64,000 nt of DNA, from positions 736,001 through 800,000 of the forward strand of contig CAVUVW010000014.1 in NCBI GenBank assembly GCA_963745035.1. Reading direction: 5' to 3'. The translations under genes were made by a program, and so were the position numbers. Below the pieces are notes generated by a model, which saw only the letters and a list, made by a program, of their open reading frames with translations, was not told where the DNA came from and made no database searches. This stretch comes from an uncultured delta proteobacterium. Its GTDB lineage: Bacteria > Desulfobacterota > Binatia > UBA9968. Shown here piece after piece: positions 1-64,000 of this stretch (positions within the stretch are counted from its first letter, which is position 1; each line of letters starts with the position of its first letter).

Positions 1-480
1 GCGCTTGAGCGCTTCGCCGACGTTGGCGTACACGCGCTCTTCCACGAGCTGTCCGTTGACCCAGTAATCCAGCGACGGCTGGTCGGTAAAATTAATATCC
101 ACGAAGCGCGCGCCCGCCGGTTCCCCCGTGATGATGATCCGGATCGAATAACCGGCGTCGATGACGAGGCCCCTGGAGTTGGGCGGCAAGGGCAGGCTGC
201 TCTTGATCTTGGCCAGCTTCTCCGGCGGATAGTTGCCGATTTCCAGCGAGTAGTAGCCCCATTCACCGGGCGCGGCGGCGAGGCCTTGCAAAAGTTTGGC
301 ATTGATATCGACGAGGTTCTTCGCCGCCTGGTCCTGATTGTAGTTCTTGAGCAGCTCGTAGGCCCACTTCTCGATGATGCCCTTTTCCGGTGTCGCGGTC
401 TTTTCCCGCTCCTTGACCGCCGGGCCACGGTCGATCCACCATTTGGTTTCGTCGAATGCGGGCGTTTTCTCTTCTGCCAT
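1..480 (-). CDS. hypothetical protein (3' end runs off window)
   Basis: Manually translated open frame MAEEKTPAFDETKWWIDRG...VYANVGEALKR from ATG at 480, directly downstream of the 514-1506 gene; no motif recognised. Confidence 0.7.
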   Translation of the reverse strand, partial: MAEEKTPAFDETKWWIDRGPAVKEREKTATPEKGIIEKWAYELLKNYNQDQAAKNLVDINAKLLQGLAAAPGEWGYYSLEIGNYPPEKLAKIKSSLPLPPNSRGLVIDAGYSIRIIITGEPAGARFVDINFTDQPSLDYWVNGQLVEERVYANVGEALKR

Positions 481-513
481 GGAACTTCACCGGCGCTCGA
501 GGCTTGCTCGACG

Positions 514-1506
514 CTAGATTTTGAATTCCTCCAAGGTGCTCCGCGCAAACAGCGAATCGACTTCCAGCCGCTTGCTGATCAATCCCTGCTCGTGGGTGTA
601 CTGCACCAGGGTTTCGAGAATATGGCGATTGGCTTCCAATCCGTAGGCCCAAGGATCCGGCCCGAGCGCTTCGCGTTCCTTTTCCATCTCATCGATCGAC
701 CACGCGAGCATGTATTTCAGCGCCGAGAACTCGTACATCGCCTCCTGGCAGAGCCGCTTGGATTCTTCGAACGCCTTGAACAGGCTCTGCGCGATCCAGG
801 GATGTTTCTCGTAGACCTCTTCGCGGATGACCATGGTGTGCATGATTGGAAAAATCTTCGTGCGCTTGAAGTAGTCCTGCTCGACTTCGCGAAAATTGGG
901 AATCAGGCGCTGCACCTTGGGATGGCGGCGCACGAACGGCGACGGCATGTGCGCCGAGATCATGGCGTCGATCTCGCCTTTTTCGAGCATGCCTGAGAGT
1001 GTCTTGTCCGGCGGAATCGCCTGAATATCGATGCTCGGCGGGAGGTTATGTTTGACTTTGTCCTGTCGTCCCGGGTGCTCTTCGCCTCCGGTGAACCATT
1101 TCATTTTCTCCGGCGCCACGCCGTACTCGTGCTGCAGTATGCCGCGCGCCCACGTCGCCATGGTGATTTGATACTCGGGAACGCCCACCCGCTTGCCGAC
1201 CATGTCGGCGGGCTTTTTGATTCTCGAATCGGTATTGATGTAAATGCACGAATGACGAAAAGTTTTCGACGGAAAAACCGGAATCCCGATCAGCCGCGGC
1301 GCGCCTTTATCGCGCGACATCAAGAACGAACCGGTGGACATTTCCGCCACGTCGAATTCGCCGTAGCGTAGCATGCGCCAGAAAGTCTCCTCCACGCGCA
1401 GCGGCAAGTAAGTGAGATCGACTCCCTCGACCTCCACCCGGCCGTCCTGAAGGGCGCGCGTACGGTCGTAATCCCAGCAGGCCAACGTCAACCGGATCTT
1501 CCCCAT
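514..1506 (-). CDS. 4,5-dihydroxyphthalate decarboxylase-like / PBP2-fold substrate-binding family protein
   Basis: MGKIRLTLACWDYDRTRAL..., FPSKTFRHS, GKRVGVPEYQITM, IFPIMH, DPWAYGLEAN motifs; true start is the internal Met of the 584-aa track ORF. Confidence 0.8.
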   Translation of the reverse strand: MGKIRLTLACWDYDRTRALQDGRVEVEGVDLTYLPLRVEETFWRMLRYGEFDVAEMSTGSFLMSRDKGAPRLIGIPVFPSKTFRHSCIYINTDSRIKKPADMVGKRVGVPEYQITMATWARGILQHEYGVAPEKMKWFTGGEEHPGRQDKVKHNLPPSIDIQAIPPDKTLSGMLEKGEIDAMISAHMPSPFVRRHPKVQRLIPNFREVEQDYFKRTKIFPIMHTMVIREEVYEKHPWIAQSLFKAFEESKRLCQEAMYEFSALKYMLAWSIDEMEKEREALGPDPWAYGLEANRHILETLVQYTHEQGLISKRLEVDSLFARSTLEEFKI

Positions 1507-1528
1507 GACTTCTCCTTGATATTTGAAT

Positions 1529-1729
1529 TCAGGATTGAACGCCGGCGAGAAACTGGTTGGCGCTGATGACGAACTGTTCCTTCTCGCCCTCCAACACGAC
1601 GGCCGCTTCGCCCGAAGCCAGCGTGGTGCGCCGCTGCACTCTATACGGTTTGCCTTTAAACCGGACCTGCATACCGGGACAATACTGGCGCAGCCGCTCG
1701 TGATCGTTTTGCGGATCAATCTTTTCCAT
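1529..1729 (-). CDS. small hypothetical protein (66 aa)
   Basis: Protein-like composition, co-oriented and 22 bp upstream of the next gene. Confidence 0.55.
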   Translation of the reverse strand: MEKIDPQNDHERLRQYCPGMQVRFKGKPYRVQRRTTLASGEAAVVLEGEKEQFVISANQFLAGVQS

Positions 1730-1878
1730 CGCTTGGGTTTCATACCATATCGGTGCACAAAGCTGAAATCGCCCGGGAGTTTGGCGCTTGGATCATCTAC
1801 AATCCGGCACGAGTTCTTAATTGGCGCCGCGAAATTGACATCACCATCACCCGAGAATAAAGTCGCGGCGAGGGAATA

Positions 1879-2815
1879 ATGCGCATTGCCGTGATGGGAA
1901 CCGGCGCGGTGGGCGGCTACTTCGGCGCAAAGCTTGCCGCCGCCGGACACGATCTGGCCTTTATCGCCCGGGGCAAACACCTCGAAGCGATGCTCCACGC
2001 GGGACTTCGAATTAAAAGCCCCAACGGCAATCTCCATATCAGCGATGCCCTTTTTGCCAGGGACCCTGCCGCATACGGCCCAGCGGAACTCGTGCTCTTC
2101 TGCGTCAAGTCTTACGACACCGAAGCTGCGGCAGAAACTCTCGCGCCATTGATCGGCGACGAAACCGCGGTTCTCTCGTTGCAGAACGGCGTCGATAACC
2201 CAGAGAAGATCGCACGACGCTGGGGAACCGGGCGATGTTTGCCCGGCGTTGTCTACCTCGGCGCCCAAGTGGCCGCGCCGGGGCTAGTTCTTCACTCCTC
2301 GGGCGGCAAGATCGTCTTCGGGGCATCATCCGGTCCCCCCGGAACGGCCGCCGAGCACATCGAACAAACCCTTTCGTCGGCGGGCATCCCGTGCTCGATC
2401 AGCGAGAACATCGAGAAGGTTCAATGGTCCAAACTCTTATGGAATGCGCCGTTCTGCGCGATCAGCGCTCTGGCGCGCGCCGACGTGAAACAGATCCTCG
2501 AATGCCAACCGCTCACGACACTCGCCATCGACTGCATGGCGGAAGTGCAAGCGGCAGCGCTCACGCGCGGCGTCGATTTGCCGGGCGCGCTGTTTGAGGA
2601 GACCATCGCTTTTTCAGCCGCCTTAGGCAGCTTTCAAACCTTCCATGCTGCAAGATTTGGAAGCTGGCAAACCGCTCGAATACGAAGCCTTCAACGGGCT
2701 CGTCGTAAAAATATTGCAGCAAGCCGGCCACGCCGCGCCGGTCAATCAAAGCTTCTACGCTTTGCTCCAGCAACTCGACAAAAAACCTCGCGAGGAGGCC
2801 GCGCGCCAGTCATGA
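1879..2815 (+). CDS. panE: 2-dehydropantoate 2-reductase (ketopantoate reductase) with an apparent +1 frameshift near 2633
   Basis: GTGAVGG Rossmann motif, LFCVKSYD, SLQNG, WSKLLWNA; C-terminus KPSMLQDLEAGKPLEYEAFNG continues in another frame to TGA 2815. Confidence 0.85.
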
Positions 2816-3723
2816 TCAACGTCATTCGCTCCTTCATCCTTTGCCTGCTTATTTGTGTGGCGGTCAGCGCGCATTTTACCCATGCACTCGGCGCTCAAAC
2901 GGAAGATAAGACCTTGGTTGCCAGGGGGCAGTACATTTTCGCCGTCGCCGGAGGTTGTGCCTGCCACACGGTCCCGAAAGAAACGCTGCACGCCGGCGGC
3001 CGCGCTTTCCCGATCCCCTTCGGCACCGTTTACAGCACCAATATCACCCAAGACAAAGAAACCGGCTTGGGCGCGTGGACCGATCAACAAATCATCGACG
3101 CGATCGTAAAGGGCATTCGGCCGGACGGCAGCCGCTCGTTGCCGGTGATGCCGTACGAAAAATATTCCGGCATGGCCCAGGAAGATTTGAAGGCGCTGGT
3201 CGCTTACCTGCGAACACTCAAGCCGGTGAAGAAAGCCACTCCGCAGCTCAAGACCAAGGCGCCCTTCGTGCGCGGTCTCGGGACGCCGGCGTACTTGAAA
3301 TTGTTCGGCCGTTTCAGCAGCGCGCCGCCGGCACAGGCTCCCAAAGGCGGAGTCGAACGGGGGCGCTACCTCGTCGATCACGTCTCGCTTTGCGGCGACT
3401 GCCATACGCCGCGAAATTTTCTCGGCGTGCCGAAGCAATCGCTCTATATGGCCGGCGCCGGCCAGGACATCGGCCCCTTGGGCGAAGCTGTGCCGAATAT
3501 CACGCCGGATAAAGAAACCGGCATCGGCAGTTGGAAGCGCGAGGAAATCGCCGAGCTGCTCAACTCCGGCACGAAACCGGATTTCGACAACGTCCAGGGC
3601 CTCATGTACGAGGTCATCCAGGGGACGTCGTATGGCTACAAAGACATGACCAAGGAGGATGCCCTGGCGATCGCCGACTATTTAAAAACGATCCCGGCCA
3701 TCGCCAACAAGATCGGCAAATAG
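2812..3723 (+). CDS. exported diheme cytochrome c (gluconate/alcohol dehydrogenase cytochrome-subunit-like)
   Basis: Signal peptide, ARGQY..., CACH and CGDCH heme motifs, repeated NITxDKETGxGxW; ATG overlaps the panE stop (ATGA). Confidence 0.85.
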   Translation: MINVIRSFILCLLICVAVSAHFTHALGAQTEDKTLVARGQYIFAVAGGCACHTVPKETLHAGGRAFPIPFGTVYSTNITQDKETGLGAWTDQQIIDAIVKGIRPDGSRSLPVMPYEKYSGMAQEDLKALVAYLRTLKPVKKATPQLKTKAPFVRGLGTPAYLKLFGRFSSAPPAQAPKGGVERGRYLVDHVSLCGDCHTPRNFLGVPKQSLYMAGAGQDIGPLGEAVPNITPDKETGIGSWKREEIAELLNSGTKPDFDNVQGLMYEVIQGTSYGYKDMTKEDALAIADYLKTIPAIANKIGK

Positions 3724-3821
3724 CTCTGGAAACACGTTGGCACACGGCAGCTGCCGATCATCTCTCGGGGAGCGTCGGTATCACTCATTAAAAAATCTGG
3801 CTTCGGGAGAAGCGTAAGTTC

Positions 3822-4069
3822 GTCATGCCCGCGAGGCGGGCATCCAGGTTGATCGCGAATTCCGCAGTCGCACTTGGTTCAGTTCGGCGATCCTGGAGTC
3901 GCGAGACACTCAAGGGCGCAGCCGCAAAGCCTTCTCACGCCTGGCAATTTATCTCCTTCGCTATGGAAGGATGGCGTCCCGCCGGCTCCACCGCGGATTT
4001 CGTGTTGATATGAGGGATGTATGTGAGGCACACACCCTGGATACCTCGCTGGGAGCCTGCGGGAATGAC
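3822..4069. repeat. REP/REPIN-like palindromic element
   Basis: GTCATGCCCGCGAGGCGGGCATCCAGG (3822-3848) and an inverted partner CCTGGATAC...GCGGGAATGAC (4036-4069) between convergent genes. Confidence 0.55.
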
Positions 4070-4115
4070 CCGAGTGGGAAATCGACTGCGCGCTTTTGTT
4101 TGGCGAGGGAGCGCG

Positions 4116-5102
4116 TTAATTCCGCGGCACTTGCTTAAGGATCTCGCCGATCACTTGGTCGGTGGTGATATTCTCGGCTTCCGCCTGGAAGTTGAGGATC
4201 AGACGGTGGCGCAAGGCCGAATGTAAAACCCGCTCGACGTCTTCGTAGCTCACGTGCACGCGGTTCTCGGCCAGCGCCTGGCCCTTGGCGCCGAGAATCA
4301 CCGCTTGAGCGCCGCGCGGACTAGCGCCGAATCGGATGTACTGCTTGACCAGCGTTTTCACCCCTCCGCCGTTGCCGGCCTCCGGCTGGGTCGCGTGGAC
4401 CAAGCGCACCACGTAGTCCTCAATTGGCGGCGCGATCATGACTTGGCGCAGGAGCTGCTGCATCTCACCGACCAGGCGGCCGCCGTCTTCGGGCAGCACC
4501 TTGGAAACCTCTCCGGTGGACGTGCCGGTGGTGCGCTTGAGAATCTCCTTGAGCTCGGCCGGCGCCGGCGCCGTCACGAGCAGCTTAAAGAAGAAGCGAT
4601 CCAATTGCGCTTCCGGCAGCGGGTATGTCCCTTCGAGCTCGATCGGGTTTTGGGTGGCGAGCACGATGAACGGCGACTCGAGAATATGGGACTCCCCGAA
4701 AACGGTTACCTGCTTCTCTTCCATCGCTTCGAGCACCGCCGACTGGGTCTTCGGCGTCGCGCGATTGATCTCGTCGGCGAGCACGACGTGGGCGAAAATC
4801 GGCCCGCGCTTGAACTGAAATTCGCGCCGGCCGTTGTTCTCGGTGAGCACCTCGGTGCCGACGATATCTGAGGGCATCAGGTCGGGCGTAAATTGAATGC
4901 GTTTGAAGGACATGCCCAGGGCCTGGCTCAACGATTTCACAAGCAGTGTCTTGCCCAGGCCCGGCACGCCTTCGAGCAGGACATGTCCGCCGGCAAAAAA
5001 GGCGATCAGGATGCGCCGGACGAGGTCACTGTGGCCGACAATGACCTTCTGCACTTCGGTCTCGAGGCGCTTGAACGTTTGCTGAAATTGTTCCGGCTCC
5101 AT
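4116..5102 (-). CDS. moxR: MoxR-family AAA+ ATPase
   Basis: HVLLEGVPGLGKT, RIQFTPDLMPSD, LADEINR, ATQNPIELEGTYPLPEAQLDRF, GASPRG. Confidence 0.95.
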   Translation of the reverse strand: MEPEQFQQTFKRLETEVQKVIVGHSDLVRRILIAFFAGGHVLLEGVPGLGKTLLVKSLSQALGMSFKRIQFTPDLMPSDIVGTEVLTENNGRREFQFKRGPIFAHVVLADEINRATPKTQSAVLEAMEEKQVTVFGESHILESPFIVLATQNPIELEGTYPLPEAQLDRFFFKLLVTAPAPAELKEILKRTTGTSTGEVSKVLPEDGGRLVGEMQQLLRQVMIAPPIEDYVVRLVHATQPEAGNGGGVKTLVKQYIRFGASPRGAQAVILGAKGQALAENRVHVSYEDVERVLHSALRHRLILNFQAEAENITTDQVIGEILKQVPRN

Positions 5103-5110
5103 GAAGCTCC

Positions 5111-6502
5111 TCAACGAATAATCCCGCGGTACTCGATCGGCACCTGTTGCTTTTCAGTCGGGGCATTCGGCACGTGAGCCGGCAGCGGCGCATTGCTTAC
5201 CGGGACTTGCGATCTCGCCCGTGCGTTCTTCGATTCTTTAGTCGTTCGGCTTTCTCCCTTAGCGTCGGCGACCGTTTCCTCCGGTAGCTGCACCGTAACG
5301 TATCCCTTGCCGGCTAACCCCTCTTTTCCTTCGCCCGGCTTGTAAAAGCGCTCCGCCGGCGATCCGCCCTGGGGCGGCGGCTCTTCCGATGCTTGCTGTT
5401 TGCCGGCGCCTTCTTTGGAACCGCCCGGCGTTTTGCCGGCTTTCTCCTTGGTCGGATCGTTGGTCGGCTGGTTCGGGTCCGGCTGGTTTTGATTGTTCTT
5501 CGTGTCACCCGTCTGGTTCTTTTCCTGTCCCTGCTCCTTCGGGTTTGCCTTCGCCGATTTGCCCTGGTCGAATTCTTCCCGGCCCAACTTCGCGCTCGAC
5601 TCGCCCGTGCCGTCGCCGCTGCCTTGGTTTTGCTTGTTTTCTCCCTCGCCGTCTTGCGGCGCATTGCTTTGAATTCCGCCGCCTTTTTGTTGTTGCTGCT
5701 CGCCTTGCCCGCGCGCCGCCTGCTGCTCCTTTTTCAAACTGCTGATCGCGCTCGCTGCTTCGCCGAGCAAATTGCGGCTTTCGTTTTCCTGCTCTTTTTT
5801 TTGCTGCTCTTCGATCCGCTGTTCCATTTTTTCGATGGCCGCTTGCTTCTCGGCGGGAGGAGCCTTCGGCTCGTCGAGTTTTACCGCCAGCTCTTTAAGC
5901 TCTTGCCCAAGCGCCCGAAGACTTGGCTTCGCGGCCATGCGCTGGACGACGTCCGCCACGCGCTCCTGGGCGCTCACCCGATAAGGGGCAGCCGGAGGGA
6001 TGGGCACAAGGAAATAGATCAGCAGCGCCACAACCAGAGAAACTCCGAGCGACCAATATGCCGAACTCTTGAATCGATACGGAAAGTCGCGGGCGAGCTC
6101 TACTCGATGAACGAACCCTTCGGTTTGCAGGCGCAGCCGCGCGAGAAACGGCGCCGCTTGGCTCGCCGGATCGATGGTTGCCAGCGTGAGAAAATGATCC
6201 TTAGCGCCCGATCTTTGATCGACCAAACCCGCGGCGCCGCGAACGTTTGGCAGCAGCGGCCGGCGCCGCAGCAAAACGGCAACCGTCGTCAGCGCCGCAA
6301 CCACACCGGCGGCGGAAAGCGCGCCGGTGGGCGTCAGCCAACCGGTCCGAAGCAGCAGAGCAACGATAAAAACGCCGGCGGCGGCCGGCGGTCCGAAAAA
6401 CAGCAGGACGTCCCAAAGCGCGTGGCGGCTCAACCGATCGACCAAGCGGTGAACCAGACTCTCCGCTCCGGCGCGGTTGACTTGGCGGGAGAGCACCTGC
6501 AT
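5111..6502 (-). CDS. membrane protein with coiled coil and Q/G/E-rich low-complexity tail (MoxR-associated)
   Basis: Three hydrophobic segments, helical middle, disordered tail ending VPIEYRGII; immediately upstream of moxR. Confidence 0.75.
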   Translation of the reverse strand: MQVLSRQVNRAGAESLVHRLVDRLSRHALWDVLLFFGPPAAAGVFIVALLLRTGWLTPTGALSAAGVVAALTTVAVLLRRRPLLPNVRGAAGLVDQRSGAKDHFLTLATIDPASQAAPFLARLRLQTEGFVHRVELARDFPYRFKSSAYWSLGVSLVVALLIYFLVPIPPAAPYRVSAQERVADVVQRMAAKPSLRALGQELKELAVKLDEPKAPPAEKQAAIEKMEQRIEEQQKKEQENESRNLLGEAASAISSLKKEQQAARGQGEQQQQKGGGIQSNAPQDGEGENKQNQGSGDGTGESSAKLGREEFDQGKSAKANPKEQGQEKNQTGDTKNNQNQPDPNQPTNDPTKEKAGKTPGGSKEGAGKQQASEEPPPQGGSPAERFYKPGEGKEGLAGKGYVTVQLPEETVADAKGESRTTKESKNARARSQVPVSNAPLPAHVPNAPTEKQQVPIEYRGIIR

Positions 6503-6547
6503 CGGCGCAACTATAACATGTCGAAGAGAGCGGCTTAAACTCGGCGT

Positions 6548-7579
6548 TCAGCGGCGCGACGGCGCTTTGGAACGGCTCGCCGGTTCACGCGCCGGCTGAT
6601 AGGTCTTGACCGCCTGGTTATGCGCCTCGATGGTTTCGGAAAAGAGGTGCGTGCCGTCGTTCCTGGAGACAAAGTAAAGATACGGAACTTGGGCCGGCTG
6701 CAGCGCCGCCCGGATCGAGGAGAGACCCGGATTGCAGATCGGCCCGGGAGGCAAGGCGGTGATTCGATACGTGTTGTAAGGAGTCGGCTCCTGCAAATTT
6801 TTACGCGTCAGGTTGCCGCTAAACTCCTTGATCCCGTAAATTACGGTGGGATCGCTTTGCAGCGGCATTTGCCGTTTCAAGCGATTGTGGAACACCGCCG
6901 AGACCACCGGCCGTTCGGCGTCGATGCCGGTTTCCTTTTCAATGATCGAGGCGAGGGTAAGAATCTCGTGCGGCGTCAGCGCGGTCGCGTTATCGCCTTG
7001 ATTTAACAGCGGCAGCGAAATTTTGCGGAACTGCTCCGTCATCGCGACGATGATATCTTTTTCCGGGGTGGACGGCGTGAAATGGTAGGTGCTCGGAAAC
7101 AAATAGCCTTCGATTCCTTTGCTGCTGAACCCGAGACTTGCTAAAAAACTCGGATCCTTGACCAAGGCGAGAAACTTGTCCTTGTCGGCGATCTGCATTT
7201 TATCGAGCAGCTCAGCGATTTCCTTAACGGTCATGCCTTCGGGAATCGTGATGATTTGAAAGATCCCCCGTCCGGTGATCAGACGGTCGAGAATTTCGCG
7301 CGGCGGCGTAGGCGCGTCGAATCGATACAGACCTTGATGGATTTTCTTTTCGACGCCGCTTACACGCGCCCAGAGGGAGAACAAAAACCCGTTGGCGATG
7401 AGGCGCCGGTCGCGCAGCTTGCGCGACACCGCGGCGAGCGAATCGCCATGCTCGACCCGGATTTCCGCCGGGTAGAGTTCGGGCGCGGGCGTCCAGTGAT
7501 GGATATGATAGAGCAAGACGCCGGCGCTTATGCCCGCGCCCAAAAGCGCGGCCAGGAGAACAATTCGTAATGTTTTCAC
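6548..7579 (-). CDS. mltG: endolytic peptidoglycan transglycosylase MltG
   Basis: TIPEG, EGYLFPSTY, LASIIEKET, LQSDPTVIY, PYNTY...LPPGPICNPG. Confidence 0.95.
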   Translation of the reverse strand: MKTLRIVLLAALLGAGISAGVLLYHIHHWTPAPELYPAEIRVEHGDSLAAVSRKLRDRRLIANGFLFSLWARVSGVEKKIHQGLYRFDAPTPPREILDRLITGRGIFQIITIPEGMTVKEIAELLDKMQIADKDKFLALVKDPSFLASLGFSSKGIEGYLFPSTYHFTPSTPEKDIIVAMTEQFRKISLPLLNQGDNATALTPHEILTLASIIEKETGIDAERPVVSAVFHNRLKRQMPLQSDPTVIYGIKEFSGNLTRKNLQEPTPYNTYRITALPPGPICNPGLSSIRAALQPAQVPYLYFVSRNDGTHLFSETIEAHNQAVKTYQPAREPASRSKAPSRR

Positions 7580-7633
7580 AACAAGGAATTATGACCGGCG
7601 AGCTAGGATCGATTGGGAGAATGCGTGAATCAA

Positions 7634-8203
7634 TCAATTCTCCGTGGTGTTCACTTTGATCCAGCCCTCGATCTGGCGCACGAAGCCGGCGAACGGGTCT
7701 TCGCCCGGAGCGGTGCTGAAATAGGCTTTGCGCGTGTAATCGAGCGCACCGGAATAATACTCGAATTTCTTGGAAAGCTCCTGGTAAAGTAGATAGCCGG
7801 TGCGATAAAGCGAGAGATCGAGCTCGGAAACGGTCCAATATGAGCGGCTGCCTTCTTGAATATAATATTCCAGCGAGCCGATGCCTTCCACGTGCTGGCG
7901 GAACATGCCGCTCATGAAGAGCGCGTAATCGCCCGTATACTTGCGCAAGGAGCGCTCCTTGAGGACCCCGCTTTCGTCGGTCGAAGAGTCGCGCTGTTGC
8001 GCGAGCATTTCCACCATGCTGGCGACCTTACGCCCCTGCCGCCCGCGAAATTTGTAGAGATTATCGGAGCGGGCAAAGTCCGCCAGCACGTCGGCGACAT
8101 ACCCCGCCACCGTGGCGTCGTAGATGCCCAGCTGCCAAAAACTCTGGCGCACGACATCTAGGAAAAACTTCTGCAGCCGATTGTCCGAGGCACTGTTTTC
8201 CAT
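7634..8203 (-). CDS. conserved hypothetical protein
   Basis: Helical protein with YVADVLADF and GDYALFMSG segments; no function recognised. Confidence 0.7.
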   Translation of the reverse strand: MENSASDNRLQKFFLDVVRQSFWQLGIYDATVAGYVADVLADFARSDNLYKFRGRQGRKVASMVEMLAQQRDSSTDESGVLKERSLRKYTGDYALFMSGMFRQHVEGIGSLEYYIQEGSRSYWTVSELDLSLYRTGYLLYQELSKKFEYYSGALDYTRKAYFSTAPGEDPFAGFVRQIEGWIKVNTTEN

Positions 8204-8237
8204 CCCGTGCACAAAATGATACCAAAGTTACGGTGCC

Positions 8238-9113
8238 GTGAAAAGATTTTCTATTTGCCCGCGCAGCCAAATGCCCCATCCGGCCCACCACCTCTTGCGC
8301 GCGCTTTGGCTGCTCGGATCGGTAGTTATGGCCTACGGCTGCGGCATTGAAAATCGGCTGATTTTTCACCCCAGCGCGTTGATCGAGAGCACGCCGAAGC
8401 ACGCCGGTCTGGAATTCGAAGATATTTTTTTCAACGCCCGCGATGGTGTGCGCTTGAACGGCTGGTTCATTCCCCATCGCGAGGCGCGCTCCACGCTGGT
8501 TTGGTTTCATGGCAACGCCGGCAATATTGGCCATCGGGTCGACAACATCAAATTGCTCCACGACCGGGTCAAAGCGAATATCTTTATCTTTGATTATCGC
8601 GGCTACGGCCGCAGTGAAGGTGCGCCGACCGAAGAAGGCACCTATTTGGATGGGGAAGCCGCGCTCGCGCTGATGCGCGAAAAACTCGGCAAGGACGGCG
8701 CCGAGAGCATCGTTTTGTTCGGTCGTTCGTTGGGAGCCGCGGTCGCCGTGGAAATGGCGACTCGTTTTAAATCTCAGGGCTTGATCCTCGAAAGCCCTTT
8801 TCTCTCGATCGCCGAGCTGGCGCGCCTCTTCTTTCCGTTGCTGCCGATCGGCCCCTTCCTGCAAACCCGCTACGATGTTCAGGCGACGATCAAAAAAATC
8901 AAGGTCCCTGTGCTCGTGCTCCACGGCGACCGCGACGCGGTCATCCCATTCGAGCACGGCAAGCTGGTCTTCGCGGCGGCGCCGGACCCGAAAAAATTTT
9001 TTACCATCGCCGACGCCGATCACAACGACGCATACGTGGTCGGCGGGGAGGCTTATTACAAGCAGCTGAAAGACTTTATCGAGTCGACCGGGCGCGCAGC
9101 AAAGGCGAGTTAA
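8238..9113 (+). CDS. alpha/beta hydrolase (ABHD17/Bem46-like)
   Basis: FHGNAGN, DYRGYGRSEG, GRSLG nucleophile, HGDRD, DHND. Confidence 0.9.
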   Translation: MKRFSICPRSQMPHPAHHLLRALWLLGSVVMAYGCGIENRLIFHPSALIESTPKHAGLEFEDIFFNARDGVRLNGWFIPHREARSTLVWFHGNAGNIGHRVDNIKLLHDRVKANIFIFDYRGYGRSEGAPTEEGTYLDGEAALALMREKLGKDGAESIVLFGRSLGAAVAVEMATRFKSQGLILESPFLSIAELARLFFPLLPIGPFLQTRYDVQATIKKIKVPVLVLHGDRDAVIPFEHGKLVFAAAPDPKKFFTIADADHNDAYVVGGEAYYKQLKDFIESTGRAAKAS

Positions 9114-10837
9114 TCGAGCGCGCCCATCGGCGCGCCGCCTGCGCCCGCATAGGCATGGCGCACGTACTGCGAAATCATGCGCTGGGTATTGAAAAAAGAG
9201 CCGTTGAGGGCAATCGCCGAGCGCATGACCTGGGTGAATTGATCTGCTTCCTTGTAGTAGAGCGGCAAAATGATCTTCTCGAGTTTTTCATAAAGCGAGG
9301 CCGCCTCGGCGCGCGAATCGTTCTCGGTCTCCTCGACATCGCCGATCGACCACCCCGTCACCCCTTCGACGTGGCCTTCGATCCACCAACCGTCGAGAAC
9401 GCTCAGGCTCGGCACTCCGTTGAGCGCGGCCTTCATGCCGCTGGTCCCGGAAGCCTCCTGCGGCCGTAGCGGCGTGTTGAGCCAGATATCGACCCCGGCA
9501 CAAAGCAATTTGCCCAAAGCCATGTCGTAGTTTTCCAAATAGACCACGCGCATGTCTTTGGCCAAGGCGGCCGCCGCCTCGAAGATTCGGCGGATGATTT
9601 CTTTGCCGCCTTCGTCGCGCGGATGCGCTTTGCCGGCGTAAACGAGCTGGATCGCGCCCGCCTGCCGGGCGACCTGTTTGAGCCGCTCGAGATCGGCAAA
9701 GAGCAAATCACCGCGCTTGTACCCGGTCGCCCGCCGGGCAAAGCCGATGGTAAAAACCTTTTCGTCGAGTTGGCTGCCGGTGAGCCAGCGGACCTGGCGG
9801 AGCAGCTCCTGCTTGGCGAGCTCGTGCGCCTGGCGAATTTCTGCACGCGAGATTCCAATGGCGTAACGCAGATAGCCATTGTCGCCGCGCCACCCCGGCA
9901 AATGTCGGTCGTAGAGCGCAGCCAGGGGAGCGGCCGCCCACGTGGTCGCGTGCACGCCGTTGGTGATAGCGCAAATGCCATGATCGGGAAACATGGCGCG
10001 CGACACCTCCGCATGACGCATCGATACCGCGTTGACGAACCCCGAAAAGCGCAGCGCCAGCTCGGTCATGTTGAGCGCGCCGTTGAGGAGCTGCAACTGC
10101 GCCAGCACGCCGGCGCGCCTCTCGCCCAGAACTTGATATACCAAATCCGCTGGAAAGCGGTCGTGTCCCGCGGGTACAGGGGTATGGGTGGTGAACGCGC
10201 AACGTTGGCGCACCTTCTGGAGCTCGGTCTCCGACAATCGCCTTTCCGATCGTTCACCGCCAATTTCTTCCAGCAGGGCGAGGGTCGCCAACGCGGAGTG
10301 GCCCTCGTTCATATGAAAAACCTGAATATCGACGTAGCCGAGCGCGCGCAGCATCATCACTCCGCCGATCCCAAGAATGGTTTCTTGGCAAAGCCGGTAA
10401 CGCTGGTCGCCGCCGTATAGAAAATCGGTCAGGCCGCGATCCGACGGGCTATTTTCTTCCAGATCGGTGTCTAAGAAAATCAGCGGTACGGCATGGCCGG
10501 TGATGCCCGAAAAGACGCATTGCCACGCGCCCACGCGCACTTCGCGACCTTCGATGGAAACGGAAATCTTCGGCGCCAGGCGTTGGAGCTGGTCTTCCGG
10601 CGACCAGTCGGCCGGGCTTTCCAACTGGTTGCCGTGCGAGTCCAGCCGCTGCTCAAAATAACCCTTGCGGTGAATCAATGAGACCGCGACCATCGGAAGC
10701 TCTAAATCAGCCGCGGACCGCAGCATATCTCCGGCTAAAATACCCAGACCGCCGCTGTAGGTCGGGATTTGCGAATCCACGGCGACGTCCATGGAAAAAT
10801 AGGCGACTGACCCCATCCGGGGAAATGCGGTGCTCAT
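9110..10837 (-). CDS. glgP: alpha-glucan (glycogen) phosphorylase
   Basis: YSGGLGILAGD, HMNEGH, FTTHTP, ITNGVH, ARRATGYKR, EASGTSGMKA (PLP lysine). Confidence 0.95.
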   Translation of the reverse strand: MSTAFPRMGSVAYFSMDVAVDSQIPTYSGGLGILAGDMLRSAADLELPMVAVSLIHRKGYFEQRLDSHGNQLESPADWSPEDQLQRLAPKISVSIEGREVRVGAWQCVFSGITGHAVPLIFLDTDLEENSPSDRGLTDFLYGGDQRYRLCQETILGIGGVMMLRALGYVDIQVFHMNEGHSALATLALLEEIGGERSERRLSETELQKVRQRCAFTTHTPVPAGHDRFPADLVYQVLGERRAGVLAQLQLLNGALNMTELALRFSGFVNAVSMRHAEVSRAMFPDHGICAITNGVHATTWAAAPLAALYDRHLPGWRGDNGYLRYAIGISRAEIRQAHELAKQELLRQVRWLTGSQLDEKVFTIGFARRATGYKRGDLLFADLERLKQVARQAGAIQLVYAGKAHPRDEGGKEIIRRIFEAAAALAKDMRVVYLENYDMALGKLLCAGVDIWLNTPLRPQEASGTSGMKAALNGVPSLSVLDGWWIEGHVEGVTGWSIGDVEETENDSRAEAASLYEKLEKIILPLYYKEADQFTQVMRSAIALNGSFFNTQRMISQYVRHAYAGAGGAPMGALD

Positions 10838-11102
10838 AAGCTATTCGACGATCTGAGGATTGAATTGATACGTGGGGGGTTTGTGCGCGAACCTGCCGGT
10901 TAGCATTTCTACATTCGGGTTAAGGGAAATTTATATCATAACGCGGTTCACCGGGCAATTAACGACCGCTGCGAAAACCTGCAACAGGCAAGGAAAATGC
11001 CAGCAAAGAACTTCAAGAATTGAGGGATATGAGCAGGAAAATCTGGCCACTTGGCTGCTAGACTTTCCGGCACCTACGCCTGATGCAGCAACGTCCATCC
11101 GG

Positions 11103-11834
11103 TCAATGGGCAAACCAGGGGAAAGCGAAGGCGTTGCAGAGATCGTCCCAGCTCCGATGAACATTTAAGTTGCGCAGCACCGCCAATGTCGGCGGCATCA
11201 TACGAAAGTTGCCGGCTTCGGCTCGCTCAAGGGCCTTAGCCGGAGTAATCCAAAGGCTTTCGGATACTTCTTCGGAGGCATCAAGTGGAATTTGATTGTC
11301 CGGCAAGGCTGCGAGGAAAAACCGCGTATCGAACCGGACCGCGTAGTGTTCCGGGGTGACTCGATGGAAAAAGTAACTCAGCCGCGCCAAGTCGCAACAG
11401 AGCCTCTCAGAGCAGAGCAGTTCCGGCAGCTCGATGTCGCCGCACTGCAGCGCTGGCCGCTTGGCCGCTAAGCGGCGGGATGTTTCCTCAGACAGCGAAT
11501 CCGTCGCCGTCGCGCCGGCTGGAAGGAAAAAATGGATGCCCGCCTCCTCAAAAAGCTCTCGCGCGGCCGCAACCCAGTAGGCCAGGCAAGTCTCGGGTTG
11601 CCAATCGACGCCGAGCTTTTGCTGCGCTTCGATCGCGGTCACCCCGCGAGTAAGCGCGAGCATGGCCGCGGAAGAGTCGCTGTTCTCCAATCTGCCGCCA
11701 GGAAACACATAGACCCCGGCGTAAGTGTCCATCCGATCCGGCCTGCGATTGAGGTAAAGCTCGAAGCCCCCACCGCCGTCGGGTCGGACCAACACTACGG
11801 TCGCGGCGGGCAGAGGAGTTGCGGCTTGCGCCAT
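11103..11834 (-). CDS. NUDIX hydrolase (Nudt19-like)
   Basis: YVFPGG...AAARELFEEAG Nudix box, RFDTRFF. Confidence 0.85.
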   Translation of the reverse strand: MAQAATPLPAATVVLVRPDGGGGFELYLNRRPDRMDTYAGVYVFPGGRLENSDSSAAMLALTRGVTAIEAQQKLGVDWQPETCLAYWVAAARELFEEAGIHFFLPAGATATDSLSEETSRRLAAKRPALQCGDIELPELLCSERLCCDLARLSYFFHRVTPEHYAVRFDTRFFLAALPDNQIPLDASEEVSESLWITPAKALERAEAGNFRMMPPTLAVLRNLNVHRSWDDLCNAFAFPWFAH

Positions 11835-11905
11835 ATCTACGATCTCGGTGAGTTACAAGTTGCCGGCCGGGTCCGCCGAAATCTCGACGATTGCGGCACA
11901 ACCGC

Positions 11906-12676
11906 TCACAAGCGCGGCGACGGTTTGCCGATATGAATATGCGCCCCCGTCGAGGCTCCGGGAACGGCGTTTCTAAACGCGATGAACGGAATCCCCGCTT
12001 GGCGCAGATGGTTTAGCAGAGAATGCCCTTCCTTGCTGTCCGGGTGGAGCGCCACGTCCATCGCGTCGCGGTGGTCAAAGCGCAAGCGGTCATGCGTCGC
12101 CGTTTGACCCAGTGCACTGATCGGCAAGACGCGGCCGAAAGTCTCCATAAAAAACTTTTCGATTTTCGAAACGTCGCCGAGCTCCCACGACGCTGCGCCG
12201 TTAAACCGCAGCAACATCCGGCTTTCGCTATATCCTCCCGGCGCGAGCTTGGGCAGTCGCAGCAGCTCGCCGAGCATCGCTACTTCGATGATCGCCATGT
12301 CGGTTTCCGCCAGCCAGCGCTTGTCTTCGTCGACCTTGAGCGTGGCTTGCGCCAAGGCATGCTCGGCCTGTACCACATCGTTGCGCGCGATCAAACCCTG
12401 ATCGTAGAGCTCGCGCCGCCGGTGATATTCTTTGGCACGTCGGTCTCGCTCGTTTTCATGTAGCGCCAGCAGTTTTTCCGCTCCGGCGCGAGTCTCCCTC
12501 ATTTTCTCGATCACGTCTGTGCGGAAGCGAGCAAGCTCGGCATCCGTCAAGCTTGTCCGCGGGCTCACCCCGGATCGCGATTGCGCTTGCTTGTCTTGCT
12601 GCTGCGCGCTCGCGCTCGCGCAAGTCAGCACCAGTGCCAAAGCCTTTCCCAAACCTGTCAATGTTAAAAGGCGCAT
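11906..12676 (-). CDS. exported coiled-coil protein with C-terminal His/Asp metallopeptidase-like domain
   Basis: Signal peptide; HDRLRFDHRDAMDVALHPDS and GAHIHIG; paralogue of 13354-14121. Confidence 0.75.
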   Translation of the reverse strand: MRLLTLTGLGKALALVLTCASASAQQQDKQAQSRSGVSPRTSLTDAELARFRTDVIEKMRETRAGAEKLLALHENERDRRAKEYHRRRELYDQGLIARNDVVQAEHALAQATLKVDEDKRWLAETDMAIIEVAMLGELLRLPKLAPGGYSESRMLLRFNGAASWELGDVSKIEKFFMETFGRVLPISALGQTATHDRLRFDHRDAMDVALHPDSKEGHSLLNHLRQAGIPFIAFRNAVPGASTGAHIHIGKPSPRL

Positions 12677-12839
12677 CCCGTGTTTCGGCGTGCCGGTCGT
12701 GCCGCTGCACGAGTGTAAAAAGTATGCTATCTCCGGTCAAGACGACTGCTGGGGGCGGTGATCTGGAAGGGTGGGAAAGATACGGGGCGCCGGCTGCGGT
12801 GCCCCGTAGTTTGAATCTCATCGTGTGAGAACGTGACGA

Positions 12840-13028
12840 CTAGGCGGAGCAAGTAAAAGGCGACATCACGCAGTTGGAGACTTTCGCCAGGCTTGCTGCC
12901 AGGCTGTCGCCGATGTTGGTGTCTCGAACCCCCATCCAGAAAACCAACGCGACAAGCAGGACAACAAAGGTATACTCAACAAGGCCTTGTCCATCCTCTT
13001 CATGCCACAACCGTTTGAGCAGGTTCAT
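12840..13028 (-). CDS. flp: Flp family type IVb/Tad pilin
   Basis: Leader ending EEDG, then QGLVEY (G-x4-EY) and a hydrophobic helix; GAGG RBS upstream. Confidence 0.85.
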   Translation of the reverse strand: MNLLKRLWHEEDGQGLVEYTFVVLLVALVFWMGVRDTNIGDSLAASLAKVSNCVMSPFTCSA

Positions 13029-13095
13029 TCTCTATTCCTCCTAATCTTGAGAGTTGTTAAAAAACATCGTTCACTCAAATCTGACTGGTCGTCAG

Positions 13096-13111
13096 AGCAA
13101 CCGCGATGCCA
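13096..13111 (-). promoter_or_regulatory. sigma-54 (-24/-12) promoter for flp
   Basis: Minus strand TGGCATCGCGGTTGCT = GG-N10-GC, about 70 nt upstream of the pilin ATG. Confidence 0.65.
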
Positions 13112-13353
13112 TGGAGCACGGCGTGAATGGCATCCCCTGACTGGAAAAAGTCCGAGGAGGTGCCTGGCGGATAGTCAAAACAACCTGGATCGAAAACGGA
13201 CAAGAGGGAAGGGCAAAACCGCCCGCGCGCAGATTTGTGCTTCAGGGAGAGATCGGCCGGTTCAATGTCGTCGGCAGATTGCGTTATTGCTCAGCGGCAA
13301 ACACTGCCGGCGTATCCTATTACAGACAATGATAAACGCGGGGTTTTGGTTTC

Positions 13354-14121
13354 CTAGTGCCTGACCCGGGTGGAAGGCTTCCCGATGTGGATATGCGGAC
13401 CGGTAGAAACACCGGGACTGGCGCCGCGAAACGCAATGAAAGGAATGCCGCTTTTGCGCAGATGCTCGATCAGCGCTTTGCCTTCGACACTGTCGGGATG
13501 AAGCGCAACGTCCATCGAATCTCGATGATCGAAACGCAAGCGATTATGGGTCGCGGACTGACCGATCGCCGTGACCGGCAGGCGCCGGCCGAACCTCTGG
13601 GAGAAATACCTCTCGATCCGCGGCGCCTCGCGCAACGACCATTTGAAGTTTCCGTTGAAACGCGCCAGATCGCTTGTCTCGCTGTAACCGTTAACCGGCA
13701 GGGCTGGCAGCCGGTTCACCTTTTCACCCAACACCGCTTCCGTGATCGCGATATCGATCTCCATTACGGAATCGCGCATCGCATGCACGCGTTTGAGCGT
13801 GGCGATGAGCGTTTGTTCAGCCTCGTGAACTTGATCTTTCGAAACCTCGCCTTCCTGATAGAGCTTGCGCCGCTGGATGACTTCAAGCCGCCAACGCGAT
13901 TGCTCCCGCTCCAGAGCGGCGAGCTGCTCGCGCTCCTTGGCAAGCGTTTCTTTCATATCTCCCATGGTATCCAAACTTCCGGAAGCGCCAGGTTTGCCGC
14001 CTGTCCGGAACGGTTCCCCAGGCCATCGCAACGTATTCAACGCAATCATCGCCATCGCCACCAGCGGAAGCAACGCGGCCCCGGCCAACAGGCGCCACGA
14101 TTTCGCCAAATCGGAAAACAT
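13354..14121 (-). CDS. membrane-anchored paralogue of 11906-12676
   Basis: N-terminal hydrophobic helix; HNRLRFDHRDSMDVALHPDS and GPHIHIG. Confidence 0.75.
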   Translation of the reverse strand: MFSDLAKSWRLLAGAALLPLVAMAMIALNTLRWPGEPFRTGGKPGASGSLDTMGDMKETLAKEREQLAALEREQSRWRLEVIQRRKLYQEGEVSKDQVHEAEQTLIATLKRVHAMRDSVMEIDIAITEAVLGEKVNRLPALPVNGYSETSDLARFNGNFKWSLREAPRIERYFSQRFGRRLPVTAIGQSATHNRLRFDHRDSMDVALHPDSVEGKALIEHLRKSGIPFIAFRGASPGVSTGPHIHIGKPSTRVRH

Positions 14122-14164
14122 GAGGCCCGGATTGTAGAGGCTTGAGATTAGCCGGTCAAGGCAA

Positions 14165-14203
14165 CGTCTAGCTCGTAACCGGTGAACCGTTACGAGCTAG
14201 ACG
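14165..14203. terminator. strong hairpin downstream of the molybdoenzyme operon
   Basis: Perfect 15-bp inverted repeat CGTCTAGCTCGTAAC / GTTACGAGCTAGACG with 9-nt loop; only a short U run follows on the minus strand. Confidence 0.55.
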
Positions 14204-14241
14204 CATAGGAGGAAGGCAATCGGCGGCGATCATAGCCGCGG

Positions 14242-15225
14242 CTAGACCGAAGCGAGCAAGCCGCGCTGCACCAGATCTTGGGCCATTTTCACCTTGTAAA
14301 TATTGTCTTTGAGTGGCTTGGCACCCTCGAGCGCGATTTCGCCCGCCTGTACTGCCACGGCCTCATCGAGCTTTTTGCCACGCAAGAATTCTTCCGATTT
14401 TCGCGCGCGCCACGGTATCGGCGCGACGCCGCCGAGCACCACCCGTGCATCGCGCACTACACCTCCGGAGCTTTCGACCACGGTTGCTACCGCGACGATC
14501 GCGTGATCCCACGCCAAGCGTTCGCGCACTTTGTGGTAAAAGCCCTTGCTACCGGGCTTGGGCGTCGGCACGTAAATCTCGGTGACCACCTCGCTGGGAT
14601 TCAGAATATTCTCGCGCTTGTAATCAACCGACGGCAGGACGAAAAACTTTTCCAGCGGAACCGTCTTTTCGTCCGCCGGGCCGGCGACTTTGATTTGCGC
14701 GCCCAGCGCAACCAGTGCCGGCGCGGTATCCGAAGGATGGACAATGAAACTCGGACCACCACCAAGGATAGCGTGGAAACGGCCGTCGCCGGTGACTGTA
14801 TAGCAAACCTGCCCGCCTTTGCGCAGGCAGTTGAAGTTCGAGGAGCGAAAGTACCAACAAAACGGCCGCTGGCAAATATTGCCGGCGATGGTGCCGGCAT
14901 TGCGAATCTGCGGCGATGCCGCGACCCCGGCGGCATCGGAAAGAATAAGCAGCTTTTCCCGGATCGCCGGATGTTCTTCGATGTCGGCGAGCTTGGCCAA
15001 TGCACCGATGCGAAAACCGCCGCGTTCTTCTTTGATAGAATCCAGACCGGGGATAGTTTTTAGGTTAATGAGATAGTCGGGCTCTACGACATGATCTTTC
15101 ATGAGCTGCAGATATTCGCTGCCGCCGCCGACCACCGCCGCGCTTTTCTTTTGCTGCTGAAATTTTTGCAGCAGGCCAATTGCTTCCTTGACGCTTTTCA
15201 CATCGATATTTTCGAACTTATTCAT
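14242..15225 (-). CDS. xanthine dehydrogenase family FAD-binding subunit (PaoB/YagS-like)
   Basis: GGGSEY, ASPQIRNAGTIAGNICQRPFCWYFR, CLRKGGQVC, HPSD. Confidence 0.9.
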   Translation of the reverse strand: MNKFENIDVKSVKEAIGLLQKFQQQKKSAAVVGGGSEYLQLMKDHVVEPDYLINLKTIPGLDSIKEERGGFRIGALAKLADIEEHPAIREKLLILSDAAGVAASPQIRNAGTIAGNICQRPFCWYFRSSNFNCLRKGGQVCYTVTGDGRFHAILGGGPSFIVHPSDTAPALVALGAQIKVAGPADEKTVPLEKFFVLPSVDYKRENILNPSEVVTEIYVPTPKPGSKGFYHKVRERLAWDHAIVAVATVVESSGGVVRDARVVLGGVAPIPWRARKSEEFLRGKKLDEAVAVQAGEIALEGAKPLKDNIYKVKMAQDLVQRGLLASV

Positions 15226-15244
15226 GGGCGCTCCCTTCTCCGTC

Positions 15245-17458
15245 CTAGACGCGAGTCGCGCGAACGATTTTGTCCGGCGTGATCGGCAGTTCTTTGAAGC
15301 GTTTGCCGGTGGCGTTGAAAATGGCATTGGCGATCGTCGCCACCGCCGGCGTGATCGGCGGCTCGCCGACCACTTTTCCGCCGAAAGGACCGTAGGAGTC
15401 ATAATGCTCGATGAAAATAACCTCGATCTCAGGTGATTCCAGATGGGTCGGCACTTTGGCATCACGGTAATTGGGATTGACCGGGATGGCAGTCAACCGG
15501 TCGATGATCAGCTCCTCCGAGAAAGCCATGCCGATGCCCTGCACCACCCCGCCTTTGATTTGGCTTTCCGCCGGCAGGCGATTGATGATCGTGCCGGAAT
15601 CGTGCGCCGCTACGTAGCGTGTGATCGCTACATGCCCCGTCCAGGTGTCGACTTCGACTTCGGCGAAGTGCGCCGCGAAGCTCTTGCCCTCGACGTCTTT
15701 GAACGAGGGATTTGTTGTCGCCCGGCCGATCAGTTCGCCGGCCCGCGCGACCACCCGCGCCAGCGGCAGTTTTTGCCCCGGTGTAGCGCGCACAAAAACT
15801 TCGCTGTCGCGTAAATCCAACTCTTCGGGCTTCACTTTCAGTTGCGGCGCGGCGATATTGAAGATTTGCCGGCGCACATCTTCGGCGGCGGCGATCACCG
15901 CCGGCCCGGTGAACGGCGTTGTGCGGCTGCCGGATTCGCCGACAGAATAAGGTGTCACGTCGGTATCGCCGTTAGTCACCTGAATTTGGCTCAGCGGAAT
16001 CCCCAGCGCCTCCGCCGCGATGATCGCCATCGTCGATTTCGCACCGGTGCCGATATCGGTGACGCCGACGAGAACATGAGCGGTGCCGTCGGGGTTCAGG
16101 CGGATCGTCGCCGCGCCCAGACCGGGGCGAAACGGATAGCCGCCCAACGCCATGCCGATGCCGTGCTTTTTCACTCCGCCCATGGCGCCGGGCTTGTGCC
16201 ACTTCTCGCTCCAGCCGATGCGCTTGGCTCCTTCCGTGATGCACTCCTCCAGATGATTCGAGGTGAATGGCGTTTTGCTTTTGTATTTCTGAATCCGGTT
16301 GCGCATGAACATGTCGACTGGATTGATCTCCATCTCATGCGCGATGTGATCCAGGAACGAAGCGAAACCGAACACCGACTGAGGATAGGCCGGCGCGCGA
16401 TAGTTGGCGCCGACCACGGTATTGGTGTGCACGGGCTTGATGTGTTTTCTGAAGTTGGGGATCTGATAAAAGTCGGTGCCGCTCAAGTTGCCGCTCTGCT
16501 TGCGGTACGCGCCCATGTTGGTGACCGCGTCCAGCGATACCGCGGTAATCGTGCCGTCTTTCTTCACGCCGATCTTGTAGTGCTGCTCGGAGGACCAACG
16601 CCCATGCATGCCGATGTAGTCGTCTTCCCGGGTAAATTCGACTTTCACCGGCTGGGCCGCAACCTTGGCGAGCATGGCGGCCATATAGTCATAGTCCTGA
16701 GCTTGATTTTTGTTGCCGAAGCCGCCGCCCATGTATTTGCACACCACGCGTACCTTGCTCAGCGGCAAGTTAAAATCTTTAGCGATGTCGGTGCGCGCGT
16801 TCGAAACGCCTTGGGTCGAGGCGTAAACGGTCAGTTTACCCGCGTCCCATTTGGCGATGCTCACACGCCGCTCGAGTTGGGCGTTGTTCACATGCTTCGT
16901 GATATAAGTATCTTCGAAAACCCGATCCGCTTCCTTAAAACCTTGGTCCACGTCGCCCCAGATCTCCTCGATAGGCGCGCTAAAATTGCCTTTGCCCACC
17001 GAAAGATTGCCGCTCGGGTTGATCTTTGGCGCATCCGGTTTGAGCGCCTCGTTGGCGTCGAGCACATGGGGCAGCTTCTCGTACTTCACCTCGATCAGCT
17101 TGAGCGCGTCTTCGGCAATATGGCGGTCCGTCGCCGCCACCGCCGCCACCGGATCGCCGACGTAGCGCACTGGGTTATTGAAGATGAACCGCTGATGCGT
17201 GTGACCGCCGCTTGACCAGGGAATTTGTGCGTTGCCGTGATGAATGATCGCTCTCACTCCCGGCAGCTTCTCCGCCTTCGAGACATCGATGCTGACAATC
17301 TTGGCGTGCGGCACCGTGCTGCGCAAAACCCGCGCATAGAGCATGCCGGGAAGCTGGATGTCGCCGGTGTACTGCGCCTGGCCGGTCACTCGTTCGTAGC
17401 CATCGATGCGGGTGATTCTCTTGCCGACAACGGAAAACTCTTTCGATGCTTGTGCCAT
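15245..17458 (-). CDS. xanthine dehydrogenase family molybdopterin-binding subunit
   Basis: VTGQAQYTGD, MGGGFGNK, YRAP, DIGTG, GSRTT, GGKVVGEPP. Confidence 0.92.
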   Translation of the reverse strand: MAQASKEFSVVGKRITRIDGYERVTGQAQYTGDIQLPGMLYARVLRSTVPHAKIVSIDVSKAEKLPGVRAIIHHGNAQIPWSSGGHTHQRFIFNNPVRYVGDPVAAVAATDRHIAEDALKLIEVKYEKLPHVLDANEALKPDAPKINPSGNLSVGKGNFSAPIEEIWGDVDQGFKEADRVFEDTYITKHVNNAQLERRVSIAKWDAGKLTVYASTQGVSNARTDIAKDFNLPLSKVRVVCKYMGGGFGNKNQAQDYDYMAAMLAKVAAQPVKVEFTREDDYIGMHGRWSSEQHYKIGVKKDGTITAVSLDAVTNMGAYRKQSGNLSGTDFYQIPNFRKHIKPVHTNTVVGANYRAPAYPQSVFGFASFLDHIAHEMEINPVDMFMRNRIQKYKSKTPFTSNHLEECITEGAKRIGWSEKWHKPGAMGGVKKHGIGMALGGYPFRPGLGAATIRLNPDGTAHVLVGVTDIGTGAKSTMAIIAAEALGIPLSQIQVTNGDTDVTPYSVGESGSRTTPFTGPAVIAAAEDVRRQIFNIAAPQLKVKPEELDLRDSEVFVRATPGQKLPLARVVARAGELIGRATTNPSFKDVEGKSFAAHFAEVEVDTWTGHVAITRYVAAHDSGTIINRLPAESQIKGGVVQGIGMAFSEELIIDRLTAIPVNPNYRDAKVPTHLESPEIEVIFIEHYDSYGPFGGKVVGEPPITPAVATIANAIFNATGKRFKELPITPDKIVRATRV

Positions 17459-17469
17459 AGAGACCTCCC

Positions 17470-18087
17470 TTAGCGGCTCTTTGCGGCCGCGAGCACGGCT
17501 GCAACTTCGCGGTTATAATTGCCGCAGCGGCAGAGATTACCGGATAAGCCGCGGCGCACCTGCGCTTCGTTGGGCTTGGGATTCTTAAGCAGCAACGCCT
17601 TTCCCGACATGATCTGACCCGAGGTGCAAAAACCGCATTGCGGCCCGTCATGCTCGATGAAAGCTTCCTGCACGGGGTCGAGTTTTTCCCCTTTGGCAAG
17701 TCCCTCAATGGTGAGAATATCCTTGCCCTGCATCCATACCGCTAGTTGGCTGCAGGAATACATGTTGCGACTGTCGATGATCACCGTGCAAGCGCCGCAC
17801 TCGCCGCGGTCGCAGCCAATCTTGGTGCCGGTGAGCTGCAGCTGATCGCGCAACACTTCGGCAAGCGTGCTGCGGTGCTCGACCTCCACGCGGTACGTCT
17901 TGCCGTTCACTTTGAGTGCGATCGGCGTCTTGCCCCGGCTCGTGCCGACCGATTCCGCGGAGTACGCCTCGGCCGAATCGGTCTTGGTGAGCCCCGTTGA
18001 AACCACCGCGGTGCCGATCGCGCCCCCGCCCAGCCCTTTCAGAAACGAGCGCCGGGAGAGCTTGTTACTTTTATTTTCCTCTTCCAT
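17470..18087 (-). CDS. 2x[2Fe-2S] subunit with Tat signal (PaoA/YagT-like)
   Basis: SRRSFLKG twin-arginine leader; GCDRGECGAC, QCGFC, NLCRC. Confidence 0.92.
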   Translation of the reverse strand: MEEENKSNKLSRRSFLKGLGGGAIGTAVVSTGLTKTDSAEAYSAESVGTSRGKTPIALKVNGKTYRVEVEHRSTLAEVLRDQLQLTGTKIGCDRGECGACTVIIDSRNMYSCSQLAVWMQGKDILTIEGLAKGEKLDPVQEAFIEHDGPQCGFCTSGQIMSGKALLLKNPKPNEAQVRRGLSGNLCRCGNYNREVAAVLAAAKSR

Positions 18088-18226
18088 AGTCGCTAACCTC
18101 CTGTTCGGGGCCGATGGTCGAACCCAATCAATTCGGCCCAGGCGTAATATGGATAGCTGCCCGGTGTCAACGCCAAAAATCCGCCTTGTCGCGCCGGGGC
18201 AAAATCGCTAAGCTTCGCCGTAAATC

Positions 18227-19114
18227 ATGGCTGAAAAATCACTGTGCTCCGAGGGTGCCGAGCTCGAGGACGTGCTCGATGAGCTCCAACGCGAGCATCG
18301 AGTCGAAGAAATATCCGGCTGGGACTCCGGCTTTATAAATCTCAATCGTGCCCTGGATGGTATCCGATCTGGCCTCTACCTGCTTATCGGCCCTCCCGGC
18401 ATCGGCAAGACCTCTTTCGCCAGGCAATTGCTCGATCAAATCGCGGAGCGAAATCGCGTCCCGGCAATATTCTTTAGCTTCGTCGAATCGAAAAAGGAGC
18501 TGAGAATAAAAACTTTGGCGCGCTTGAGCGGCCTGGATAACCGTGAGATCCGCCGGGGCAGTGCCTATGTTCTTCATTGGTACGGTGTGCCGCGTTTGGG
18601 TGGCACCGAAGCCGCAGAGTTGCCGCCGAGTTGGGAGAAGCTCAAACGAATGGCCGAAGAAGCGAAAGGCTGGCTCGATTCGGTTTACCTGATTGAATGC
18701 GAACGGAACACGAGCGTGGAGCAAATCGACGCCCAGGTCCGCGAGATATCCGGCGGCGAGCCTCCTTTGGTCGTGATCGACGACTGCCAGCGGCTCGGTT
18801 CTGCCGATCAAGCGGAGGATGCCCGCTTACTTATGGTCGTCGAACAACTGCAGACGCTGGCAAGGAGTTGCAAAACGCCGCTGTTTGCCACCTGGCCGGA
18901 CCTGGATGGAAACGCCGGCTTGGCCGGACGATGGAGCGAAAGAATTCCCGATGCGGACGGTATTTTGGTCATGCAGACGGATCCGGCGCGTACCCAAAAG
19001 CTCATCGAGCCGAATCAGGCGATCGTTGTCCACATCGTGAAAAACCGCGGCGGTGAAAAATGCAAGCTGGCTTTCGACTTTTTTCCCAGCTTCTCGCGCT
19101 TCCAAGAGGCGTAG
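18227..19114 (+). CDS. stand-alone DnaB-like helicase C-terminal (RecA-fold) ATPase
   Basis: ISGWDSGFINLNRAL, Walker A GPPGIGKT, Walker B VVIDDCQ, KNRGG; no DnaB N-terminal domain. Confidence 0.75.
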   Translation: MAEKSLCSEGAELEDVLDELQREHRVEEISGWDSGFINLNRALDGIRSGLYLLIGPPGIGKTSFARQLLDQIAERNRVPAIFFSFVESKKELRIKTLARLSGLDNREIRRGSAYVLHWYGVPRLGGTEAAELPPSWEKLKRMAEEAKGWLDSVYLIECERNTSVEQIDAQVREISGGEPPLVVIDDCQRLGSADQAEDARLLMVVEQLQTLARSCKTPLFATWPDLDGNAGLAGRWSERIPDADGILVMQTDPARTQKLIEPNQAIVVHIVKNRGGEKCKLAFDFFPSFSRFQEA

Positions 19115-19867
19115 CTACCACCGCCCTTGCCAGCGATAGCAAAGAATTTGCGCGGGTTTGTCTTTGGTCACGAGCGCGGCCTCGTAGCCGTCGCGCAGAG
19201 CCAATTCTTCGAGCGTCCAACCAGCTACCGACGCTTGGATGCGCACCTTGCCGTCGGCGAGCGCAATTTCCACCTCGTCCAATTGCCCCGCCAGACCCGT
19301 GCCCTTGGCCTTTAAGAACGCCTCTTTGCTGGTCCAACATTTATAAAAGGCCTGGCGCCGCAGCGCCGCGGGCAGGGCACGCAACGCCGCCACCTCGCGT
19401 TTGGTAAAAAAGCGGTTCGCGACCGCGAAAATCTCAAAATCGGATTTGACATATTCGATGTCGACGCCGATTTCATGCCGATCGTTCACCGCCACCAGCG
19501 CGGTTTCGTGAGAATGGGATAGATTGAAATCGATGCCGCAAGCGCTAAACTGCGCCGCCAACTTGGGCTTGCCGTTGGCGCCTTCGTTGAATTGCAAATC
19601 GGCCGCGCCCGTATGCGTGTAGCGCGCCAAGATGTCGCGCAACGCGGCATGCGCGATCACGTAGCGCCGCTGATCTCTCGCGAACTTGAATTTCTCGGCT
19701 CGCGCCTGTTCGTCGGGCAAAAGCCGCTCGCGGCAAAAACCGACGTCACATCCGGGATCGTCCAGCTCCACTGCCCAGACATGCGCGTCGCCGCCGAGCG
19801 GCGGAAGCGGATCAGGCGCTGACAACCACCGGCTCATGGATGACTCGCGGAGCCTTTGCCTGGCCAT
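19115..19867 (-). CDS. Sfp-type 4'-phosphopantetheinyl transferase
   Basis: GKP, FNLSHS, IGVDIE, WTSKEAFLKAKGTG. Confidence 0.92.
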   Translation of the reverse strand: MARQRLRESSMSRWLSAPDPLPPLGGDAHVWAVELDDPGCDVGFCRERLLPDEQARAEKFKFARDQRRYVIAHAALRDILARYTHTGAADLQFNEGANGKPKLAAQFSACGIDFNLSHSHETALVAVNDRHEIGVDIEYVKSDFEIFAVANRFFTKREVAALRALPAALRRQAFYKCWTSKEAFLKAKGTGLAGQLDEVEIALADGKVRIQASVAGWTLEELALRDGYEAALVTKDKPAQILCYRWQGRW

Positions 19868-20219
19868 GCAGTGCGCTATCGAATTTGCGCATATGAGCCG
19901 CGCTCATCAGACGACGGCCTCGCCGCGCAACGCCCGCGACGATGACCCGCTCGCCGTTGCGCGTAATCCGCAGATCGCATCGGCCGGAGAAGAAAATCAT
20001 CGTGCGCGGATGCTCGTAGACCGTGGTTTTGTGCGGCACCTCCTCGACGTAGATATCAAAGAGGCGGCCGGCCGGCAGATTGACGGTCCGGGTATGCATG
20101 AGATCGCCTTCGAAGAAAACTTCGAGCCAATTGCGATTCTCCGTCACAGCGAGGATAATTCCGGCGGCGTTCTTGATTTCCGCGATCAGTTCTTCGCCAC
20201 CGGCTGCTTCCCGTGCCAT
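19812..20219 (-). CDS. hypothetical protein (true 3' end may be near 19905 if frameshifted)
   Basis: Co-oriented, 12 bp after the ligase stop; last ~30 residues look frameshifted and overlap the PPTase gene. Confidence 0.6.
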   Translation of the reverse strand: MAREAAGGEELIAEIKNAAGIILAVTENRNWLEVFFEGDLMHTRTVNLPAGRLFDIYVEEVPHKTTVYEHPRTMIFFSGRCDLRITRNGERVIVAGVARRGRRLMSAAHMRKFDSALHGQAKAPRVIHEPVVVSA

Positions 20220-20231
20220 GAGTGTCCTTGG

Positions 20232-21762
20232 CTAATTCGCCAGCAACGTCTCCGCGTCGCGAATGGTTTTTCCCGATGAGGTGCGCGGCAGCGCGTCGCG
20301 CACGACGATGCGATCCGGCACCTTGAAATTGGCGAGATTGGCGCGCAGAAACGTCAACAGTTCTTTTTCGTTGACGGCCGCTCCCGGGCGCGGCACCACT
20401 GCAGCGCCGATGACTTGGCCGCGCTTGGCGTCGGGGATGGCAAACACCACCGTCTCCTGCACGCCCGGATAAGTGTAAATCAGGTTTTCCACTTCCGCCG
20501 GATAGACGTTGAGGCCTCCGGTAATAATCATGTCGTCGCGCCGCCCCAAATGATAGTAATAGCCGTCGGCGCCGCGCTTGCCGACGTCGCCGGTGTAAAG
20601 CCAGCCGTCGCGAACGCGCTCGGCGGTCGCCTCGGGCCGGCGAAAGTAGCCTTTCATGACGTGCGGGCCGCGTGTGATGATTTCGCCGGGTTCGTCGTCG
20701 CCGACTTCTTTGCCCCTTTCATCGACGATTTTCACCTCTACGCCCGGAACCGCGCGGCCGATGCTGCCCATTTTCGCCTCGGCTTTGGCCGGCTCGACCA
20801 AGGTAATCATCGGCGAGGTCTCGGTGAGGCCGTAGCCTTGAATGACTCGGATATGCGGCTGCGCGGCTTGAAACGCGCGCAGCAGCGGCAGCGGTATGCT
20901 GGTCCCCATCATCGCGGCGATCTTCACGCTGCTCGTGTCATAGCTCGCGAGATTCTTTACGCCCAGCAAAAGTTGAAAGACGATCGGCACGCTCTCGAAT
21001 ACGTTCACGCGATATTTTTGAATGCCTTCCAGGAGCGTGATCGGGTTGATCTGATCAAAGATCACCAGCGTGTAGCCCTTTTCGGCGAGCTCGTTGCAGA
21101 CGATCGGACCGACGATGTGCGACATCGGCAAAATGCAGCCGCGCATGGTCGACCCGTCGCTGACGCCCATCTCGGTCATCACGCGCGGGTACTGAGCGAG
21201 ATTGCGATACGACAACACCACGCCCTTTGGTTCGCCGGTGGTGCCCGAGGTGTAGAGAATCAGCGCGTCGTCATCGTCATGCAAGCGCGGCGGCGAAACC
21301 TGCGCCGCCGGCACAGCAAATCGCTTTTCGAAGCTTTGCTCCCCGTCCCCATTGACGATCCATACAGGGATCGCGCCCGTCGCTTGAAATATTTCCTCGA
21401 CCTCCGGATACAACTGACTGTGAACGATCAGAAGCTTCAGGTCGGCGTCTTGCAAAACGCCCTCCAGCTCCTTGCCCTTCAGCCGCGCATCGAGAATGAC
21501 GGTAACGGCGCCAAGCTTTTGGCTGGAGTAATAGCTCAGCGGAATGGCGGTGGAATTGGGCAGCAAGACTCCCACGCGGTCACCCTGGCGAAATTCCTTC
21601 CTGCTGCAGGTGTGCCGCCAAAGCATGCACGCGCTGATTGAGCGCCGCGAAGGTCAATTCTTCCTCTTTCGCGATGAGCGCAGTTTTTTGCGGCTGCCGC
21701 GCGGCCGTCTTCGCCAACACCTCGGCTGCGAAAAATCCTATCGAACCGGTATCGTTTGCCAT
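20232..21762 (-). CDS. long-chain acyl-CoA ligase / adenylate-forming enzyme, frameshift near 21593
   Basis: YTSGTTGEPKG, QGYGLTE, YTGDVG, GRRDDMIITGG, LPRTSSGK; N-terminus MANDTGSIGFF is in another frame. Confidence 0.88.
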
Positions 21763-22729
21763 ATCGCAAAAGCCCTCTGAAACGGTTTGTACCAGCGCGA
21801 CAGCTGCGCCAGCTCGCCGCGCTGGAGTTTTAGTTTTCCCTGCTGGGTCGCCAGAAATGCGTCGATCCGGTTGCTGAACACCGCGTTCCACCACTCGGCT
21901 TTGCCGCGATCATGAACTCGCCGCCGTCGCCTTGGGCGAGATCCGCGATCTCGCCGTCGAGAAATCTCACCGTCCATGCTTCTCCGGTCTCGTCGAGCGA
22001 AAGCGTCAACGATGTCGTGAGCCCGGTTTCGGCGCCATGGCTGCGGAACTCCGAATCCCGGTTTGCGCCGTCGACCAATGCCTGCATGTGCTCTTTGGAA
22101 AAAAGCGCATAGCGCTCGCCGCCAACAGAAGACATCGACGGTTCCGGGCGCGCGCCGTTAGCCGCGGCCGTAGCACCGACTCGCTCTTTAAAGAATTGGC
22201 AGTGCACGGCCTCTTCGAGCAGATCGGTGAACAGAAACGCTTCTTGAAAACTCTTGCCGATGGCGACGGTGCCGTGACCTTTGATGATCACCACCGGATG
22301 ATATTTCAGCTCTTCGACGACTTTCTCGGGCTTGGTCACCGTCGGCGTGTCTTGTGCGATGATCGGCACTTCGCCGATAGTGTACTTTTCTTCGAAGCTC
22401 ACCGGCACAAAACTCTCGTGGCCGAGGGAGAACGCCAGAACCATGGGCGGATGGACGTGAACGATCGCCGCAGCCTCAGTGCCGGCATAGACCGCCATGT
22501 GCATCGGCGTTTCGCTGGAGGCGCGCTGATTTTTTTTGATCGGCTTGCCGGCGTGATCGATCCGCACCACATCTTCGGCGGTGAGAAAGCCGAGCGGCGC
22601 GTGCTGCCCGGTGATCAGAAAATCGTTCTTGCCGGCGCGGCAGCTCAGGTTGCCGCCCCAACCGCTGATCAGCCGGCGCTCGAAAAGCCGCCGCCCCCAA
22701 TTGACCATTTCGCGCTCGAGTTTGGTCAT
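21738..22729 (-). CDS. class II aldolase/adducin family protein fused to an SCP2-like domain, frameshift near 21905
   Basis: GGNLS, SSETPMH..VY, HVHPP, GHG; tail ...WWNAVFSNRIDAFLATQQGKLKLQRG resembles SCP2. Confidence 0.8.
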
Positions 22730-22735
22730 TGTTCG

Positions 22736-24260
22736 TTAGTTCTTTAGGAAGGCCCAGGGAACAACTTCCGTAGCGATGCGGAAAACATCGGCGCCCGCCG
22801 GACAGAGCTTTCGTCCCAGGAAAGTTCCAGCGTCGCGGTCACGCGTTGGTCCGCGTTCTGCTGCAGCGCTGAACATCTCGACTTCGACGCCGTGGATACG
22901 CGCCAAGCGCACCGCCAATTGCGAGCCACAAATACCTCTCGGCCCTTCTTCGGTCAACGTGTCGTAGAACAAGCAGAGCTTCTTGATCTCGCGCTGCGCG
23001 AATAACGTTCCCATCATGTTGTCGGAAACCAAGGTCACCGCCACGCGCCGCTCGATCAGTTCCGGCACCACAACTTCACTTCCCCAGAGTTCCGGGCGCA
23101 TCTCGGGAATCAACACGCTTTCGGCCTGTTCCGCTTTGAGCGCGCTGGCGAGGAAGGCATACTGGTTTTTTGGCGGCACGCCGTAGACCAGCAAATACTT
23201 GCCGCCGCGCTCTCGCTCGCGCTCCGGCTCCGAACTTTGCTTTTGGTACTTCCGCCGAAAACTTTCCGGCGTGTAAATCTCATCGAAGCCGATGAGCCGG
23301 GTAATCAGCGCCGCCGGGGTCATGTCGAACGCCGGGTAGCGCACCTGCAACATGCCATTGTTCGATCGGACCAACGACTCGCCCTGAAACTTGAGCAATT
23401 CCGCTCCCGGCCTTTCCTCGATCGCCACGTCCGCGCCGCGCTCAAGCGAGCGCGGGTCCTGCACGAGAGCGTAGAAGGGAATGGCAAAATCCTTGGCCAT
23501 CAAAGCCAAAGGATAGGTGCCGACTTTATTGATGATATCGCCGTTTTGCGCCGCACGGTCGGCGCCGACGATTACCGCGTTCACCGCGCCCTGCTGCATG
23601 ACTTGCGCCACAGCGTTGTCCGGGATGATCGACACGGCCACGCCGGCTTGGGCAAGCTCCCAGGCGGTCAGGCGCGTGCCCTGAAGATACGGCCGGGTTT
23701 CGCTCGCGATCACGGAAAACTTTTTCCCCAGCTCTGCGCAGCGCTGCGCCACCGCAACCAATTCACCGCTGACGTTGCAATGGGTCAGCACGCGCGCTGG
23801 ATCAGGCAGCGCGTCAGCCGCGAGTCGGGCGCGCGCGATCCGCCCGCCGACGATCCGCTGGCCGAGCTCCCTCGCCTGCTTGGCGATCGATTCTCCGGCG
23901 ATCACTGCCCGGCGGCAATTCGTCCAAGCCATGTGTCGAAAAAAGCTCCGAGACCGCGAAAATCAAAGGTCGGCCGCGCGGCGCAAAACTGCTCGGTCAT
24001 TTCCGCCAGACGCCGGCGCAGCGTCCGCGGCGTTCTTGTCGGGCGTGCTCGTTGCAGCCAGCGAGCGCGCCGCTGTAAAGAAACGTCAGCACCTGTCCGA
24101 AGGCGCGGGTTTTCATCGCGCGCACCGCGTCGAGCGCCTGCTCGACCTCGCGCACTTCCAGGTACTCGATTTTTTCCGGAATCTGGGTCTCGTCGAGAAT
24201 GCGAAAACCGGCGCCTTGCCAGAGAACCGGCTCGAACAGCGGACTTTGCGCGGCGCTCAT
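22736..24260 (-). CDS. mtnA: methylthioribose-1-phosphate isomerase-like protein with an extra C-terminal eIF2B-like repeat; at least two frameshifts between ~23910 and 24060
   Basis: ILDETQIP, ARPT, LTHCN, ETRPYLQGTRLTAWEL, GADR..NGD..NKVGTY, PAFDMTP. Confidence 0.8.
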
Positions 24261-24281
24261 GGTCGCTCCGGCTCAGGTATC

Positions 24282-25017
24282 CTAAAGATAGTGCAGCGCC
24301 TTGCGCGCCACTTCGATGGTCTTCTTCTCGGCTTCGAAGAATTGCGGATCGCGAAAGCCGAACTTGCCGTGCAAACACTCGTCGGACACCGCGAGCACCG
24401 CGCCGGCCTTTTTGCCGCGCACCTGCGCGATCGTCAGAAACGTCGAAGTTACCATGTCGATGCTTGAAATGTTTTGCTCGCTGAGCTGGCCGAATCAGCT
24501 CTGGGGTTTCCTGGAACAGCGCGTCGGTCGTGAAGATCCAGCCAAGATGATAGCGCACTCTCAAGCTGTCAGCGGCTTTCTTGAGGGCATCGACAATCTC
24601 GCCGTGCGCTACGGTGGAAAAATTCTCCGCCACGTAGTAGCGCGACGTGCCGTCGCCGCGCAGCGCACCGGTGACGATCACGAGATCGCCGATCTTGACG
24701 TTTTCCTGGAGCGAGCCGCAGCTGCCGACGCGAATGAGCGCCTGCGCCCCGGCGCCGCAGAGGATTTCCGTCGTGATCGCGGTGTCGGGCGCGTAGCGCC
24801 CGCCGTTGCCGACGGTGACGCGCTTGCCGTCGAGCGCGCCGCTGTGCATCTCGTAGTCGAGAAAGGTAAAATTTTTCTGCGGCGAGTCGAGCAGCTTGAG
24901 CAGCATTTCGCTCCGCTCTCTCGGACCGGGAATCAGCGCGTAGGGACCGAGCGAATCGGCTTTGAGGCCGAGCATGGACAGCATCCGCTGCGGCGTGAAA
25001 TGAGCTTCTTTGAGCAT
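24282..25017 (-). CDS. nucleoside phosphorylase (uridine/purine NP-I family), frameshift near 24492
   Basis: PGPRER, IRVGSCGSLQ, RGDGTSRYY, TTDALFQE; C-terminus SIDMVTS...AVSD in another frame to TAG 24282. Confidence 0.85.
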
Positions 25018-25019
25018 AA

Positions 25020-26238
25020 TCAAAGCGCCCGGTGGGTAAACGCCAGCAGATCCTCGAACGGCAAAGCCGCGTCCTTGAGATCGGCGAAGGCGCGCTCGCA
25101 GAGCGCGCTCGACGTGAGCACCAGCTCCGCGCCGCTGGCGACGGCTTCGCGCATCCGGTCCGCGGCGCTCCATTGCGCCAGCTCGGGGTCGGCCTCGGGC
25201 ACTCCGCCGCCGCCGCCGCAGCACCACGACCAGCGCCGGTTCCGCTCCATCTCGACCAGTTGAACGCCGGGAATCGCGCGCAGGATACTGCGCGGATCGT
25301 CAAACACGCCGGCGCCCCGCCCGAGATGGCAGGAGTCGTGATAGACGACCTTTTTTTCGATGCGCCGGGAAAATTTTAATCGGCCCGATTGAATCGCTTG
25401 GTTGACGTACTGCACGCCGTGCAGCGCGGTAAAGTTCGCGCCGCCGGTCTCTGGCGTACTCGCGCCAGATTCTCTGACAGCTGCCGCACGCGGTGACGAC
25501 TGTGGTGATGCCGGCTTTGGCGATGATCGCCAGATTGGCGTCTTTGAGCCGCTCGTACTCGCGGCGAAAGCCGAGATCGAAGGCGTAAAGCCCGCAGCAC
25601 TTCTCCTCGTCCCCGAGAATTACGAAATCCTCTCCGGCTTTTTGCATGATGCCGGCGAGCGCGCGGGCCGCGCTCCGGCCGCTGACGCGGTCCGCCGCGC
25701 ACCCCGCAAAGAGCAAGGTGGGCGCGCTTGTGTCGCGCAGCTTTTTGAGCCCGAGATCACCGGCCCAGGCGCCGCGCCCTTCCTGTGCCTCCGCCCAAGG
25801 ATTATCATGCGCGCGCAAGCCGTCGTAAATCGCGCGGTGCGCTTCGATGGGACCTTCCTTCTCGGTAATTTCCTCGCGCATCGCGACCGTGATGTCCCAC
25901 GGTCCGTAGCCGTCGCCGCGCACGCCGCAAAGCTCCTGGCACATGAGACAGTTGGTGCAGCCGTAGATCACTTCTTTGAGCTCGGGAGTAATCGAATCGA
26001 GCCCATGGAAAACCCGCTGCGCCATCAGCCAGCGCGACTTCGGCGTGTGTCGTTGAAAGCGATAAAACTCGTAGGGCGGACACTTCTCTTTGGGCCCGGG
26101 CGCATCTTCCATCGGATTGGCCGGACCATGCCCGTAGCAAGAGCCGCAGAGAACGCAGCCGCTGCTGCGTTCTTCCAGGCCCTTGGCATAGAGCCATTTT
26201 TCTACGCGCCGAAGGCCGACGGGGAAATCACTTTTCAT
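25020..26238 (-). CDS. HdrD/GlpC-like Fe-S oxidoreductase (4Fe-4S plus CCG domains), frameshift near 25445
   Basis: CVLCGSC...CP, CTNCLMCQELC, KCCG, ACGSC, YHDSCHLGR, WCCGGGGG; start uncertain (26238 or 26307). Confidence 0.85.
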
Positions 26239-26364
26239 GAAATTGACCGTGGGCGAAATCGTTAATGCCTTAACCTTTATAGCTCGCAGCTCATGAGTGT
26301 CAACCAATTCCCGGACAGAGGGATCGAAGGCAAACGACGCGCCACAGAGAACGGCGCTGCCGCA

Positions 26365-26817
26365 CTACTTTGGAGTCGCTTCGGGATTGAGCTTGCGCAG
26401 CAGAGCGGAAAGCTCCTTCTGTTGCGCACCGTCGAGCGCGGTAAAGATTTCCGACACACTTTTCTCGAACAGCGGCAGGGTCGACTTGTAGAGCTTGGCG
26501 CCTTTGTCCGTGAGCACGACGTGCACCACGCGGCGGTCATGCTCGTCGCGTTTGCGCAGCACCAGTTTCTTTTCTTCCAGCCGATCGACGATCCCGGTCA
26601 AGTTGCTCACCGTAACCATCATCTTGGCACCGATATCGCCGAATGGCAGGCCACCAGCGTAGCCGATGGTGGCGAGCACGTAAAATTGCGGCGGCGTGAG
26701 CCCGGCCTTCTGCAAATCGTTGTCCAGTTTTTTGTGGGATTGCAGGCTGAAGCGCAGAAATCGAACCCATAGACTGGTAGTATAAGCGGTGAAGAATGGA
26801 CGTGTATCGCCGCGCAT
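26365..26817 (-). CDS. MarR family transcriptional regulator
   Basis: GLTPPQFYVL, LTGIVDRLEEKKLV..DRRVVHVVLTDKG. Confidence 0.9.
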   Translation of the reverse strand: MRGDTRPFFTAYTTSLWVRFLRFSLQSHKKLDNDLQKAGLTPPQFYVLATIGYAGGLPFGDIGAKMMVTVSNLTGIVDRLEEKKLVLRKRDEHDRRVVHVVLTDKGAKLYKSTLPLFEKSVSEIFTALDGAQQKELSALLRKLNPEATPK

Positions 26818-26942
26818 TCGGCCAATGTATGCGCCCGCGCTGTTAAAAGCAACTTCGCGCGGCGATTCTGCGTAACCGCATGCATACGGCGCGCGGCGGC
26901 AGCGGCGATGATTCTGCAAGCACGCTCGGAAGGAACCAAGCG

Positions 26943-27677
26943 ATGAAACTCCACGTTCTCGGTTGCGGCGACGCCTTCGGCAGCGGCGGGCGTAATCAAA
27001 GCGGCTATCTCGTCGACGCAGGCGATCGGCTGTTTCTGCTCGATTGCGGCCCGACCACGCTCCTCGCCATGAAGCGGGCCGGATTCGATCCGCGGCGTCT
27101 CGACGCGATCATTCTCAGCCACCTCCACGGCGATCATTTCGGCGGTCTGCCGTTTTTCTTGATCGAGTATCTCTATCGACAACCGCGAGGGTACCCGCTG
27201 ACGATTGCCGGTCCGCAGGGCACCGAAGAGCGCGTCCGGCAGCTTTACGGCGTCATGTACGGCAGCGGCAGTTCTGAACGGGAGTTGCCGCCGGTTGAAT
27301 TTCTCATCCTGCAGCCGGAACAACGGCAAAACGTCGCCGGCATCGACGTATTTTCCTTCGCCGTGCCGCATCAGACCCAGGACGTTTCTCTGGCACTCAA
27401 AGTGTCGTCTCAGGGCAAACAGCTTCTTTTCTCCGGCGATTCGGCGTGGACCGATGTTTTTGTCCGGCACGCCGAGGGAGTCGACCTGTTCCTGTGCGAG
27501 TGCTCGTTTTTTGAGGAGCAGCCTGGCATGCACGTAAATTACCGGGCTTTGCAGGCTAATCTGGCGCGACTGCGATGCAAGAAGCTGATCCTCACTCACC
27601 TTGGCGAAGAGATGCTCGCGCGGCGGGACCAACTGGCGGTACCGACGGCAGAAGACGGAATGGTGATCGAAATTTAA
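26943..27677 (+). CDS. MBL-fold metallo-hydrolase (RNase Z/BN-like)
   Basis: LGCGDAFGSGGR, SHLHGDH, FSGDS, LTHL. Confidence 0.9.
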   Translation: MKLHVLGCGDAFGSGGRNQSGYLVDAGDRLFLLDCGPTTLLAMKRAGFDPRRLDAIILSHLHGDHFGGLPFFLIEYLYRQPRGYPLTIAGPQGTEERVRQLYGVMYGSGSSERELPPVEFLILQPEQRQNVAGIDVFSFAVPHQTQDVSLALKVSSQGKQLLFSGDSAWTDVFVRHAEGVDLFLCECSFFEEQPGMHVNYRALQANLARLRCKKLILTHLGEEMLARRDQLAVPTAEDGMVIEI

Positions 27678-27696
27678 CCTGTAGCTCTGAAAAATT

Positions 27697-28926
27697 TCAG
27701 CTCTGGTCGTCGGCACCCTGGCGCGCCGGCAAGGTCGGTAGGATCAAAGCCCGATGCCCGCTTTTGGTCAGAATGGAATGGGCGGTTTCCTGCGCGGTCG
27801 CCAGTTCGGTATACGGACCGATGCGCACGCGATATCCCGGCTCACCGCGCTGCAACACGGTTTGCTCGATAAATGCGTGGAAGCCTTTGGCGTTCATCTG
27901 CCGGGAGAAAAGCTCGGCTCGTTCCAACTCGCGGAAGGTGGCGATCTGTAAAATATAGCTGTCGGCAATGTGCGCTTGTCTATTCACCTGCGTGGCATCG
28001 ATCATCGCCGGCGCTTCTTCCATCCGCGGCCGGACCTCCTGCTCCATCGTCGGGTTCTTGCCGGTGGCGGGGCTCGTTTTCAAGCTGTCATAGTGATCGA
28101 AGCCGTATTCCAGAAGCCGCTTGGTATCGCCCCACTGGTCGCGCGCGCCGAGGATCGCGATAATCAGAGTCGCGCCGTTGCGTTGCACGGCGCCGACGAA
28201 GCACTTTTGCGCTGCAAAAGTGTAACCGGTCTTGCCGCCGAGCGCTCCGTCGTATCCCCATAACAACCGATTGTGATTGCGCACCGAGATGCGCCGCGGC
28301 ACGGCCTTTTTGCGCACGAACGCGGTCGTGCTCACGGAGCTGAACTTGGTTTGGACGATGTCGCGAAAAGTCGCGTTGTTCATCGCATAGCGAAAAAGGA
28401 TCGCGAGATCTCGAGCGGTCGAGTAGTGGTCGGGCGCGGTTAAGCCATGGGGATTGGTGAAGTGGGTATTGGTGGCACCGAGCTGGTGCGCTTTTTTCGT
28501 CATCTGTTCGGTAAATCGCTGCACGGAGCCGCCGATCCCTTCGGCGAGCACCAGGCTGGCATCGTTCGCCGAGGCCAGCATGATGCCGTAGAGCAATTCC
28601 TCGATGGAGAGCGACTGTCCGGCGCGCAAATACAGCTTGGACGCCGGCACCCGCGTCGCTTCTTTCGAAACCGTCAGTTTTTGGCTGAGACTTCGACCGC
28701 TTTCGAGAGCCAGGATGGCGGTAGCGACTTTGGTCGTGCTGGCGGGCGGCAAACGCAGATCGGGTTCTTTCTGATAGAGAATCTTGCCCGTGGCCGCATC
28801 CATGAGAACCGCGGCGCGCGCCGTAAGGTCCTCATCAGGAGCAAACGCCAAAGCACGATTGACGGAAGCCGAAATGACAAGCAGGGCTAGGATCAAACCA
28901 GCCGAAAGCAGTTTCTGAAGTCTCAG
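27697..28926 (-). CDS. D-alanyl-D-alanine carboxypeptidase (S11) with C-terminal SPOR domain
   Basis: PASTTK (SxxK), SAN, NPHGL, KTG; SPOR-like YILQIATF...YRVRIGPY; probable CTG start at 28926. Confidence 0.88.
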   Translation of the reverse strand: MRLQKLLSAGLILALLVISASVNRALAFAPDEDLTARAAVLMDAATGKILYQKEPDLRLPPASTTKVATAILALESGRSLSQKLTVSKEATRVPASKLYLRAGQSLSIEELLYGIMLASANDASLVLAEGIGGSVQRFTEQMTKKAHQLGATNTHFTNPHGLTAPDHYSTARDLAILFRYAMNNATFRDIVQTKFSSVSTTAFVRKKAVPRRISVRNHNRLLWGYDGALGGKTGYTFAAQKCFVGAVQRNGATLIIAILGARDQWGDTKRLLEYGFDHYDSLKTSPATGKNPTMEQEVRPRMEEAPAMIDATQVNRQAHIADSYILQIATFRELERAELFSRQMNAKGFHAFIEQTVLQRGEPGYRVRIGPYTELATAQETAHSILTKSGHRALILPTLPARQGADDQS

Positions 28927-29316
28927 TGTTGCCGTCCTCCCGCCGCGTGATAAAAAGCTCGTTGACCCTGTCGCAAGGATTTGCGAGTAAATAAAACCAG
29001 ATTCTATCTCGTTTCTTGTAACTTGAAAAGGAAAATTTCCGCAATATTTCCGGAATCCGGGATTCACCACCTTAATGACTCGACCGGCAAGGTTAGTAGA
29101 CGAATTCTCTAGCCGCAAATGAACCCAAAGCAGCATGGCCGTCGCGGAGAGGTGTGAAAGGATTTTGCGGCCGGCTCCGTTGAGTGTCTTCACGACTTCC
29201 GGCTGTGCCCGCGGAACTTAAGCCAAGTCCGACTTAGGGAATCCGGGATGAGTCAGGGGAAAGCTGGAGCACCCGTTCCCGGCTTCAGCCATCCGCGTGC
29301 TGTGACTGCGGCGAGA

Positions 29317-29856
29317 TCAGTTCACGATCTTGATCTGTTTGGGATGTTCAAGAATCACTTCCAGGCCGTACTGCGGGTGATCTTTGACCACGCCGACGAT
29401 TTCCACTTCGCGGTTTTCGAATTGTTTGGGCGGCTGTTTGCCTTTCTCGAAGAGCTCCACCGATGAATTGAAGATCACCGCGGTCAGGGCCTCGCGCGAC
29501 GGTCCGAAGTTGATGAAGTAGGTATTGCTCTTGGCTGAGTGGCCGACACGGAAAACCCGTCCGCGGATGCGCGCCTGCTGCCCGACGTACGAGCGGATCT
29601 TCTCCACGTCGCGCGACACGATGGGGACGAGCTCCGCGGCGCTTGCCTCCGCCATCGGGTTCGGCGGCGAGGGCACGAAAGTTACCCGGAAACTCGGCGC
29701 ATCGACTGCGGGTGAAGAAGTGCTTTCCGTGACTGGCGGTGAATCCTGAATTGCGGGGATAACGGGATTCCACCGCTGGTAGAGCACGTGGGTCATAAAA
29801 CCCGCGCCGAAGGCGAGCACGACCAGAGACAGAATCCCTCCGGATGATCGGGTCAC
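29317..29856 (-). CDS. membrane-anchored OB-fold domain protein
   Basis: N-terminal TM, Pro-rich linker, VGQQARIRGRV...YFINFG...TAVIF...VEIVGVV. Confidence 0.7.
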   Translation of the reverse strand: MTRSSGGILSLVVLAFGAGFMTHVLYQRWNPVIPAIQDSPPVTESTSSPAVDAPSFRVTFVPSPPNPMAEASAAELVPIVSRDVEKIRSYVGQQARIRGRVFRVGHSAKSNTYFINFGPSREALTAVIFNSSVELFEKGKQPPKQFENREVEIVGVVKDHPQYGLEVILEHPKQIKIVN

Positions 29857-30395
29857 GCCTTGCGCTCCCAGAGACGAACGAAAGTCTTGCGATACTCCTC
29901 GGCAAGCGGATTCGCGTCGCGAAACATCAGCAGGTTTTCATCGTTGCGGTTCTCTGCCGAATGGGTCCAGTTGTAGGAGCCGGTGAAGACTACACGACGA
30001 TCGATTACGGCGAACTTCTGGTGCATCAATCCAGCGTCCTTCTCGCCGGCTTTCGTGACGGCTCCGGTGATCCGGCGCACGGGAATTTTCTGCCCTTCGA
30101 GAAATTTCCCCTTGGAGTTGTCGTTGGCGCGATCGAATTCCCGGTCGACGATCACCTGCACGGTAACGCCTCGTTTCCGTGCTTGCACCAATGCGGCGGC
30201 CAAGTCGTCGCTGGTAAAGGCATAAACCGCGACCAAGAGCTCCTGTTTCGCCGATTCGATTTCCCGGAGAATGTGCGCCGAGCATTTCCCCTGCGGACTG
30301 AAGCAGGTCTGGACCATCATCTCCGCGCCCGCGGCAAAATCGAGCGGCATGACGCTCAACAAAACCAGGCTCGTCGCGATAGCGGTTCGCTTCAT
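29853..30395 (-). CDS. secreted single-HKD phospholipase D / Nuc-like nuclease
   Basis: Signal peptide, CFSP, AVYAFT, HQKFAVID..TGSYNWT..NDEN. Confidence 0.88.
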   Translation of the reverse strand: MKRTAIATSLVLLSVMPLDFAAGAEMMVQTCFSPQGKCSAHILREIESAKQELLVAVYAFTSDDLAAALVQARKRGVTVQVIVDREFDRANDNSKGKFLEGQKIPVRRITGAVTKAGEKDAGLMHQKFAVIDRRVVFTGSYNWTHSAENRNDENLLMFRDANPLAEEYRKTFVRLWERKA

Positions 30396-31756
30396 ACTCT
30401 GGCACGCTCCCGCCGGGAACCCTCTCTGGCCGCGCCGCCGAGGCACATATCCAGGAAGAGTTTTTCCAGGACGAGCCGCGGTTGGCTGGCGCTCGATTTC
30501 AGGCGCAGATCCGCGTCGAACAAACTCTGCATGAAGGAACTCAGTTCGCCGAGAGAAAAACGTTCAGCGCGTTGAAAGCACATGTAATCACCGAATGGAT
30601 TGCGCCCTCCAAGCGGCGAGCCGCCCTCCGTCAATACGGTTTGCTGAAACTGTTGGTAGGTCATGCCGCGGCGCCAAATTTTCGCCAGGTCACCGGCCAG
30701 CAGTTGACGCGCCGCCAGCAAGCGGCGCGCCTCGGCCACGACGGTTCCGAGAATTTTCAGCGGGTGCTCACCTTGGGCGATCAAGCGCGCCAGTTGACCG
30801 AGGGCGGCAAGGGCATCGCGCTCGCCGAGCGCGCGCGTAAGGTCAAAGATCCAGCCTTCACCGCGGTCGGCAAACATCCGGTCTACATCTTCGGCGCGGA
30901 TGGTGGCGCGGTCGCCGACGGAAAGCAGCAGCTTTTCCAGCTCCTGTTGCAGGCCGCGCAGGTCATCGCCGGCTCTGACGAGAATCATTTCGCGCGCCTG
31001 CGGGTCTAGGTTTTTTCCTGCTTGGCGCAGCCGGCGGCCGATGAACTCCAGCAAAGTATCCCGCGCGATCCTGCCTTTGGCGTCGCGCTCCAAAGCGAGA
31101 TGAAGCACCGCTCCGAGATCTTCGAAGCGCTTGAAGAGCCGCGTGCGGCGATCGACCTGGGCGGCGGTAAGCAAGAGAAAACTCCACTCGGGAAGCCCCT
31201 GGTCCAACAGCGCGCCGAGCCGATTAGCCTCGGCGCCTTTGCGCTTGGCGAAGTCCAGCGAACGGCTCTTGCAGTAGGCGAGCAACGCCAGCGCTGCATC
31301 CTGGTCTTCCCCGCCCTCGGCCCCAAGCACGGTCAATAACGGCGCCGCGCCGTCCAGCCCGTCCCAGCTCTCTTGAGTCCAGCCTTCGACCACCAACAAG
31401 TCGAGGAGCGTCTTGGCGGCATCGTCGCGCTTGCCGTCGCGCCAGAGATCCAGCGCCTTTTCGCCCAACTCGCCGCTCTGCTCGCGGGCGTAAAAATACG
31501 GCGCGCCATCCACCCACAAAAGCTTTTTTCCCGGAAAAAAGGGCGGCGTCATCAACGAAGCTTCGATTTGCTCCCAGGCGGCCGAGCGGCCATCGAAGCG
31601 CTCGAAATTGAAGCCGCGCTGATCCGCTGGCACGAGCCGGTCGAGTATGGCGCTCCGGCTCTCCGCGACCCGCAAGTCGTCGCCAAAAACGAGTAGAATT
31701 TGCGGCCCTTGGCCCGCCGAGAGATCGGTGAGAATGGTTTTTAGATCACGTTTCAC
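30392..31756 (-). CDS. holA: DNA polymerase III subunit delta
   Basis: LVFGDD, FNFERFDG, TPPFF, ELEKL, IFDL, ADLRLKS. Confidence 0.85.
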   Translation of the reverse strand: MKRDLKTILTDLSAGQGPQILLVFGDDLRVAESRSAILDRLVPADQRGFNFERFDGRSAAWEQIEASLMTPPFFPGKKLLWVDGAPYFYAREQSGELGEKALDLWRDGKRDDAAKTLLDLLVVEGWTQESWDGLDGAAPLLTVLGAEGGEDQDAALALLAYCKSRSLDFAKRKGAEANRLGALLDQGLPEWSFLLLTAAQVDRRTRLFKRFEDLGAVLHLALERDAKGRIARDTLLEFIGRRLRQAGKNLDPQAREMILVRAGDDLRGLQQELEKLLLSVGDRATIRAEDVDRMFADRGEGWIFDLTRALGERDALAALGQLARLIAQGEHPLKILGTVVAEARRLLAARQLLAGDLAKIWRRGMTYQQFQQTVLTEGGSPLGGRNPFGDYMCFQRAERFSLGELSSFMQSLFDADLRLKSSASQPRLVLEKLFLDMCLGGAAREGSRRERARV

Positions 31757-31824
31757 GGTGGAAGAATGGCTTTGGCATTGCTATTTGGAAGAAGTCCACG
31801 GCGCCGGGAGCAAGACGATGCATG

Positions 31825-32058
31825 TTAGTGCTTTGGCACCCACATCTGGTTCTTTTCACTCCAGGCGTAATCCGACCGCCAGACTTTGAGGCCGATGGTA
31901 TATTTGCCTCCCGATTTGGTGACAAAAATCCGCTCCGTTGAATGTGGAATCTCGGTCCGAGCGATGATCATGACTTTTTTCGAGATCCCTTTGTTGATGA
32001 GAATTCGATCACCCTCGCGCATGACCACGCGATTTTCTCTCCTTCGCCGCTGATTCAT
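31825..32058 (-). CDS. small hypothetical protein
   Basis: Plausible basic ORF upstream of holA; start may be the second Met (MREGD). Confidence 0.45.
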   Translation of the reverse strand: MNQRRRRENRVVMREGDRILINKGISKKVMIIARTEIPHSTERIFVTKSGGKYTIGLKVWRSDYAWSEKNQMWVPKH

Positions 32059-32276
32059 GGGCCAAAACTATCACCGCGATATGCGCCAGGCAAATTTATT
32101 CCTTATTCGCCGAAGCGCGCCACCCGCCGGGGGATTGGTCCACAGGGAGTCGTCGGTAGTCTTTCCTTGACAATCCGCCGGGCCTCCGGTAGCTCTCGCT
32201 CAAAAACTTTTTAGTCCTTGTAAAGTTCTCGGAATCGGTGTTTAGAGATCGATAACTTCTCTTCTCGGAGGCAGCC

Positions 32277-33221
32277 ATGCGACTTGTCACCTTCTCACGC
32301 AAGAACGAACAGCGGCTTGGATTGATGGGCTCGCAGGAACAGATCATCGATCTCGCCGAGGTTACTCGGCGCTACCTGAAAGGCGGCAGCCCGCCGTTCC
32401 TGAAAAGCATGCAGGCGTTTATCGAAGCTGGCGGGAAGGCTGTGCAAGCCGCCCGAAAGGCGGAAAAGTACGTCGCGGGGAAAAGCGCCGACGACCAGAA
32501 GAAGCTTCTGAGCGCCGGCGCGCTGGCAAAACCTGGTCAGGCGAAAATCATCTCGCCGATCCCGCTGCCGAAAAAAAACTGCGTGATGTTGGGCATCAAC
32601 TACCGCGAGCACGTCGACGAGGGCGCGCGCGCGCGGGAGATCGAAATCAAATACCCCGAATGGCCGGTCTACTTTACCAAGCCATCGACCTCGGTCATCG
32701 GCCATCTCGGCAAAGTCGTCAATCATAAATGCACGACCAAACTCGATTGGGAAGTTGAGCTCGCCGTAGTCATCGGCCGCAAGGGCCGCGATATTCCAAA
32801 GGAAAAAGCTTACGATTATGTATTCGGCTACACCGTCTGCCTGGACATGACGGCGCGGGAATTGCAGCGCCAGCACGGGCAATGGTTCAAGGGCAAATCA
32901 CTCGACACGTTCTGCCCTCTCGGGCCGTGGATCGTGCACAAGAGCGCGCTGTCGGACCCGCAGCAGGTGCGTCTGATCTGCCGGGTGAACGGCGAGGTGA
33001 TGCAGGACGGCAACACGCGCGATATGATTTTCGATATTCCGACGATTATCGAAAGCCTGTCGGCCGGCTTGACTCTCGAACCGGGTGATATCATCAGCAC
33101 GGGTACTCCCTCGGGTGTCGGCTTTGCCCGCGTGCCGCCGGTATTTCTCAAGCCCGGCGACAAAGTCGAAGGCGAAGTCGAGGGGATCGGCACTTTGGAA
33201 GTGGAAATCGTCGCGCCGTAA
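32277..33221 (+). CDS. fumarylacetoacetate hydrolase family protein
   Basis: GINYREH, FTKP, DWEVEL, KGKSLDTFCPLGP, GDIISTGTPSGVG. Confidence 0.92.
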   Translation: MRLVTFSRKNEQRLGLMGSQEQIIDLAEVTRRYLKGGSPPFLKSMQAFIEAGGKAVQAARKAEKYVAGKSADDQKKLLSAGALAKPGQAKIISPIPLPKKNCVMLGINYREHVDEGARAREIEIKYPEWPVYFTKPSTSVIGHLGKVVNHKCTTKLDWEVELAVVIGRKGRDIPKEKAYDYVFGYTVCLDMTARELQRQHGQWFKGKSLDTFCPLGPWIVHKSALSDPQQVRLICRVNGEVMQDGNTRDMIFDIPTIIESLSAGLTLEPGDIISTGTPSGVGFARVPPVFLKPGDKVEGEVEGIGTLEVEIVAP

Positions 33222-33332
33222 AATGCTCCGCGCCTCCGCCGACCAATCGTGTTTTTCGCGGCGCGCAATGATGGCTTTGGGTCGCGCCGGTTTATTTGAC
33301 TTGCGAATATCGCTCTGTTAATTGTGCACTTC

Positions 33333-33421
33333 GATGCTAGGGGTGTCTGCGGCGCAGACTGAGAGCCTGTTAAGGTAACCCTTCGAACCTGATCCGGGTC
33401 GCACCGGCGTAGGGAAGCGTG
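33333..33421 (+). ncRNA. TPP riboswitch
   Basis: AGGGGTG...CTGAGA...ACCCTTCGAACCTGATCCGGGT..ACCGGCGTAGGGAA upstream of thiS. Confidence 0.95.
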
Positions 33422-33521
33422 AGAGTCAAAGTCGCGTCCGGCGAACGCCGGCGAGACATACTTGAAACCGTATTCCCTGGCCACTTCCAGTGGTCCTAGC
33501 GGATACGGTTTTTTGACTTTA

Positions 33522-33725
33522 ATGAAGCTCATCATCAACGGCGAAGACCAAGAAGTGGCCGACGGCTTGAGCGTGGCGGGTCTGTTGGAGCAGCTTCAGA
33601 TCCGACCGGCGCGTGTAGTCGTGGAACGCAATCGAGATATCGTTGCGCGCGCCGCCTACGACTCTACGATGCTGGTCGCGGGCGACGCTCTGGAGATCGT
33701 TCACTTTGTCGGCGGAGGATCATGA
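33522..33725 (+). CDS. thiS: sulfur carrier protein ThiS
   Basis: MKLIINGE...VERN...[10 protein letters not shown]. Confidence 0.92.
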
Positions 33726-34499
33726 TGGAAGATTTTTTACGGATCGGAGAAGCCAGCTATCGTTCCCGGCTGATCGTCGGCACCGGCAAGTACAAAGATT
33801 TCGAAGAGACGAAACGGGCTATTGAAGTATCCGGCGCCGAGATCGTCACCGTGGCGGTGCGCCGGGTCAACATCACCGATCCGAACAAGGAAAATCTGCT
33901 GGACTATCTCGATCCGAAAAAGTTCACGATCCTGCCCAATACGGCCGGCTGCTACAACGCGGAAGACGCCGTGCGCACTTGTCGCTTGGCGCGCGAGGCC
34001 GGGGTCGGAAGTTTGGTGAAGTTGGAAGTCATCGGCGATGACAGGACGTTGTTTCCCGACGTTCCTGCCACCCTCGAGGCCGCCAAGATTTTAGTAAAAG
34101 AAGGTTTTACGGTGTTACCGTACATCACCGACGATCCGATCACGGCAAAAAAGTTGGAGGACCTTGGCTGCGCCGCGGTCATGCCGCTGGCGGCGCCCAT
34201 CGGCTCGGGCTTGGGCATTCGCAACCCGTACAATCTTCGGATCATCCTGGAGCATGCGAAAGTTCCCGTGATCGTCGACGCTGGAGTCGGCACCGCCTCG
34301 GATGCGGCGATCGCTTTGGAAATGGGCTGTGACGGCGTGCTGATGAACACGGCGATCGCCGGCGCCAAAAATCCCATTCTCGATGGCCGAAGCCATGCGC
34401 CTCGGGGTGGAAGCCGGCCGCAAAGCGTATCTCGCCGGAAGAATCGCCAAGAAGCTTTACGCGACCGCATCGAGTCCACTCGACGGCCTCGTGAACTAG
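33722..34499 (+). CDS. thiG: thiazole synthase, frameshift near 34381
   Basis: [36 protein letters not shown]; tail [13 protein letters not shown]...ASSP in another frame to TAG 34499. Confidence 0.93.
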
Positions 34500-34503
34500 C
34501 GTC

Positions 34504-35130
34504 GTGTCCGTTCCGGATTTCGACGTTTATCTCGTGACCGATCGCACGCAGACCCGCGGGCGCGATCTCCTCTGGGTCATCGAGCAGGCGCTCGACGGCG
34601 GCGTCCGCGCGGTTCAACTCCGCGAGAAGGACTTGGGCGGCGCAGAATTATTCGGCCTAGCCGAAAAAATCGGAGCGCTTTGCGAACGCTACGACGCCGC
34701 GCTGCTGATCAACGACCGCATCGACATCGCGCTTGCGGTCGATGCGGCGGGCGTGCAGCTCGGCAAGCTCTCGTTGCCGATCGGAACCGCGCGCGCGCTG
34801 CTCGGTCCGAATAAATGGATCGGCGCTTCCATCCATTCTGTCGAGGAGATTGGTCCGGCCGAGCAAGACGGCGCCGACTTTTTGGTGTTCGGCCCGGTTT
34901 ATTTCACCCCTTCCAAAGCAAGCTTTGGCGCTCCGCAAGGCGCGGCGGCTTTAAGAAGAATTGTGGACGTGAGCGCGATTCCGGTGTATGCAATCGGCGG
35001 CATCACAAGGAAAAATGTCACAGATGTGCGGGATGCGGGAGCCCGGGGCATCGCCCTGATTGCCGCGATCATTGGCTCGGCGCAACCGCGAGATAGTGCA
35101 CGCGCCCTCCTTCGCTCGTTCAAGGAATAG
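34504..35130 (+). CDS. thiE: thiamine phosphate synthase
   Basis: [31 protein letters not shown]. Confidence 0.9.
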
Positions 35131-35135
35131 TCACT

Positions 35136-35438
35136 ATGCACACGGCCCAAGAAGTCATTGCTTACTTGCAAGGAAGTCTGCTCGTATCATTGACGATCGC
35201 CTTCGTCGCGGGCTTCGCCGCTGCCAAAACCGTGGCCTATGAAGGCCGCTTCGGCGCGATCTTTTTCCTGGTGGTCGGCCTGCTCGGTTTATTCCTGGGT
35301 GAGTTCGTGATATTCAATTTCGAGTTCGACGATTATATCGAGCCGATCGCGGAACTTCGGCTTCTCTTTGATTTGATCGCCGGGTATATAGGCTCCTTCT
35401 TCGTCGCCACGATCGTTCACTTCATCAAGCCCACCTGA
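35136..35438 (+). CDS. small membrane protein (3 TM)
   Basis: Three hydrophobic helices. Confidence 0.7.
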   Translation: MHTAQEVIAYLQGSLLVSLTIAFVAGFAAAKTVAYEGRFGAIFFLVVGLLGLFLGEFVIFNFEFDDYIEPIAELRLLFDLIAGYIGSFFVATIVHFIKPT

Positions 35439-35514
<76 letters not shown>

Positions 35515-35715
35515 GTTCTTTTCAAGTACTTGCAGTTCGGCCTCATCGGAGACCCTCCGCAAGGTTTCGGGGAACGTTTCGGGTTGAGCCTCTAAAAGTG
35601 CTCTCAGAGGGGCATCCCCATCATCTCGAATATGCCGACCATAGTTTCGCTCGATCATCTCGACGGAGGTCCCACATTGCTCAGCGAGCCACTTGATGTT
35701 GACACCCACGCCCCG
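35515..35715 (-). pseudogene. tyrosine integrase C-terminal relic
   Basis: GVNIKWLAEQCGTSVEMIERNYGRHI (box II with catalytic Tyr) reading toward the tRNA 3' end. Confidence 0.7.
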
Positions 35716-35789
35716 ATACAAAAGCAGCACTGCATTCCCACGCTGATGATCTTTTACCATTCTCAATTTCTAAAAATACGCGCCTACGT

Positions 35790-36173
35790 CCGGTGATCCA
35801 AAATGTCGGCACCATAGGACACGATGTGCCGGTGTGGGATATCGCCGATAAATTCGGCGACGACACGACGTTGCTCGTTACAAATATGCCATAGGGACGG
35901 GATCTTGCCCATTGCCTCGGCGGCAGTGCCCTCGCGCTAATGCGCGGGCATGGGTTCGTCTGTGTCGAGCGGTCGATCAAGGAACTGGTGCGCCTGTCAG
36001 TTTTTATTCCGCGTAATGCTCGCGTCCAGCTTGCGGCAATGCAGATGGGTGAGTACAAGGCCCTCTCGCAGGGAGAAATCGAAGCCCGTTTGAAATTAGA
36101 TATAAACTCATCGAGCATGATCCGAGGTTGGGAGTATTGGGCGCGGGAAGCTGGATGCAAACACTTGTTGTAG
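35790..36173 (+). pseudogene. truncated class II aldolase
   Basis: VPVWDIADKFGDDTTLLVTN, in-frame TAG, then GRDLAHCLG..ALMRGHG; N-terminus missing. Confidence 0.7.
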
Positions 36174-36329
36174 AAAACTTCTCGCTTCGATAACAGAAAG
36201 TGGAAGTGGACGAACGGATTCAAAAGTTCGCCCAAGGCATCTTTTTAAGCGATGGGATCATTAACCGCGAAAACGCGCTTGTAAAACTCTGCTGTCATTC
36301 TCCGGCTCTGGGTACGTGAGGATATTGAG

Positions 36330-36620
36330 CGCGTTTCTAAATTAAATCACATTGCGCTTTATACTCCCGATTTTCAAAGCACGGCGAAGTTCTATTAGGT
36401 CGTGTTTGGGATGGAAGAACTCGGTCGTAGCGAGACCACTTTTGCCGAACTGATTTCTCTCAGCGATGGGTACATTGATTTTAGCGTCGTGGGTTTTAGA
36501 TCGCGCGAAATCGCCAAGCAAAGGCATTACCCCTCCAGCTTTGGTCTAAGTCACTTTGGATTTTTGGTTAATAACCGTTGATGCTGCGGCGGAGCGGCTC
36601 CGAGCGGCTGGCGCTTAGCG
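36330..36620 (+). pseudogene. degenerate VOC/glyoxalase gene
   Basis: KLNHIALYTPDFQSTAKFY*VVFGMEE...LSDGY...GLSHFGFLV..DAAAERLRAAGA with stops and indels. Confidence 0.6.
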
Positions 36621-36861
36621 GGTGGAAACCATTCCTACTGTCTCGGACAAGTGGAAAGGCTCGGCATAGAAGAAACCATAGAAAGCGGCATCGTTAAGCA
36701 GCGGAGATTCGCTGGCAAACAACCCGTTCGCCTGTAAATGCCAGTCCTGTCGCAGAATGACAGTTTTGAGCGTCATGTTGTCACTGCAAATAACTAGCGA
36801 ATTCCAAACCTTACCGCATGGATCGTCTTTTGCTCAAGGACACTTGGCAGGAGGAACGAAA

Positions 36862-37056
36862 ATGCCGCCACTGCCAAAAAGGGACGACCAAGCGAGGCTT
36901 CTAATCGATATCGCGGACGTGGGTGAAAAGAAGCGGAAATTAGAAGAGTACATCAAGACAATGGAATCGCTGAACAACTCTCTTCTGGAAAGCGCAGCAT
37001 ACCGGGATATCGAAGCCTATAAAAATCGTGCTCCGGTCGTAAAGCTGGCGCGTTAA
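36862..37056 (+). CDS. small hypothetical protein (64 aa)
   Basis: AGGAGG RBS before ATG; helical composition. Confidence 0.5.
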   Translation: MPPLPKRDDQARLLIDIADVGEKKRKLEEYIKTMESLNNSLLESAAYRDIEAYKNRAPVVKLAR

Positions 37057-37377
37057 CTCGCCTGTGAATTCGGACCAGAAGGATCATTTCCTGCCGGTCG
37101 TCAATTCTCTGACTTAGCCCGAGTTTGCACAGGTAAAACGCAAGAGCCATCGACCATTCACAGTCAACAGGCTGACCTAATCAGGGAAGTGAAAGCCATG
37201 CGCAAAATCGTAAAGGAGCCGTTTGCCCCGAAGAGACGAAATAAGTCTCGCGTCAGATTGTGGCACACGCTCTTTGCCGTGCTCTCGCTGGTTTTCCTGA
37301 AACCTCACTAGACCGATTTGGTAATTTTATTTGCTTGAGCCGACGCTCACGTTCCAACCCTAACTAAGAGAAACAAT

Positions 37378-37548
37378 ATGCGCCCGATTTCTGACACGGA
37401 ACTCGAAACCCAAAAGGCTAATGCGTGTATCTGCCCACGATGCCACGATCGCATTCCTGAGCAGTTCTACTGCCGAGGCTGCGGATACGTACCGAATTGG
37501 CGAGAGAGTGTCTATAACGAAGATGATACACGCAGAGAAGCGGCGTAG
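37378..37548 (+). CDS. small zinc-ribbon protein (56 aa)
   Basis: Manual translation MRPISDTELETQKANACICPRCHDRIPEQFYCRGCGYVPNW...; two CxxC motifs; shorter than any ORF in the track. Confidence 0.55.
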   Translation: MRPISDTELETQKANACICPRCHDRIPEQFYCRGCGYVPNWRESVYNEDDTRREAA

Positions 37549-37665
37549 GCATCCTGCTAAAGCAATTGCGGAGATTCCCCAGAAACCGTTCACTGGTTGA
37601 TGCGCCGAACGATTCGATTGAGTCCCGATGCGGAATGAAACGGAATAGGACGAGAGCATTCTACG

Positions 37666-37848
37666 ATGAATGAAAATGACCAAGCAGCTTTGAAACAGGA
37701 CGAGAAAGTTTCTGACGGTTGCCAATCTCCATCCGACAAAACAAAGATCATTCCTCAACAACCAACGGAAGCCGTAGAGCAGCAGCCGCGTCCGTCAATC
37801 ATCAAGGGAAGATCCAGACGAAGGAAGCGGACGGTCATTATCAGATAA
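37666..37848 (+). CDS. possible small basic-tailed protein
   Basis: 60-aa ORF only. Confidence 0.3.
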   Translation: MNENDQAALKQDEKVSDGCQSPSDKTKIIPQQPTEAVEQQPRPSIIKGRSRRRKRTVIIR

Positions 37849-37926
37849 CTCGCGTACCAGCAGCAAGGTTGTTCGGAGCTAGACCGTAATTCTCAAACAG
37901 TTTTTTTCAGTCGAAGCCCCCGGCCG

Positions 37927-38112
37927 GTAGCCCCGCAGAAATGGACGAACCTCTACATGAAGGTGTTGAGCAAGCTCGTTTCCGTTGGCGATGTGAAATT
38001 GCAGGTCCAAATCGAAGCTGTTCCCAAAGACGGCCTTACCGACCAACAAATCGAAGAAACGAAGGCGGCACTGCGAGGTCTTGGCTTAACCGATGAGGTC
38101 GAGAAGGAATGA
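37927..38112 (+). pseudogene. C-terminal relic of a DUF499-family AAA+ ATPase
   Basis: PQKWTNLYMKVLSKL...GLTDQQIEETKAALRGLGL matches my recollection of DUF499 protein C-termini; no upstream body. Confidence 0.55.
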
Positions 38113-38717
38113 GCACCGTGCGGTGCTTGGAGGATGAGAGATGGCGGATGAGCGCGACTCAGCGAAGAACATTTTGTGCGTGGAGTGCTCTCCTGCACAG
38201 TGGGTCACTGAGCGTCACGCCCATGACCAGCACGCGAAAAAGCAAAAAAATACTGACGGAATACTGACGGGAGTAGAGGAAAACCGGAAAATCGCCTTAC
38301 TGCACGATCCGTCACTGGGCGTCACAAGCGTAAACGCCGCCGAAAAAAAGAGAATAGTGATGCCAGCCGAGGTAGGGCAGAAATGTGCCCTCGGTGCTCA
38401 TTTCCCATTGGCGAACACACTCGGAACGACCGCCGCCAATGCGGACTCGGCGCTCGTGTCACAATCCTGAGTGGCGGTGGTATCGAAACAAACCGGAAGC
38501 GGCACTAGATCCAGAATCAACAGTTGGCGTTTAAAAATCCCTCGGGACCGTGTCATTCTCTTCATAATTGCTCCTTCCAAAAATTACTTACGGGTTACTT
38601 GCCAGCCGAAAACAGCGGACTGTAACGGAGTTGACAGAACTGAAATTTTTCGAGAGGTTGGCGCTAACGGACTACAACGGAAAACAACGGAAATACCAGA
38701 TCGCATTAGGAGGAATC

Positions 38718-39848
38718 ATGTATCGGAGACCTGAAACCAAAGCGGCGGAAGAAAAAGTCTACAAGCAAAAACAGATCGGCGAGTTCATGACGACCTGGAA
38801 GGATTTTCCCAGGCCCGGTTTGGCCGCGTGGGCGGAGCGCCCGAAGGCGGGTTTGATGGGCACCGCGAAAAGCACGCGCTACACGCCGCGCTTTCGTCCC
38901 TTCGATATGCTCGCCATCCCCAACCAGTCGCTGGTGATCCTCGAGAACGAATATCATCGCATCGGCGTCGAGAGCGTCGTGGGCGTGCAGGACAGCTTCC
39001 ACCGCTACATCGATGCGGACATGGTCTATTTTCAATTTTGCGGCAGCAGCACCGTGGAAACCGAGTTCGGCGTCTACGAGATGGAGCCCGGCGATGTGAT
39101 GCTGGTTCCCGGCGGCATCGCCCATCGCTCGATTGGACGCAACGATAGCCTGCGCTACTTCTGTCAAAGCCACGAGGCGGTGGACTACGTGATGAAAGAG
39201 GACCAGTACACGAGCTTGACCAGCTTCGAGGTGCGGCGCATCGGCGGCCCCAATTGGACGGCACCGCAGACTGCGCCTGCGAAGGGACAGATCGTAGAGA
39301 AAATGCATTTCTGGGACGACCGGCCGGACGACCAGACGGTGGTGGAGCGCGATTACGAATCGCTCGTCGGCGTGGCGGGACTGCGGCGCGGCGAGCCGGG
39401 GAGTCACGTGCGTAAGCTGCGCGCGTTCGACCACTTCACGGCGATCGTCGGCAAGGGGCGCGAAGACGCCGGCACCCAGCCGCTGATGGAATCGGCCAAT
39501 ATGCGCATCCGCACCTACAACATGCAGGACGAGCAATTCGCCTTTCATCGCGCCTTGCGCAGCGAAGAAGTGCGGATTCAGTTCCGCGGCGACGCGCTCG
39601 ATCTCTCCGAGTTCGAAAACGTCGAAGTCTCCCCCGGCGAGATCACCATCATCCCGCTCGGCATCTCCCACAGCGTGATCAGCATCCCGCCGGAAGACGA
39701 GAATTTCCTGCGGCTAAACTTCTACAGCAAAGTGCGCTGGCACGTGCCCATCGATCCGACCAGGCACTATTTCGACAGCCGGTTTGAGATCAAAACGACC
39801 GTGCACAAGCAGGCCGAGTGGAGGGAGAAGCTGGCGGCGGCGCGGTGA
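38718..39848 (+). CDS. bicupin protein, homogentisate 1,2-dioxygenase-like
   Basis: AGGAGG RBS; two cupin repeats FHRYIDADMVYFQFCG...PGGIAHR and FHRALRSEEVRIQFRG...PLGISHS. Confidence 0.7.
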   Translation: MYRRPETKAAEEKVYKQKQIGEFMTTWKDFPRPGLAAWAERPKAGLMGTAKSTRYTPRFRPFDMLAIPNQSLVILENEYHRIGVESVVGVQDSFHRYIDADMVYFQFCGSSTVETEFGVYEMEPGDVMLVPGGIAHRSIGRNDSLRYFCQSHEAVDYVMKEDQYTSLTSFEVRRIGGPNWTAPQTAPAKGQIVEKMHFWDDRPDDQTVVERDYESLVGVAGLRRGEPGSHVRKLRAFDHFTAIVGKGREDAGTQPLMESANMRIRTYNMQDEQFAFHRALRSEEVRIQFRGDALDLSEFENVEVSPGEITIIPLGISHSVISIPPEDENFLRLNFYSKVRWHVPIDPTRHYFDSRFEIKTTVHKQAEWREKLAAAR

Positions 39849-39961
39849 GTTGAAGAACGAAGCACACGTCGGTGTTGCCCGGTTTCGTTTCGACCTTTCG
39901 AGAATTCTCGAAACGTGGAAATGGGCTTGAAACTCGGCGTTGAACCTAGAACCCAGATGTT

Positions 39962-40021
39962 TTGAACCGCCCTGACGCTTTGAACGGAGCGCAGCGGTTG
40001 AACGGCTTGAACGATTTGAAC
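39962..40021 (+). repeat. TTGAAC-periodic intergenic repeat, copy 1
   Basis: Core TTGAACGGAGCGCAGCGGTTGAACG identical to 41857-41881. Confidence 0.75.
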
Positions 40022-40037
40022 GCCATTGATAGCCCCC

Positions 40038-41045
40038 ATGCCGATTCAGATTGACCGGAATAGAGCAGAGAATCTTGAGCCTCAATTCAACGAGGCGCTC
40101 GAACTTGTGCGCAACGAATTTGACGGGCTCGACGCACATCGCGGGTACCGAAACGCGTTCGCACGGCTGCTGAAACCGGATCCGCTTGGGCGGGTGCCGA
40201 TGATGGGTACCGACCAGCGCGAAATGTTCGTTCCCGAGCTGCGCCGCACCATAGAGATGTCGGTGCCTAAAGACGGTCACATCTTCGACTTCGGAGCAGG
40301 CGACGGTCAAACTTTCGCCTTAGTCGCGGATTCAGTGCCGCGGGGCACGCGCGTCTCCATCGAGGAACCCAATCCCGAATATCTCGCAAGCTATCGCGCT
40401 TTTCTAAAAACAAGGGCGCATTTGCGGCCCGGCATGGCGATGGAGGAAGAATTTGACGAGATCGATGCGGCGGCCGCGCGCTCGGGGGAAGACCTGCCGT
40501 CGGACGGCAGTATAGACCTCGCCCTCGCGATGCACATGATCTATTTCGTCAACGACTTTGCCGGCAGCATCGCGAGGATGGTGCGCTTCTTGAAGCCCGG
40601 CGGTGTGCTGTTCGTCGTGGTGACCGACGAAACCGTCGGCTATACCGGCCTCGCGCTGAAAAGTTTTATCGACCGCGGGGGCGAAACCGGCGACAACGCG
40701 CGGTATCTCTCCGTTATCGACGAACGCCGCCGCTTGCTGGAACTACCCGCGCAAGGCGGCGGTGCTATTGCCGCGGCGCTCGCTGCCGCGGGAGCTCCGG
40801 TGGAAATCAACGTGCGGCGCCAGCCGAGCCGACTCTACGGACACAGTCTCGCCGACCTGATCGCGCTCTCCTCGATTGCGAACCTCGCCAACGTCGAAGA
40901 CCTTGAAAAGTTCGAGGCCGCAGCTTCACTGCTGCGTCACAACCCTGAAGCCGCGGACCTGCGCATCGAAGACGACGGCCCCCGCAAAGGCATGTGGAGC
41001 GTCACCCAACCGCAATGGGTCGCAGTTCTTCGTCGGACGCGCTAG
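40038..41045 (+). CDS. class I SAM-dependent methyltransferase
   Basis: IFDFGAGDG, EEPNP, HMIYFV, LKPGG. Confidence 0.8.
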   Translation: MPIQIDRNRAENLEPQFNEALELVRNEFDGLDAHRGYRNAFARLLKPDPLGRVPMMGTDQREMFVPELRRTIEMSVPKDGHIFDFGAGDGQTFALVADSVPRGTRVSIEEPNPEYLASYRAFLKTRAHLRPGMAMEEEFDEIDAAAARSGEDLPSDGSIDLALAMHMIYFVNDFAGSIARMVRFLKPGGVLFVVVTDETVGYTGLALKSFIDRGGETGDNARYLSVIDERRRLLELPAQGGGAIAAALAAAGAPVEINVRRQPSRLYGHSLADLIALSSIANLANVEDLEKFEAAASLLRHNPEAADLRIEDDGPRKGMWSVTQPQWVAVLRRTR

Positions 41046-41049
41046 CAGG

Positions 41050-41469
41050 CTATCCGCCCATCGGCGGCATTTTGGGAAATTTGGTCAGCGCCGGATTCAT
41101 GTGATCCCAAGGCTGGGCACTCGATGTGAAGATGTCCAAGGTCGGCTGATACAGGCTCGGGTCATCGAGGCTCCCGGCCGTGATCATCGCGAGGTCCGGC
41201 ATTGCGCTGGTCTTTCCGAACAAACTCGAACCGCACTCCGGGCAAAAACCGCGACTCAACGTATTACCACTGTCCGCTTTGGTGTCGTAATACTTGACCG
41301 CACCCGTGATCTTTAGCGCCCCGGCCGGCAGTCCGATGTCAGGTTCATACGCACCGCCGCTTGATTTTTGGCAATCGCGGCAGTGGCAATTGCCCATGAA
41401 AATCGGATCGGCCGAACATTCGTAGCGCACGCGGCCGCACAGGCAGCCTCCGGCAAATTTGATAGCCAT
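41050..41469 (-). CDS. GFA/CENP-V family Zn protein
   Basis: GGCLCGRVRY, CHCRDCQK, FCPECGS. Confidence 0.92.
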   Translation of the reverse strand: MAIKFAGGCLCGRVRYECSADPIFMGNCHCRDCQKSSGGAYEPDIGLPAGALKITGAVKYYDTKADSGNTLSRGFCPECGSSLFGKTSAMPDLAMITAGSLDDPSLYQPTLDIFTSSAQPWDHMNPALTKFPKMPPMGG

Positions 41470-41848
41470 GGTTTTTACTCCTCGCTTGTCCGTCAATTCT
41501 CAGCACACTTTTACCGCCGATAGATCGAAAAATCGATGGCATCCACTTTCAACTCGACGGAGGCATGCAGCGAATCAGTGCCTATGCTGGGCCAGGACCA
41601 GCGTCGGGCGCTGATGCTTTCCATGCAGAGCCCATTGAGATACTGTTCATGACCTGGCCGTTATCGACAGATCGCCTCCAATCGCCGGCGCAGTTCGTTG
41701 CGGATCTTCCCCAAGTGCGAGACTCGTGATTATTGTCGGCACCAAACACGGCTCTCATTTTGAGATTTTGAGATTTCTCAAAACCCGCAGGCTCGCCCAT
41801 AAAACGGGGCTGCAGTCTGACGGCTCGAGCCGAGAAAGTGAGCGGGTC

Positions 41849-41898
41849 TGAACGACTTGAACGGAGCGCAGCGGTTGAACGACTTAAACGGTTTGAAC
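41849..41898 (+). repeat. TTGAAC-periodic intergenic repeat, copy 2
   Basis: Same core as 39980-40004. Confidence 0.75.
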
Positions 41899-41936
41899 CT
41901 CGTTCTCTTGACCTGTTCCCTGTTGCCTATTTACAC

Positions 41937-43118
41937 ATGACAATACCCTTCCGGCCGCGCTGGTATTTTTTCGTCGCGCTCGTCTCCATGACGTTCATCG
42001 GGCCGCTCTCGCTCCATCTGTTTATTCCGGCCATGCCGGCGGTGAAGGAGGCCTTTGGCGTCTCGACCGGCATGGCGCAGCTCACGATGTCGCTCGCGAT
42101 GCTGTCGATGGCGTTCTTTACGGTCGCGTACGGCGGCTTGTCCGACCGCTTCGGGCGCAAGCGCGTGCTCCTCGGCGGGCTGGTGCTGTTTACCTGCGGC
42201 GCGGCTGCCTGCATGGTCGCCGGCAACCTGCCGATGCTGCTGGCGGGGCGCATATTGCAGGGAGCGGGAGCCGGTTGCGGCGTCGTGCTGGCGCGCGCCA
42301 TCGCGCGCGATGTCTACGGCCAGGAGCGCGTTGCCCAGGTGATCGCGTATCTCACTGCCGCCTACGTGCTCGGCCCGATGTTTGCGCCACTGATCGGCGG
42401 CCAACTGACGACGCTGTTCGGCTGGCGCGCGCTGTTCGTGCTTGCGTCGGTCGTGGGTCTGCTGGTGATCCTCGCGGTGACCTTCGCGGTGCCGGAAACC
42501 CGCGCTCGCAGCGCCGCTGCACCGCGCAGTGTATTCGCAGGCTACAAGTCGCTGCTGATGCGGCGCCGCTTCGTGGGCTTCATGCTACAGCCCGGACTGT
42601 CGTCGGCCGCCTTCTTTACTCAGGCGACCGCGGCATCGTTCCTCGCCGCCGAGCATCTCGGCGCCGATGCATCCGAGATCGGCCTGTGGTTCTTCGCCTT
42701 TCCGATCGGCTTCATGGCAGGAAGTTTCATCTCAGGTCGCATCGGCGCCAGCCGTTCGATCGAATTCATGACCATGCTGGGCGGCTTGCTCGGTGTCGCC
42801 AACGGCGCTCTACTCGTCGGCTGGCTCTATTTCGGCGGCGTCTCGATGGCCGCGCTCTACATCCCCGGCATGTTCGTCAGCCTCGCTCAGGGACTCTCCA
42901 TGCCATACGCGCAAGCCGGCGCGATGGCGGTCGATCCTCAACTTGCCGGCTCGGCTTCCGGCGCGGTGGTGTTCTCGCAGTTCTTCTGGCCGGCGGCGCT
43001 GCAGCAGCTCACCGGGTTGCTCGCGGACGGCACCTGGCTGCCGATGGCGTCGGTACACTGCGCCGCCGTGACCGGAGCGCTGCTCGCCGCCTGGATGGCG
43101 GTGCGAGCGAAGAGCTAG
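41937..43118 (+). CDS. Bcr/CflA family MFS efflux transporter
   Basis: LFIPAMP, GLSDRFGRKRV, GRILQG, ARAIARD, PET; about 12 TM. Confidence 0.9.
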   Translation: MTIPFRPRWYFFVALVSMTFIGPLSLHLFIPAMPAVKEAFGVSTGMAQLTMSLAMLSMAFFTVAYGGLSDRFGRKRVLLGGLVLFTCGAAACMVAGNLPMLLAGRILQGAGAGCGVVLARAIARDVYGQERVAQVIAYLTAAYVLGPMFAPLIGGQLTTLFGWRALFVLASVVGLLVILAVTFAVPETRARSAAAPRSVFAGYKSLLMRRRFVGFMLQPGLSSAAFFTQATAASFLAAEHLGADASEIGLWFFAFPIGFMAGSFISGRIGASRSIEFMTMLGGLLGVANGALLVGWLYFGGVSMAALYIPGMFVSLAQGLSMPYAQAGAMAVDPQLAGSASGAVVFSQFFWPAALQQLTGLLADGTWLPMASVHCAAVTGALLAAWMAVRAKS

Positions 43119-43133
43119 TGTTTTAAGCACAGT

Positions 43134-43270
43134 TGTCCTGAGCGCCGTCGAACTATGAGCGGAGTTTTTACAAGTCTGCCGCAAGGGAAAAATCCTTCTT
43201 AGATCCCTCACATCTCGTTCGGGACGACACGCCGGGCGTGTCGCTTGGCGCCCTTGCGCCTTGGCGCGAG
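43134..43270 (+). repeat. composite dispersed repeat, copy 1
   Basis: TGTCCTGAGCG..CGAA and TTCTTAGATC.CTCACAT...GACGACACG...CGTGTCGCTTG.CGCC.TTGCGCCTTGGCG, shared with 45439-45594. Confidence 0.75.
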
Positions 43271-43295
43271 CAACTCCTGATCCCAGGCGAATTAG

Positions 43296-44180
43296 CTAAC
43301 CAAGCTCGAATTCCGCGCTCTGGATGTCCCCGCCCCAGACGTCCACTGGAGTGCCGCTGGGGTAGACGATCGGTTGATGAGCCGCGTCATCGAGACGGCG
43401 GTGGGCCCAACCAAACTCTACGGCAAAACCTCCCGGGGTTTGCACGTAAACATGTACGGTTTGACAATTGGGATGGCGGCCTGGTCCCATGCCGATCGGT
43501 GCTCCGTGGGTGCGCATGAAGTGATACGTGCGCATGACGTCGTCGAGCGAATCGACTTCGAACATCACATGTTGCAGGCGGGGAGACTTCCCCGGCATGC
43601 ACGGCGCGAAAGCGATGCTGTGATGCCGCGCGTTGCAGCGCAGGAAACACAAGCGAATATGGTCGTCGATGCAGACCCAGTCGCTCAAGCGAAAGCCCAG
43701 CACACCGGTGTAAAAATCGTGCGACCGCTGGGTATCCTTAACCGTGAGCAGTGCGTGACCCAAGCCTGTGACGTTGAGCGCGCGCGTGTACCGCACAGGC
43801 TCTTTCTCGGTCTCGAAGCCGTACGATAGAGCCAGAGAATGGCCGTCGGGATCCTTGAACTCGATAAAGTCGGCCACCTGCCGTTCGAGACATTCCTCCC
43901 GGCTGCCTGGGCGCCAGTTTATGGCTTTGGCCGCGAGCCTAGTTTTCCACTCGGAAAGCGCGTCGGGCCCGCCGACGTCAAAGGAAATGTAATTCAGCAC
44001 GGGCTCGGGAGCGGTGCGCGCGGCCAGGCGATGTGGATAGCGATCGACCCGCGTGTAGGTAACGGTTCCGTCGGGCGAGTTGTTGGTCGGAAAACCAAGT
44101 ATGTCACGAGAGAAACGCGCGAACGTTTCGCGATCCGGCATGCCGACACCAATCTGCATAATCTCTTTTATCGTGCTCAT
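43296..44180 (-). CDS. extradiol ring-cleavage dioxygenase (BphC/HsaC-like)
   Basis: GLGH, FLRCNARHHS, LQHVMFEV, GRHPN, YVQTPGGFAVE. Confidence 0.88.
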   Translation of the reverse strand: MSTIKEIMQIGVGMPDRETFARFSRDILGFPTNNSPDGTVTYTRVDRYPHRLAARTAPEPVLNYISFDVGGPDALSEWKTRLAAKAINWRPGSREECLERQVADFIEFKDPDGHSLALSYGFETEKEPVRYTRALNVTGLGHALLTVKDTQRSHDFYTGVLGFRLSDWVCIDDHIRLCFLRCNARHHSIAFAPCMPGKSPRLQHVMFEVDSLDDVMRTYHFMRTHGAPIGMGPGRHPNCQTVHVYVQTPGGFAVEFGWAHRRLDDAAHQPIVYPSGTPVDVWGGDIQSAEFELG

Positions 44181-44390
44181 GGTAGATTTCCTTTCGCCGC
44201 AAAACACCGCGGCGGAAATATATTCTCTTAATCGCTCAGGTTCTACAACAGGTCTCAGCTCAGAAAGGACGCGATCCGATGGCGAGCAGCAACGTTATAT
44301 GTCCGGGCAAATTCAGGGATAATCAAGATATCATTAAAAGAACCCGAGGTTATGACTCCGATGCCACGATGACTGAGACAGACAACTTGG

Positions 44391-44420
44391 TTGACACGGT
44401 TAACAAAACTCATTTACAGT
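44391..44420 (+). promoter_or_regulatory. possible sigma-70 promoter
   Basis: TTGACA-N18-TACAGT upstream of the AAGGAGG RBS of the 44457 gene. Confidence 0.4.
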
Positions 44421-44456
44421 CAAATATACTTTTGAGATACAACGAAGGAGGTCGGT

Positions 44457-45320
44457 ATGATCGTCGAGAACCATGCCAAGGGACAAATCTCGTGGCCCAA
44501 TAAGGATCGCGTCGCCGTCGCGGTTACTTTTGACTTTCAGGGCGGCGAGCCGGTGCGGCCGGGAGCGAACGGAAAGTTAAACAACGAGGACTACGCGGAA
44601 GGAGAATACGGACCGAAGACCGGCATCTGGCGGATCCTGCGCATGCTCGACGAGGTCAACGTCAAGACCACTTTTCTCACCTGCGGCGGGATCGCGGAAA
44701 GATACCCCGACGCAATGAAAGCGATCGCCGAGCGCGGCCATGAAGTCGCGGGGCACGGCTACCACCATGAAATTGCCCGCGATCTGACCCGCCAGGAAGA
44801 AAAGGATTGCATCCGGCGCACCACCGACATGCTCATGAAGCGAACCGGAAAAGCTCCGATCGGTTGGCGCACGTGCACGCAGAGCGACGACACCGTCGAG
44901 CTGCTGATGGAAGAAGGGTACGTGTGGAACAGCAATTCGTTCGCCGACGATCTGCCGTTCGTGTGGGAAAACGAAGAGTCGCGGCTGGTCGAGCTGCCGC
45001 GCCAGCCGTTCGGCGACGGCCGACTCTATGGACATCAGAACCGGGCGGGCGATCATCCGGAGAACGCGCTCCGGCTATGGAAGCGCTTCTTTGACGACCT
45101 TTACGCCGAATCGGCGAGGGCGCCGATGTTCACGACCTTCCAACTGCATCCGTATGTGTCGAGCCGGCTCGGCAGAACCAGCGCGCTCAAAGAAATGATC
45201 GAATACATGAAGGCCCACCATGGCGTGTGGTTTGCCACCGGCATAGAAATCGCGGAATGGTGGCTCGAGCAAAACTTTTCAGAAAAACCCGCGCGCCTGC
45301 GCATGGCCGCGGCTTCCTGA
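44457..45320 (+). CDS. polysaccharide deacetylase family (PuuE/PgdA-like)
   Basis: TFDF, YGPKTGIWRIL, GHEVAGHGYHH, DDLP, LHP..SRLGR. Confidence 0.85.
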   Translation: MIVENHAKGQISWPNKDRVAVAVTFDFQGGEPVRPGANGKLNNEDYAEGEYGPKTGIWRILRMLDEVNVKTTFLTCGGIAERYPDAMKAIAERGHEVAGHGYHHEIARDLTRQEEKDCIRRTTDMLMKRTGKAPIGWRTCTQSDDTVELLMEEGYVWNSNSFADDLPFVWENEESRLVELPRQPFGDGRLYGHQNRAGDHPENALRLWKRFFDDLYAESARAPMFTTFQLHPYVSSRLGRTSALKEMIEYMKAHHGVWFATGIEIAEWWLEQNFSEKPARLRMAAAS

Positions 45321-45438
45321 TTCGAACACGCAGCGCGCGGATGCCGAGCGAAACTTTCTCCGCCTCAGCCGGCATCCGCGCTCCCTTCTCACATTTTCCC
45401 GATGCGCGTCCAAATCTCGGAGTATCTCGCGTAAAGCA

Positions 45439-45594
45439 TGTCCTGAGCGACGCCGAAGGGCCGCGAAGACCGCGACGGAAACCCTGCTTGTCATCATTTC
45501 GAACGAAGAGAGAAATCTTTCTTAGATCTCTCACATTTCGGTCGAGACGACACGCACCGCGTGTCGCTTGACGCCTTTGCGCCTTGGCGGGAGA
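45439..45594 (+). repeat. composite dispersed repeat, copy 2
   Basis: Direct copy of 43134-43270 segments. Confidence 0.75.
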
Positions 45595-45961
45595 ATTTCT
45601 GAATCCGAACGTCCAGCGCAGGACCAGGCTGGCTCAAGTCATTCGCGTCGGGAGCTTGAAGGACGGCAAGGTGACCATCTTCGTGCCGCCGCACAAAACT
45701 GACGGGTTAGCTGGTTCATGCCCATGCTTAGGTTTGATAGGGAAGATTTTTGCAGTATTCATCAACTCCAGACTTGAGCCCTCGGGTGAGCCTTTCTGAA
45801 CCCGGGAGCCGGCGTGCGATTTACGAGGTGCGCGCCGCAGTTTTGATTCAACGCGTAATTTTTACGGTGGATTTGATTTTGCAATTTACTGCTGAAAGGC
45901 CCGGCGTCCTATTGCGCTGCGGCCAGCCTAAATTGTCATGTATCCACCCTCGGAGGTGCGC

Positions 45962-46945
45962 ATGCTGCGCTTGACCTTGGCTGCCGGCCACTATGATCGG
46001 ACAGAGGCGCTCCGCGACGGTCGGGTCCGCGCAGAGGGCATCGACTTGAGCTACATCATGCTGCGCGTGGAAGAAATTTTCTGGCGCATGGCTCAGCACC
46101 GCGAGTTCGACGCCTCGGAGTTCTCGCTCGGCGGGTATGTGGTGCGCCGCGGGCGCGGCGCCGACGACCTCGTCGCGATCCCGGTTTTTCCGTCGCGCTT
46201 CTTCCGGCAGTCGTGCATCTTCGTCCACGAGGGCTCGGGCATCCGCAGCCCGGAGGGCCTTCGCGGCAAGCGGATCGGCGTACCCGAGTACCAGATGACG
46301 GCCGCGGTGTGGGCGCGCGGTATCCTGGCAGACGACTATGGGGTACGTGCCGCCGATGTTGAATGGGTGCAAGGCGGGCTCGAGGAGCCCGGGCGCGTTC
46401 CATTCGAGCCCGCCGAGCCGGCGGGAGTCACGGTGGGCTTCGCGCCCGCGGACCGCTCGCTGGCGCAAATGCTGGAGAGCGGAGAGATCGACGCGCTGGT
46501 CACGGCCAGGACGCCCTCGACATTTCAGCGGGGTGGTAGGGCGGTGCGGCGGCTCTTCGGGAATCCTTTCGAGGTCGAGCGCGACTATTTCCGCCGAACC
46601 GGCATTTTCCCAATCATGCACACCCTGGTGGTCAAGAAAGAGATCCTCGAGGCCAACCCCTGGGTCGCGTTTACCTTGTTTAAGGCCTTCTCGGAAGCCA
46701 AGGATCTGGCGATGGCGGACCTGACCCAGACAAGCGCACTGCCGCTCAGTCTACCGTTCCTCGTCGAGCACGCCTACCAGACCATGGACCTGATGGGCGA
46801 GGACTTCTGGCCATACGGACTTGAGAACAATCGGCGCACGCTCGAGACGTTCGTGCGCTACATGCACGAGCAAGGACTGATCCCACAGCCGATGACAGTC
46901 GAAACCCTGTTCCCGCAGAGCACGCAGCGGACGTTCAGGGTGTGA
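45962..46945 (+). CDS. 4,5-dihydroxyphthalate decarboxylase-like protein, paralogue of 514-1506
   Basis: YDRTEALRDG, VEEIFWRM, FPSRFFR, GVPEYQMTA, IFPIMH, WPYGLE. Confidence 0.82.
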   Translation: MLRLTLAAGHYDRTEALRDGRVRAEGIDLSYIMLRVEEIFWRMAQHREFDASEFSLGGYVVRRGRGADDLVAIPVFPSRFFRQSCIFVHEGSGIRSPEGLRGKRIGVPEYQMTAAVWARGILADDYGVRAADVEWVQGGLEEPGRVPFEPAEPAGVTVGFAPADRSLAQMLESGEIDALVTARTPSTFQRGGRAVRRLFGNPFEVERDYFRRTGIFPIMHTLVVKKEILEANPWVAFTLFKAFSEAKDLAMADLTQTSALPLSLPFLVEHAYQTMDLMGEDFWPYGLENNRRTLETFVRYMHEQGLIPQPMTVETLFPQSTQRTFRV

Positions 46946-47021
46946 CGCGAAGCGGGAAAGCCAATTGGGTCTGCCTTTCAAGTCTCCAGTTTCTGAGCGA
47001 AGCCGTGAGAAGCAGCTGTGA

Positions 47022-47576
47022 TCATCCTTCTTGCAGGATCGCTTCGGCGTCGATCGTGATCTCAACCATGTTGCCGGCGACGACGCCACCCCTGTCTAAA
47101 GTGCTGTTCCATCTCACGCCGAAGTCGTGGCGATTGATCATGGTGGTGGCGGAAAAGCCCGCCCTAGTCTTCGGACCCTTATCCACGCCATCTTCCCACC
47201 ATGGAGTCTGCCACTGTCCTAGATAATGGACGCGCAGCGGCACCGTGCGGGTTATACCTCGAATCGTCAACTCGCCCGTGAGAACCGCTTCGTCCGCGCC
47301 GGTCAATTCCACGTGCTTCCCTGCGAAGGTAATCTTCGGATGTTTCTCCACGTTGAGAAAGTCCTCGCTCTTGAGGTGGGCGTCGCGCGCCGCTTCACCT
47401 GTCCAAATTCCAGAAGCTTCGATCGTGGCCTCGACGGAAGTCGCGCCCGGGTCCGCCTGATCGAAGACAAGCGTGCCGTGAATATCTTTGAAATGGCCGC
47501 GGACGAAAGTCACCATCATATGACGCACAGAAAACTCCGCCGCGGTATGCCCGGGTTCGAAAAACCATTTGGCCAT
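47022..47576 (-). CDS. YceI family protein
   Basis: HTAAEFSVRHMM, RDAHLKSEDF, GELTIRG, INRHDFG. Confidence 0.92.
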   Translation of the reverse strand: MAKWFFEPGHTAAEFSVRHMMVTFVRGHFKDIHGTLVFDQADPGATSVEATIEASGIWTGEAARDAHLKSEDFLNVEKHPKITFAGKHVELTGADEAVLTGELTIRGITRTVPLRVHYLGQWQTPWWEDGVDKGPKTRAGFSATTMINRHDFGVRWNSTLDRGGVVAGNMVEITIDAEAILQEG

Positions 47577-47861
47577 AATCCGCTCCTTTCAAGTAAAGAC
47601 ATTATCTCGACTCGTTTTACCCTAACGCCTACCGCACCGGATTCAATCTCATCAGCCGGTTTTCGAGGCAACAGGCATTAGGCAGCAGGCAACAGGGAAA
47701 CATCCCAGCGGAAGTTGCTTTTTAAGCCCGCTCCCTTCGGAGCACACAATTCCGCTCGGGCCGAGTCACGATTCGGTCACGGTCTTACAGTTCAGCGTTG
47801 CAGCTTGTTCACGTGGCACGGTCCGTGTAATAGTCCGGTCATCACTGCCGAGGAGTCAGCC

Positions 47862-48824
47862 ATGGAGAGCAGAGCCGGAAGTGCGCAGCATCAACGACCC
47901 CGCTTCGGTTACTTGCACCATATCAGTCTACCGTGCCGCGATGTGGAAGAATCAAAGCGATTTTATACCCAGGTATTGGGTGGGGAACTCTACCATGACA
48001 TTCCGGGATTCGCCGAGGTACGCATCGCCGACATTATCTTCGGCATGTCTCAGCAATCCGGCGGTTGGACGGGGCCGACGGTGGAGTACCCGCATTACGG
48101 ACTGAATGTCGACGGAAGAAATTTTGCGCTGGCCCGCCGCTGGCTCGAGGCATGCGAAGTGCCTCAGCACGGCTGGACTCGAAACCACAAAACCGCGCTC
48201 CTCTATTTTCGCGATCCTTCCGGCAATCTACTCGAGATCTACTGCGACAGCGGCTACGAAGACATTGGCGAGCTGGCGCTCGGACCGCGCCAGGGCGGGA
48301 CACCGCTGCCGCTGGAAGCGCTCCAGTATCGATGGAACGGAACCGTGGGAAATGCCGCCGAGCGGCCGCGCATCCATTCCTTCGGTCACCTCAGCATGCC
48401 GGTGCGCGACATCGAACAATCCAAGCGCTTCTTCATCGAGGTGATGGGCGGCGAACCGATGTCAACGAGCGATCCAGAGACGTTCACCGAGGTTCGCGTC
48501 GCCGGCGCGGTCGTCGGCTTGTCGACGCGCGGGGGCGCGCCGACTGGGCGCGATGTCGAATATCCGCATTACGCGTTTCACGCCGACGCGGAGAATTTCC
48601 TGCCGATGATCGAGTGGCTCAAATCCCGCGGGGTGGTCACGCCGGGCCCGTGGACGCGCGACGGCAAGAAAGCTTTGATGTACTTTCGCGATCCATCCGG
48701 AAACCTGCTCGAGATCTATTGCAGCGGCGATTTTCCGGCAGCGTCGACTTTTCCGCGCGGCATCAAGCAAGGCGGTACTTACAACACGGATTACGCCGAT
48801 TTGTACTACGACTGGCGCGGCTAG
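47862..48824 (+). CDS. tandem-duplicated VOC family protein
   Basis: Two halves each with H.S.P.RD.E.SKRF, EYPHY, YFRDPSGNLLEIYC; AGGAG RBS. Confidence 0.88.
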   Translation: MESRAGSAQHQRPRFGYLHHISLPCRDVEESKRFYTQVLGGELYHDIPGFAEVRIADIIFGMSQQSGGWTGPTVEYPHYGLNVDGRNFALARRWLEACEVPQHGWTRNHKTALLYFRDPSGNLLEIYCDSGYEDIGELALGPRQGGTPLPLEALQYRWNGTVGNAAERPRIHSFGHLSMPVRDIEQSKRFFIEVMGGEPMSTSDPETFTEVRVAGAVVGLSTRGGAPTGRDVEYPHYAFHADAENFLPMIEWLKSRGVVTPGPWTRDGKKALMYFRDPSGNLLEIYCSGDFPAASTFPRGIKQGGTYNTDYADLYYDWRG

Positions 48825-49044
48825 GTTCGTACATTACTGCCACGGGCCGTCACGTCCTAGAGCAATCCTTCAGCGTGAAGTCGCGGCTGACGCGGCATCG
48901 TCGTCGCGCAGCATTAGTAATAGTAGACCTAGGCAAGTCTGACACGAATGCTCCTCAGTTGTGATCACGCCTGTTGTGAATCATGATCCGCGATTTGCCG
49001 GATTACGCATGGGTTCAATTACGCATATTTGAAGGAGGCATCGT

Positions 49045-49491
49045 ATGAGACGGATTGTTTTCGTACTGGTTGCGGTTGTAGCGTTGGCCGGCATGGTCGC
49101 CTACATGGCCCCCGCATCTGGACAGGCCAAAAAAGGGACACGGGACGACTTGGCGGGCAAGCTTGCTCGGCGCGAGGTCCAACGCTCGCCCTTATCGATT
49201 CCAAAACGCGAGATGGTGCAGGTGGAGACGTTGATTCCGGCGGGAGTCGAGTCCGGATGGCACATTCATCCAGGAGAAGAGGTCGGCTACATCATCGCAG
49301 GCCAGGTCGAGATGATGGTACAGGGACGTACGACCGTAGTACTGAACCCGGGCGATGGATTCCTGATCCCGCCGCGGACCCCTCATAATGCGCGCGACAT
49401 CGGCCCGGAAACCGGGCGGATGCTGTCGACTTATATCGTCGAGACAGGCCAGCCGATCGCGACGTTCGTGGACAAACCCGTTCAGAGATAG
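49045..49491 (+). CDS. exported cupin domain protein
   Basis: Signal peptide, WHIHPGEE, PHNA. Confidence 0.85.
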   Translation: MRRIVFVLVAVVALAGMVAYMAPASGQAKKGTRDDLAGKLARREVQRSPLSIPKREMVQVETLIPAGVESGWHIHPGEEVGYIIAGQVEMMVQGRTTVVLNPGDGFLIPPRTPHNARDIGPETGRMLSTYIVETGQPIATFVDKPVQR

Positions 49492-49943
49492 CTCGTGCTA
49501 GCGAGGGTCATAGGATGCCATCTGCTCAAGACCGTGCCTGTAATCGACGACGGAGTTGAAGTTTCGCAGCGCCCAGGTCTCGGCGGGATACAGAAGATGA
49601 TCTGATTGCACGGTACAGCGAAGTCCGACGGTGAGTAGCCGGCGGCAGCGTCAGACCTTCCGCTCCTCGGAGATCGTACCGCAGGTCATTTTCATCTTTT
49701 CGCATGGTTCGTTAGCTGTCCCACCCTCAGTCACCACGAAACACTCTTTGAATAATCTCTATTCGCTTCTCGTCTCCATCGTCAGGGGTTATTTGCGTTG
49801 TCGTTAACCCTGTCAGAATCACTTTGCTACTACACCACGGCGCTCGGCCGGTTGACGCCGCGGCCTATTTTTGGGTACGTTGCGTCCCGGATCCCCGGAG
49901 GCTCGTTGTCCTGCAACGCGAGGCGCGGCGGAAAAAAGGATTT

Positions 49944-51917
49944 ATGGTCAAATCTCATCATTTACACGGACTGAGCGCATCCGATTTTGCGGGGTCGGCG
50001 GCGCGCCGTTTGGTCTATTGCGGAGACAACGAGATTGCAAGGTCACTGAAAGGACAGAATAGTGACTGGATCATTGCTCCGTTGCCGAAGACATTCAGCG
50101 ACAGTCCGGCGGTCGTTGTCGCCGATGATCTAAAGGTCTTCACCGACGACTTGCGCGACGCGGTCGCGAACGATCACGCCCGGTTCATTTACCTATCCCA
50201 GTCGGCGGAAAATCTGTCCGACGCGCCGCAGGTTCTCCCGGTCTTTGGTTTTCTGGCAGGTCCGGTGCGCATCGAGACGCTTTGTCGCGTTATTGCGGCG
50301 GCATTCGAAAATCTCGCGCTGAGTCACCGGCAAGCGCGGCTCGAAAGCGAGCTCGAGCGCGCCAAAAGCGAGATCCATCAGCTCAACGAAATCGGCATAG
50401 CGCTCTCGACGGAACGAGATCGCGAAGCGTTGCTTGACCTGATCCTGCAGAAGAGCCGAGAAATTACCAACAGCGACGCGGGTTCGCTCTATTTGGTCGA
50501 GCAAGACGACCAAGGGGGCAGGCGGCTGCTCTTCAAGTTTGCGCAAAATGACAGCATGAATATTTCCTTCCGTGAATCGGTCCTGCCTTTGGATAGTTCG
50601 AGCGTGGCCGGTTACGTCGCTACGACCGGCAATGAGATTCGTCTTGCCGATGTCTATCAAATCCCACCGTCTTTTCCTTTTGACTTCAATCGCAAATTCG
50701 ACGAGGAAACCGGCTACCGCACCAAGTCGATGCTCGCCGTGCCGGCGAAGGATCCTCGCGGCGAGATTATCGCGGTGGTCCAACTGATTAATTGCAAGCG
50801 CAATTTCGATGCGCGGCTAGGTCAACAAAACGTCGACGACATCGTGATTTCTTTTCCGGAAGAGTGCCTTGTTCTCCTCAGATCCCTGGCGAGTCAAGCG
50901 GCGGTGGCGATCGAAAATATCCACCTCTACGAAAGCATCGAAACGTTGTTCGAAGGCTTTGTCCGGGCCTCGGTGAGCGCCATCGAGTCCCGCGATCCGA
51001 CAACCCATGGCCACTCCTTCCGTGTCGCGGATCTCACCGTCGGATTGGCGCAGGCCGTGGATCGCGACGACTCACGTGATTTTCGCGACATCCACTTCAG
51101 TCGCGCGGAGATGAAGGAAGTACGCTACGCGTCGCTGCTGCATGATTTCGGAAAAGTGGGCGTGCGCGAGGAGATTTTAGTCAAGGCAAAAAAACTCTAC
51201 CCTCTCCAGCTCGAGCTCGTGAAAGAGCGCTTCGCCTACGCGCGCAAGGAAATGGAGTGGCGGCAGAGCGAGCGACGGCTAGCCTACCTCTTGGAAAAAG
51301 GGCGGGAGGAGTTTCTCCGGCGGCAGCCCGAGTACCAGCGAGAGCTCGAAGAACAGTTGCGGGAAGTCGATGAGTTCCTGGCATTCATCGTGAAATGCAA
51401 CGAGCCGACGGTTTTACGCGACGGCAATTTCAAACAATTGCAAGAATTCGCGGCGCGGGAGTTCGTTGATTCAACAGGACGACACCGCTCCTTGCTTTCG
51501 GACCAGGAGTTGCAGTTGCTTTCGATTTCACGGGGTAACTTGGACGACGGAGAACGCCGTCATATTGAATCTCATGTGACTCACACACTCAATTTTTTAA
51601 GCCGGATCCCCTGGACCACGGAAATTAAAAACATTCCGGCGATCGCCTCGGCTCATCACGAGAAGCTTGATGGTACCGGCTATCCAAACAACTTGTCTGC
51701 CGCTGACATTCCGATTCAATCCAAGATGATGACGATCGCGGATATTTACGACGCGTTATCAGCGGCCGACCGTCCCTACAAAAAGGCGGTGGCGTCGGAG
51801 TTAGCGCTCGATATTCTCTTCGAAGAGGCGAAAGAGGGGCGAGTCGACGGTGCATTGCTGAAGCTATTCCGCGATGCGGAGATTTTCCGGGTCGCATCTA
51901 ACCGAAAAGCGTCTTAA
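49944..51917 (+). CDS. GAF + HD-GYP cyclic-dinucleotide phosphodiesterase
   Basis: GAF GYRTKSML, HSFRVA, LHDFGK, HHEKLDGTGYP, ADIYDAL..RPYKK. Confidence 0.9.
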   Translation: MVKSHHLHGLSASDFAGSAARRLVYCGDNEIARSLKGQNSDWIIAPLPKTFSDSPAVVVADDLKVFTDDLRDAVANDHARFIYLSQSAENLSDAPQVLPVFGFLAGPVRIETLCRVIAAAFENLALSHRQARLESELERAKSEIHQLNEIGIALSTERDREALLDLILQKSREITNSDAGSLYLVEQDDQGGRRLLFKFAQNDSMNISFRESVLPLDSSSVAGYVATTGNEIRLADVYQIPPSFPFDFNRKFDEETGYRTKSMLAVPAKDPRGEIIAVVQLINCKRNFDARLGQQNVDDIVISFPEECLVLLRSLASQAAVAIENIHLYESIETLFEGFVRASVSAIESRDPTTHGHSFRVADLTVGLAQAVDRDDSRDFRDIHFSRAEMKEVRYASLLHDFGKVGVREEILVKAKKLYPLQLELVKERFAYARKEMEWRQSERRLAYLLEKGREEFLRRQPEYQRELEEQLREVDEFLAFIVKCNEPTVLRDGNFKQLQEFAAREFVDSTGRHRSLLSDQELQLLSISRGNLDDGERRHIESHVTHTLNFLSRIPWTTEIKNIPAIASAHHEKLDGTGYPNNLSAADIPIQSKMMTIADIYDALSAADRPYKKAVASELALDILFEEAKEGRVDGALLKLFRDAEIFRVASNRKAS

Positions 51918-52190
51918 CCACCGCAGGTGCTGAAGGTTCATCTCTCATGAAGTCTGTCATCGTTCTCTCCGTTCGCGCCTGGGGCGCTGTTTTCATTTTC
52001 CCTGGCCGCGCTCGACCTCACTGTCTCCAGTCATAGGCTGCGTCATCGTCTTTCCTTTCCGCGCGGTGGTGAGATCACAGTCCGCCAAGATCTCCTCCTG
52101 GCTATGCTCCGCGCACCCTGCGGAAGCACTCGCGCAGCTCCTCTGTGAAAAGAGCCGGCTGCTCGAAGGCGGCGAAGGGGTCGCCCTTTT

Positions 52191-52943
52191 TTAGCTCGCT
52201 TTCTCCTCTGCCTCGCGCTTTCGGGCGGCTTCTCGAGGGTCGGTTATTATGTCGACCCACTTCGGGTCAGGCGAGGCCTCGGCGTCGTAGTTGTCGTGCC
52301 AGTTCCACCACTTGTACGGCGGGGTCTGGGGGTAACCCTCTGGCGAGTCCTCCCACTCCTCCTGGCGCCCGAGCGCAGTGATGTCGAGATAGTTCCAGGT
52401 GCTCCCCATCTGCTCGTCACCGCGGGCGTTGATGAAGTAGGTGCGGAACACCCGCTCGCCATCGCGGATGAACGCGTTCGTGCCGTGCCACTCGTCCACG
52501 CCGAAGTCGGTGTCGAAGCCGTCCGTGATGGTGTACCACGGCATCGTCCAGCCCATTCGTGCCTTCAGGCGCTCGATGTCCGTCTGCGGCGCGCGCGAGG
52601 CGAACGCGAGCGTGGTATCGCGCGCGTTCAGATGGGCTAAGTGGGCGACCTGGTCAGCCACGAAGGAGCAGCCGCGGCAGGCATGCTCGGGCCAGCCGAA
52701 CACCCCGGGCTCGAAGAAGGCGCGATAGACGATCAACTGCCGGCGGCCGTCGAACAGGTCGAGCAAGCTCGCCTTGCCCTTGGGCCCGTCGAACTCATAC
52801 TCCTTCTCCACCGCCAGCCACGGCATCCGTCGACGCTCGGCGGCCAGCGCATCACGGGAGCGGGTCAAGGCCTTCTCCTTCACGAGGAGCTGCTGGCGCG
52901 CCGCCTCCCACTCCTGCTGCGACACGATCGGGGGTGTCTTCAT
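52191..52943 (-). CDS. DUF899 thioredoxin-like protein
   Basis: EWEAARQQLLVKEK, DLFDGRRQL, CRGCS, LDITALGRQE. Confidence 0.88.
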   Translation of the reverse strand: MKTPPIVSQQEWEAARQQLLVKEKALTRSRDALAAERRRMPWLAVEKEYEFDGPKGKASLLDLFDGRRQLIVYRAFFEPGVFGWPEHACRGCSFVADQVAHLAHLNARDTTLAFASRAPQTDIERLKARMGWTMPWYTITDGFDTDFGVDEWHGTNAFIRDGERVFRTYFINARGDEQMGSTWNYLDITALGRQEEWEDSPEGYPQTPPYKWWNWHDNYDAEASPDPKWVDIITDPREAARKREAEEKAS

Positions 52944-53059
52944 CGCGAGATGCCCTTTCGGCGTGCTCCCTTGTCTCTCTCTTTGCTTGTTGCCATCTTA
53001 TTTCTCCTTTGTTTTCTGAAACAGACTGAGACGATTCGGTTTGAAAAATCTTCTGAACT

Positions 53060-53172
53060 TGCCGATGCACAGCTCGTCACTGCGCCGCGTTCGTTCCTTC
53101 TACGCCTTAGCAGTTCGAGCCTTGTTCCGAGCCACTCTTCACGTGTCCCGGTCATGTGTTTGTTTTCGTCAT
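53060..53172 (-). pseudogene. 5' fragment of a second DUF899 gene
   Basis: TGTREEWLGTRLELL...RRSDEL then breaks off. Confidence 0.55.
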
Positions 53173-53302
53173 CTCTCTTCTCTCATTCGTTCGACTGTCC
53201 TTCTTCCGTTCGCCGCCCGTGCGATGCTAAATCTATTTCATGACTAGCACCGAGCGCGGCAGTTGCAATGAGCGTGGGAGTTACAAATGTGACGGGATTC
53301 CG

Positions 53303-54527
53303 ATGGACTCGCTGATCACCACCGCGGCGCGGGCACTGGCGGCGGGCGATCCCCTCGGCGCGTTGAAGCGGGTCGCCCTGCGCGACGACGCGCCTGCGCT
53401 CGCGCTTCGAGGCATTGCGATGGCACAGCTCGGCGATCTCGTTCGAGCGAAGGCTCTCCTGCGACGTGCTGCGCGCGCCTTCGGTCCGAAAGAGGCCGTG
53501 GCCCGCGCGAGGTGCGTCGTCGCCGAGGCCGAGATCGCGCTTGTCTCGCGCGACCTCCGCTGGCCTGCGAAGGCGCTCGACGCGGCGCGGGCGACGCTCG
53601 AAGCGCACGCCGACCGGGCGAACGCCGCGCATGCGCGGTATGTCGAGATCCGGCGCCTCCTACTGATCGGGCGCATCGACGAGGCCGAGCGCACGCTCGC
53701 CGAGCTCGACCCCGCGCTGCTCCCTCCCGCGTCCAGGACCGCCCGCGAGCTGGTGGTCGCAGGCATCGCGATTCGACGCCTGAAGACGAAGGCGGCGCGC
53801 GCTGCGCTCGCTCGGGCCAAACGCGCGGCGCACCACGCACGCATCCCCGCACTGACGGCGGAGGTCGAAAGCGCATCCCTCGTTCTGAACACGCCCGCGG
53901 CGCGCCTGATTGACGAAGGGAAAGGAGCGACTCCTCGTGCTCGAGGAAGTCGAGAGCGTTGCTGGCATCGAAAGCATTCGTCGTGGACGCGTGCCGTCAT
54001 GTCGTGCGTGACGCATGCACCTTGGTCTCGCTCGCAAGGCGTCCGGTGTTGTTCGCGCTCGTACGCGCGCTGGGCGAAGCGTGGCCCGGAGACGTGCCGA
54101 GAGACATGCTCGTAGCGCGGGCATTCGGAGCAAAGCGCGCCAATGAATCGCATCGCGCGCGGTTGCGGGTCGAAGTCGGGCGGCTTCGCACGGTGCTTCG
54201 GACGATGGGCGACGTGAGCGCGACGCAGCGGGGTTTCGCGCTGGCACCGCGCGCGCGCACGCGAGGTAGTCGTGCTGGCTCCGCCCGTCGAAGAGGAGCA
54301 TGCGCGGGTGCTCGCCTTTCTCACCGACGGGGAATCGTGGTCGAGCTCGGCCCTTGCGCTTGCGCTTGGCAACGAGCCAGCGCACCGTGCAGCGGGCGCT
54401 CGACTCGCTTGAGGCAGCAGGCAAGGTGCAGTGGTTCGGTCGCGGGCGAGCGCGTCGTTGGATGACCCCGCCGGTGCCGGGATTCACGACGACATTGTTA
54501 CTCCCCGCTCCACTGCCGAGTGATTAG
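53303..54527 (+). CDS. TPR/HTH DNA-binding regulator divergent from DUF899, several frameshifts
   Basis: MDSLITTAARALAAGDPLGALKRVALRDD..., HRARLRVEVGRLR, SQRTVQRAL, PGFTTTLLLP spread over three frames. Confidence 0.7.
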
Positions 54528-54536
54528 GATGGAAGC

Positions 54537-55252
54537 ATGAGTCAATCAGTGGCCGAGATCGTTCGCGAGTATGGACCTTTTCCGGGTGTCGACCAGAGTG
54601 CATGGAGTCACCTATGACGGTCAGCGCGTCTGGTTTGCTGCTGGAGAGAGGCTGAACGCCTTCGATCCTGCGAGCGGGAAAGACGCTGCGCTCGATCGCT
54701 GTCGCCGCGAACGCAGGAACGGCCTTCGACGGCCGGCACCTGTTCCAGCTCGCCGGGGATCGCATCCAGAAGATCGACCCGAAGACCGGCCGAGTGCTCG
54801 GCACGATCCCGGCGCCCGGCGGCGGCGATGACTCGGGGCTCACGTGGGCCGAAGGGACTCTCTGGGTGGGGCAGTATCGGGACCGGAAGATCTATCAACT
54901 CGATCCCCAGACAGGGGCGATTCTTCGCACGATCGAGTCCAATCGCTTCGTTACCGGGGTTACCTGGATCGACGGAGAGCTGTGGCACGGCACCTGGGAA
55001 GGCGACGAGAGCGATTTGCGGCGAGTCGATCCTCGAACGGGAGAGATTCTGGAGCGGGTCGAGATGCCGCCCGGAGTGGCCATTTCGGGGCTCGAGTCCG
55101 ATGGCGGCGATCTGTTCTTCTGCGGCGGGGGAAGTAGCGGCAAGGTGAGGACCGTCCGCCGGCCCAAGCGAGGCTCCGGGACGGGCAGCAGCTCCAAGAT
55201 TCCCCTCGCCTCCACGAGGAAGCGCACATCATCCTCGAAAAAAAACAAGTGA
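54537..55252 (+). CDS. beta-propeller (glutaminyl cyclase-like/PQQ-repeat) protein, frameshifted
   Basis: VHGVTYDG, GTAFDG, SGLTWAEGTLWVG, SNRFVTGVTW, SGLESDG. Confidence 0.7.
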
Positions 55253-55269
55253 GGTCTGACTGGGATCAT

Positions 55270-55510
55270 GGTCTGCTGGTGAAAGGCACTCGCCGGGAAT
55301 GAAGAACTGGAAGATATCGCCGCAATGGTCCGGCCGAGCTGGGACAGACTCCTTAAGGAGGGCGATGGTAGAGGAATTGTTCCGGCATGCAGGGAGCATG
55401 GCTATCGGTTCACGAGATCGCGGCGCATCTGGGAGTGCATTACGCGACCGTGAGCCGGCGCCTCAACGGATGGAGCAGCGAAAACGAAATGTGTGATTGC
55501 AGACCTCGAT
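55270..55510 (+). pseudogene. C-terminal HTH relic of a REP-associated tyrosine transposase (RAYT)-like gene
   Basis: EHGYR..EIAAHLGVHYATVSRRL...CDCR. Confidence 0.45.
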
Positions 55511-55627
55511 GGTGCGACGCGCTTGCTTTGTCACCGGCTTAGCTTCTACACCCGCGGCCGCCTTTTTTTCTTGACCGGCTCGAGCGACGGATGTAGCCTC
55601 GGGGCGATTTCACCGCGAGGCGCCCGT

Positions 55628-56624
55628 ATGAAGTTGGGTTCTGTGATGTTCGTGCTCGTGCTTGGCGCGCTCACCAGCGCGGCCGACGGCGCGCAATCGA
55701 AGCTCAAACTTCCTCCCGGCCTTCAGGAAAGCGCCGCTTTCATTCCCGACGACAATCCGCTCACGCCGGAGAAGATCGCGCTCGGCAAACAGTTCTTTTG
55801 GGACAAACGATGGTCGCGAAACGGCACGGTAGCCTGTGTGACCTGCCATGAGCCAACTCACGGGTGGGGCGATCCGCGTCAGTTTTCCGCGCGATGGGAT
55901 GGGACACCGACGTCCCGGCACTCGCCGACGTTGGTGAATCGCGTGTTCAGCGACGCGCAACAATGGACCGGCCAGCGCACATCACTCGAAGATCAAGCGA
56001 TCAAAGCATCGGACCAATCGCCGGAGTTGCTGGTCAAGAACTTGGGCGCTATTTCCCTACTATCAACAGCAGCACCGCAAGATTTTCGGCACGGATCTCA
56101 ACCCCGAGGGCGTCGCCAAAGCGATCGCGGCCTACGAGCGGACGATCCTGTCGGGCAACTCGCCCTTTGATCGTTTCAATGGGGGCGACAAGAAGGCGCT
56201 GTCGGCAGCCGCGCAGCGCGGCTTGGCTCTATTCCAGGGAAAGGCCAATTGCGTGACGTGTCACGTCAGTTTCAATTTCACCGACGAAAACTACCACAAT
56301 CTTGGCGTGGGAATGGATAACGCGAAACCCGACCTGGGAAGATTTACGGTGACCAAAAACGACGACCATAGAGGAGCTTTCAAAACGCCGACCTTGCGCG
56401 ATGTCGCCAAACGGCCGCCGTACATGCACGACGGCAGCCTGAAGACTTTGGAAGATGTGGTCGCGTTTTACAACAAAGGAGGCACGCCGAATCAGTGGCT
56501 TTCGAAGGATATCCGCCCGCTCAATCTGACACCTGTAGAGCAAAAAGATTTGGTCGCGTTCATGGAAGCGCTGACCGGCCAAGTCGCGCCGGAAGTATCA
56601 ACCCCGCCGAAATTACCGGAGTAA
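55628..56624 (+). CDS. diheme cytochrome c peroxidase/MauG family, frameshift near 56055
   Basis: Signal peptide, LGKQFFWD, two CVTCH, RHSPTL, FKTPTLR, PYMHDGS. Confidence 0.88.
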
Positions 56625-56993
56625 AGAAAGCCCGAGAACCAGCGTTGCTGCAGTCCATTGGTCCATGAGGATTCGGCGATCGCCAATCGCTGCTCAGCGA
56701 CCGCGCGTTCGACATAGCGCAGAGCAGTTTCGCTCCATCAATCAATAGGATAGCCTGACAGCAACCATTTAGGAGAATTTTGATGCGAGCATTTCTTGCC
56801 GTGTGCCTTGCTCATGATGCTCGCGGGCTGCGGCGACAAAGCGAAGGATCTGTACGATACCGCGCAGCTCGAAGAGAAGCAGAACAACAGACCGCATGCG
56901 ACGAAACTTTATCGGCAGATCGTAGAAGACCATCCCGACTCGCCTTATGCGAATCAGGCCAAGAACCGTTTGGCGGAGTTGGAGAAAGCGCGT
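56385..56993 (+). repeat. direct repeat copy 1 (ccp 3' end plus lipoprotein gene)
   Basis: Sequence recurs at 60434-60965. Confidence 0.9.
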
Positions 56994-57041
56994 CAGATGT
57001 TTCATCAAGGATCCTGCCCTGCTCTCCCTCGGAAGCGCTGA
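56783..57041 (+). CDS. small TPR-like lipoprotein, frameshift near 56810
   Basis: LAGC lipobox, LYRQIVEDHPDSPYANQAK. Confidence 0.6.
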
Positions 57042-57359
57042 CTGGCCCGGAGGAGTATCAAGCAGTAAGGAAGAACTGCTATTGGTGCAGCCATTCATCT
57101 ACGATTTATTCCTTGAATTGGAAAAGTGGCCTGTCCCCTTTAGCTCTTTAGGTCGGCTGATGTGGCGCGCAGCTTGCCGGGACCCAAATCAACGGCGGAG
57201 TTGAAGTTCCACAGGGCGCAGGTCTCGGCGCAGACCCGGAGGATGACCTGATTGCACAGTTCAGAGTGTAAACCCGGATTATAAGTATTAAGGTCAGGCC
57301 GACCTTTCGCACGATCAACCGAATCGGCTGCACAGAGTAGCAGGGCTGTAACAATAGTT

Positions 57360-58769
57360 ATGAATCCGGAGACTCCGAGTCAGACGCGTAAATTGGCCAT
57401 TCTGCTGGACGTAGCCAACGCGCTCGCAAACCAGCTGCGACTTGATGATCTCTTGAGTACGATCATCGGTAAAACTGCCGAGGTGCTCGATGCCGAACGT
57501 GCCACGCTGTTTCTCTACGACCAAGCCCGCGATGAGTTGTGGAGTAAGACGGCCGACCAACTCGAGATAAGAGAGATTCGCTTTCGGATCGGCGTGGGTA
57601 TTGCCGGCGATGTGGCTCGAACGCGGACTGTCGCAAACGTAGCCGATGCTTATGCCGATCCGCGTTTTAACCAGGACTTTGATAAGCAAACGGGTTTTCG
57701 GACCCACTCGGTTCTATGCATGCCTCTAAGCGGTAGTCATCAAGAACTTATCGGCGTCATTCAGGTTTTGAACAAAAAGAGTCGCACAGGATTTGATGAA
57801 GAAGACGAATCTCTGCTCGGAGGGCTTAATGCCCATATCTCGGTCGCCCTTGAGCGCGCTCAGCTTATCGAAGCCTATATCGAAAAGGACCGAGTTCTGG
57901 AAAGTCAAAACAATGCCAAAACTAAAATGATCGATCACCTTTCGCACGAATTGAAAACACCCCTGGCGGTGATATCCGGCTCTTGCGGATTACTGCAAAA
58001 ATTGGCCGCCACACAGGACCCGCAGCGAACCCATATTATCGCGGAACGACTGCAGCGAGCGATCGGCAGACTGGTAGAGCTCCAGCTGGAGGCCTGTGAC
58101 ATTGCCGCGCAAAGACCATTTACTGAGGAAATCGTGCTGACGGATTGGTTGCGGCGCTGCCAGGACCTGCTCGAGAGCATCGTCGACGCGCAACACGCGC
58201 CGGCTTGGTTGCAGGAACGGCTGGCGCAGAGGATCGCTGAAACATACGCTCAGGATGCGAATCAGCGGCCCGAGACGTTGCTGATGGATGTCTGGATTCC
58301 CCAGGCAGTGGAAGCGATGCGCCCCGATTTCAAACATCGTCTGATTGCTTTGGAAAAGACACTTGAAGCAGTTCCGGCCGTATATCTTCCCGAGCCATTA
58401 CTCTTCAAATCTTTTCGCGGCTTGTTGCGCAACGCGATCGAAGCCACGCCCGACGGTGGAACCATAAGCCTGACCTTGCGCGAAGTGAGCGGCAACGTGA
58501 GACTGGATATTCGCGATAGCGGCGTCGGCATTGACACGGAGCTACAAGAACATCTATTCCATGGTTTCATACATGCGGGCACCACCGATCGCTATTCGTC
58601 GGGCCGACCCTACGACTTCGGCGCGGGCGGCAGGGGACTCGACTTACAACGACTCAAGCTTTTTTCGGAGCGTTATGGTTTCAAGCTTTCTTTCGCCAGT
58701 AAGGTTGGCGCGGGCAGCGTATTTTCGCTCGACTTTCCGCCGGCCCTGTTGAGGCCGCGTGACCGTTAG
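57360..58769 (+). CDS. GAF sensor histidine kinase
   Basis: GAF DPRFN..DKQTGFRT, HELKTPL, NAIEA, DSGVGI, GLDL. Confidence 0.9.
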   Translation: MNPETPSQTRKLAILLDVANALANQLRLDDLLSTIIGKTAEVLDAERATLFLYDQARDELWSKTADQLEIREIRFRIGVGIAGDVARTRTVANVADAYADPRFNQDFDKQTGFRTHSVLCMPLSGSHQELIGVIQVLNKKSRTGFDEEDESLLGGLNAHISVALERAQLIEAYIEKDRVLESQNNAKTKMIDHLSHELKTPLAVISGSCGLLQKLAATQDPQRTHIIAERLQRAIGRLVELQLEACDIAAQRPFTEEIVLTDWLRRCQDLLESIVDAQHAPAWLQERLAQRIAETYAQDANQRPETLLMDVWIPQAVEAMRPDFKHRLIALEKTLEAVPAVYLPEPLLFKSFRGLLRNAIEATPDGGTISLTLREVSGNVRLDIRDSGVGIDTELQEHLFHGFIHAGTTDRYSSGRPYDFGAGGRGLDLQRLKLFSERYGFKLSFASKVGAGSVFSLDFPPALLRPRDR

Positions 58770-58789
58770 GACGAAACCACGGAGCAATT

Positions 58790-59596
58790 ATGGCTGAAAA
58801 ACTTGCGCCGGCGGCGGCCGTTTCGGAAGATTTCTTTCGCGCGCTGGACACCCAACTTTTGGTCCACGAGTTGAAAGGACCGCTCTCATTGATCGAGGCG
58901 GCGGCCCGTACCCTGATCGAACAAGCCGGGCGAATGGGACCACTGACCGAGCGGCAAGAAAAAGCGATAAAGCGCATTCTTCGTGGAACCCTGCGAGGAA
59001 GGACACTGGTCAATCAACTGCTGGAAATCGGACGGGCCGAATCGGCGCAGTTTTCGTTGGCGTCTTTTGATGTCGGCGAGGCTGTGCTCAAAACATTGAT
59101 CGAATCTGTCGAAATCAGTGATGCCCAACTCGCCGCTCGCCTGAGCGAAGCCACCGCGGGCGATGCGCAGCAGGCGGTGCTTGCACACGCTGGAGTCACA
59201 ATGAAAATAGCTCCGGAGGCCAATCGGCTGCGAATTTTTCAGGATCCGGTCAAATTCGCTTTGATCGTCGGTAATTTGATCCAGAATGCATTGCATTTTC
59301 GCCGCCGATGGCTGGAGGTTGTTGTGGATCGAGAAGGTGCTGACCTGATAATTTCGGTGCAGGATGACGGTCCGGGTATTCCACCCGAGCACCATGCGGC
59401 TGTTTTCGAGCGTTACAAACAGCTGCCCATCCATGAGGGTTTCGAGCGAAAAGGCCATGGCCTGGGATTGGCGGGAGCGCTGATCCTAGCACGCCGGCTC
59501 GGCGGCGATATTTTTCTTGACAGCGTACCAGGTCAAGGCGCGACCTTTCGATTTAGAATCCCGGTGAATCGGGCAAAACCCAATGGAGCTGATTGA
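58790..59596 (+). CDS. sensor-less histidine kinase
   Basis: HELKGPL, NLIQNA, DDGPGI, GHGLGL. Confidence 0.88.
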   Translation: MAEKLAPAAAVSEDFFRALDTQLLVHELKGPLSLIEAAARTLIEQAGRMGPLTERQEKAIKRILRGTLRGRTLVNQLLEIGRAESAQFSLASFDVGEAVLKTLIESVEISDAQLAARLSEATAGDAQQAVLAHAGVTMKIAPEANRLRIFQDPVKFALIVGNLIQNALHFRRRWLEVVVDREGADLIISVQDDGPGIPPEHHAAVFERYKQLPIHEGFERKGHGLGLAGALILARRLGGDIFLDSVPGQGATFRFRIPVNRAKPNGAD

Positions 59597-59906
59597 CTGT
59601 CACGGAACATCCGACTGTTGGAATATTGAGATTCAGGCCTATTATTGTATGCAGGCCGACTCTTGTAATGAGTCGGCCGGTTGGTGTCAGTCAGTAACGC
59701 AAGAGCTCACCCGAGGTTGCAAGCCGGGATGTAAAGATTTAAACGAAGGGCTCGTGTGTTTTAAACCGGGGACGATGGTGTACAGGAAGCGATCCCGAAC
59801 GACGCTGTTAGTTGATCCACTTACTGGCGTGTTGTAAACGATTCTGCTGACTGCGTTATGCGGTCGGCTGATCGTCGCTCTAAATTCTAGGTGAAGGAGA
59901 AAATAG

Positions 59907-60434
59907 ATGGCGGAAAATACTTCCAATGCACGCATACAGGGGCTTCGGATCTTGGCCGTGGATGACGAGCCGGACATTTTAGAGACGATTGTCGATGTGC
60001 TCGACGGCGCAACGGTCGATTGCGCTAGAAGCTACCAAGAGGCTATGGAACGATTAAATCCCGGTGAGTCCAGGACACCGGCAAATGTGAAATACGATCT
60101 GGCGATTCTCGATATTATGGGCGTGGACGGCATGGCTTTACTGAGCCAAACCGTGAACCAACGTATTCCCACCGTGATGCTGACTGCCCATGCGATGAAT
60201 CCACAAACCCTGAAAGCATCCATTGTCAACGGCGCGTTATCCTATCTGCCGAAGGAAGAGCTCGCCAATCTCGCCGAGCACATCGATGATGTTTTGGATG
60301 CGGTCGAGAAGGGACAGTCGACCTGGAAGCGGCTATTCACGAGGTTGGGAAAATTCTTCGAAAAGGGTTTCGGACCTGCCTGGACATCGGACGACCCCGA
60401 ATTCTGGAGATATTACTATGGACCAATGATTTGA
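59907..60434 (+). CDS. response regulator (receiver plus short aromatic C-tail)
   Basis: AVDDEPD, LDIMGVDG, LTAHA, YLPK; GAAGGAG RBS. Confidence 0.88.
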   Translation: MAENTSNARIQGLRILAVDDEPDILETIVDVLDGATVDCARSYQEAMERLNPGESRTPANVKYDLAILDIMGVDGMALLSQTVNQRIPTVMLTAHAMNPQTLKASIVNGALSYLPKEELANLAEHIDDVLDAVEKGQSTWKRLFTRLGKFFEKGFGPAWTSDDPEFWRYYYGPMI

Positions 60435-60968
60435 CGCCGACCTTGCGCGATGTCGCCAAACGCCGCCGTACATGCACGACGGCGGCCTGAAGACTTTACA
60501 ACAGAGGCACGCCGAATCAGTGGCTTTCGAAGGATATCCGCCCGCTCAATCTGACACCTGCAGAGCAAAAAGATTTGGTCGCGTTCATGGAAGCGCTGAC
60601 CGGCCAAGTCGCGCCGGAAGTATCAACCCCGCCGAAATTACCGGAGTAAAGAGCTGGACAACTGGCGTTGCTGCAGCCCATTATCGACGATCGCTGCTCA
60701 GCGACTGGGCGGTCCACATAGCGGGCGGGACACCAACTATTTAGGAAAATTTTCAGGCGAATATTTCTTGCCGTCTGCCTGGTCCTGCTGCTTCGCGGGC
60801 TGCGGCGATAAAGCGAAGGCTTTATGCGATACCGCGCAGTTGGAAGAGAAGCAGAACAACAAGCCGCACGCTACGAAACTTTATCGGCAGATCGTAGAAG
60901 AATATCCGGATTCACCTTACGCGAATCGGGCGAAGACTCGTTTGGCCGAGTTGGAGAAAGCGCGTTAA
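60434..60968 (+). repeat. direct repeat copy 2 (degenerate ccp 3' end plus lipoprotein)
   Basis: ACGCCGACCTTGCGCGATGTCGCCAAAC... through GGAGAAAGCGCGT with internal deletions relative to copy 1. Confidence 0.9.
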
Positions 60969-61113
60969 ATATTCACCAAAGCCTCTGCCAAAAAAGGGGA
61001 GGCCGTCAACGCGCCGGCTTCATTCATCGGAATACCGCCCGGCCCGGCCGTGTTCGCCGGGCCCCCGTGTTTATGGTCATGGCCCAACTCGGCGCTGCGC
61101 CGTTTTCGATGGT

Positions 61114-61488
61114 TCAGAAACGTTGAAACAGCTCGATTGGATTCCCTGACGGGTCATCGATGAGTATCTGTCTGCCGCCATTGCCGGTCAAAATGTCGCT
61201 GCGGAACCGCCTGCCCTCCGTTTTCAACTTGCCGACCGTTGCTTCAAGATCTTCGACTTCGATCTGAATACGATTCCAACCGCCCGGCGTTGGAGTTTGG
61301 CCGTTTGGCATCGCCTGTCCAGCTCCACCTGCGCCCGGTCGATTCAACAGCAGCTGCAAATCACCGCGCGACAGACTCGCGAAACCCGGCGCCGGATGCA
61401 TTTCGAGTTTGAAACCTAGTAGCTCGGTATAAAAACCGATTGCCGCTGGGACATCATGCACTATATAGCGGACACTCACCTTACTCAT
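61114..61488 (-). CDS. VOC/glyoxalase family protein
   Basis: VRYIVHDV, FYTELLGF, GGWNRIQ, DPSGNPIELF. Confidence 0.9.
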   Translation of the reverse strand: MSKVSVRYIVHDVPAAIGFYTELLGFKLEMHPAPGFASLSRGDLQLLLNRPGAGGAGQAMPNGQTPTPGGWNRIQIEVEDLEATVGKLKTEGRRFRSDILTGNGGRQILIDDPSGNPIELFQRF

Positions 61489-61530
61489 ATTTTCCTCCTC
61501 ATAGAAAATTGCGAATTATACTCTCGTGAG

Positions 61531-61654
61531 TTAACGCGTGCCTGGCTCTTTGCTGGAAGGGCCAAAGCCCAGACCGGAAAAGGGCAAAGGTCTGCCGGTC
61601 TCGAGCAGACTCTTGAGACTCGACAGGATGGCCGGCCAGCCGCGCGCTACCGAC
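61531..61654 (-). pseudogene. C-terminal relic of an SRPBCC/AHSA1-like gene
   Basis: VARGWPAILSSLKSLLETGRPL. Confidence 0.55.
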
Positions 61655-62199
61655 TACCCACCTCACTGTTCGAGAATGTCAATTCGACCACGAGTCGTAT
61701 CATTTCTTTTTTGCTGAGAATCTACCGATATGTGTTGCGTATCAATTTCAGTCTTAAGATGCTTAACGCTCAGTTGCGACTGTGCGTTTTGCTCGGATTT
61801 TCGTTGAAATGCGCTTTTTAGTTCCGTCGTTTTATTAAACTTCTATTCTATTGGTAGGACCGATTTCTCTAATCGAGGCACCGGCTCTTGCTAAATCGTC
61901 TAGCTGTATTCGAGATAGGAGCGCACTGATATGTAGCCGGAAGGTTTTCTGCCTCCTCTCTTCGCGCTTGCGAGAGTATTCGCAAAGGATCGTGCTGACC
62001 TTTCGATAAGGACCGCAACTTTAGCCGCAGTCGTATTTATTTTTGGCGACTGCCTTATTTTCACGTTTCCAAAACTGCAGTCGGTCGCATTTTTCGGACG
62101 GCAGTCCGTTGTCAATCGCGCAATCTCCATCGGCACCGTAAATCCATTTCATCCTCCCTAACGTAGATAGATTCAATAACAGCAGTCAAGGAGGTTACG

Positions 62200-63081
62200 A
62201 TGAAAAGGTTTGTATGGATTCTGGTGGTTTTCGTGGCGGCGCTGGCGGCCCAGGCGGCCAATGCGGCTCAGTCGGGCTGTGGCAACGGTGCCCGCCTAGG
62301 CAGCGGTGACGGGTTGAACACTATCCTCGCGCTCACAGATGATCAAAGGCTGTTGCGGTTCCAGGAGTGTAGGACGCGAACCCGCCAGATTGGCAGCATA
62401 GCCGGACTCCAAGCGGGGGACACGGCGCTAGTGGGCATGGATTTCCGCGTGCAGGATGGCCTGCTCTATGGAGTTGGCAATGGCGGGGGCCTCTACACGA
62501 TCGACACCGACACGGCAGTAGCGACCCCGGTCGGGCAGTTGACGGTCGCTCTTAGCGGCAACTTCTTTGGCGTCGACTTTAATCCGGCCGCCAACGCTCT
62601 AAGAATCATCAGCAACACCGGTCAGAATCTGCGGCATCCATTTGCCGGCACTTTGGTGGGTCAGACCCAGCCCGACAGCAGTCTCAACTACGTCGGTGTT
62701 CCGGCAAATGGGGTCACCGGCGCCGCGTATACAAACAACGACCTGGAGCCGAACACGGCGACGACACTATTTACCATCGACACGTCGTTAAACCAAGTCA
62801 ACGTCCAGTCGCCGGCGAATGCCGGCTCGCTTGCGCCGACCGGCATGCTGACTGTAGATGCCGATACGCCGGTCGGATTCGACATCTACACAGAGGTGCG
62901 CAGCGATCAGAACACCAACGATCGGGCCCTCAACAACCGTGGCTTCGCATCGCTGGTGGTGGCTGGTGTAATCGGATTCTATCGAATTAATCTCCTGACC
63001 GGAGAGGCGTTCTTTATCGATGACTTTAGCGATACGGTGATCGACATCGCCATTCCGCTCAATCAGAAGTTGAGGAAGTAG
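62200..63081 (+). CDS. secreted DUF4394-like protein
   Basis: Signal peptide, GMDFRVQDGLLYG, GVDFNPAANALRII, AAYTN; AAGGAGG RBS. Confidence 0.8.
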   Translation: MKRFVWILVVFVAALAAQAANAAQSGCGNGARLGSGDGLNTILALTDDQRLLRFQECRTRTRQIGSIAGLQAGDTALVGMDFRVQDGLLYGVGNGGGLYTIDTDTAVATPVGQLTVALSGNFFGVDFNPAANALRIISNTGQNLRHPFAGTLVGQTQPDSSLNYVGVPANGVTGAAYTNNDLEPNTATTLFTIDTSLNQVNVQSPANAGSLAPTGMLTVDADTPVGFDIYTEVRSDQNTNDRALNNRGFASLVVAGVIGFYRINLLTGEAFFIDDFSDTVIDIAIPLNQKLRK

Positions 63082-63462
63082 ATGAGAAGGGGAGGAAAGG
63101 GGATAGAGGAAGAGAAGCAGACAGCCCAATTTACATGCTGCTTTTCGCGATCCCCTTTTCTCACCCAACCCACCATGGGATAGCAGTTTGGAAGTATCGA
63201 CGCTTAAGCCTAGGGACCTAAAGGGTATTGACGTGGGCGCATTGTGGCATACTCGACCTCCGGGGTTTCGAAGATCCTGACGAGAACTTTGTCCATCTAG
63301 TCAACAGCGTCCCCACCGAAGCTTCCTTACGCGAATCGGGCGAAGACTTTTTTCTGCAGCGAGCTATAGCGCTGATCCGGTGAGCAGGCAATTTACAGTT
63401 CTTCTTCTGCGACCTTATCGAGCTCGCCCCGCGTCCATGCGGTGAGCGATGAAGACGGTCCC

Positions 63463-64000
63463 TTATCCCCAAACCTCACGCGCAGTCCTGACGACGAGTG
63501 CGAGCTTTTGCGTTTGTTCTTCAGGCGAGATCGGGTTGCCGAGAACAGACGAAGCAAAACCACACTGCGTGCTGACGCCGAGCTGCGCCAGGGGAAAATA
63601 CTTGCTCGCCGTCCTGACGCGCCGGCGCAGGTCATCCACGCGCTCAAGCCGGCCTTTTTTAGTGGTGATCAAGCCGAGCACGAGGAATTTGTCTTCGGGT
63701 ATGTCCTTGAGCGCCGCGAACGTGCCCGCGCGATCATCGTCGTATTCGAGCAAGAGTCGCTGTACCTTGAGCCGCTGGAAGAGCCCGCGACTGATCGATT
63801 CGTAACCTCCCTCGGCGAGCCACCGGCCGCCCTGATTGCCGCGTCAGAGATGGAGCGCGAAAGTGACATCTGGAAATCCGGCGATGATCGCATTGTCCAG
63901 CTCGATGCCACGCGTCAACCACTGGTCCAGACTCCATCCTTGCTCTTCGTAGAAACGCCGCGTCTTGGCGTCGAGGATCAGCCCGTAGTGCGGCGCATCG
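63463..64000 (-). CDS. cobalamin-independent methionine synthase II family protein (5' part outside window) with in-frame TGA, probably selenocysteine
   Basis: DAPHY...ALHL*RGNQGGRWLAEGGYE...LEYDDDRAG...LGLITTK...QCGFAS, all in one frame across TGA 63844-63846. Confidence 0.85.
63814..63831 (-). promoter_or_regulatory. candidate bacterial SECIS hairpin
   Basis: GGCGGCC-GGT-GGC(T)CGCC starting 13 nt after the TGA, apical G at about +20. Confidence 0.55.

Follow-up and report, generated by a model that had tools for sequence, protein, structure and literature searches.

The operon at positions 19115–26817 of the window, by which we mean the whole stretch of 64,000 nucleotides from a Candidatus Binatia bacterium analysed here, encodes, we believe with moderate confidence, a variant of the DHAP shunt, a route that disposes of 5'-deoxynucleosides, with activation of the acid product as an added step. 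The proposal rests on gene content, domain families, catalytic residues, linkage in two phyla and a separate isomerase clade, from which we infer all of the reactions and the substrate.

Organization of the operon

As originally predicted, eight co-oriented genes are present, all on the minus strand, and each of the domain families that had been named was confirmed by Pfam in the window and in intact orthologues. An intact gene for a MarR-family regulator (26365–26817; Pfam MarR, 57.8 bits) heads the operon and is followed, after 126 nt, by an HdrD/GlcF/GlpC-like Fe-S protein with one Fer4_8 and two CCG domains (25020–26238, with TTG at 26307 as an alternative start). The stop of this gene lies 2 nt ahead of the start of a PNP_UDP_1 purine nucleoside phosphorylase of the hexameric (NP-I) type that forms a distinct subfamily (24282–25017). 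Then come an MtnA-like sugar-1-phosphate isomerase of the IF-2B family (22736–24260), a class II aldolase in the form of an Aldolase_II–SCP2 fusion (21738–22729; Aldolase_II, 134 bits), an AMP-forming acyl-CoA ligase of the ANL family with AMP-binding and AMP-binding_C domains (20232–21762), a small conserved hypothetical protein of accessory rank (19812–20219), and an intact Sfp/HetI-type 4'-phosphopantetheinyl transferase, PPTase (19115–19867). The packing is tight, with gaps of 2, 21, 6 and 12 nt and a 25 nt overlap between the aldolase and ligase genes.

Frameshifts in the window copy

The original prediction overlooked that five of the eight genes read as broken. Six to seven single-base frameshifts are distributed over the Fe-S/CCG (∼25450), phosphorylase (∼24489), isomerase (two to three, at ∼24060–24010 and ∼23905), aldolase–SCP2 (∼21900) and ligase (∼21590) genes, and the reading of the CCG gene is split over two frames. 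The context was resolved for three of them: the phosphorylase has an extra C in CGGCCAG, the aldolase has lost one G and the ligase has an extra G. In each case one base has been gained or lost at a short run. With its five central genes frameshifted, the operon is either mis-sequenced or inactive in the window strain.

That it is a true string of pseudogenes, a question separate from that of its function, seems to us improbable but deserving of serious consideration. The frameshifts fall within ∼6 kb and in five consecutive genes, as compared with none in 17 flanking orthologous genes (∼17 kb); by our own arithmetic, the chance that seven indels spread evenly over ∼23 kb would all fall within 6 kb is ∼1e-4. 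Nevertheless, single-base frameshifts occur elsewhere in the window, in ApbA (∼2630), ThiG (∼34370) and cytochrome c peroxidase (∼56050), and the three resolved operon indels sit at short base runs. In-frame stops are absent from the operon, the isomerase is 98.7% identical in protein sequence to an intact 505-residue copy (P0001) over 387 residues, and the CCG gene is likewise split in another assembly (L004). The pattern of indels is compatible with indel-type sequencing error.

The phosphorylase, isomerase and aldolase

A phosphorylase and an isomerase, together with a class II aldolase, make up an established route to DHAP and an aldehyde (Beaudoin 2018, PMC6079011), and the original assignment of this logic to the operon holds. 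In the parts of the literature drawn on here, the DHAP shunt, or 5-deoxyribose disposal, proceeds through MtnP or MtnN plus MtnK, MtnA/DrdI and Ald2/DrdA (Beaudoin 2018, PMC6079011; for E. coli, PMC10986504 and PMC12632272). The cluster resembles it in having a nucleoside phosphorylase, an IF-2B-family isomerase that has the catalytic Cys and Asp, and a class II aldolase of the Zn type, in its expected products (adenine, DHAP and an aldehyde), and in a paralogous relation to the MtnA of methionine salvage. Each of the three enzymes nevertheless departs from the shunt in some respect.

The phosphorylase is of the hexameric, general DeoD/Udp type, not the MtnP type, as judged from NCBIfam and PDB comparisons; in the PDB it comes nearest to uridine phosphorylase 3qpb, Thermus thermophilus PNP 1odi and Sulfolobus solfataricus MTA phosphorylase 1jds. 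The phosphate Arg and purine Asp are conserved and the purine-type S-D is retained, whereas D-M-V is invariant where canonical enzymes have E/D-M-E. The Glu that is replaced by Val occupies the canonical ribose-binding position. D-M-V/I/A motifs cluster among the top-scoring phosphorylase representatives.

The isomerase scores 193.8 bits against TIGR00524, above the NCBIfam cut-off of 185.85, and intact orthologues are 505 residues long, with Cys159 of the THCN motif and Asp239 of GADR..NGD invariant. Unlike the isomerase of the DHAP shunt, it carries, or is paired with, an additional degenerate IF-2B-like domain, which is C-terminal in the window operon and a separate ORF in the Omnitrophota locus L019. 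The cluster isomerases form a monophyletic group apart from 60 canonical MtnA proteins (support 1.0), and in one Omnitrophota genome the cluster isomerase (L019) coexists with a canonical MtnA (L045).

In the aldolase the trio of Zn histidines is conserved, as are the glutamate of SSE and Asn/Thr/Ser at the phosphate site. Residues alone do not separate aldolase from dehydratase. The protein scores 133.7 bits against the aldolase model PRK08660 and 64.3 bits against the MtnB dehydratase (cut-off 137). An AlphaFold model of the fusion protein (pLDDT 87.6) sets the C-terminal alpha/beta domain apart, and a Foldseek search with it places fuculose-1-P aldolases on top, with DrdA (6btd) at rank 29. 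The Pfam SCP2 match is weak in Binatia (17.2 bits; cut-off 21.3) and significant in the Omnitrophota homologues (34.5 and 31.7 bits), and reaches E ≤ 0.01 in 11 of 18 family members. The fusion is found at 16/17 Binatia and 2/2 Omnitrophota loci and in 142 database proteins at E ≤ 0.001; the exception, L016, retains the operon with an aldolase lacking SCP2. Aldolase–SCP2 fusions are common in Omnitrophota. The fusion, and a regulator of the MarR or PadR family, again distinguish the cluster from the DHAP shunt.

Conservation of the cluster and linkage of the ligase

The unit of phosphorylase, isomerase, aldolase and ligase is conserved at 17 Binatia loci, one of which, L016, has different flanks on either side; these loci come from related genomes, so that their synteny is partly inherited. 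Independent comparison comes from three Omnitrophota loci, in two of which (L018 and L019) the four families recur in a changed order with the ligase upstream. An aldolase homologue lies beside the isomerase at 19/19 testable cluster-type loci, as against 0/60 canonical MtnA loci, where neither aldolase nor phosphorylase homologues were found within 10 kb, and the clustering is thus beyond chance.

The adjacency of the ligase to the trio at all 17 Binatia loci and, in another position, at both Omnitrophota loci bears out the prediction that it is functionally tied to them, and its being integral to the cluster is a further difference from the DHAP shunt. Its best NCBIfam match is PRK06187, a long-chain-fatty-acid-CoA ligase subfamily (410.9 bits for Binatia and 435.6 for Omnitrophota; cut-off 476), and in the PDB it lies nearest to feruloyl-CoA synthetase 8wev and FadD13 3r44. 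None of the phosphorylase, aldolase and ligase reaches an NCBIfam equivalog cut-off.

At L018 and L019 an aldehyde dehydrogenase gene directly follows the aldolase–SCP2 gene and is itself followed by a B12-binding radical SAM gene, both additions relative to the DHAP shunt; a gene of the latter kind also adjoins the isomerase gene at the third Omnitrophota locus, L020. The proposal that the aldehyde is oxidized and then activated gains support from this arrangement. The Binatia loci and the window contain neither an aldehyde dehydrogenase nor a radical SAM homologue, which makes the oxidation step a gap there.

Genes outside the conserved unit

The MarR gene is present at 14/14 testable Binatia loci, with NCBIfam matches all far below their cut-offs. 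The CCG Fe-S protein, which resembles subunits of the GlcF, GlpC and LdhH type, has TfrB as its best NCBIfam match (141 bits; cut-off 385). Its gene occurs at 13/15 testable Binatia loci and 0/2 Omnitrophota loci; it is missing from L015, L016, L018 and L019, and a place for it in the core is not supported. Nor is membership of the pathway for the PPTase, the gene for which is found at 7/12 testable Binatia and 0/2 Omnitrophota loci.

The PPTase matches ACPS (64.5 bits) and AASDHPPT_N (40 bits) in Pfam and HetI in NCBIfam (179 bits; cut-off 370). Domain scans of the operon and related loci revealed no carrier protein, ACP or PP-binding domain for it to modify. The hypothetical protein is ∼100 residues long in orthologues, the window copy having 31 more at its C-terminus, and is highly conserved, with His37, His58, His65 and Cys76 invariant. 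It is encoded at 6/13 testable Binatia loci and is predicted to be all-beta (pLDDT 79.7); no fold in the PDB matches it at E ≤ 0.001, and it has neither a Pfam nor an NCBIfam match. Loading of the acid onto a carrier, as had been suggested, therefore finds no candidate here, and the best explanation is that the PPTase and the hypothetical protein are lineage-specific neighbours outside the pathway steps.

A proposed pathway

In the extended DHAP shunt that we propose, the phosphorylase would convert a purine 5'-deoxy- or 5'-substituted nucleoside, arising from SAM or radical-SAM chemistry, to adenine and a 5-substituted ribose-1-phosphate, which the MtnA paralogue with its extra IF-2B-like domain would isomerize to the ribulose-1-phosphate. 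The aldolase–SCP2 protein would cleave this to DHAP and an aldehyde, X-CH2-CHO. The aldehyde would be oxidized to the acid by the aldehyde dehydrogenase in Omnitrophota, and in Binatia by an enzyme encoded outside the cluster or perhaps by the CCG Fe-S protein, and the ligase would then form the acyl-CoA. MarR would act as a local regulator, with the CCG protein serving most Binatia as an auxiliary redox partner. A substrate of plain 5'-deoxyadenosine would leave both the SCP2 fusion and the invariant Val of the phosphorylase without an explanation.

The fluoroacetate route of Streptomyces cattleya, as outlined in PMC6079011, takes 5'-fluoro-5'-deoxyadenosine through a phosphorylase, isomerase, aldolase and aldehyde dehydrogenase, and thus shares with our proposal both the trio and oxidation of the aldehyde to an acid. 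It differs in that no fluorinase or chlorinase gene was found in the window operon or related loci, and in the proposed further activation of the acid with CoA.

Alternative functions

The operon could instead encode a plain DHAP shunt for 5'-deoxyadenosine or MTA, with the ligase placed there by accident or serving an unrelated fatty-acid metabolism, and with a purely structural SCP2 domain. Genes for AMP-binding ligases are very abundant, and the L016 aldolase does without SCP2. Clusters of the three core genes are also widespread and, in the account consulted, described without a ligase (PMC6079011). We nevertheless consider this unlikely. The ligase gene shares 25 nt with the aldolase gene and stays adjacent at every Binatia locus, including the differently flanked L016; at both Omnitrophota loci the neighbouring ligase, in another position, belongs to the same NCBIfam subfamily, and the operons there also contain the aldehyde dehydrogenase.

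The haloarchaeal non-carboxylating pentose bisphosphate pathway uses a ribulose-1-phosphate aldolase (NCBIfam model NF053831), to which there are weak matches (62.6 and 66.7 bits). An analogous bacterial catabolism of ordinary purine nucleosides would run from ribose-1-P through ribulose-1-P to DHAP and glycolaldehyde, and the glycolate formed on oxidation of the latter would be dealt with by the ligase and the GlcF-like CCG protein. The general DeoD/Udp character of the phosphorylase and the likeness of the CCG protein to GlcF, GlpC and LdhH-type subunits would suit such a route. We regard it as quite improbable, because the cluster lacks a ribose-1-P kinase, a bisphosphate phosphatase and a GlcD/E-type flavoprotein, the isomerase belongs with MtnA, matching such models at 244 bits as against 111 for ribose-1,5-bisphosphate isomerase, and the CCG gene is missing from the Omnitrophota loci as well as from L015 and L016. 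It also leaves the SCP2 domain and the radical SAM neighbour unaccounted for.

SCP2 domains usually go with hydrophobic ligands, and the original prediction envisaged a lipophilic nucleoside with a 5'-alkyl group, for example adenosylhopane, the aldehyde from which would be oxidized, adenylated and loaded on CoA or a PPTase-primed carrier. The conserved fusion, a ligase nearest to long-chain types, FadD13 and feruloyl-CoA ligases, and the two FabF genes of the lipid-type cluster into which L018 continues all point in this direction. So does the hopanoid side-chain pathway, in which, according to the portion of PMC13459092 used here, HpnG, a PNP homologue, acts on adenosylhopane made by HpnH, that is, on a 5'-carbon-extended lipophilic adenosine from a radical SAM enzyme. 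We think this full scheme very improbable, slightly more so than ribose catabolism. The PPTase is patchy, the carrier is absent and the hypothetical protein is all-beta, while L016 keeps the operon without SCP2. The phosphorylase is no HpnG orthologue (24.4 bits; cut-off 187.1), and no squalene-hopene cyclase or HpnH domain, nor any other hopanoid gene, was found among the window ORFs scanned. The ribose carbons are retained in the hopanoid pathway, whereas the cluster would cleave them. Squalene-hopene cyclase is, as far as the preprint PMC12324291 indicates, poorly conserved in Omnitrophota, yet the SCP2 fusion is common there. Of the original interpretation, the logic of the trio and the link to the ligase are supported and oxidation and activation of the aldehyde gain support; a pathway role for the PPTase, loading on a carrier, the Fe-S protein as a core component and adenosylhopane as the substrate are not supported.

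Least probable of all is a variant of methionine salvage with the Aldolase_II protein as an MtnB-type dehydratase: MtnB is another member of that Pfam family and has the Zn histidines and a glutamate in common with it, going by the relevant part of PMC3532061, but the MtnB match, at 64 bits, is below its cut-off and the aldolase-model scores, no enolase-phosphatase, acireductone dioxygenase or MtnW/X-type gene occurs in the operon or related loci, the aldehyde dehydrogenase gene comes after the aldolase gene in Omnitrophota, and one cluster-bearing Omnitrophota genome has its canonical MtnA elsewhere.

Within the extended DHAP shunt that we favour, a small X (H if the nucleoside is 5'-deoxyadenosine, CH3S if it is MTA) and a hydrophobic X are about equally probable; the SCP2 domain and the long-chain-type ligase make a hydrophobic 5'-substituent on the substrate possible. 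The original prediction did not recognize the architecture, and our literature search likewise found no description of it. The operon thus appears to be a conserved yet uncharacterized one, with an architecture apparently new to the literature.

A gene cluster conserved in Binatia and Omnitrophota

The eight same-strand, mostly tightly packed genes of the original prediction were all found on the minus strand, at 19115–26817. In operon order, they encode a MarR regulator (26365–26817; Pfam MarR), a Fe–S protein (25020–26238; Fer4_8 and CCG), a phosphorylase (24282–25017; PNP_UDP_1), an isomerase (22736–24260; IF-2B), an aldolase–SCP2 protein (21738–22729; Aldolase_II), a ligase (20232–21762; AMP-binding and AMP-binding_C), a hypothetical protein (19812–20219; no Pfam family) and a PPTase (19115–19867; ACPS and AASDHPPT_N). 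The PNP_UDP_1 gene immediately precedes the isomerase gene. Intergenic gaps in the operon are 2, 21, 6 and 12 nt, and the aldolase and ligase genes share 25 nt. Scans for promoters, terminators and inverted repeats around the operon gave counts close to those expected from shuffled sequence and no convincing operator for MarR, and an Rfam scan of the window placed no riboswitch near the operon; in the rest of the window it found only one TPP riboswitch and one tRNA.

To collect related loci, a profile built from 20 aligned isomerase homologues was scanned against genome contigs, and of 588 confirmed loci the best 80 were taken; the taxonomic range obtained is a lower bound. Gene presence at each locus was scored by tblastn and ORF extraction. 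Seventeen of the loci (L001–L017) are of Binatia type and three are from Omnitrophota (L018–L020), L020 being too short to score. The closest proteins and loci among the matches listed belong to Candidatus Binatia MAGs. Ligase and aldolase genes are present at all 17 Binatia loci and at both L018 and L019, as is the phosphorylase gene (16 of 16 testable Binatia loci, and both Omnitrophota loci). The SCP2 domain accompanies the aldolase at 16 of the 17 Binatia loci, L016 encoding a 196-aa aldolase only. MarR was found at every testable Binatia locus (14/14), the Fe–S gene at 13 of 15 (missing from L015 and L016), the PPTase gene at 7 of 12 and the hypothetical gene at 6 of 13; all four are absent from L018 and L019. 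The expectation that the whole gene set would be conserved was thus borne out for the ligase, which stands beside the phosphorylase–isomerase–aldolase trio throughout, and not for the PPTase gene, whose distribution is patchy, or for the Fe–S gene, which two Binatia loci and both scored Omnitrophota loci lack.

The genes 3′ of the ligase vary among the Binatia loci (PolA, spermine-synthase-like, response regulator or LpxL-type acyltransferase). The upstream flank of L016 differs too, with MarR, phosphorylase, isomerase, aldolase and ligase still kept. The Binatia loci also have a wider synteny in common, which takes in an S11 peptidase, an MBL-fold gene, a DnaB_C-like ATPase and a molybdenum oxidoreductase, and the relatedness of these loci therefore accounts for part of the operon's conservation in Binatia.

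Both phyla in which the cluster is conserved, Binatia and Omnitrophota, are uncultured. In L019 the order is PadR, ligase, phosphorylase, isomerase, a 156-aa IF-2B-like ORF, aldolase–SCP2, aldehyde dehydrogenase and a B12-binding radical SAM protein; in L018 it is ligase, a nuclease-like insert, phosphorylase, isomerase, aldolase–SCP2, aldehyde dehydrogenase and B12-binding radical SAM protein. The ligase is thus tied to the trio in this second phylum as well, though at another position. The predicted aldehyde dehydrogenase gene is found, at both loci, right where the aldehyde-to-acid oxidation of the original prediction would need it. Homologues of these two enzymes, the dehydrogenase and the radical SAM protein, were found neither in the window nor at the Binatia loci. 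At L020 (512–4133), genes for a protein of the same radical SAM family and an Amidohydro_2 protein lie directly upstream of the isomerase and a small IF-2B-like ORF, the Amidohydro_2 protein standing in the phosphorylase's place. Beyond its radical SAM gene, L018 (12707–18510) encodes a DUF2621 protein, an ApbA-like reductase, a TIGR04076 protein and two FabF proteins, and this layout, taken together with the radical SAM gene, resembles the lipid clusters with radical SAM genes that have been discussed for ladderanes.

Comparison with canonical MtnA loci

The other 60 of the best 80 loci (of 588) are canonical MtnA loci, and none of them has an aldolase, phosphorylase, ligase or Fe–S homologue within 10 kb; tblastn and profile-HMM searches of ORFs in all six frames agreed on this. 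The phosphorylase HMM matched at 18 of the 19 cluster-type loci that could be tested and at none of the 60 canonical ones. When 79 isomerase cores were analysed with FastTree, the 19 cluster-type sequences fell into one clade (support 1.0) on a stem of 0.53 substitutions per site. The second MtnA of the Omnitrophota genome that carries L019 (locus L045) groups with the canonical sequences, whereas the L019 copy falls in the cluster clade; we conclude that the cluster isomerase is a distinct paralogue.

Features of the encoded proteins

Every component of the trio appears altered by sequence: the phosphorylase in its pocket, the isomerase by an extra pseudo-domain and the aldolase by its fusion to SCP2. 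The phosphorylase is of the DeoD/Udp-like hexameric type rather than the MtnP type and reaches no NCBIfam cut-off; its nearest PDB entries are uridine phosphorylases, Thermus thermophilus PNP and Sulfolobus solfataricus MTA phosphorylase (∼90–96 bits). It keeps the purine-type Ser–Asp. All nine aligned members have D-M-V, as against E/D-M-E in other NP-I enzymes, in which the Glu binds the 2′ and 3′ hydroxyls of the ribose. Among 1.84 billion representatives searched with a profile, 97 proteins scored E ≤ 1e-30, and a D-M-V/I/A motif occurs in 15 of the best 150 matches, gathered at the top, the lower matches having mostly EME or DME.

The isomerase scores 193.8 bits against the MtnA-related NCBIfam model TIGR00524 (cut-off 185.85) and matches MtnA models better (244 bits) than ribose-1,5-bisphosphate isomerase (111 bits). 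Cys159 (in THCN) and Asp239 (in GADR..NGD) are invariant in 20 sequences, and we take the THCN Cys and NGD Asp to be the catalytic pair of Bacillus subtilis MtnA. The operon isomerase thus has MtnA/DrdI-type features, including a predicted catalytic Cys and Asp. Its last ∼150 residues repeat the C-terminal half of IF-2B in degenerate form; in Omnitrophota this copy is a separate gene.

In the aldolase domain the three Zn histidines, Ser-Ser-Glu and the residues of the phosphate site are conserved. The domain's best scores are with aldolase models (PRK08660, 133.7 bits, against 64.3 for MtnB), and its structural model superposes in Foldseek on fuculose-1-phosphate aldolases (FucA) and DrdA; conserved residues alone do not separate it from the MtnB dehydratase. 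Domain scans of the operon and of the Binatia and Omnitrophota loci found none of the methionine-salvage partners (enolase-phosphatase, MtnW/X or acireductone dioxygenase). The C-terminal domain is predicted to be of SCP2 type. The match to PF02036 is clear in Omnitrophota homologues (34.5 and 31.7 bits; gathering score 21.3) and weak in Binatia, reaching only 17.2 bits in L001, below the gathering score; 11 of 18 family members match at E ≤ 0.01. The Binatia and Omnitrophota domains can be aligned along their whole length, and the predicted structure has a helix–sheet–helix domain at residues 215–327. Foldseek with the model of the whole protein gave only aldolase-domain matches, and so did not test the SCP2 fold separately. 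A search with the SCP2 region retrieved 142 proteins, of which 120 were listed; almost all of these combine Aldolase_II and SCP2, and the named organisms among them are nearly all Omnitrophota. Longer fused forms were not found in a search of weak evidential value.

By its AMP-binding and AMP-binding_C domains the ligase is a putative acyl-CoA ligase of the ANL superfamily. Its best subfamily is PRK06187, long-chain-fatty-acid-CoA ligase, at 410.9 (Binatia) and 435.6 bits (Omnitrophota) with a cut-off of 476, and its nearest PDB entries are feruloyl-CoA synthetase and FadD13. The Fe–S protein, compared as an intact L001 orthologue and two window fragments, is HdrD/GlcF/GlpC-like, with Fer4_8 and two CCG stretches, and reaches no NCBIfam equivalog cut-off.

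The PPTase scores above both cut-offs (ACPS 64.5 bits, AASDHPPT_N 40 bits), and the original prediction linked it to loading of the acid on CoA or a carrier. Carrier loading is not supported, given the patchiness of the PPTase gene and the absence of a carrier gene, no operon ORF having a Pfam PP-binding domain. The hypothetical protein is conserved, ∼100 aa long and predicted to be all-beta without an ACP-like fold, and on this model it is not a carrier protein; it had no Pfam or NCBIfam match, no usable ESM Atlas match and 0 Foldseek matches in the PDB at E ≤ 0.001.

Frameshifts in this assembly

Three-frame translation and tblastn with orthologous ORFs of eight loci showed that five consecutive operon genes are each broken into two or three frames. 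The frameshifts lie near 25450 in the Fe–S gene, near 24489 in the phosphorylase, at ∼24060–24010 and ∼23905 in the isomerase, near 21900 in aldolase–SCP2 and near 21590 in the ligase. A frame plot of GC by codon position was too noisy to place them, and the tblastn comparison was used instead. The operon has 6–7 such indels, and each of the three with resolved context is a single base gained or lost at a short run. The tblastn comparison also covered 17 orthologous genes on the flanks (∼9 kb to 33 kb of the window), which keep one frame each, so that the frameshifts are enriched in the operon.

These frameshifts are either sequencing error or real decay in this strain. An intact 505-aa isomerase (P0001), 99% identical to the window copy, is present in the protein collection. 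Single-base frameshifts also break genes for an ApbA/PanE reductase (∼2630), ThiG (∼34370) and a di-haem cytochrome c peroxidase (∼56050), so that the assembly has indel errors, or pseudogenes, beyond the operon. In another Binatia-type assembly the CCG Fe–S gene is likewise split in two frames (L004, 7869–9091). Around the frameshift sites (25451, 25464, 24486, 24005, 24057 and 21585), the 5-mer GCCAG/CTGGC lies inside five of nine neighbourhoods; with 2.9 copies per kb it is a common 5-mer in the window, and the overlap could be due to chance or mark a context of systematic base-calling errors.

Genes flanking the operon

Co-oriented with the operon are three genes of a molybdenum hydroxylase of PaoABC/xanthine dehydrogenase type (14245–18087, minus strand; 2Fe–2S, MoCo and FAD subunits), kept nearby in L001, L004, L013 and L017. 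The 2Fe–2S subunit has a twin-arginine signal, SRRSFLK. This enzyme could serve as an aldehyde oxidiser; it looks periplasmic. On the opposite strand, between these genes and the PPTase gene, a 295-aa DnaB_C/KaiC-like P-loop ATPase (18227–19114, plus strand) is held at the same place in four Binatia loci. Divergent from MarR, an MBL-fold hydrolase (26880–27677, plus strand; Lactamase_B_2) occurs in most Binatia loci; it lies ∼2 kb from MarR in L014 and is absent from L016, and is therefore probably a mere neighbour of the operon. Two paralogous genes at 11909–12736 and 13357–14196 (minus strand) have no Pfam match, and a single orthologous ORF of related loci matches both, at ∼50% and ∼65% identity. 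The TPP riboswitch (33329–33432, plus strand) precedes thiG–thiE genes. The tRNA-Thr(CGT) (35439–35514, plus strand) is followed by a stretch of low G + C at 36000–38000 (0.495 compared with ∼0.58), whose ORFs have no Pfam match and which may be an integrated element.

A putative extended DHAP shunt and its substrate

The best-supported reading of these sequences is that the cluster encodes a variant of the DHAP shunt that continues beyond the aldehyde. The phosphorylase would split a nucleoside into adenine and a 5-substituted ribose-1-phosphate, the isomerase would convert the latter to the ribulose-1-phosphate and the aldolase would release DHAP and an aldehyde, which would then be oxidised to an acid and activated to an acyl-CoA. 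The phosphorylase–isomerase–aldolase route itself is established (PMC6079011; Escherichia coli papers PMC10986504 and PMC12632272); the terms 'CoA' and 'aldehyde dehydrogenase' do not occur in PMC6079011. Full-text literature searches found no description of this gene architecture, which the original prediction had not recognised as a described pathway either. The Binatota genome paper (PMC8262859) does not mention it, nor does it mention hopanoids, squalene, 'methylthio' or 'salvage'.

For the substrate, we give about equal weight to a small by-product (5′-deoxyadenosine or MTA) and to a nucleoside with a hydrophobic 5′-substituent, as originally proposed. The former makes the simpler scheme, and a radical SAM gene neighbours the cluster at all three Omnitrophota loci. 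The conserved SCP2 fusion, the long-chain type of the ligase and the lipid-type neighbours in L018 point to the latter, as does the retention of a canonical MtnA by the same genomes. A more specific proposal, which we regard as improbable, is that the cluster handles a hydrophobic adenosine adduct, linked through 5′-C or 5′-S and produced by a radical SAM enzyme, SAM thereby acting as a two-carbon donor for lipids. The maker in Omnitrophota would be the neighbouring B12-binding enzyme; the trio would remove adenine and three ribose carbons as DHAP, and ribose C4′ and C5′ would stay on the lipid as –CH2–CHO, held by the SCP2 domain, for oxidation and activation with CoA. If true, this would be an undescribed acyl-CoA route. 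Adenosylhopane, one speculative substrate of the original prediction, is unlikely, since the phosphorylase scores poorly against the HpnG model TIGR03468 (24.4 bits in Binatia and 47.3 in Omnitrophota, neither reaching the cut-off of 187.1), scanned window ORFs contain no squalene-hopene cyclase or HpnH domain, and squalene-hopene cyclase is reported in a preprint (PMC12324291) to be poorly conserved in Omnitrophota.

The trio enzymes and the ligase are small and soluble, and intact orthologues are at hand, which makes direct testing of the extended shunt feasible. Radical SAM and other SAM-dependent enzymes release 5′-deoxyadenosine and MTA, which inhibit them, and the known disposal routes end at DHAP and a free aldehyde; disposal by this cluster would continue as far as a CoA thioester. 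If its substrate is small, it would show full recovery of by-product carbon in heavy users of radical SAM enzymes; if hydrophobic, it would point to unknown adenosylated lipids and a new acyl-CoA synthesis.

Follow-up and report, generated by a model that had tools for sequence, protein, structure and literature searches.

Cobalamin-independent methionine synthases of the MetE type, as found in E. coli, T. maritima, fungi and plants, are proteins of about 750 aa in which an N-terminal folate domain accompanies a catalytic TIM barrel with an H-x-C...E...C zinc motif and Ser, Glu and Asp residues for homocysteine. As listed in PMC7857596, the zinc ligands of E. coli MetE are H641, C643, E665 and C726, and its homocysteine residues are S433, E484 and D599. 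The core methionine synthases MesA to MesD consist of a single Meth_synt_2 domain with an HCEC zinc site, and their methyl donor is not methyl-folate (Price et al. 2021, PMC7857596). That paper contains 0 mentions of the word selenocysteine, and MesA-MesD are without reported selenocysteine (Sec). A relative with a solved structure is 1YPX, a 'putative vitamin-B12 independent methionine synthase family protein' of Listeria monocytogenes (YxjG/YxjH-like; PRK06233, PRK06520), which has the same single-domain size as the protein described here. To our knowledge, the function of 1YPX has not been established.

Sec in place of a metal-ligating Cys is known from FdhA (Mo/W-Se) and from the [NiFeSe] hydrogenases, for which Cys homologues exist and in which UGA is decoded through SelB with the help of a hairpin within the coding sequence. 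The same arrangement is proposed here for a MetE-like protein. FdhA and the [NiFeSe] hydrogenases carry out redox chemistry, as do nearly all selenoproteins known to us, whereas the MetE-like protein would use Sec at redox-inert zinc for alkyl transfer.

The locus described here encodes a predicted protein that resembles MetE in its catalytic barrel, its putative H-x-C...E...C zinc motif and its homocysteine Ser, Glu and Asp residues, but it has 367 aa and no folate domain, and it carries a predicted Sec at the first Cys ligand. It shares the single Meth_synt_2 domain of MesA-MesD but is close to none of the four: the NCBIfam models for the core enzymes score 26-90 bits, far below their cut-offs, and the family profile reaches the MesD structure 3RPD only distantly (E 5.5e-16), together with MetE enzymes. 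No MesX-like (DUF1852) or corrinoid-protein gene adjoins the Sec gene in the loci that were read. With 1YPX it has in common the fold (TM 0.75), the Q-C-G-F motif and the H-I-C-R-G-N motif, in which 1YPX has Cys and the protein described here would have Sec. PRK06520 and PRK06233 are its nearest named families, although it falls below both cut-offs.

The gene, its TGA codon and the protein family

The window, a stretch of 64,000 nt corresponding to G000:C14:736001-800000 of the source genome (G000), contains on its minus strand the 3' part of a MetE-like (Meth_synt_2) gene (63463..64000), assigned from its frame, PF01717 and Foldseek and comprising codons 189-367 and the TAA stop. From 63999 to the TAA at 63463-63465 the frame is open apart from a single TGA at 63844-63846, and with U standing for that codon it reads ...DVTFALHL-U-RGNQGGRWLAEGG...STQCGFASS...VWG-stop, as an earlier sequence-only reading of the window had reported. 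The complete gene has 367 codons and starts with an ATG at G000:C14:800566, beyond the window edge; the TGA is codon 241 and the sole TGA in the frame. Translation with table 11 yields two pieces, one open at its 5' end and ending in HL (63844..63999) and one of 96 aa started at a TTG (63463..63753), so that the expectation that standard annotation would split the gene was borne out. The TTG start lies 30 codons 3' of the TGA. Alternative frames of the locus are interrupted by TGA elsewhere, as for an ordinary stop codon.

The 367-aa protein has a single domain, without an N-terminal Meth_synt_1 folate-binding domain, and matches PF01717 (Meth_synt_2) over residues 8-339 with 50.6 bits against a cut-off of 21. 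No model of NCBIfam release 20 takes it above its cut-off; the nearest are PRK06520 (243.1 bits, cut-off 313) and PRK06233 (220.9 bits, cut-off 576), and the two-domain MetE model TIGR01371 reaches 33 bits against 929.95. An AF2 model of the protein (pLDDT 88.3, pTM 0.90) matched the MetE catalytic domains of Thermotoga, Neurospora, Candida and Arabidopsis in Foldseek with probability 1.00 and TMq 0.71-0.76, and 1YPX and 3RPD were also among the matches. The best solved relative is 1YPX, which aligns end to end with E 2.5e-51, or 1.2e-75 with a profile.

The residues of the presumed active site were compared in the same way. Residue 241 (63844..63846) aligns with the Cys of the H-x-C zinc motif, in 1ypx and 3rpd as well as in MetE, where it is the equivalent of C643 of the E. 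coli enzyme as numbered in PMC7857596; this agrees with the claim of the sequence-only reading that the TGA replaces the zinc-motif Cys. His239 of H-x-U (63850..63852) and Cys335 of QCGF (63562..63564), which that reading had also picked out, are aligned with the H-x-C His and the C-G Cys of 1ypx and 3rpd, and Cys335 also with that of Candida Met6; they are the predicted zinc ligand preceding residue 241 and the predicted second sulfur ligand. Glu274 in LLLEYDD (63745..63747) is a candidate third zinc ligand, assigned by position only since the alignment to 3rpd is ambiguous there. In the alignment to T. maritima MetE, Ser11, Glu62 and Asp190 fall in its GS, GE and QID(E/A)P motifs. All of these positions (S11, E62, D190, H239, C/U241, E274 and C335) are fully conserved across the 31 sequences of alignment A3, some of which are paralogues.

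Taken together, the family, fold and zinc and substrate motif matches identify the 367-aa product as a predicted 'core' MetE-like zinc alkyltransferase that lacks a folate domain. With the homocysteine residues of MetE retained (Ser11, Glu62, Asp190), the methyl acceptor would most likely be homocysteine or a close analogue. The source genome also encodes a full-length MetH (1670 bits) and six Cys-containing paralogous loci, and two-domain MetE is absent from it. Given MetH and the six paralogues, the Sec protein is probably not the housekeeping methionine synthase, a role that would fall to MetH. Of the earlier label 'MetE-II methionine synthase', the assignment to the MetE family and fold (PF01717, TM 0.71-0.76) therefore stands, while the enzyme name holds as a family name only in a genome with MetH. 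The source genome has one more MetE-like frame that contains a TGA (C13:141075-142322), but there the TGA precedes the real start codon and is not a Sec site.

TGA and cysteine codons among relatives

In 61 related genomes, the codon aligned with codon 241 is TGA in 24 of the 25 orthologues that cover the site and TGC in one (G009). Two of the 24 TGA genomes (G005 and G035) are unpublished, and the count without them is 22/23; the orthologue in G020 stops at a contig edge before the site. The 24 TGA orthologues show 57-100% identity and contain exactly one TGA each, always at the H-x-C codon, and in the orthologues RGNQG follows directly in frame. A frameshifted 26th copy (G014) retains both the TGA and the hairpin described below. 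Paralogues, at 42-44% identity, carry TGC. A search of 401 sampled genomes of the phylum at E <= 1e-110 brought up orthologues in only two, members of family f1 that each have TGA.

The 80 relatives on metagenome contigs divide into 29 with TGA and 51 with TGY (TGC or TGT), a proportion that is meaningless because the sample was ranked by likeness to the Sec form and one search pattern was spelled with Cys. Over all relatives examined, TGA occurs in 57/110 sequences and TGC or TGT in the other 53/110. Relatives thus alternate between TGA and Cys codons at exactly codon 241, which was one of the checks proposed with the sequence-only reading, and the recurrence of TGA at the same codon in 57 of 110 sequences makes a chance nonsense codon unlikely. 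The TGA form occurs in records under the titles Thermodesulfobacteriota, Candidatus Binatia, delta proteobacterium and Syntrophobacteraceae and, as two copies that read H-L-U-C-G-N, in an Acidobacteriota MAG; a Terriglobia MAG has the Cys form. Carriers of the TGA form include the near-closed genomes G037 (1 contig), G039 (2 contigs) and G041 (7 contigs), and soil and rhizosphere metagenomes contributed many contigs with it. Pairwise comparison of 51 full-length Sec forms gave a mean identity of 69.7% upstream of the TGA and 65.2% downstream, so that the two sides are conserved to a similar degree. Cys homologues are abundant, with 7606 matches among 8000 scored candidates; the best 120 of these 7606 have 59-67% identity, lengths of 367-406 aa and unbroken frames, and where named are called 'cobalamin-independent methionine synthase II family protein'.

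Assemblies from other samples also carry the TGA. It is unchanged in X3, a 3458-nt DNA contig of a different study that spans the whole stretch examined, and in X15 and X16, contigs that bridge the site and were each assembled from an RNA library of a further study. These are assembled contigs and not raw reads, and those from RNA libraries indicate presence only, not transcription. X15 covers 63667-63981 and a further contig, X2, covers parts only of the stretch; the uncovered parts carry no evidence.

Trees of the family were built quickly with IQ-TREE (LG+G4, SH-aLRT only) and rooted on three paralogues. In the larger tree of 111 rows, from which L140 was left out for its stops, 42 Sec forms and one Cys form make up one large clade with support 100, and small Sec groups, namely the f2 genomes, the Acidobacteriota copy and several metagenome contigs, stand among Cys forms. 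The best 111-row tree needs 8 state changes, of which well-supported branches force only 2. In a 92-row tree, the Cys forms P0003 and G009/P0005 lie inside the Sec clade with support 97-98. Sec groups among Cys forms and Cys forms within the Sec clade indicate, as judged from these trees, that Cys and Sec have been interchanged more than once.

Genes for Sec insertion accompany the TGA form. The source genome has a tRNA-Sec (selC) scoring 76.7 bits with anticodon tca, and selA, selB and selD above their cut-offs, all together on contig C17, so that the Sec machinery asked for by the sequence-only reading is present in full. Its SelD and FdhA genes contain one TGA each. A Sec-machinery gene was found in all 24 TGA genomes: 15 have tRNA-Sec, eight more have selA above the cut-off, and the last, G001, which is 65% complete, has a TGA-containing selD. 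The nine TGA genomes in which tRNA-Sec was not detected are all fragmented assemblies. In the Cys-form genome G009, tRNA-Sec, selA and selB were not found above cut-off; one of its contigs opens with a partial selD, so that the operon may have escaped assembly.

The hairpin downstream of the TGA codon

A SECIS-like hairpin lies at 63814-63831 on the minus strand, exactly where the sequence-only reading had placed it. It has seven base pairs, one bulged U and an apical GGU loop at 63822-63824, with 19 nt between the TGA and the loop, and its minimum free energy (MFE) is -11.8 kcal/mol. The model of bacterial SECIS elements in section 5 of PMC13188914 describes a loop of 3-9 nt with a G in its first two positions, mostly as G[G/U], an upper stem of 4-16 bp, a distance of 16-37 nt from UGA to loop and an MFE <= -7.5 kcal/mol. 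With its GGU loop, 7 bp, 19 nt and -11.8 kcal/mol, the hairpin fits this published model on all four criteria, though it is no stabler than shuffled GC-rich sequence (z = +1.01; 170/200 shuffles fold at least as well). An Rfam scan of 63400-64000 at E <= 10 gave no SECIS family and only two chance lncRNA matches.

Conservation of the stem was assessed in the 24 genome-derived Sec forms, where the eight pairs of the stem are formed in 90.1% of cells; sliding the 3' arm lowers this to 28-78%. Of 500 shuffles, 5 reached the covariation score of the stem; covariation is thin, with double-sided changes at a single pair, in 3 cells. When RNAalifold was applied to the 24 aligned sequences, it chose not this hairpin but a different, weak structure of -6.06 kcal/mol with 0 compensatory pairs.

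A comparison of Sec and Cys forms was more informative about the loop. The 110 sequences contain 101 distinct 45-nt fragments, 50 from Sec forms and 51 from Cys forms. Among the Sec forms the loop Arg codon is CGG 46 times and CGT 4 times, which gives a G[G/U]U loop in 50/50, while the Cys forms use CGC (33), CGT (12), CGA (4) and CGG (2), so that CGG or CGT occurs in 14/51. The Arg codon immediately after the TGA/TGY site has no comparable skew between the two forms. The G-first loop expected of a conserved downstream hairpin is therefore kept, by a synonymous constraint seen in the TGA forms only. The residue after W-L also differs, being Ser, Ala, Thr or Leu in 49/50 Sec forms and Val in 39/51 Cys forms. 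Seven to eight contiguous pairs from the loop are found in 32/50 Sec forms versus 8/51 Cys forms, and mean local MFE is -10.97 kcal/mol in Sec forms versus -7.26 kcal/mol in Cys forms (Mann-Whitney p = 2e-8, a value that overstates the difference because the rows are mutually related). The 4-bp stem core AGCC/GGCU occurs in Cys forms too, because the conserved S-R-W-L codons encode it.

The FdhA gene of the source genome provides a comparison within the same cell: its stem is GGUCGCC/GGCGGCC and its GGUCU loop starts at +22, against +23 in the MetE-like gene. In E. coli fdhF, G23 and U24 are the contacts of SelB.

Proposed decoding of the TGA and possible role of residue 241

We propose that the coding-region hairpin (7-8 bp, GGU loop), which begins 12 nt after the UGA and has its loop 19 nt after it, would recruit SelB carrying Sec-tRNA(Sec), and that codon 241 is very likely decoded as selenocysteine. 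From the alignment, Sec would replace the Cys of the H-x-C zinc motif, and with Sec in that position the predicted metal site is His239/Sec241/(Glu274)/Cys335, a zinc-selenolate centre. Homocysteine or a similar thiol may be activated on the zinc and then methylated by a donor other than methyl-folate. To this explanation as a whole, that is, a MetE-like zinc alkyltransferase with UGA-encoded Sec at residue 241, zinc ligation included, we assign a probability of roughly 0.85. As to why Sec might be used, one suggestion is that the zinc-bound thiolate might become more nucleophilic beside a softer, electron-richer ligand; another is that a selenenyl-sulfide formed with Cys335, being easier to reduce than a disulfide would be, might shield a site prone to oxidation. 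Both suggestions are speculative.

A competing view of the locus is that UGA terminates translation, leaving either a pseudogene or a 240-aa fragment with a separately started C-terminal fragment. The two pieces given by table 11, with a TTG start 30 codons past the TGA, and the frameshifts in two relatives (L051 and L064) would agree with this, but 57 sequences from at least two well-supported clades have the TGA at the same codon, the 30 codons between TGA and TTG are among the best conserved and include RGNQG.RWL, identity is 70% before the TGA and 65% after it, and predicted zinc ligands lie on both sides of it. Termination is accordingly scarcely credible. Very improbable too is readthrough in which Cys, Trp or another standard residue is inserted without selenium, by near-cognate suppression or a reassigned code. 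Cys can be inserted at Sec codons under selenium scarcity. Against readthrough without selenium stand the complete Sec machinery and the other TGA-containing selenoprotein genes of the genome, the presence of a single TGA in the frame and its Cys position, the loop-codon constraint specific to TGA forms, and the behaviour of TGA as a stop in alternative frames of the locus.

If Sec is inserted, it might still do something other than serve as a passive zinc ligand: it could form a reversible selenenyl-sulfide with Cys335 as a redox switch or to protect an oxidation-sensitive site, act as a transient methyl acceptor, or bind another soft metal. Only one of the two sulfur ligands is Sec and Cys335 is invariant, a fold match (1xr2) is by its title an 'oxidized T. 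maritima ... methionine synthase', and MetH and the six Cys paralogues in the genome mean that the Sec copy may be specialised. PMC13188914 also notes Sec as a possible metal-binding ligand in other predicted families. The interchange of Cys and Sec within one orthologous clade, however, suggests the same basic chemistry for both forms, and we consider these other roles unlikely.

The preferred explanation of a zinc-bound Sec can be extended to a fuller reading, to which we give an even chance. In it, Sec241 would directly ligate the catalytic zinc and form what would be, as far as our literature search shows, the first natural zinc-selenolate enzyme centre, acting in non-redox alkyl transfer, and Sec would have arisen from Cys more than once by way of a proto-hairpin. 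A repeated origin would be favoured because the G-S-R-W-L coding sequence already forms a proto-hairpin of 4-5 bp at the right distance, and a working SECIS could then follow from the change of TGY to TGA and a few others of a synonymous or conservative kind, CGC to CGG in the loop and Val to Ser or Ala after W-L.

The proposed protein was compared with the literature on selenoproteins. No entry for MetE, Meth_synt_2 or a methionine synthase appears in Table 1 of PMC13188914 (May 2026), which lists 119 prokaryotic selenoprotein families and subfamilies. The words methionine synthase, MetE and homocysteine do not occur in the main texts of PMC13188914, the GOS paper, the deep-Sep paper (PMC12013277), the Olavius paper and Peng et al. 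2016, and the Haft preprint has 0 mentions of these terms, zinc or cobalamin. A full-text literature search for selenocysteine with PF01717 or methionine synthase gave nothing relevant, prior mention in supplements or subscription papers being possible, and a full-text keyword search found no natural zinc-selenolate enzyme site. The Sec form of this MetE-like core zinc methyltransferase is thus a predicted selenoprotein family that was previously uncatalogued.

A Sec residue in the zinc site of an alkyltransferase, if true, would offer a natural test of how a selenolate affects zinc-thiolate reactivity or oxidation resistance. Standard calling breaks the gene into two pieces. Since the form is spread widely (Thermodesulfobacteriota, Binatia, Acidobacteriota, soil and rhizosphere), the annotation of many environmental genomes would be affected. 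The Cys and Sec forms side by side would also show a SECIS growing out of ordinary coding sequence.

No conserved operon surrounds the gene in the loci read, and the neighbourhoods give no functional lead. The neighbours are DUF899 and DUF4394 genes in the source genome, TauE/SafE genes in three loci and TenA/haem-oxygenase-like genes in three f2 genomes, and an isochorismatase gene is also among the neighbours in the loci read.

Additional selenoproteins and the hairpin loop

FdhA (contig C14, 603436-606417, outside the window) and SelD (contig C17, 318816-319742) are also selenoproteins of the source genome, G000, each with one TGA. The FdhA hairpin has a GGUCU loop at +22, and the SelD hairpin, which lies farther downstream, has a GUU loop on a GUGCAA/UUGCAC stem. 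The same GUU loop is found in four metagenome-contig Sec forms of the MetE-like gene with the in-frame TGA (the Sec gene), where it replaces GGU and the Arg codon is CGT (loci L076, L085, L095 and L114). G-U-U seems to be tolerated in the hairpin loop, and G-C-U and G-A-U not.

Paralogues of the Sec gene

Six paralogous MetE-like loci with Cys, at 34-52% identity, were found in G000: two on contig C14 (180445-181593 and 203013-203453), two on C10 (60585-61682 and 129737-130378), one on C5 (52730-53869) and one on C11 (40261-41335), the last in two pieces, which suggests that it is frameshifted. The genome also carries a full MetH (contig C13, 1609845-1613393). A more distant MetE-like gene on C13 (141075-142322), with H-I-C-W-G ... 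C-G-F, has a TGA in its open frame, which was rejected as a Sec site because it is upstream of the likely gene start.

Gene neighbourhood

Downstream of the Sec gene and convergent with it is a gene for a secreted-looking DUF4394 protein (window 62200-63081, plus strand, 211 bits), and upstream, on the same minus strand and just outside the window, is one for a DUF899 protein (L026, 2737-3471, 136 bits). Neither is kept beside the Sec-gene orthologues. In three orthologous loci, L038 (genome G012), L042 (G025) and L043 (G015), the Sec gene adjoins a gene for a TauE/SafE-family exporter at about 733-1486, and in the three related f2 genomes (L047-L049) it is followed by a TenA / haem-oxygenase-like gene of 222 aa.

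Variant copies

Sec-gene copies with an out-of-frame stretch were observed in L051 (contig C31 of genome G014) and L064, a record titled 'uncultured delta proteobacterium'. In both, which are 81-87% identical, the frame is lost at about residue 186 and regained at about residue 300, and CAT CTC TGA and the hairpin are present despite the frame loss. This loss could be a long-read indel error or reflect a decaying copy. Two contigs of one Acidobacteriota MAG (L062 and L063, match at 4001-5107) carry copies, identical to each other, that read H-L-U-C-G-N: right after the TGA comes TGC, in place of the Arg codon of all other sequences, which sets a Cys beside the Sec. The GGU-loop hairpin is retained in L062 and L063.
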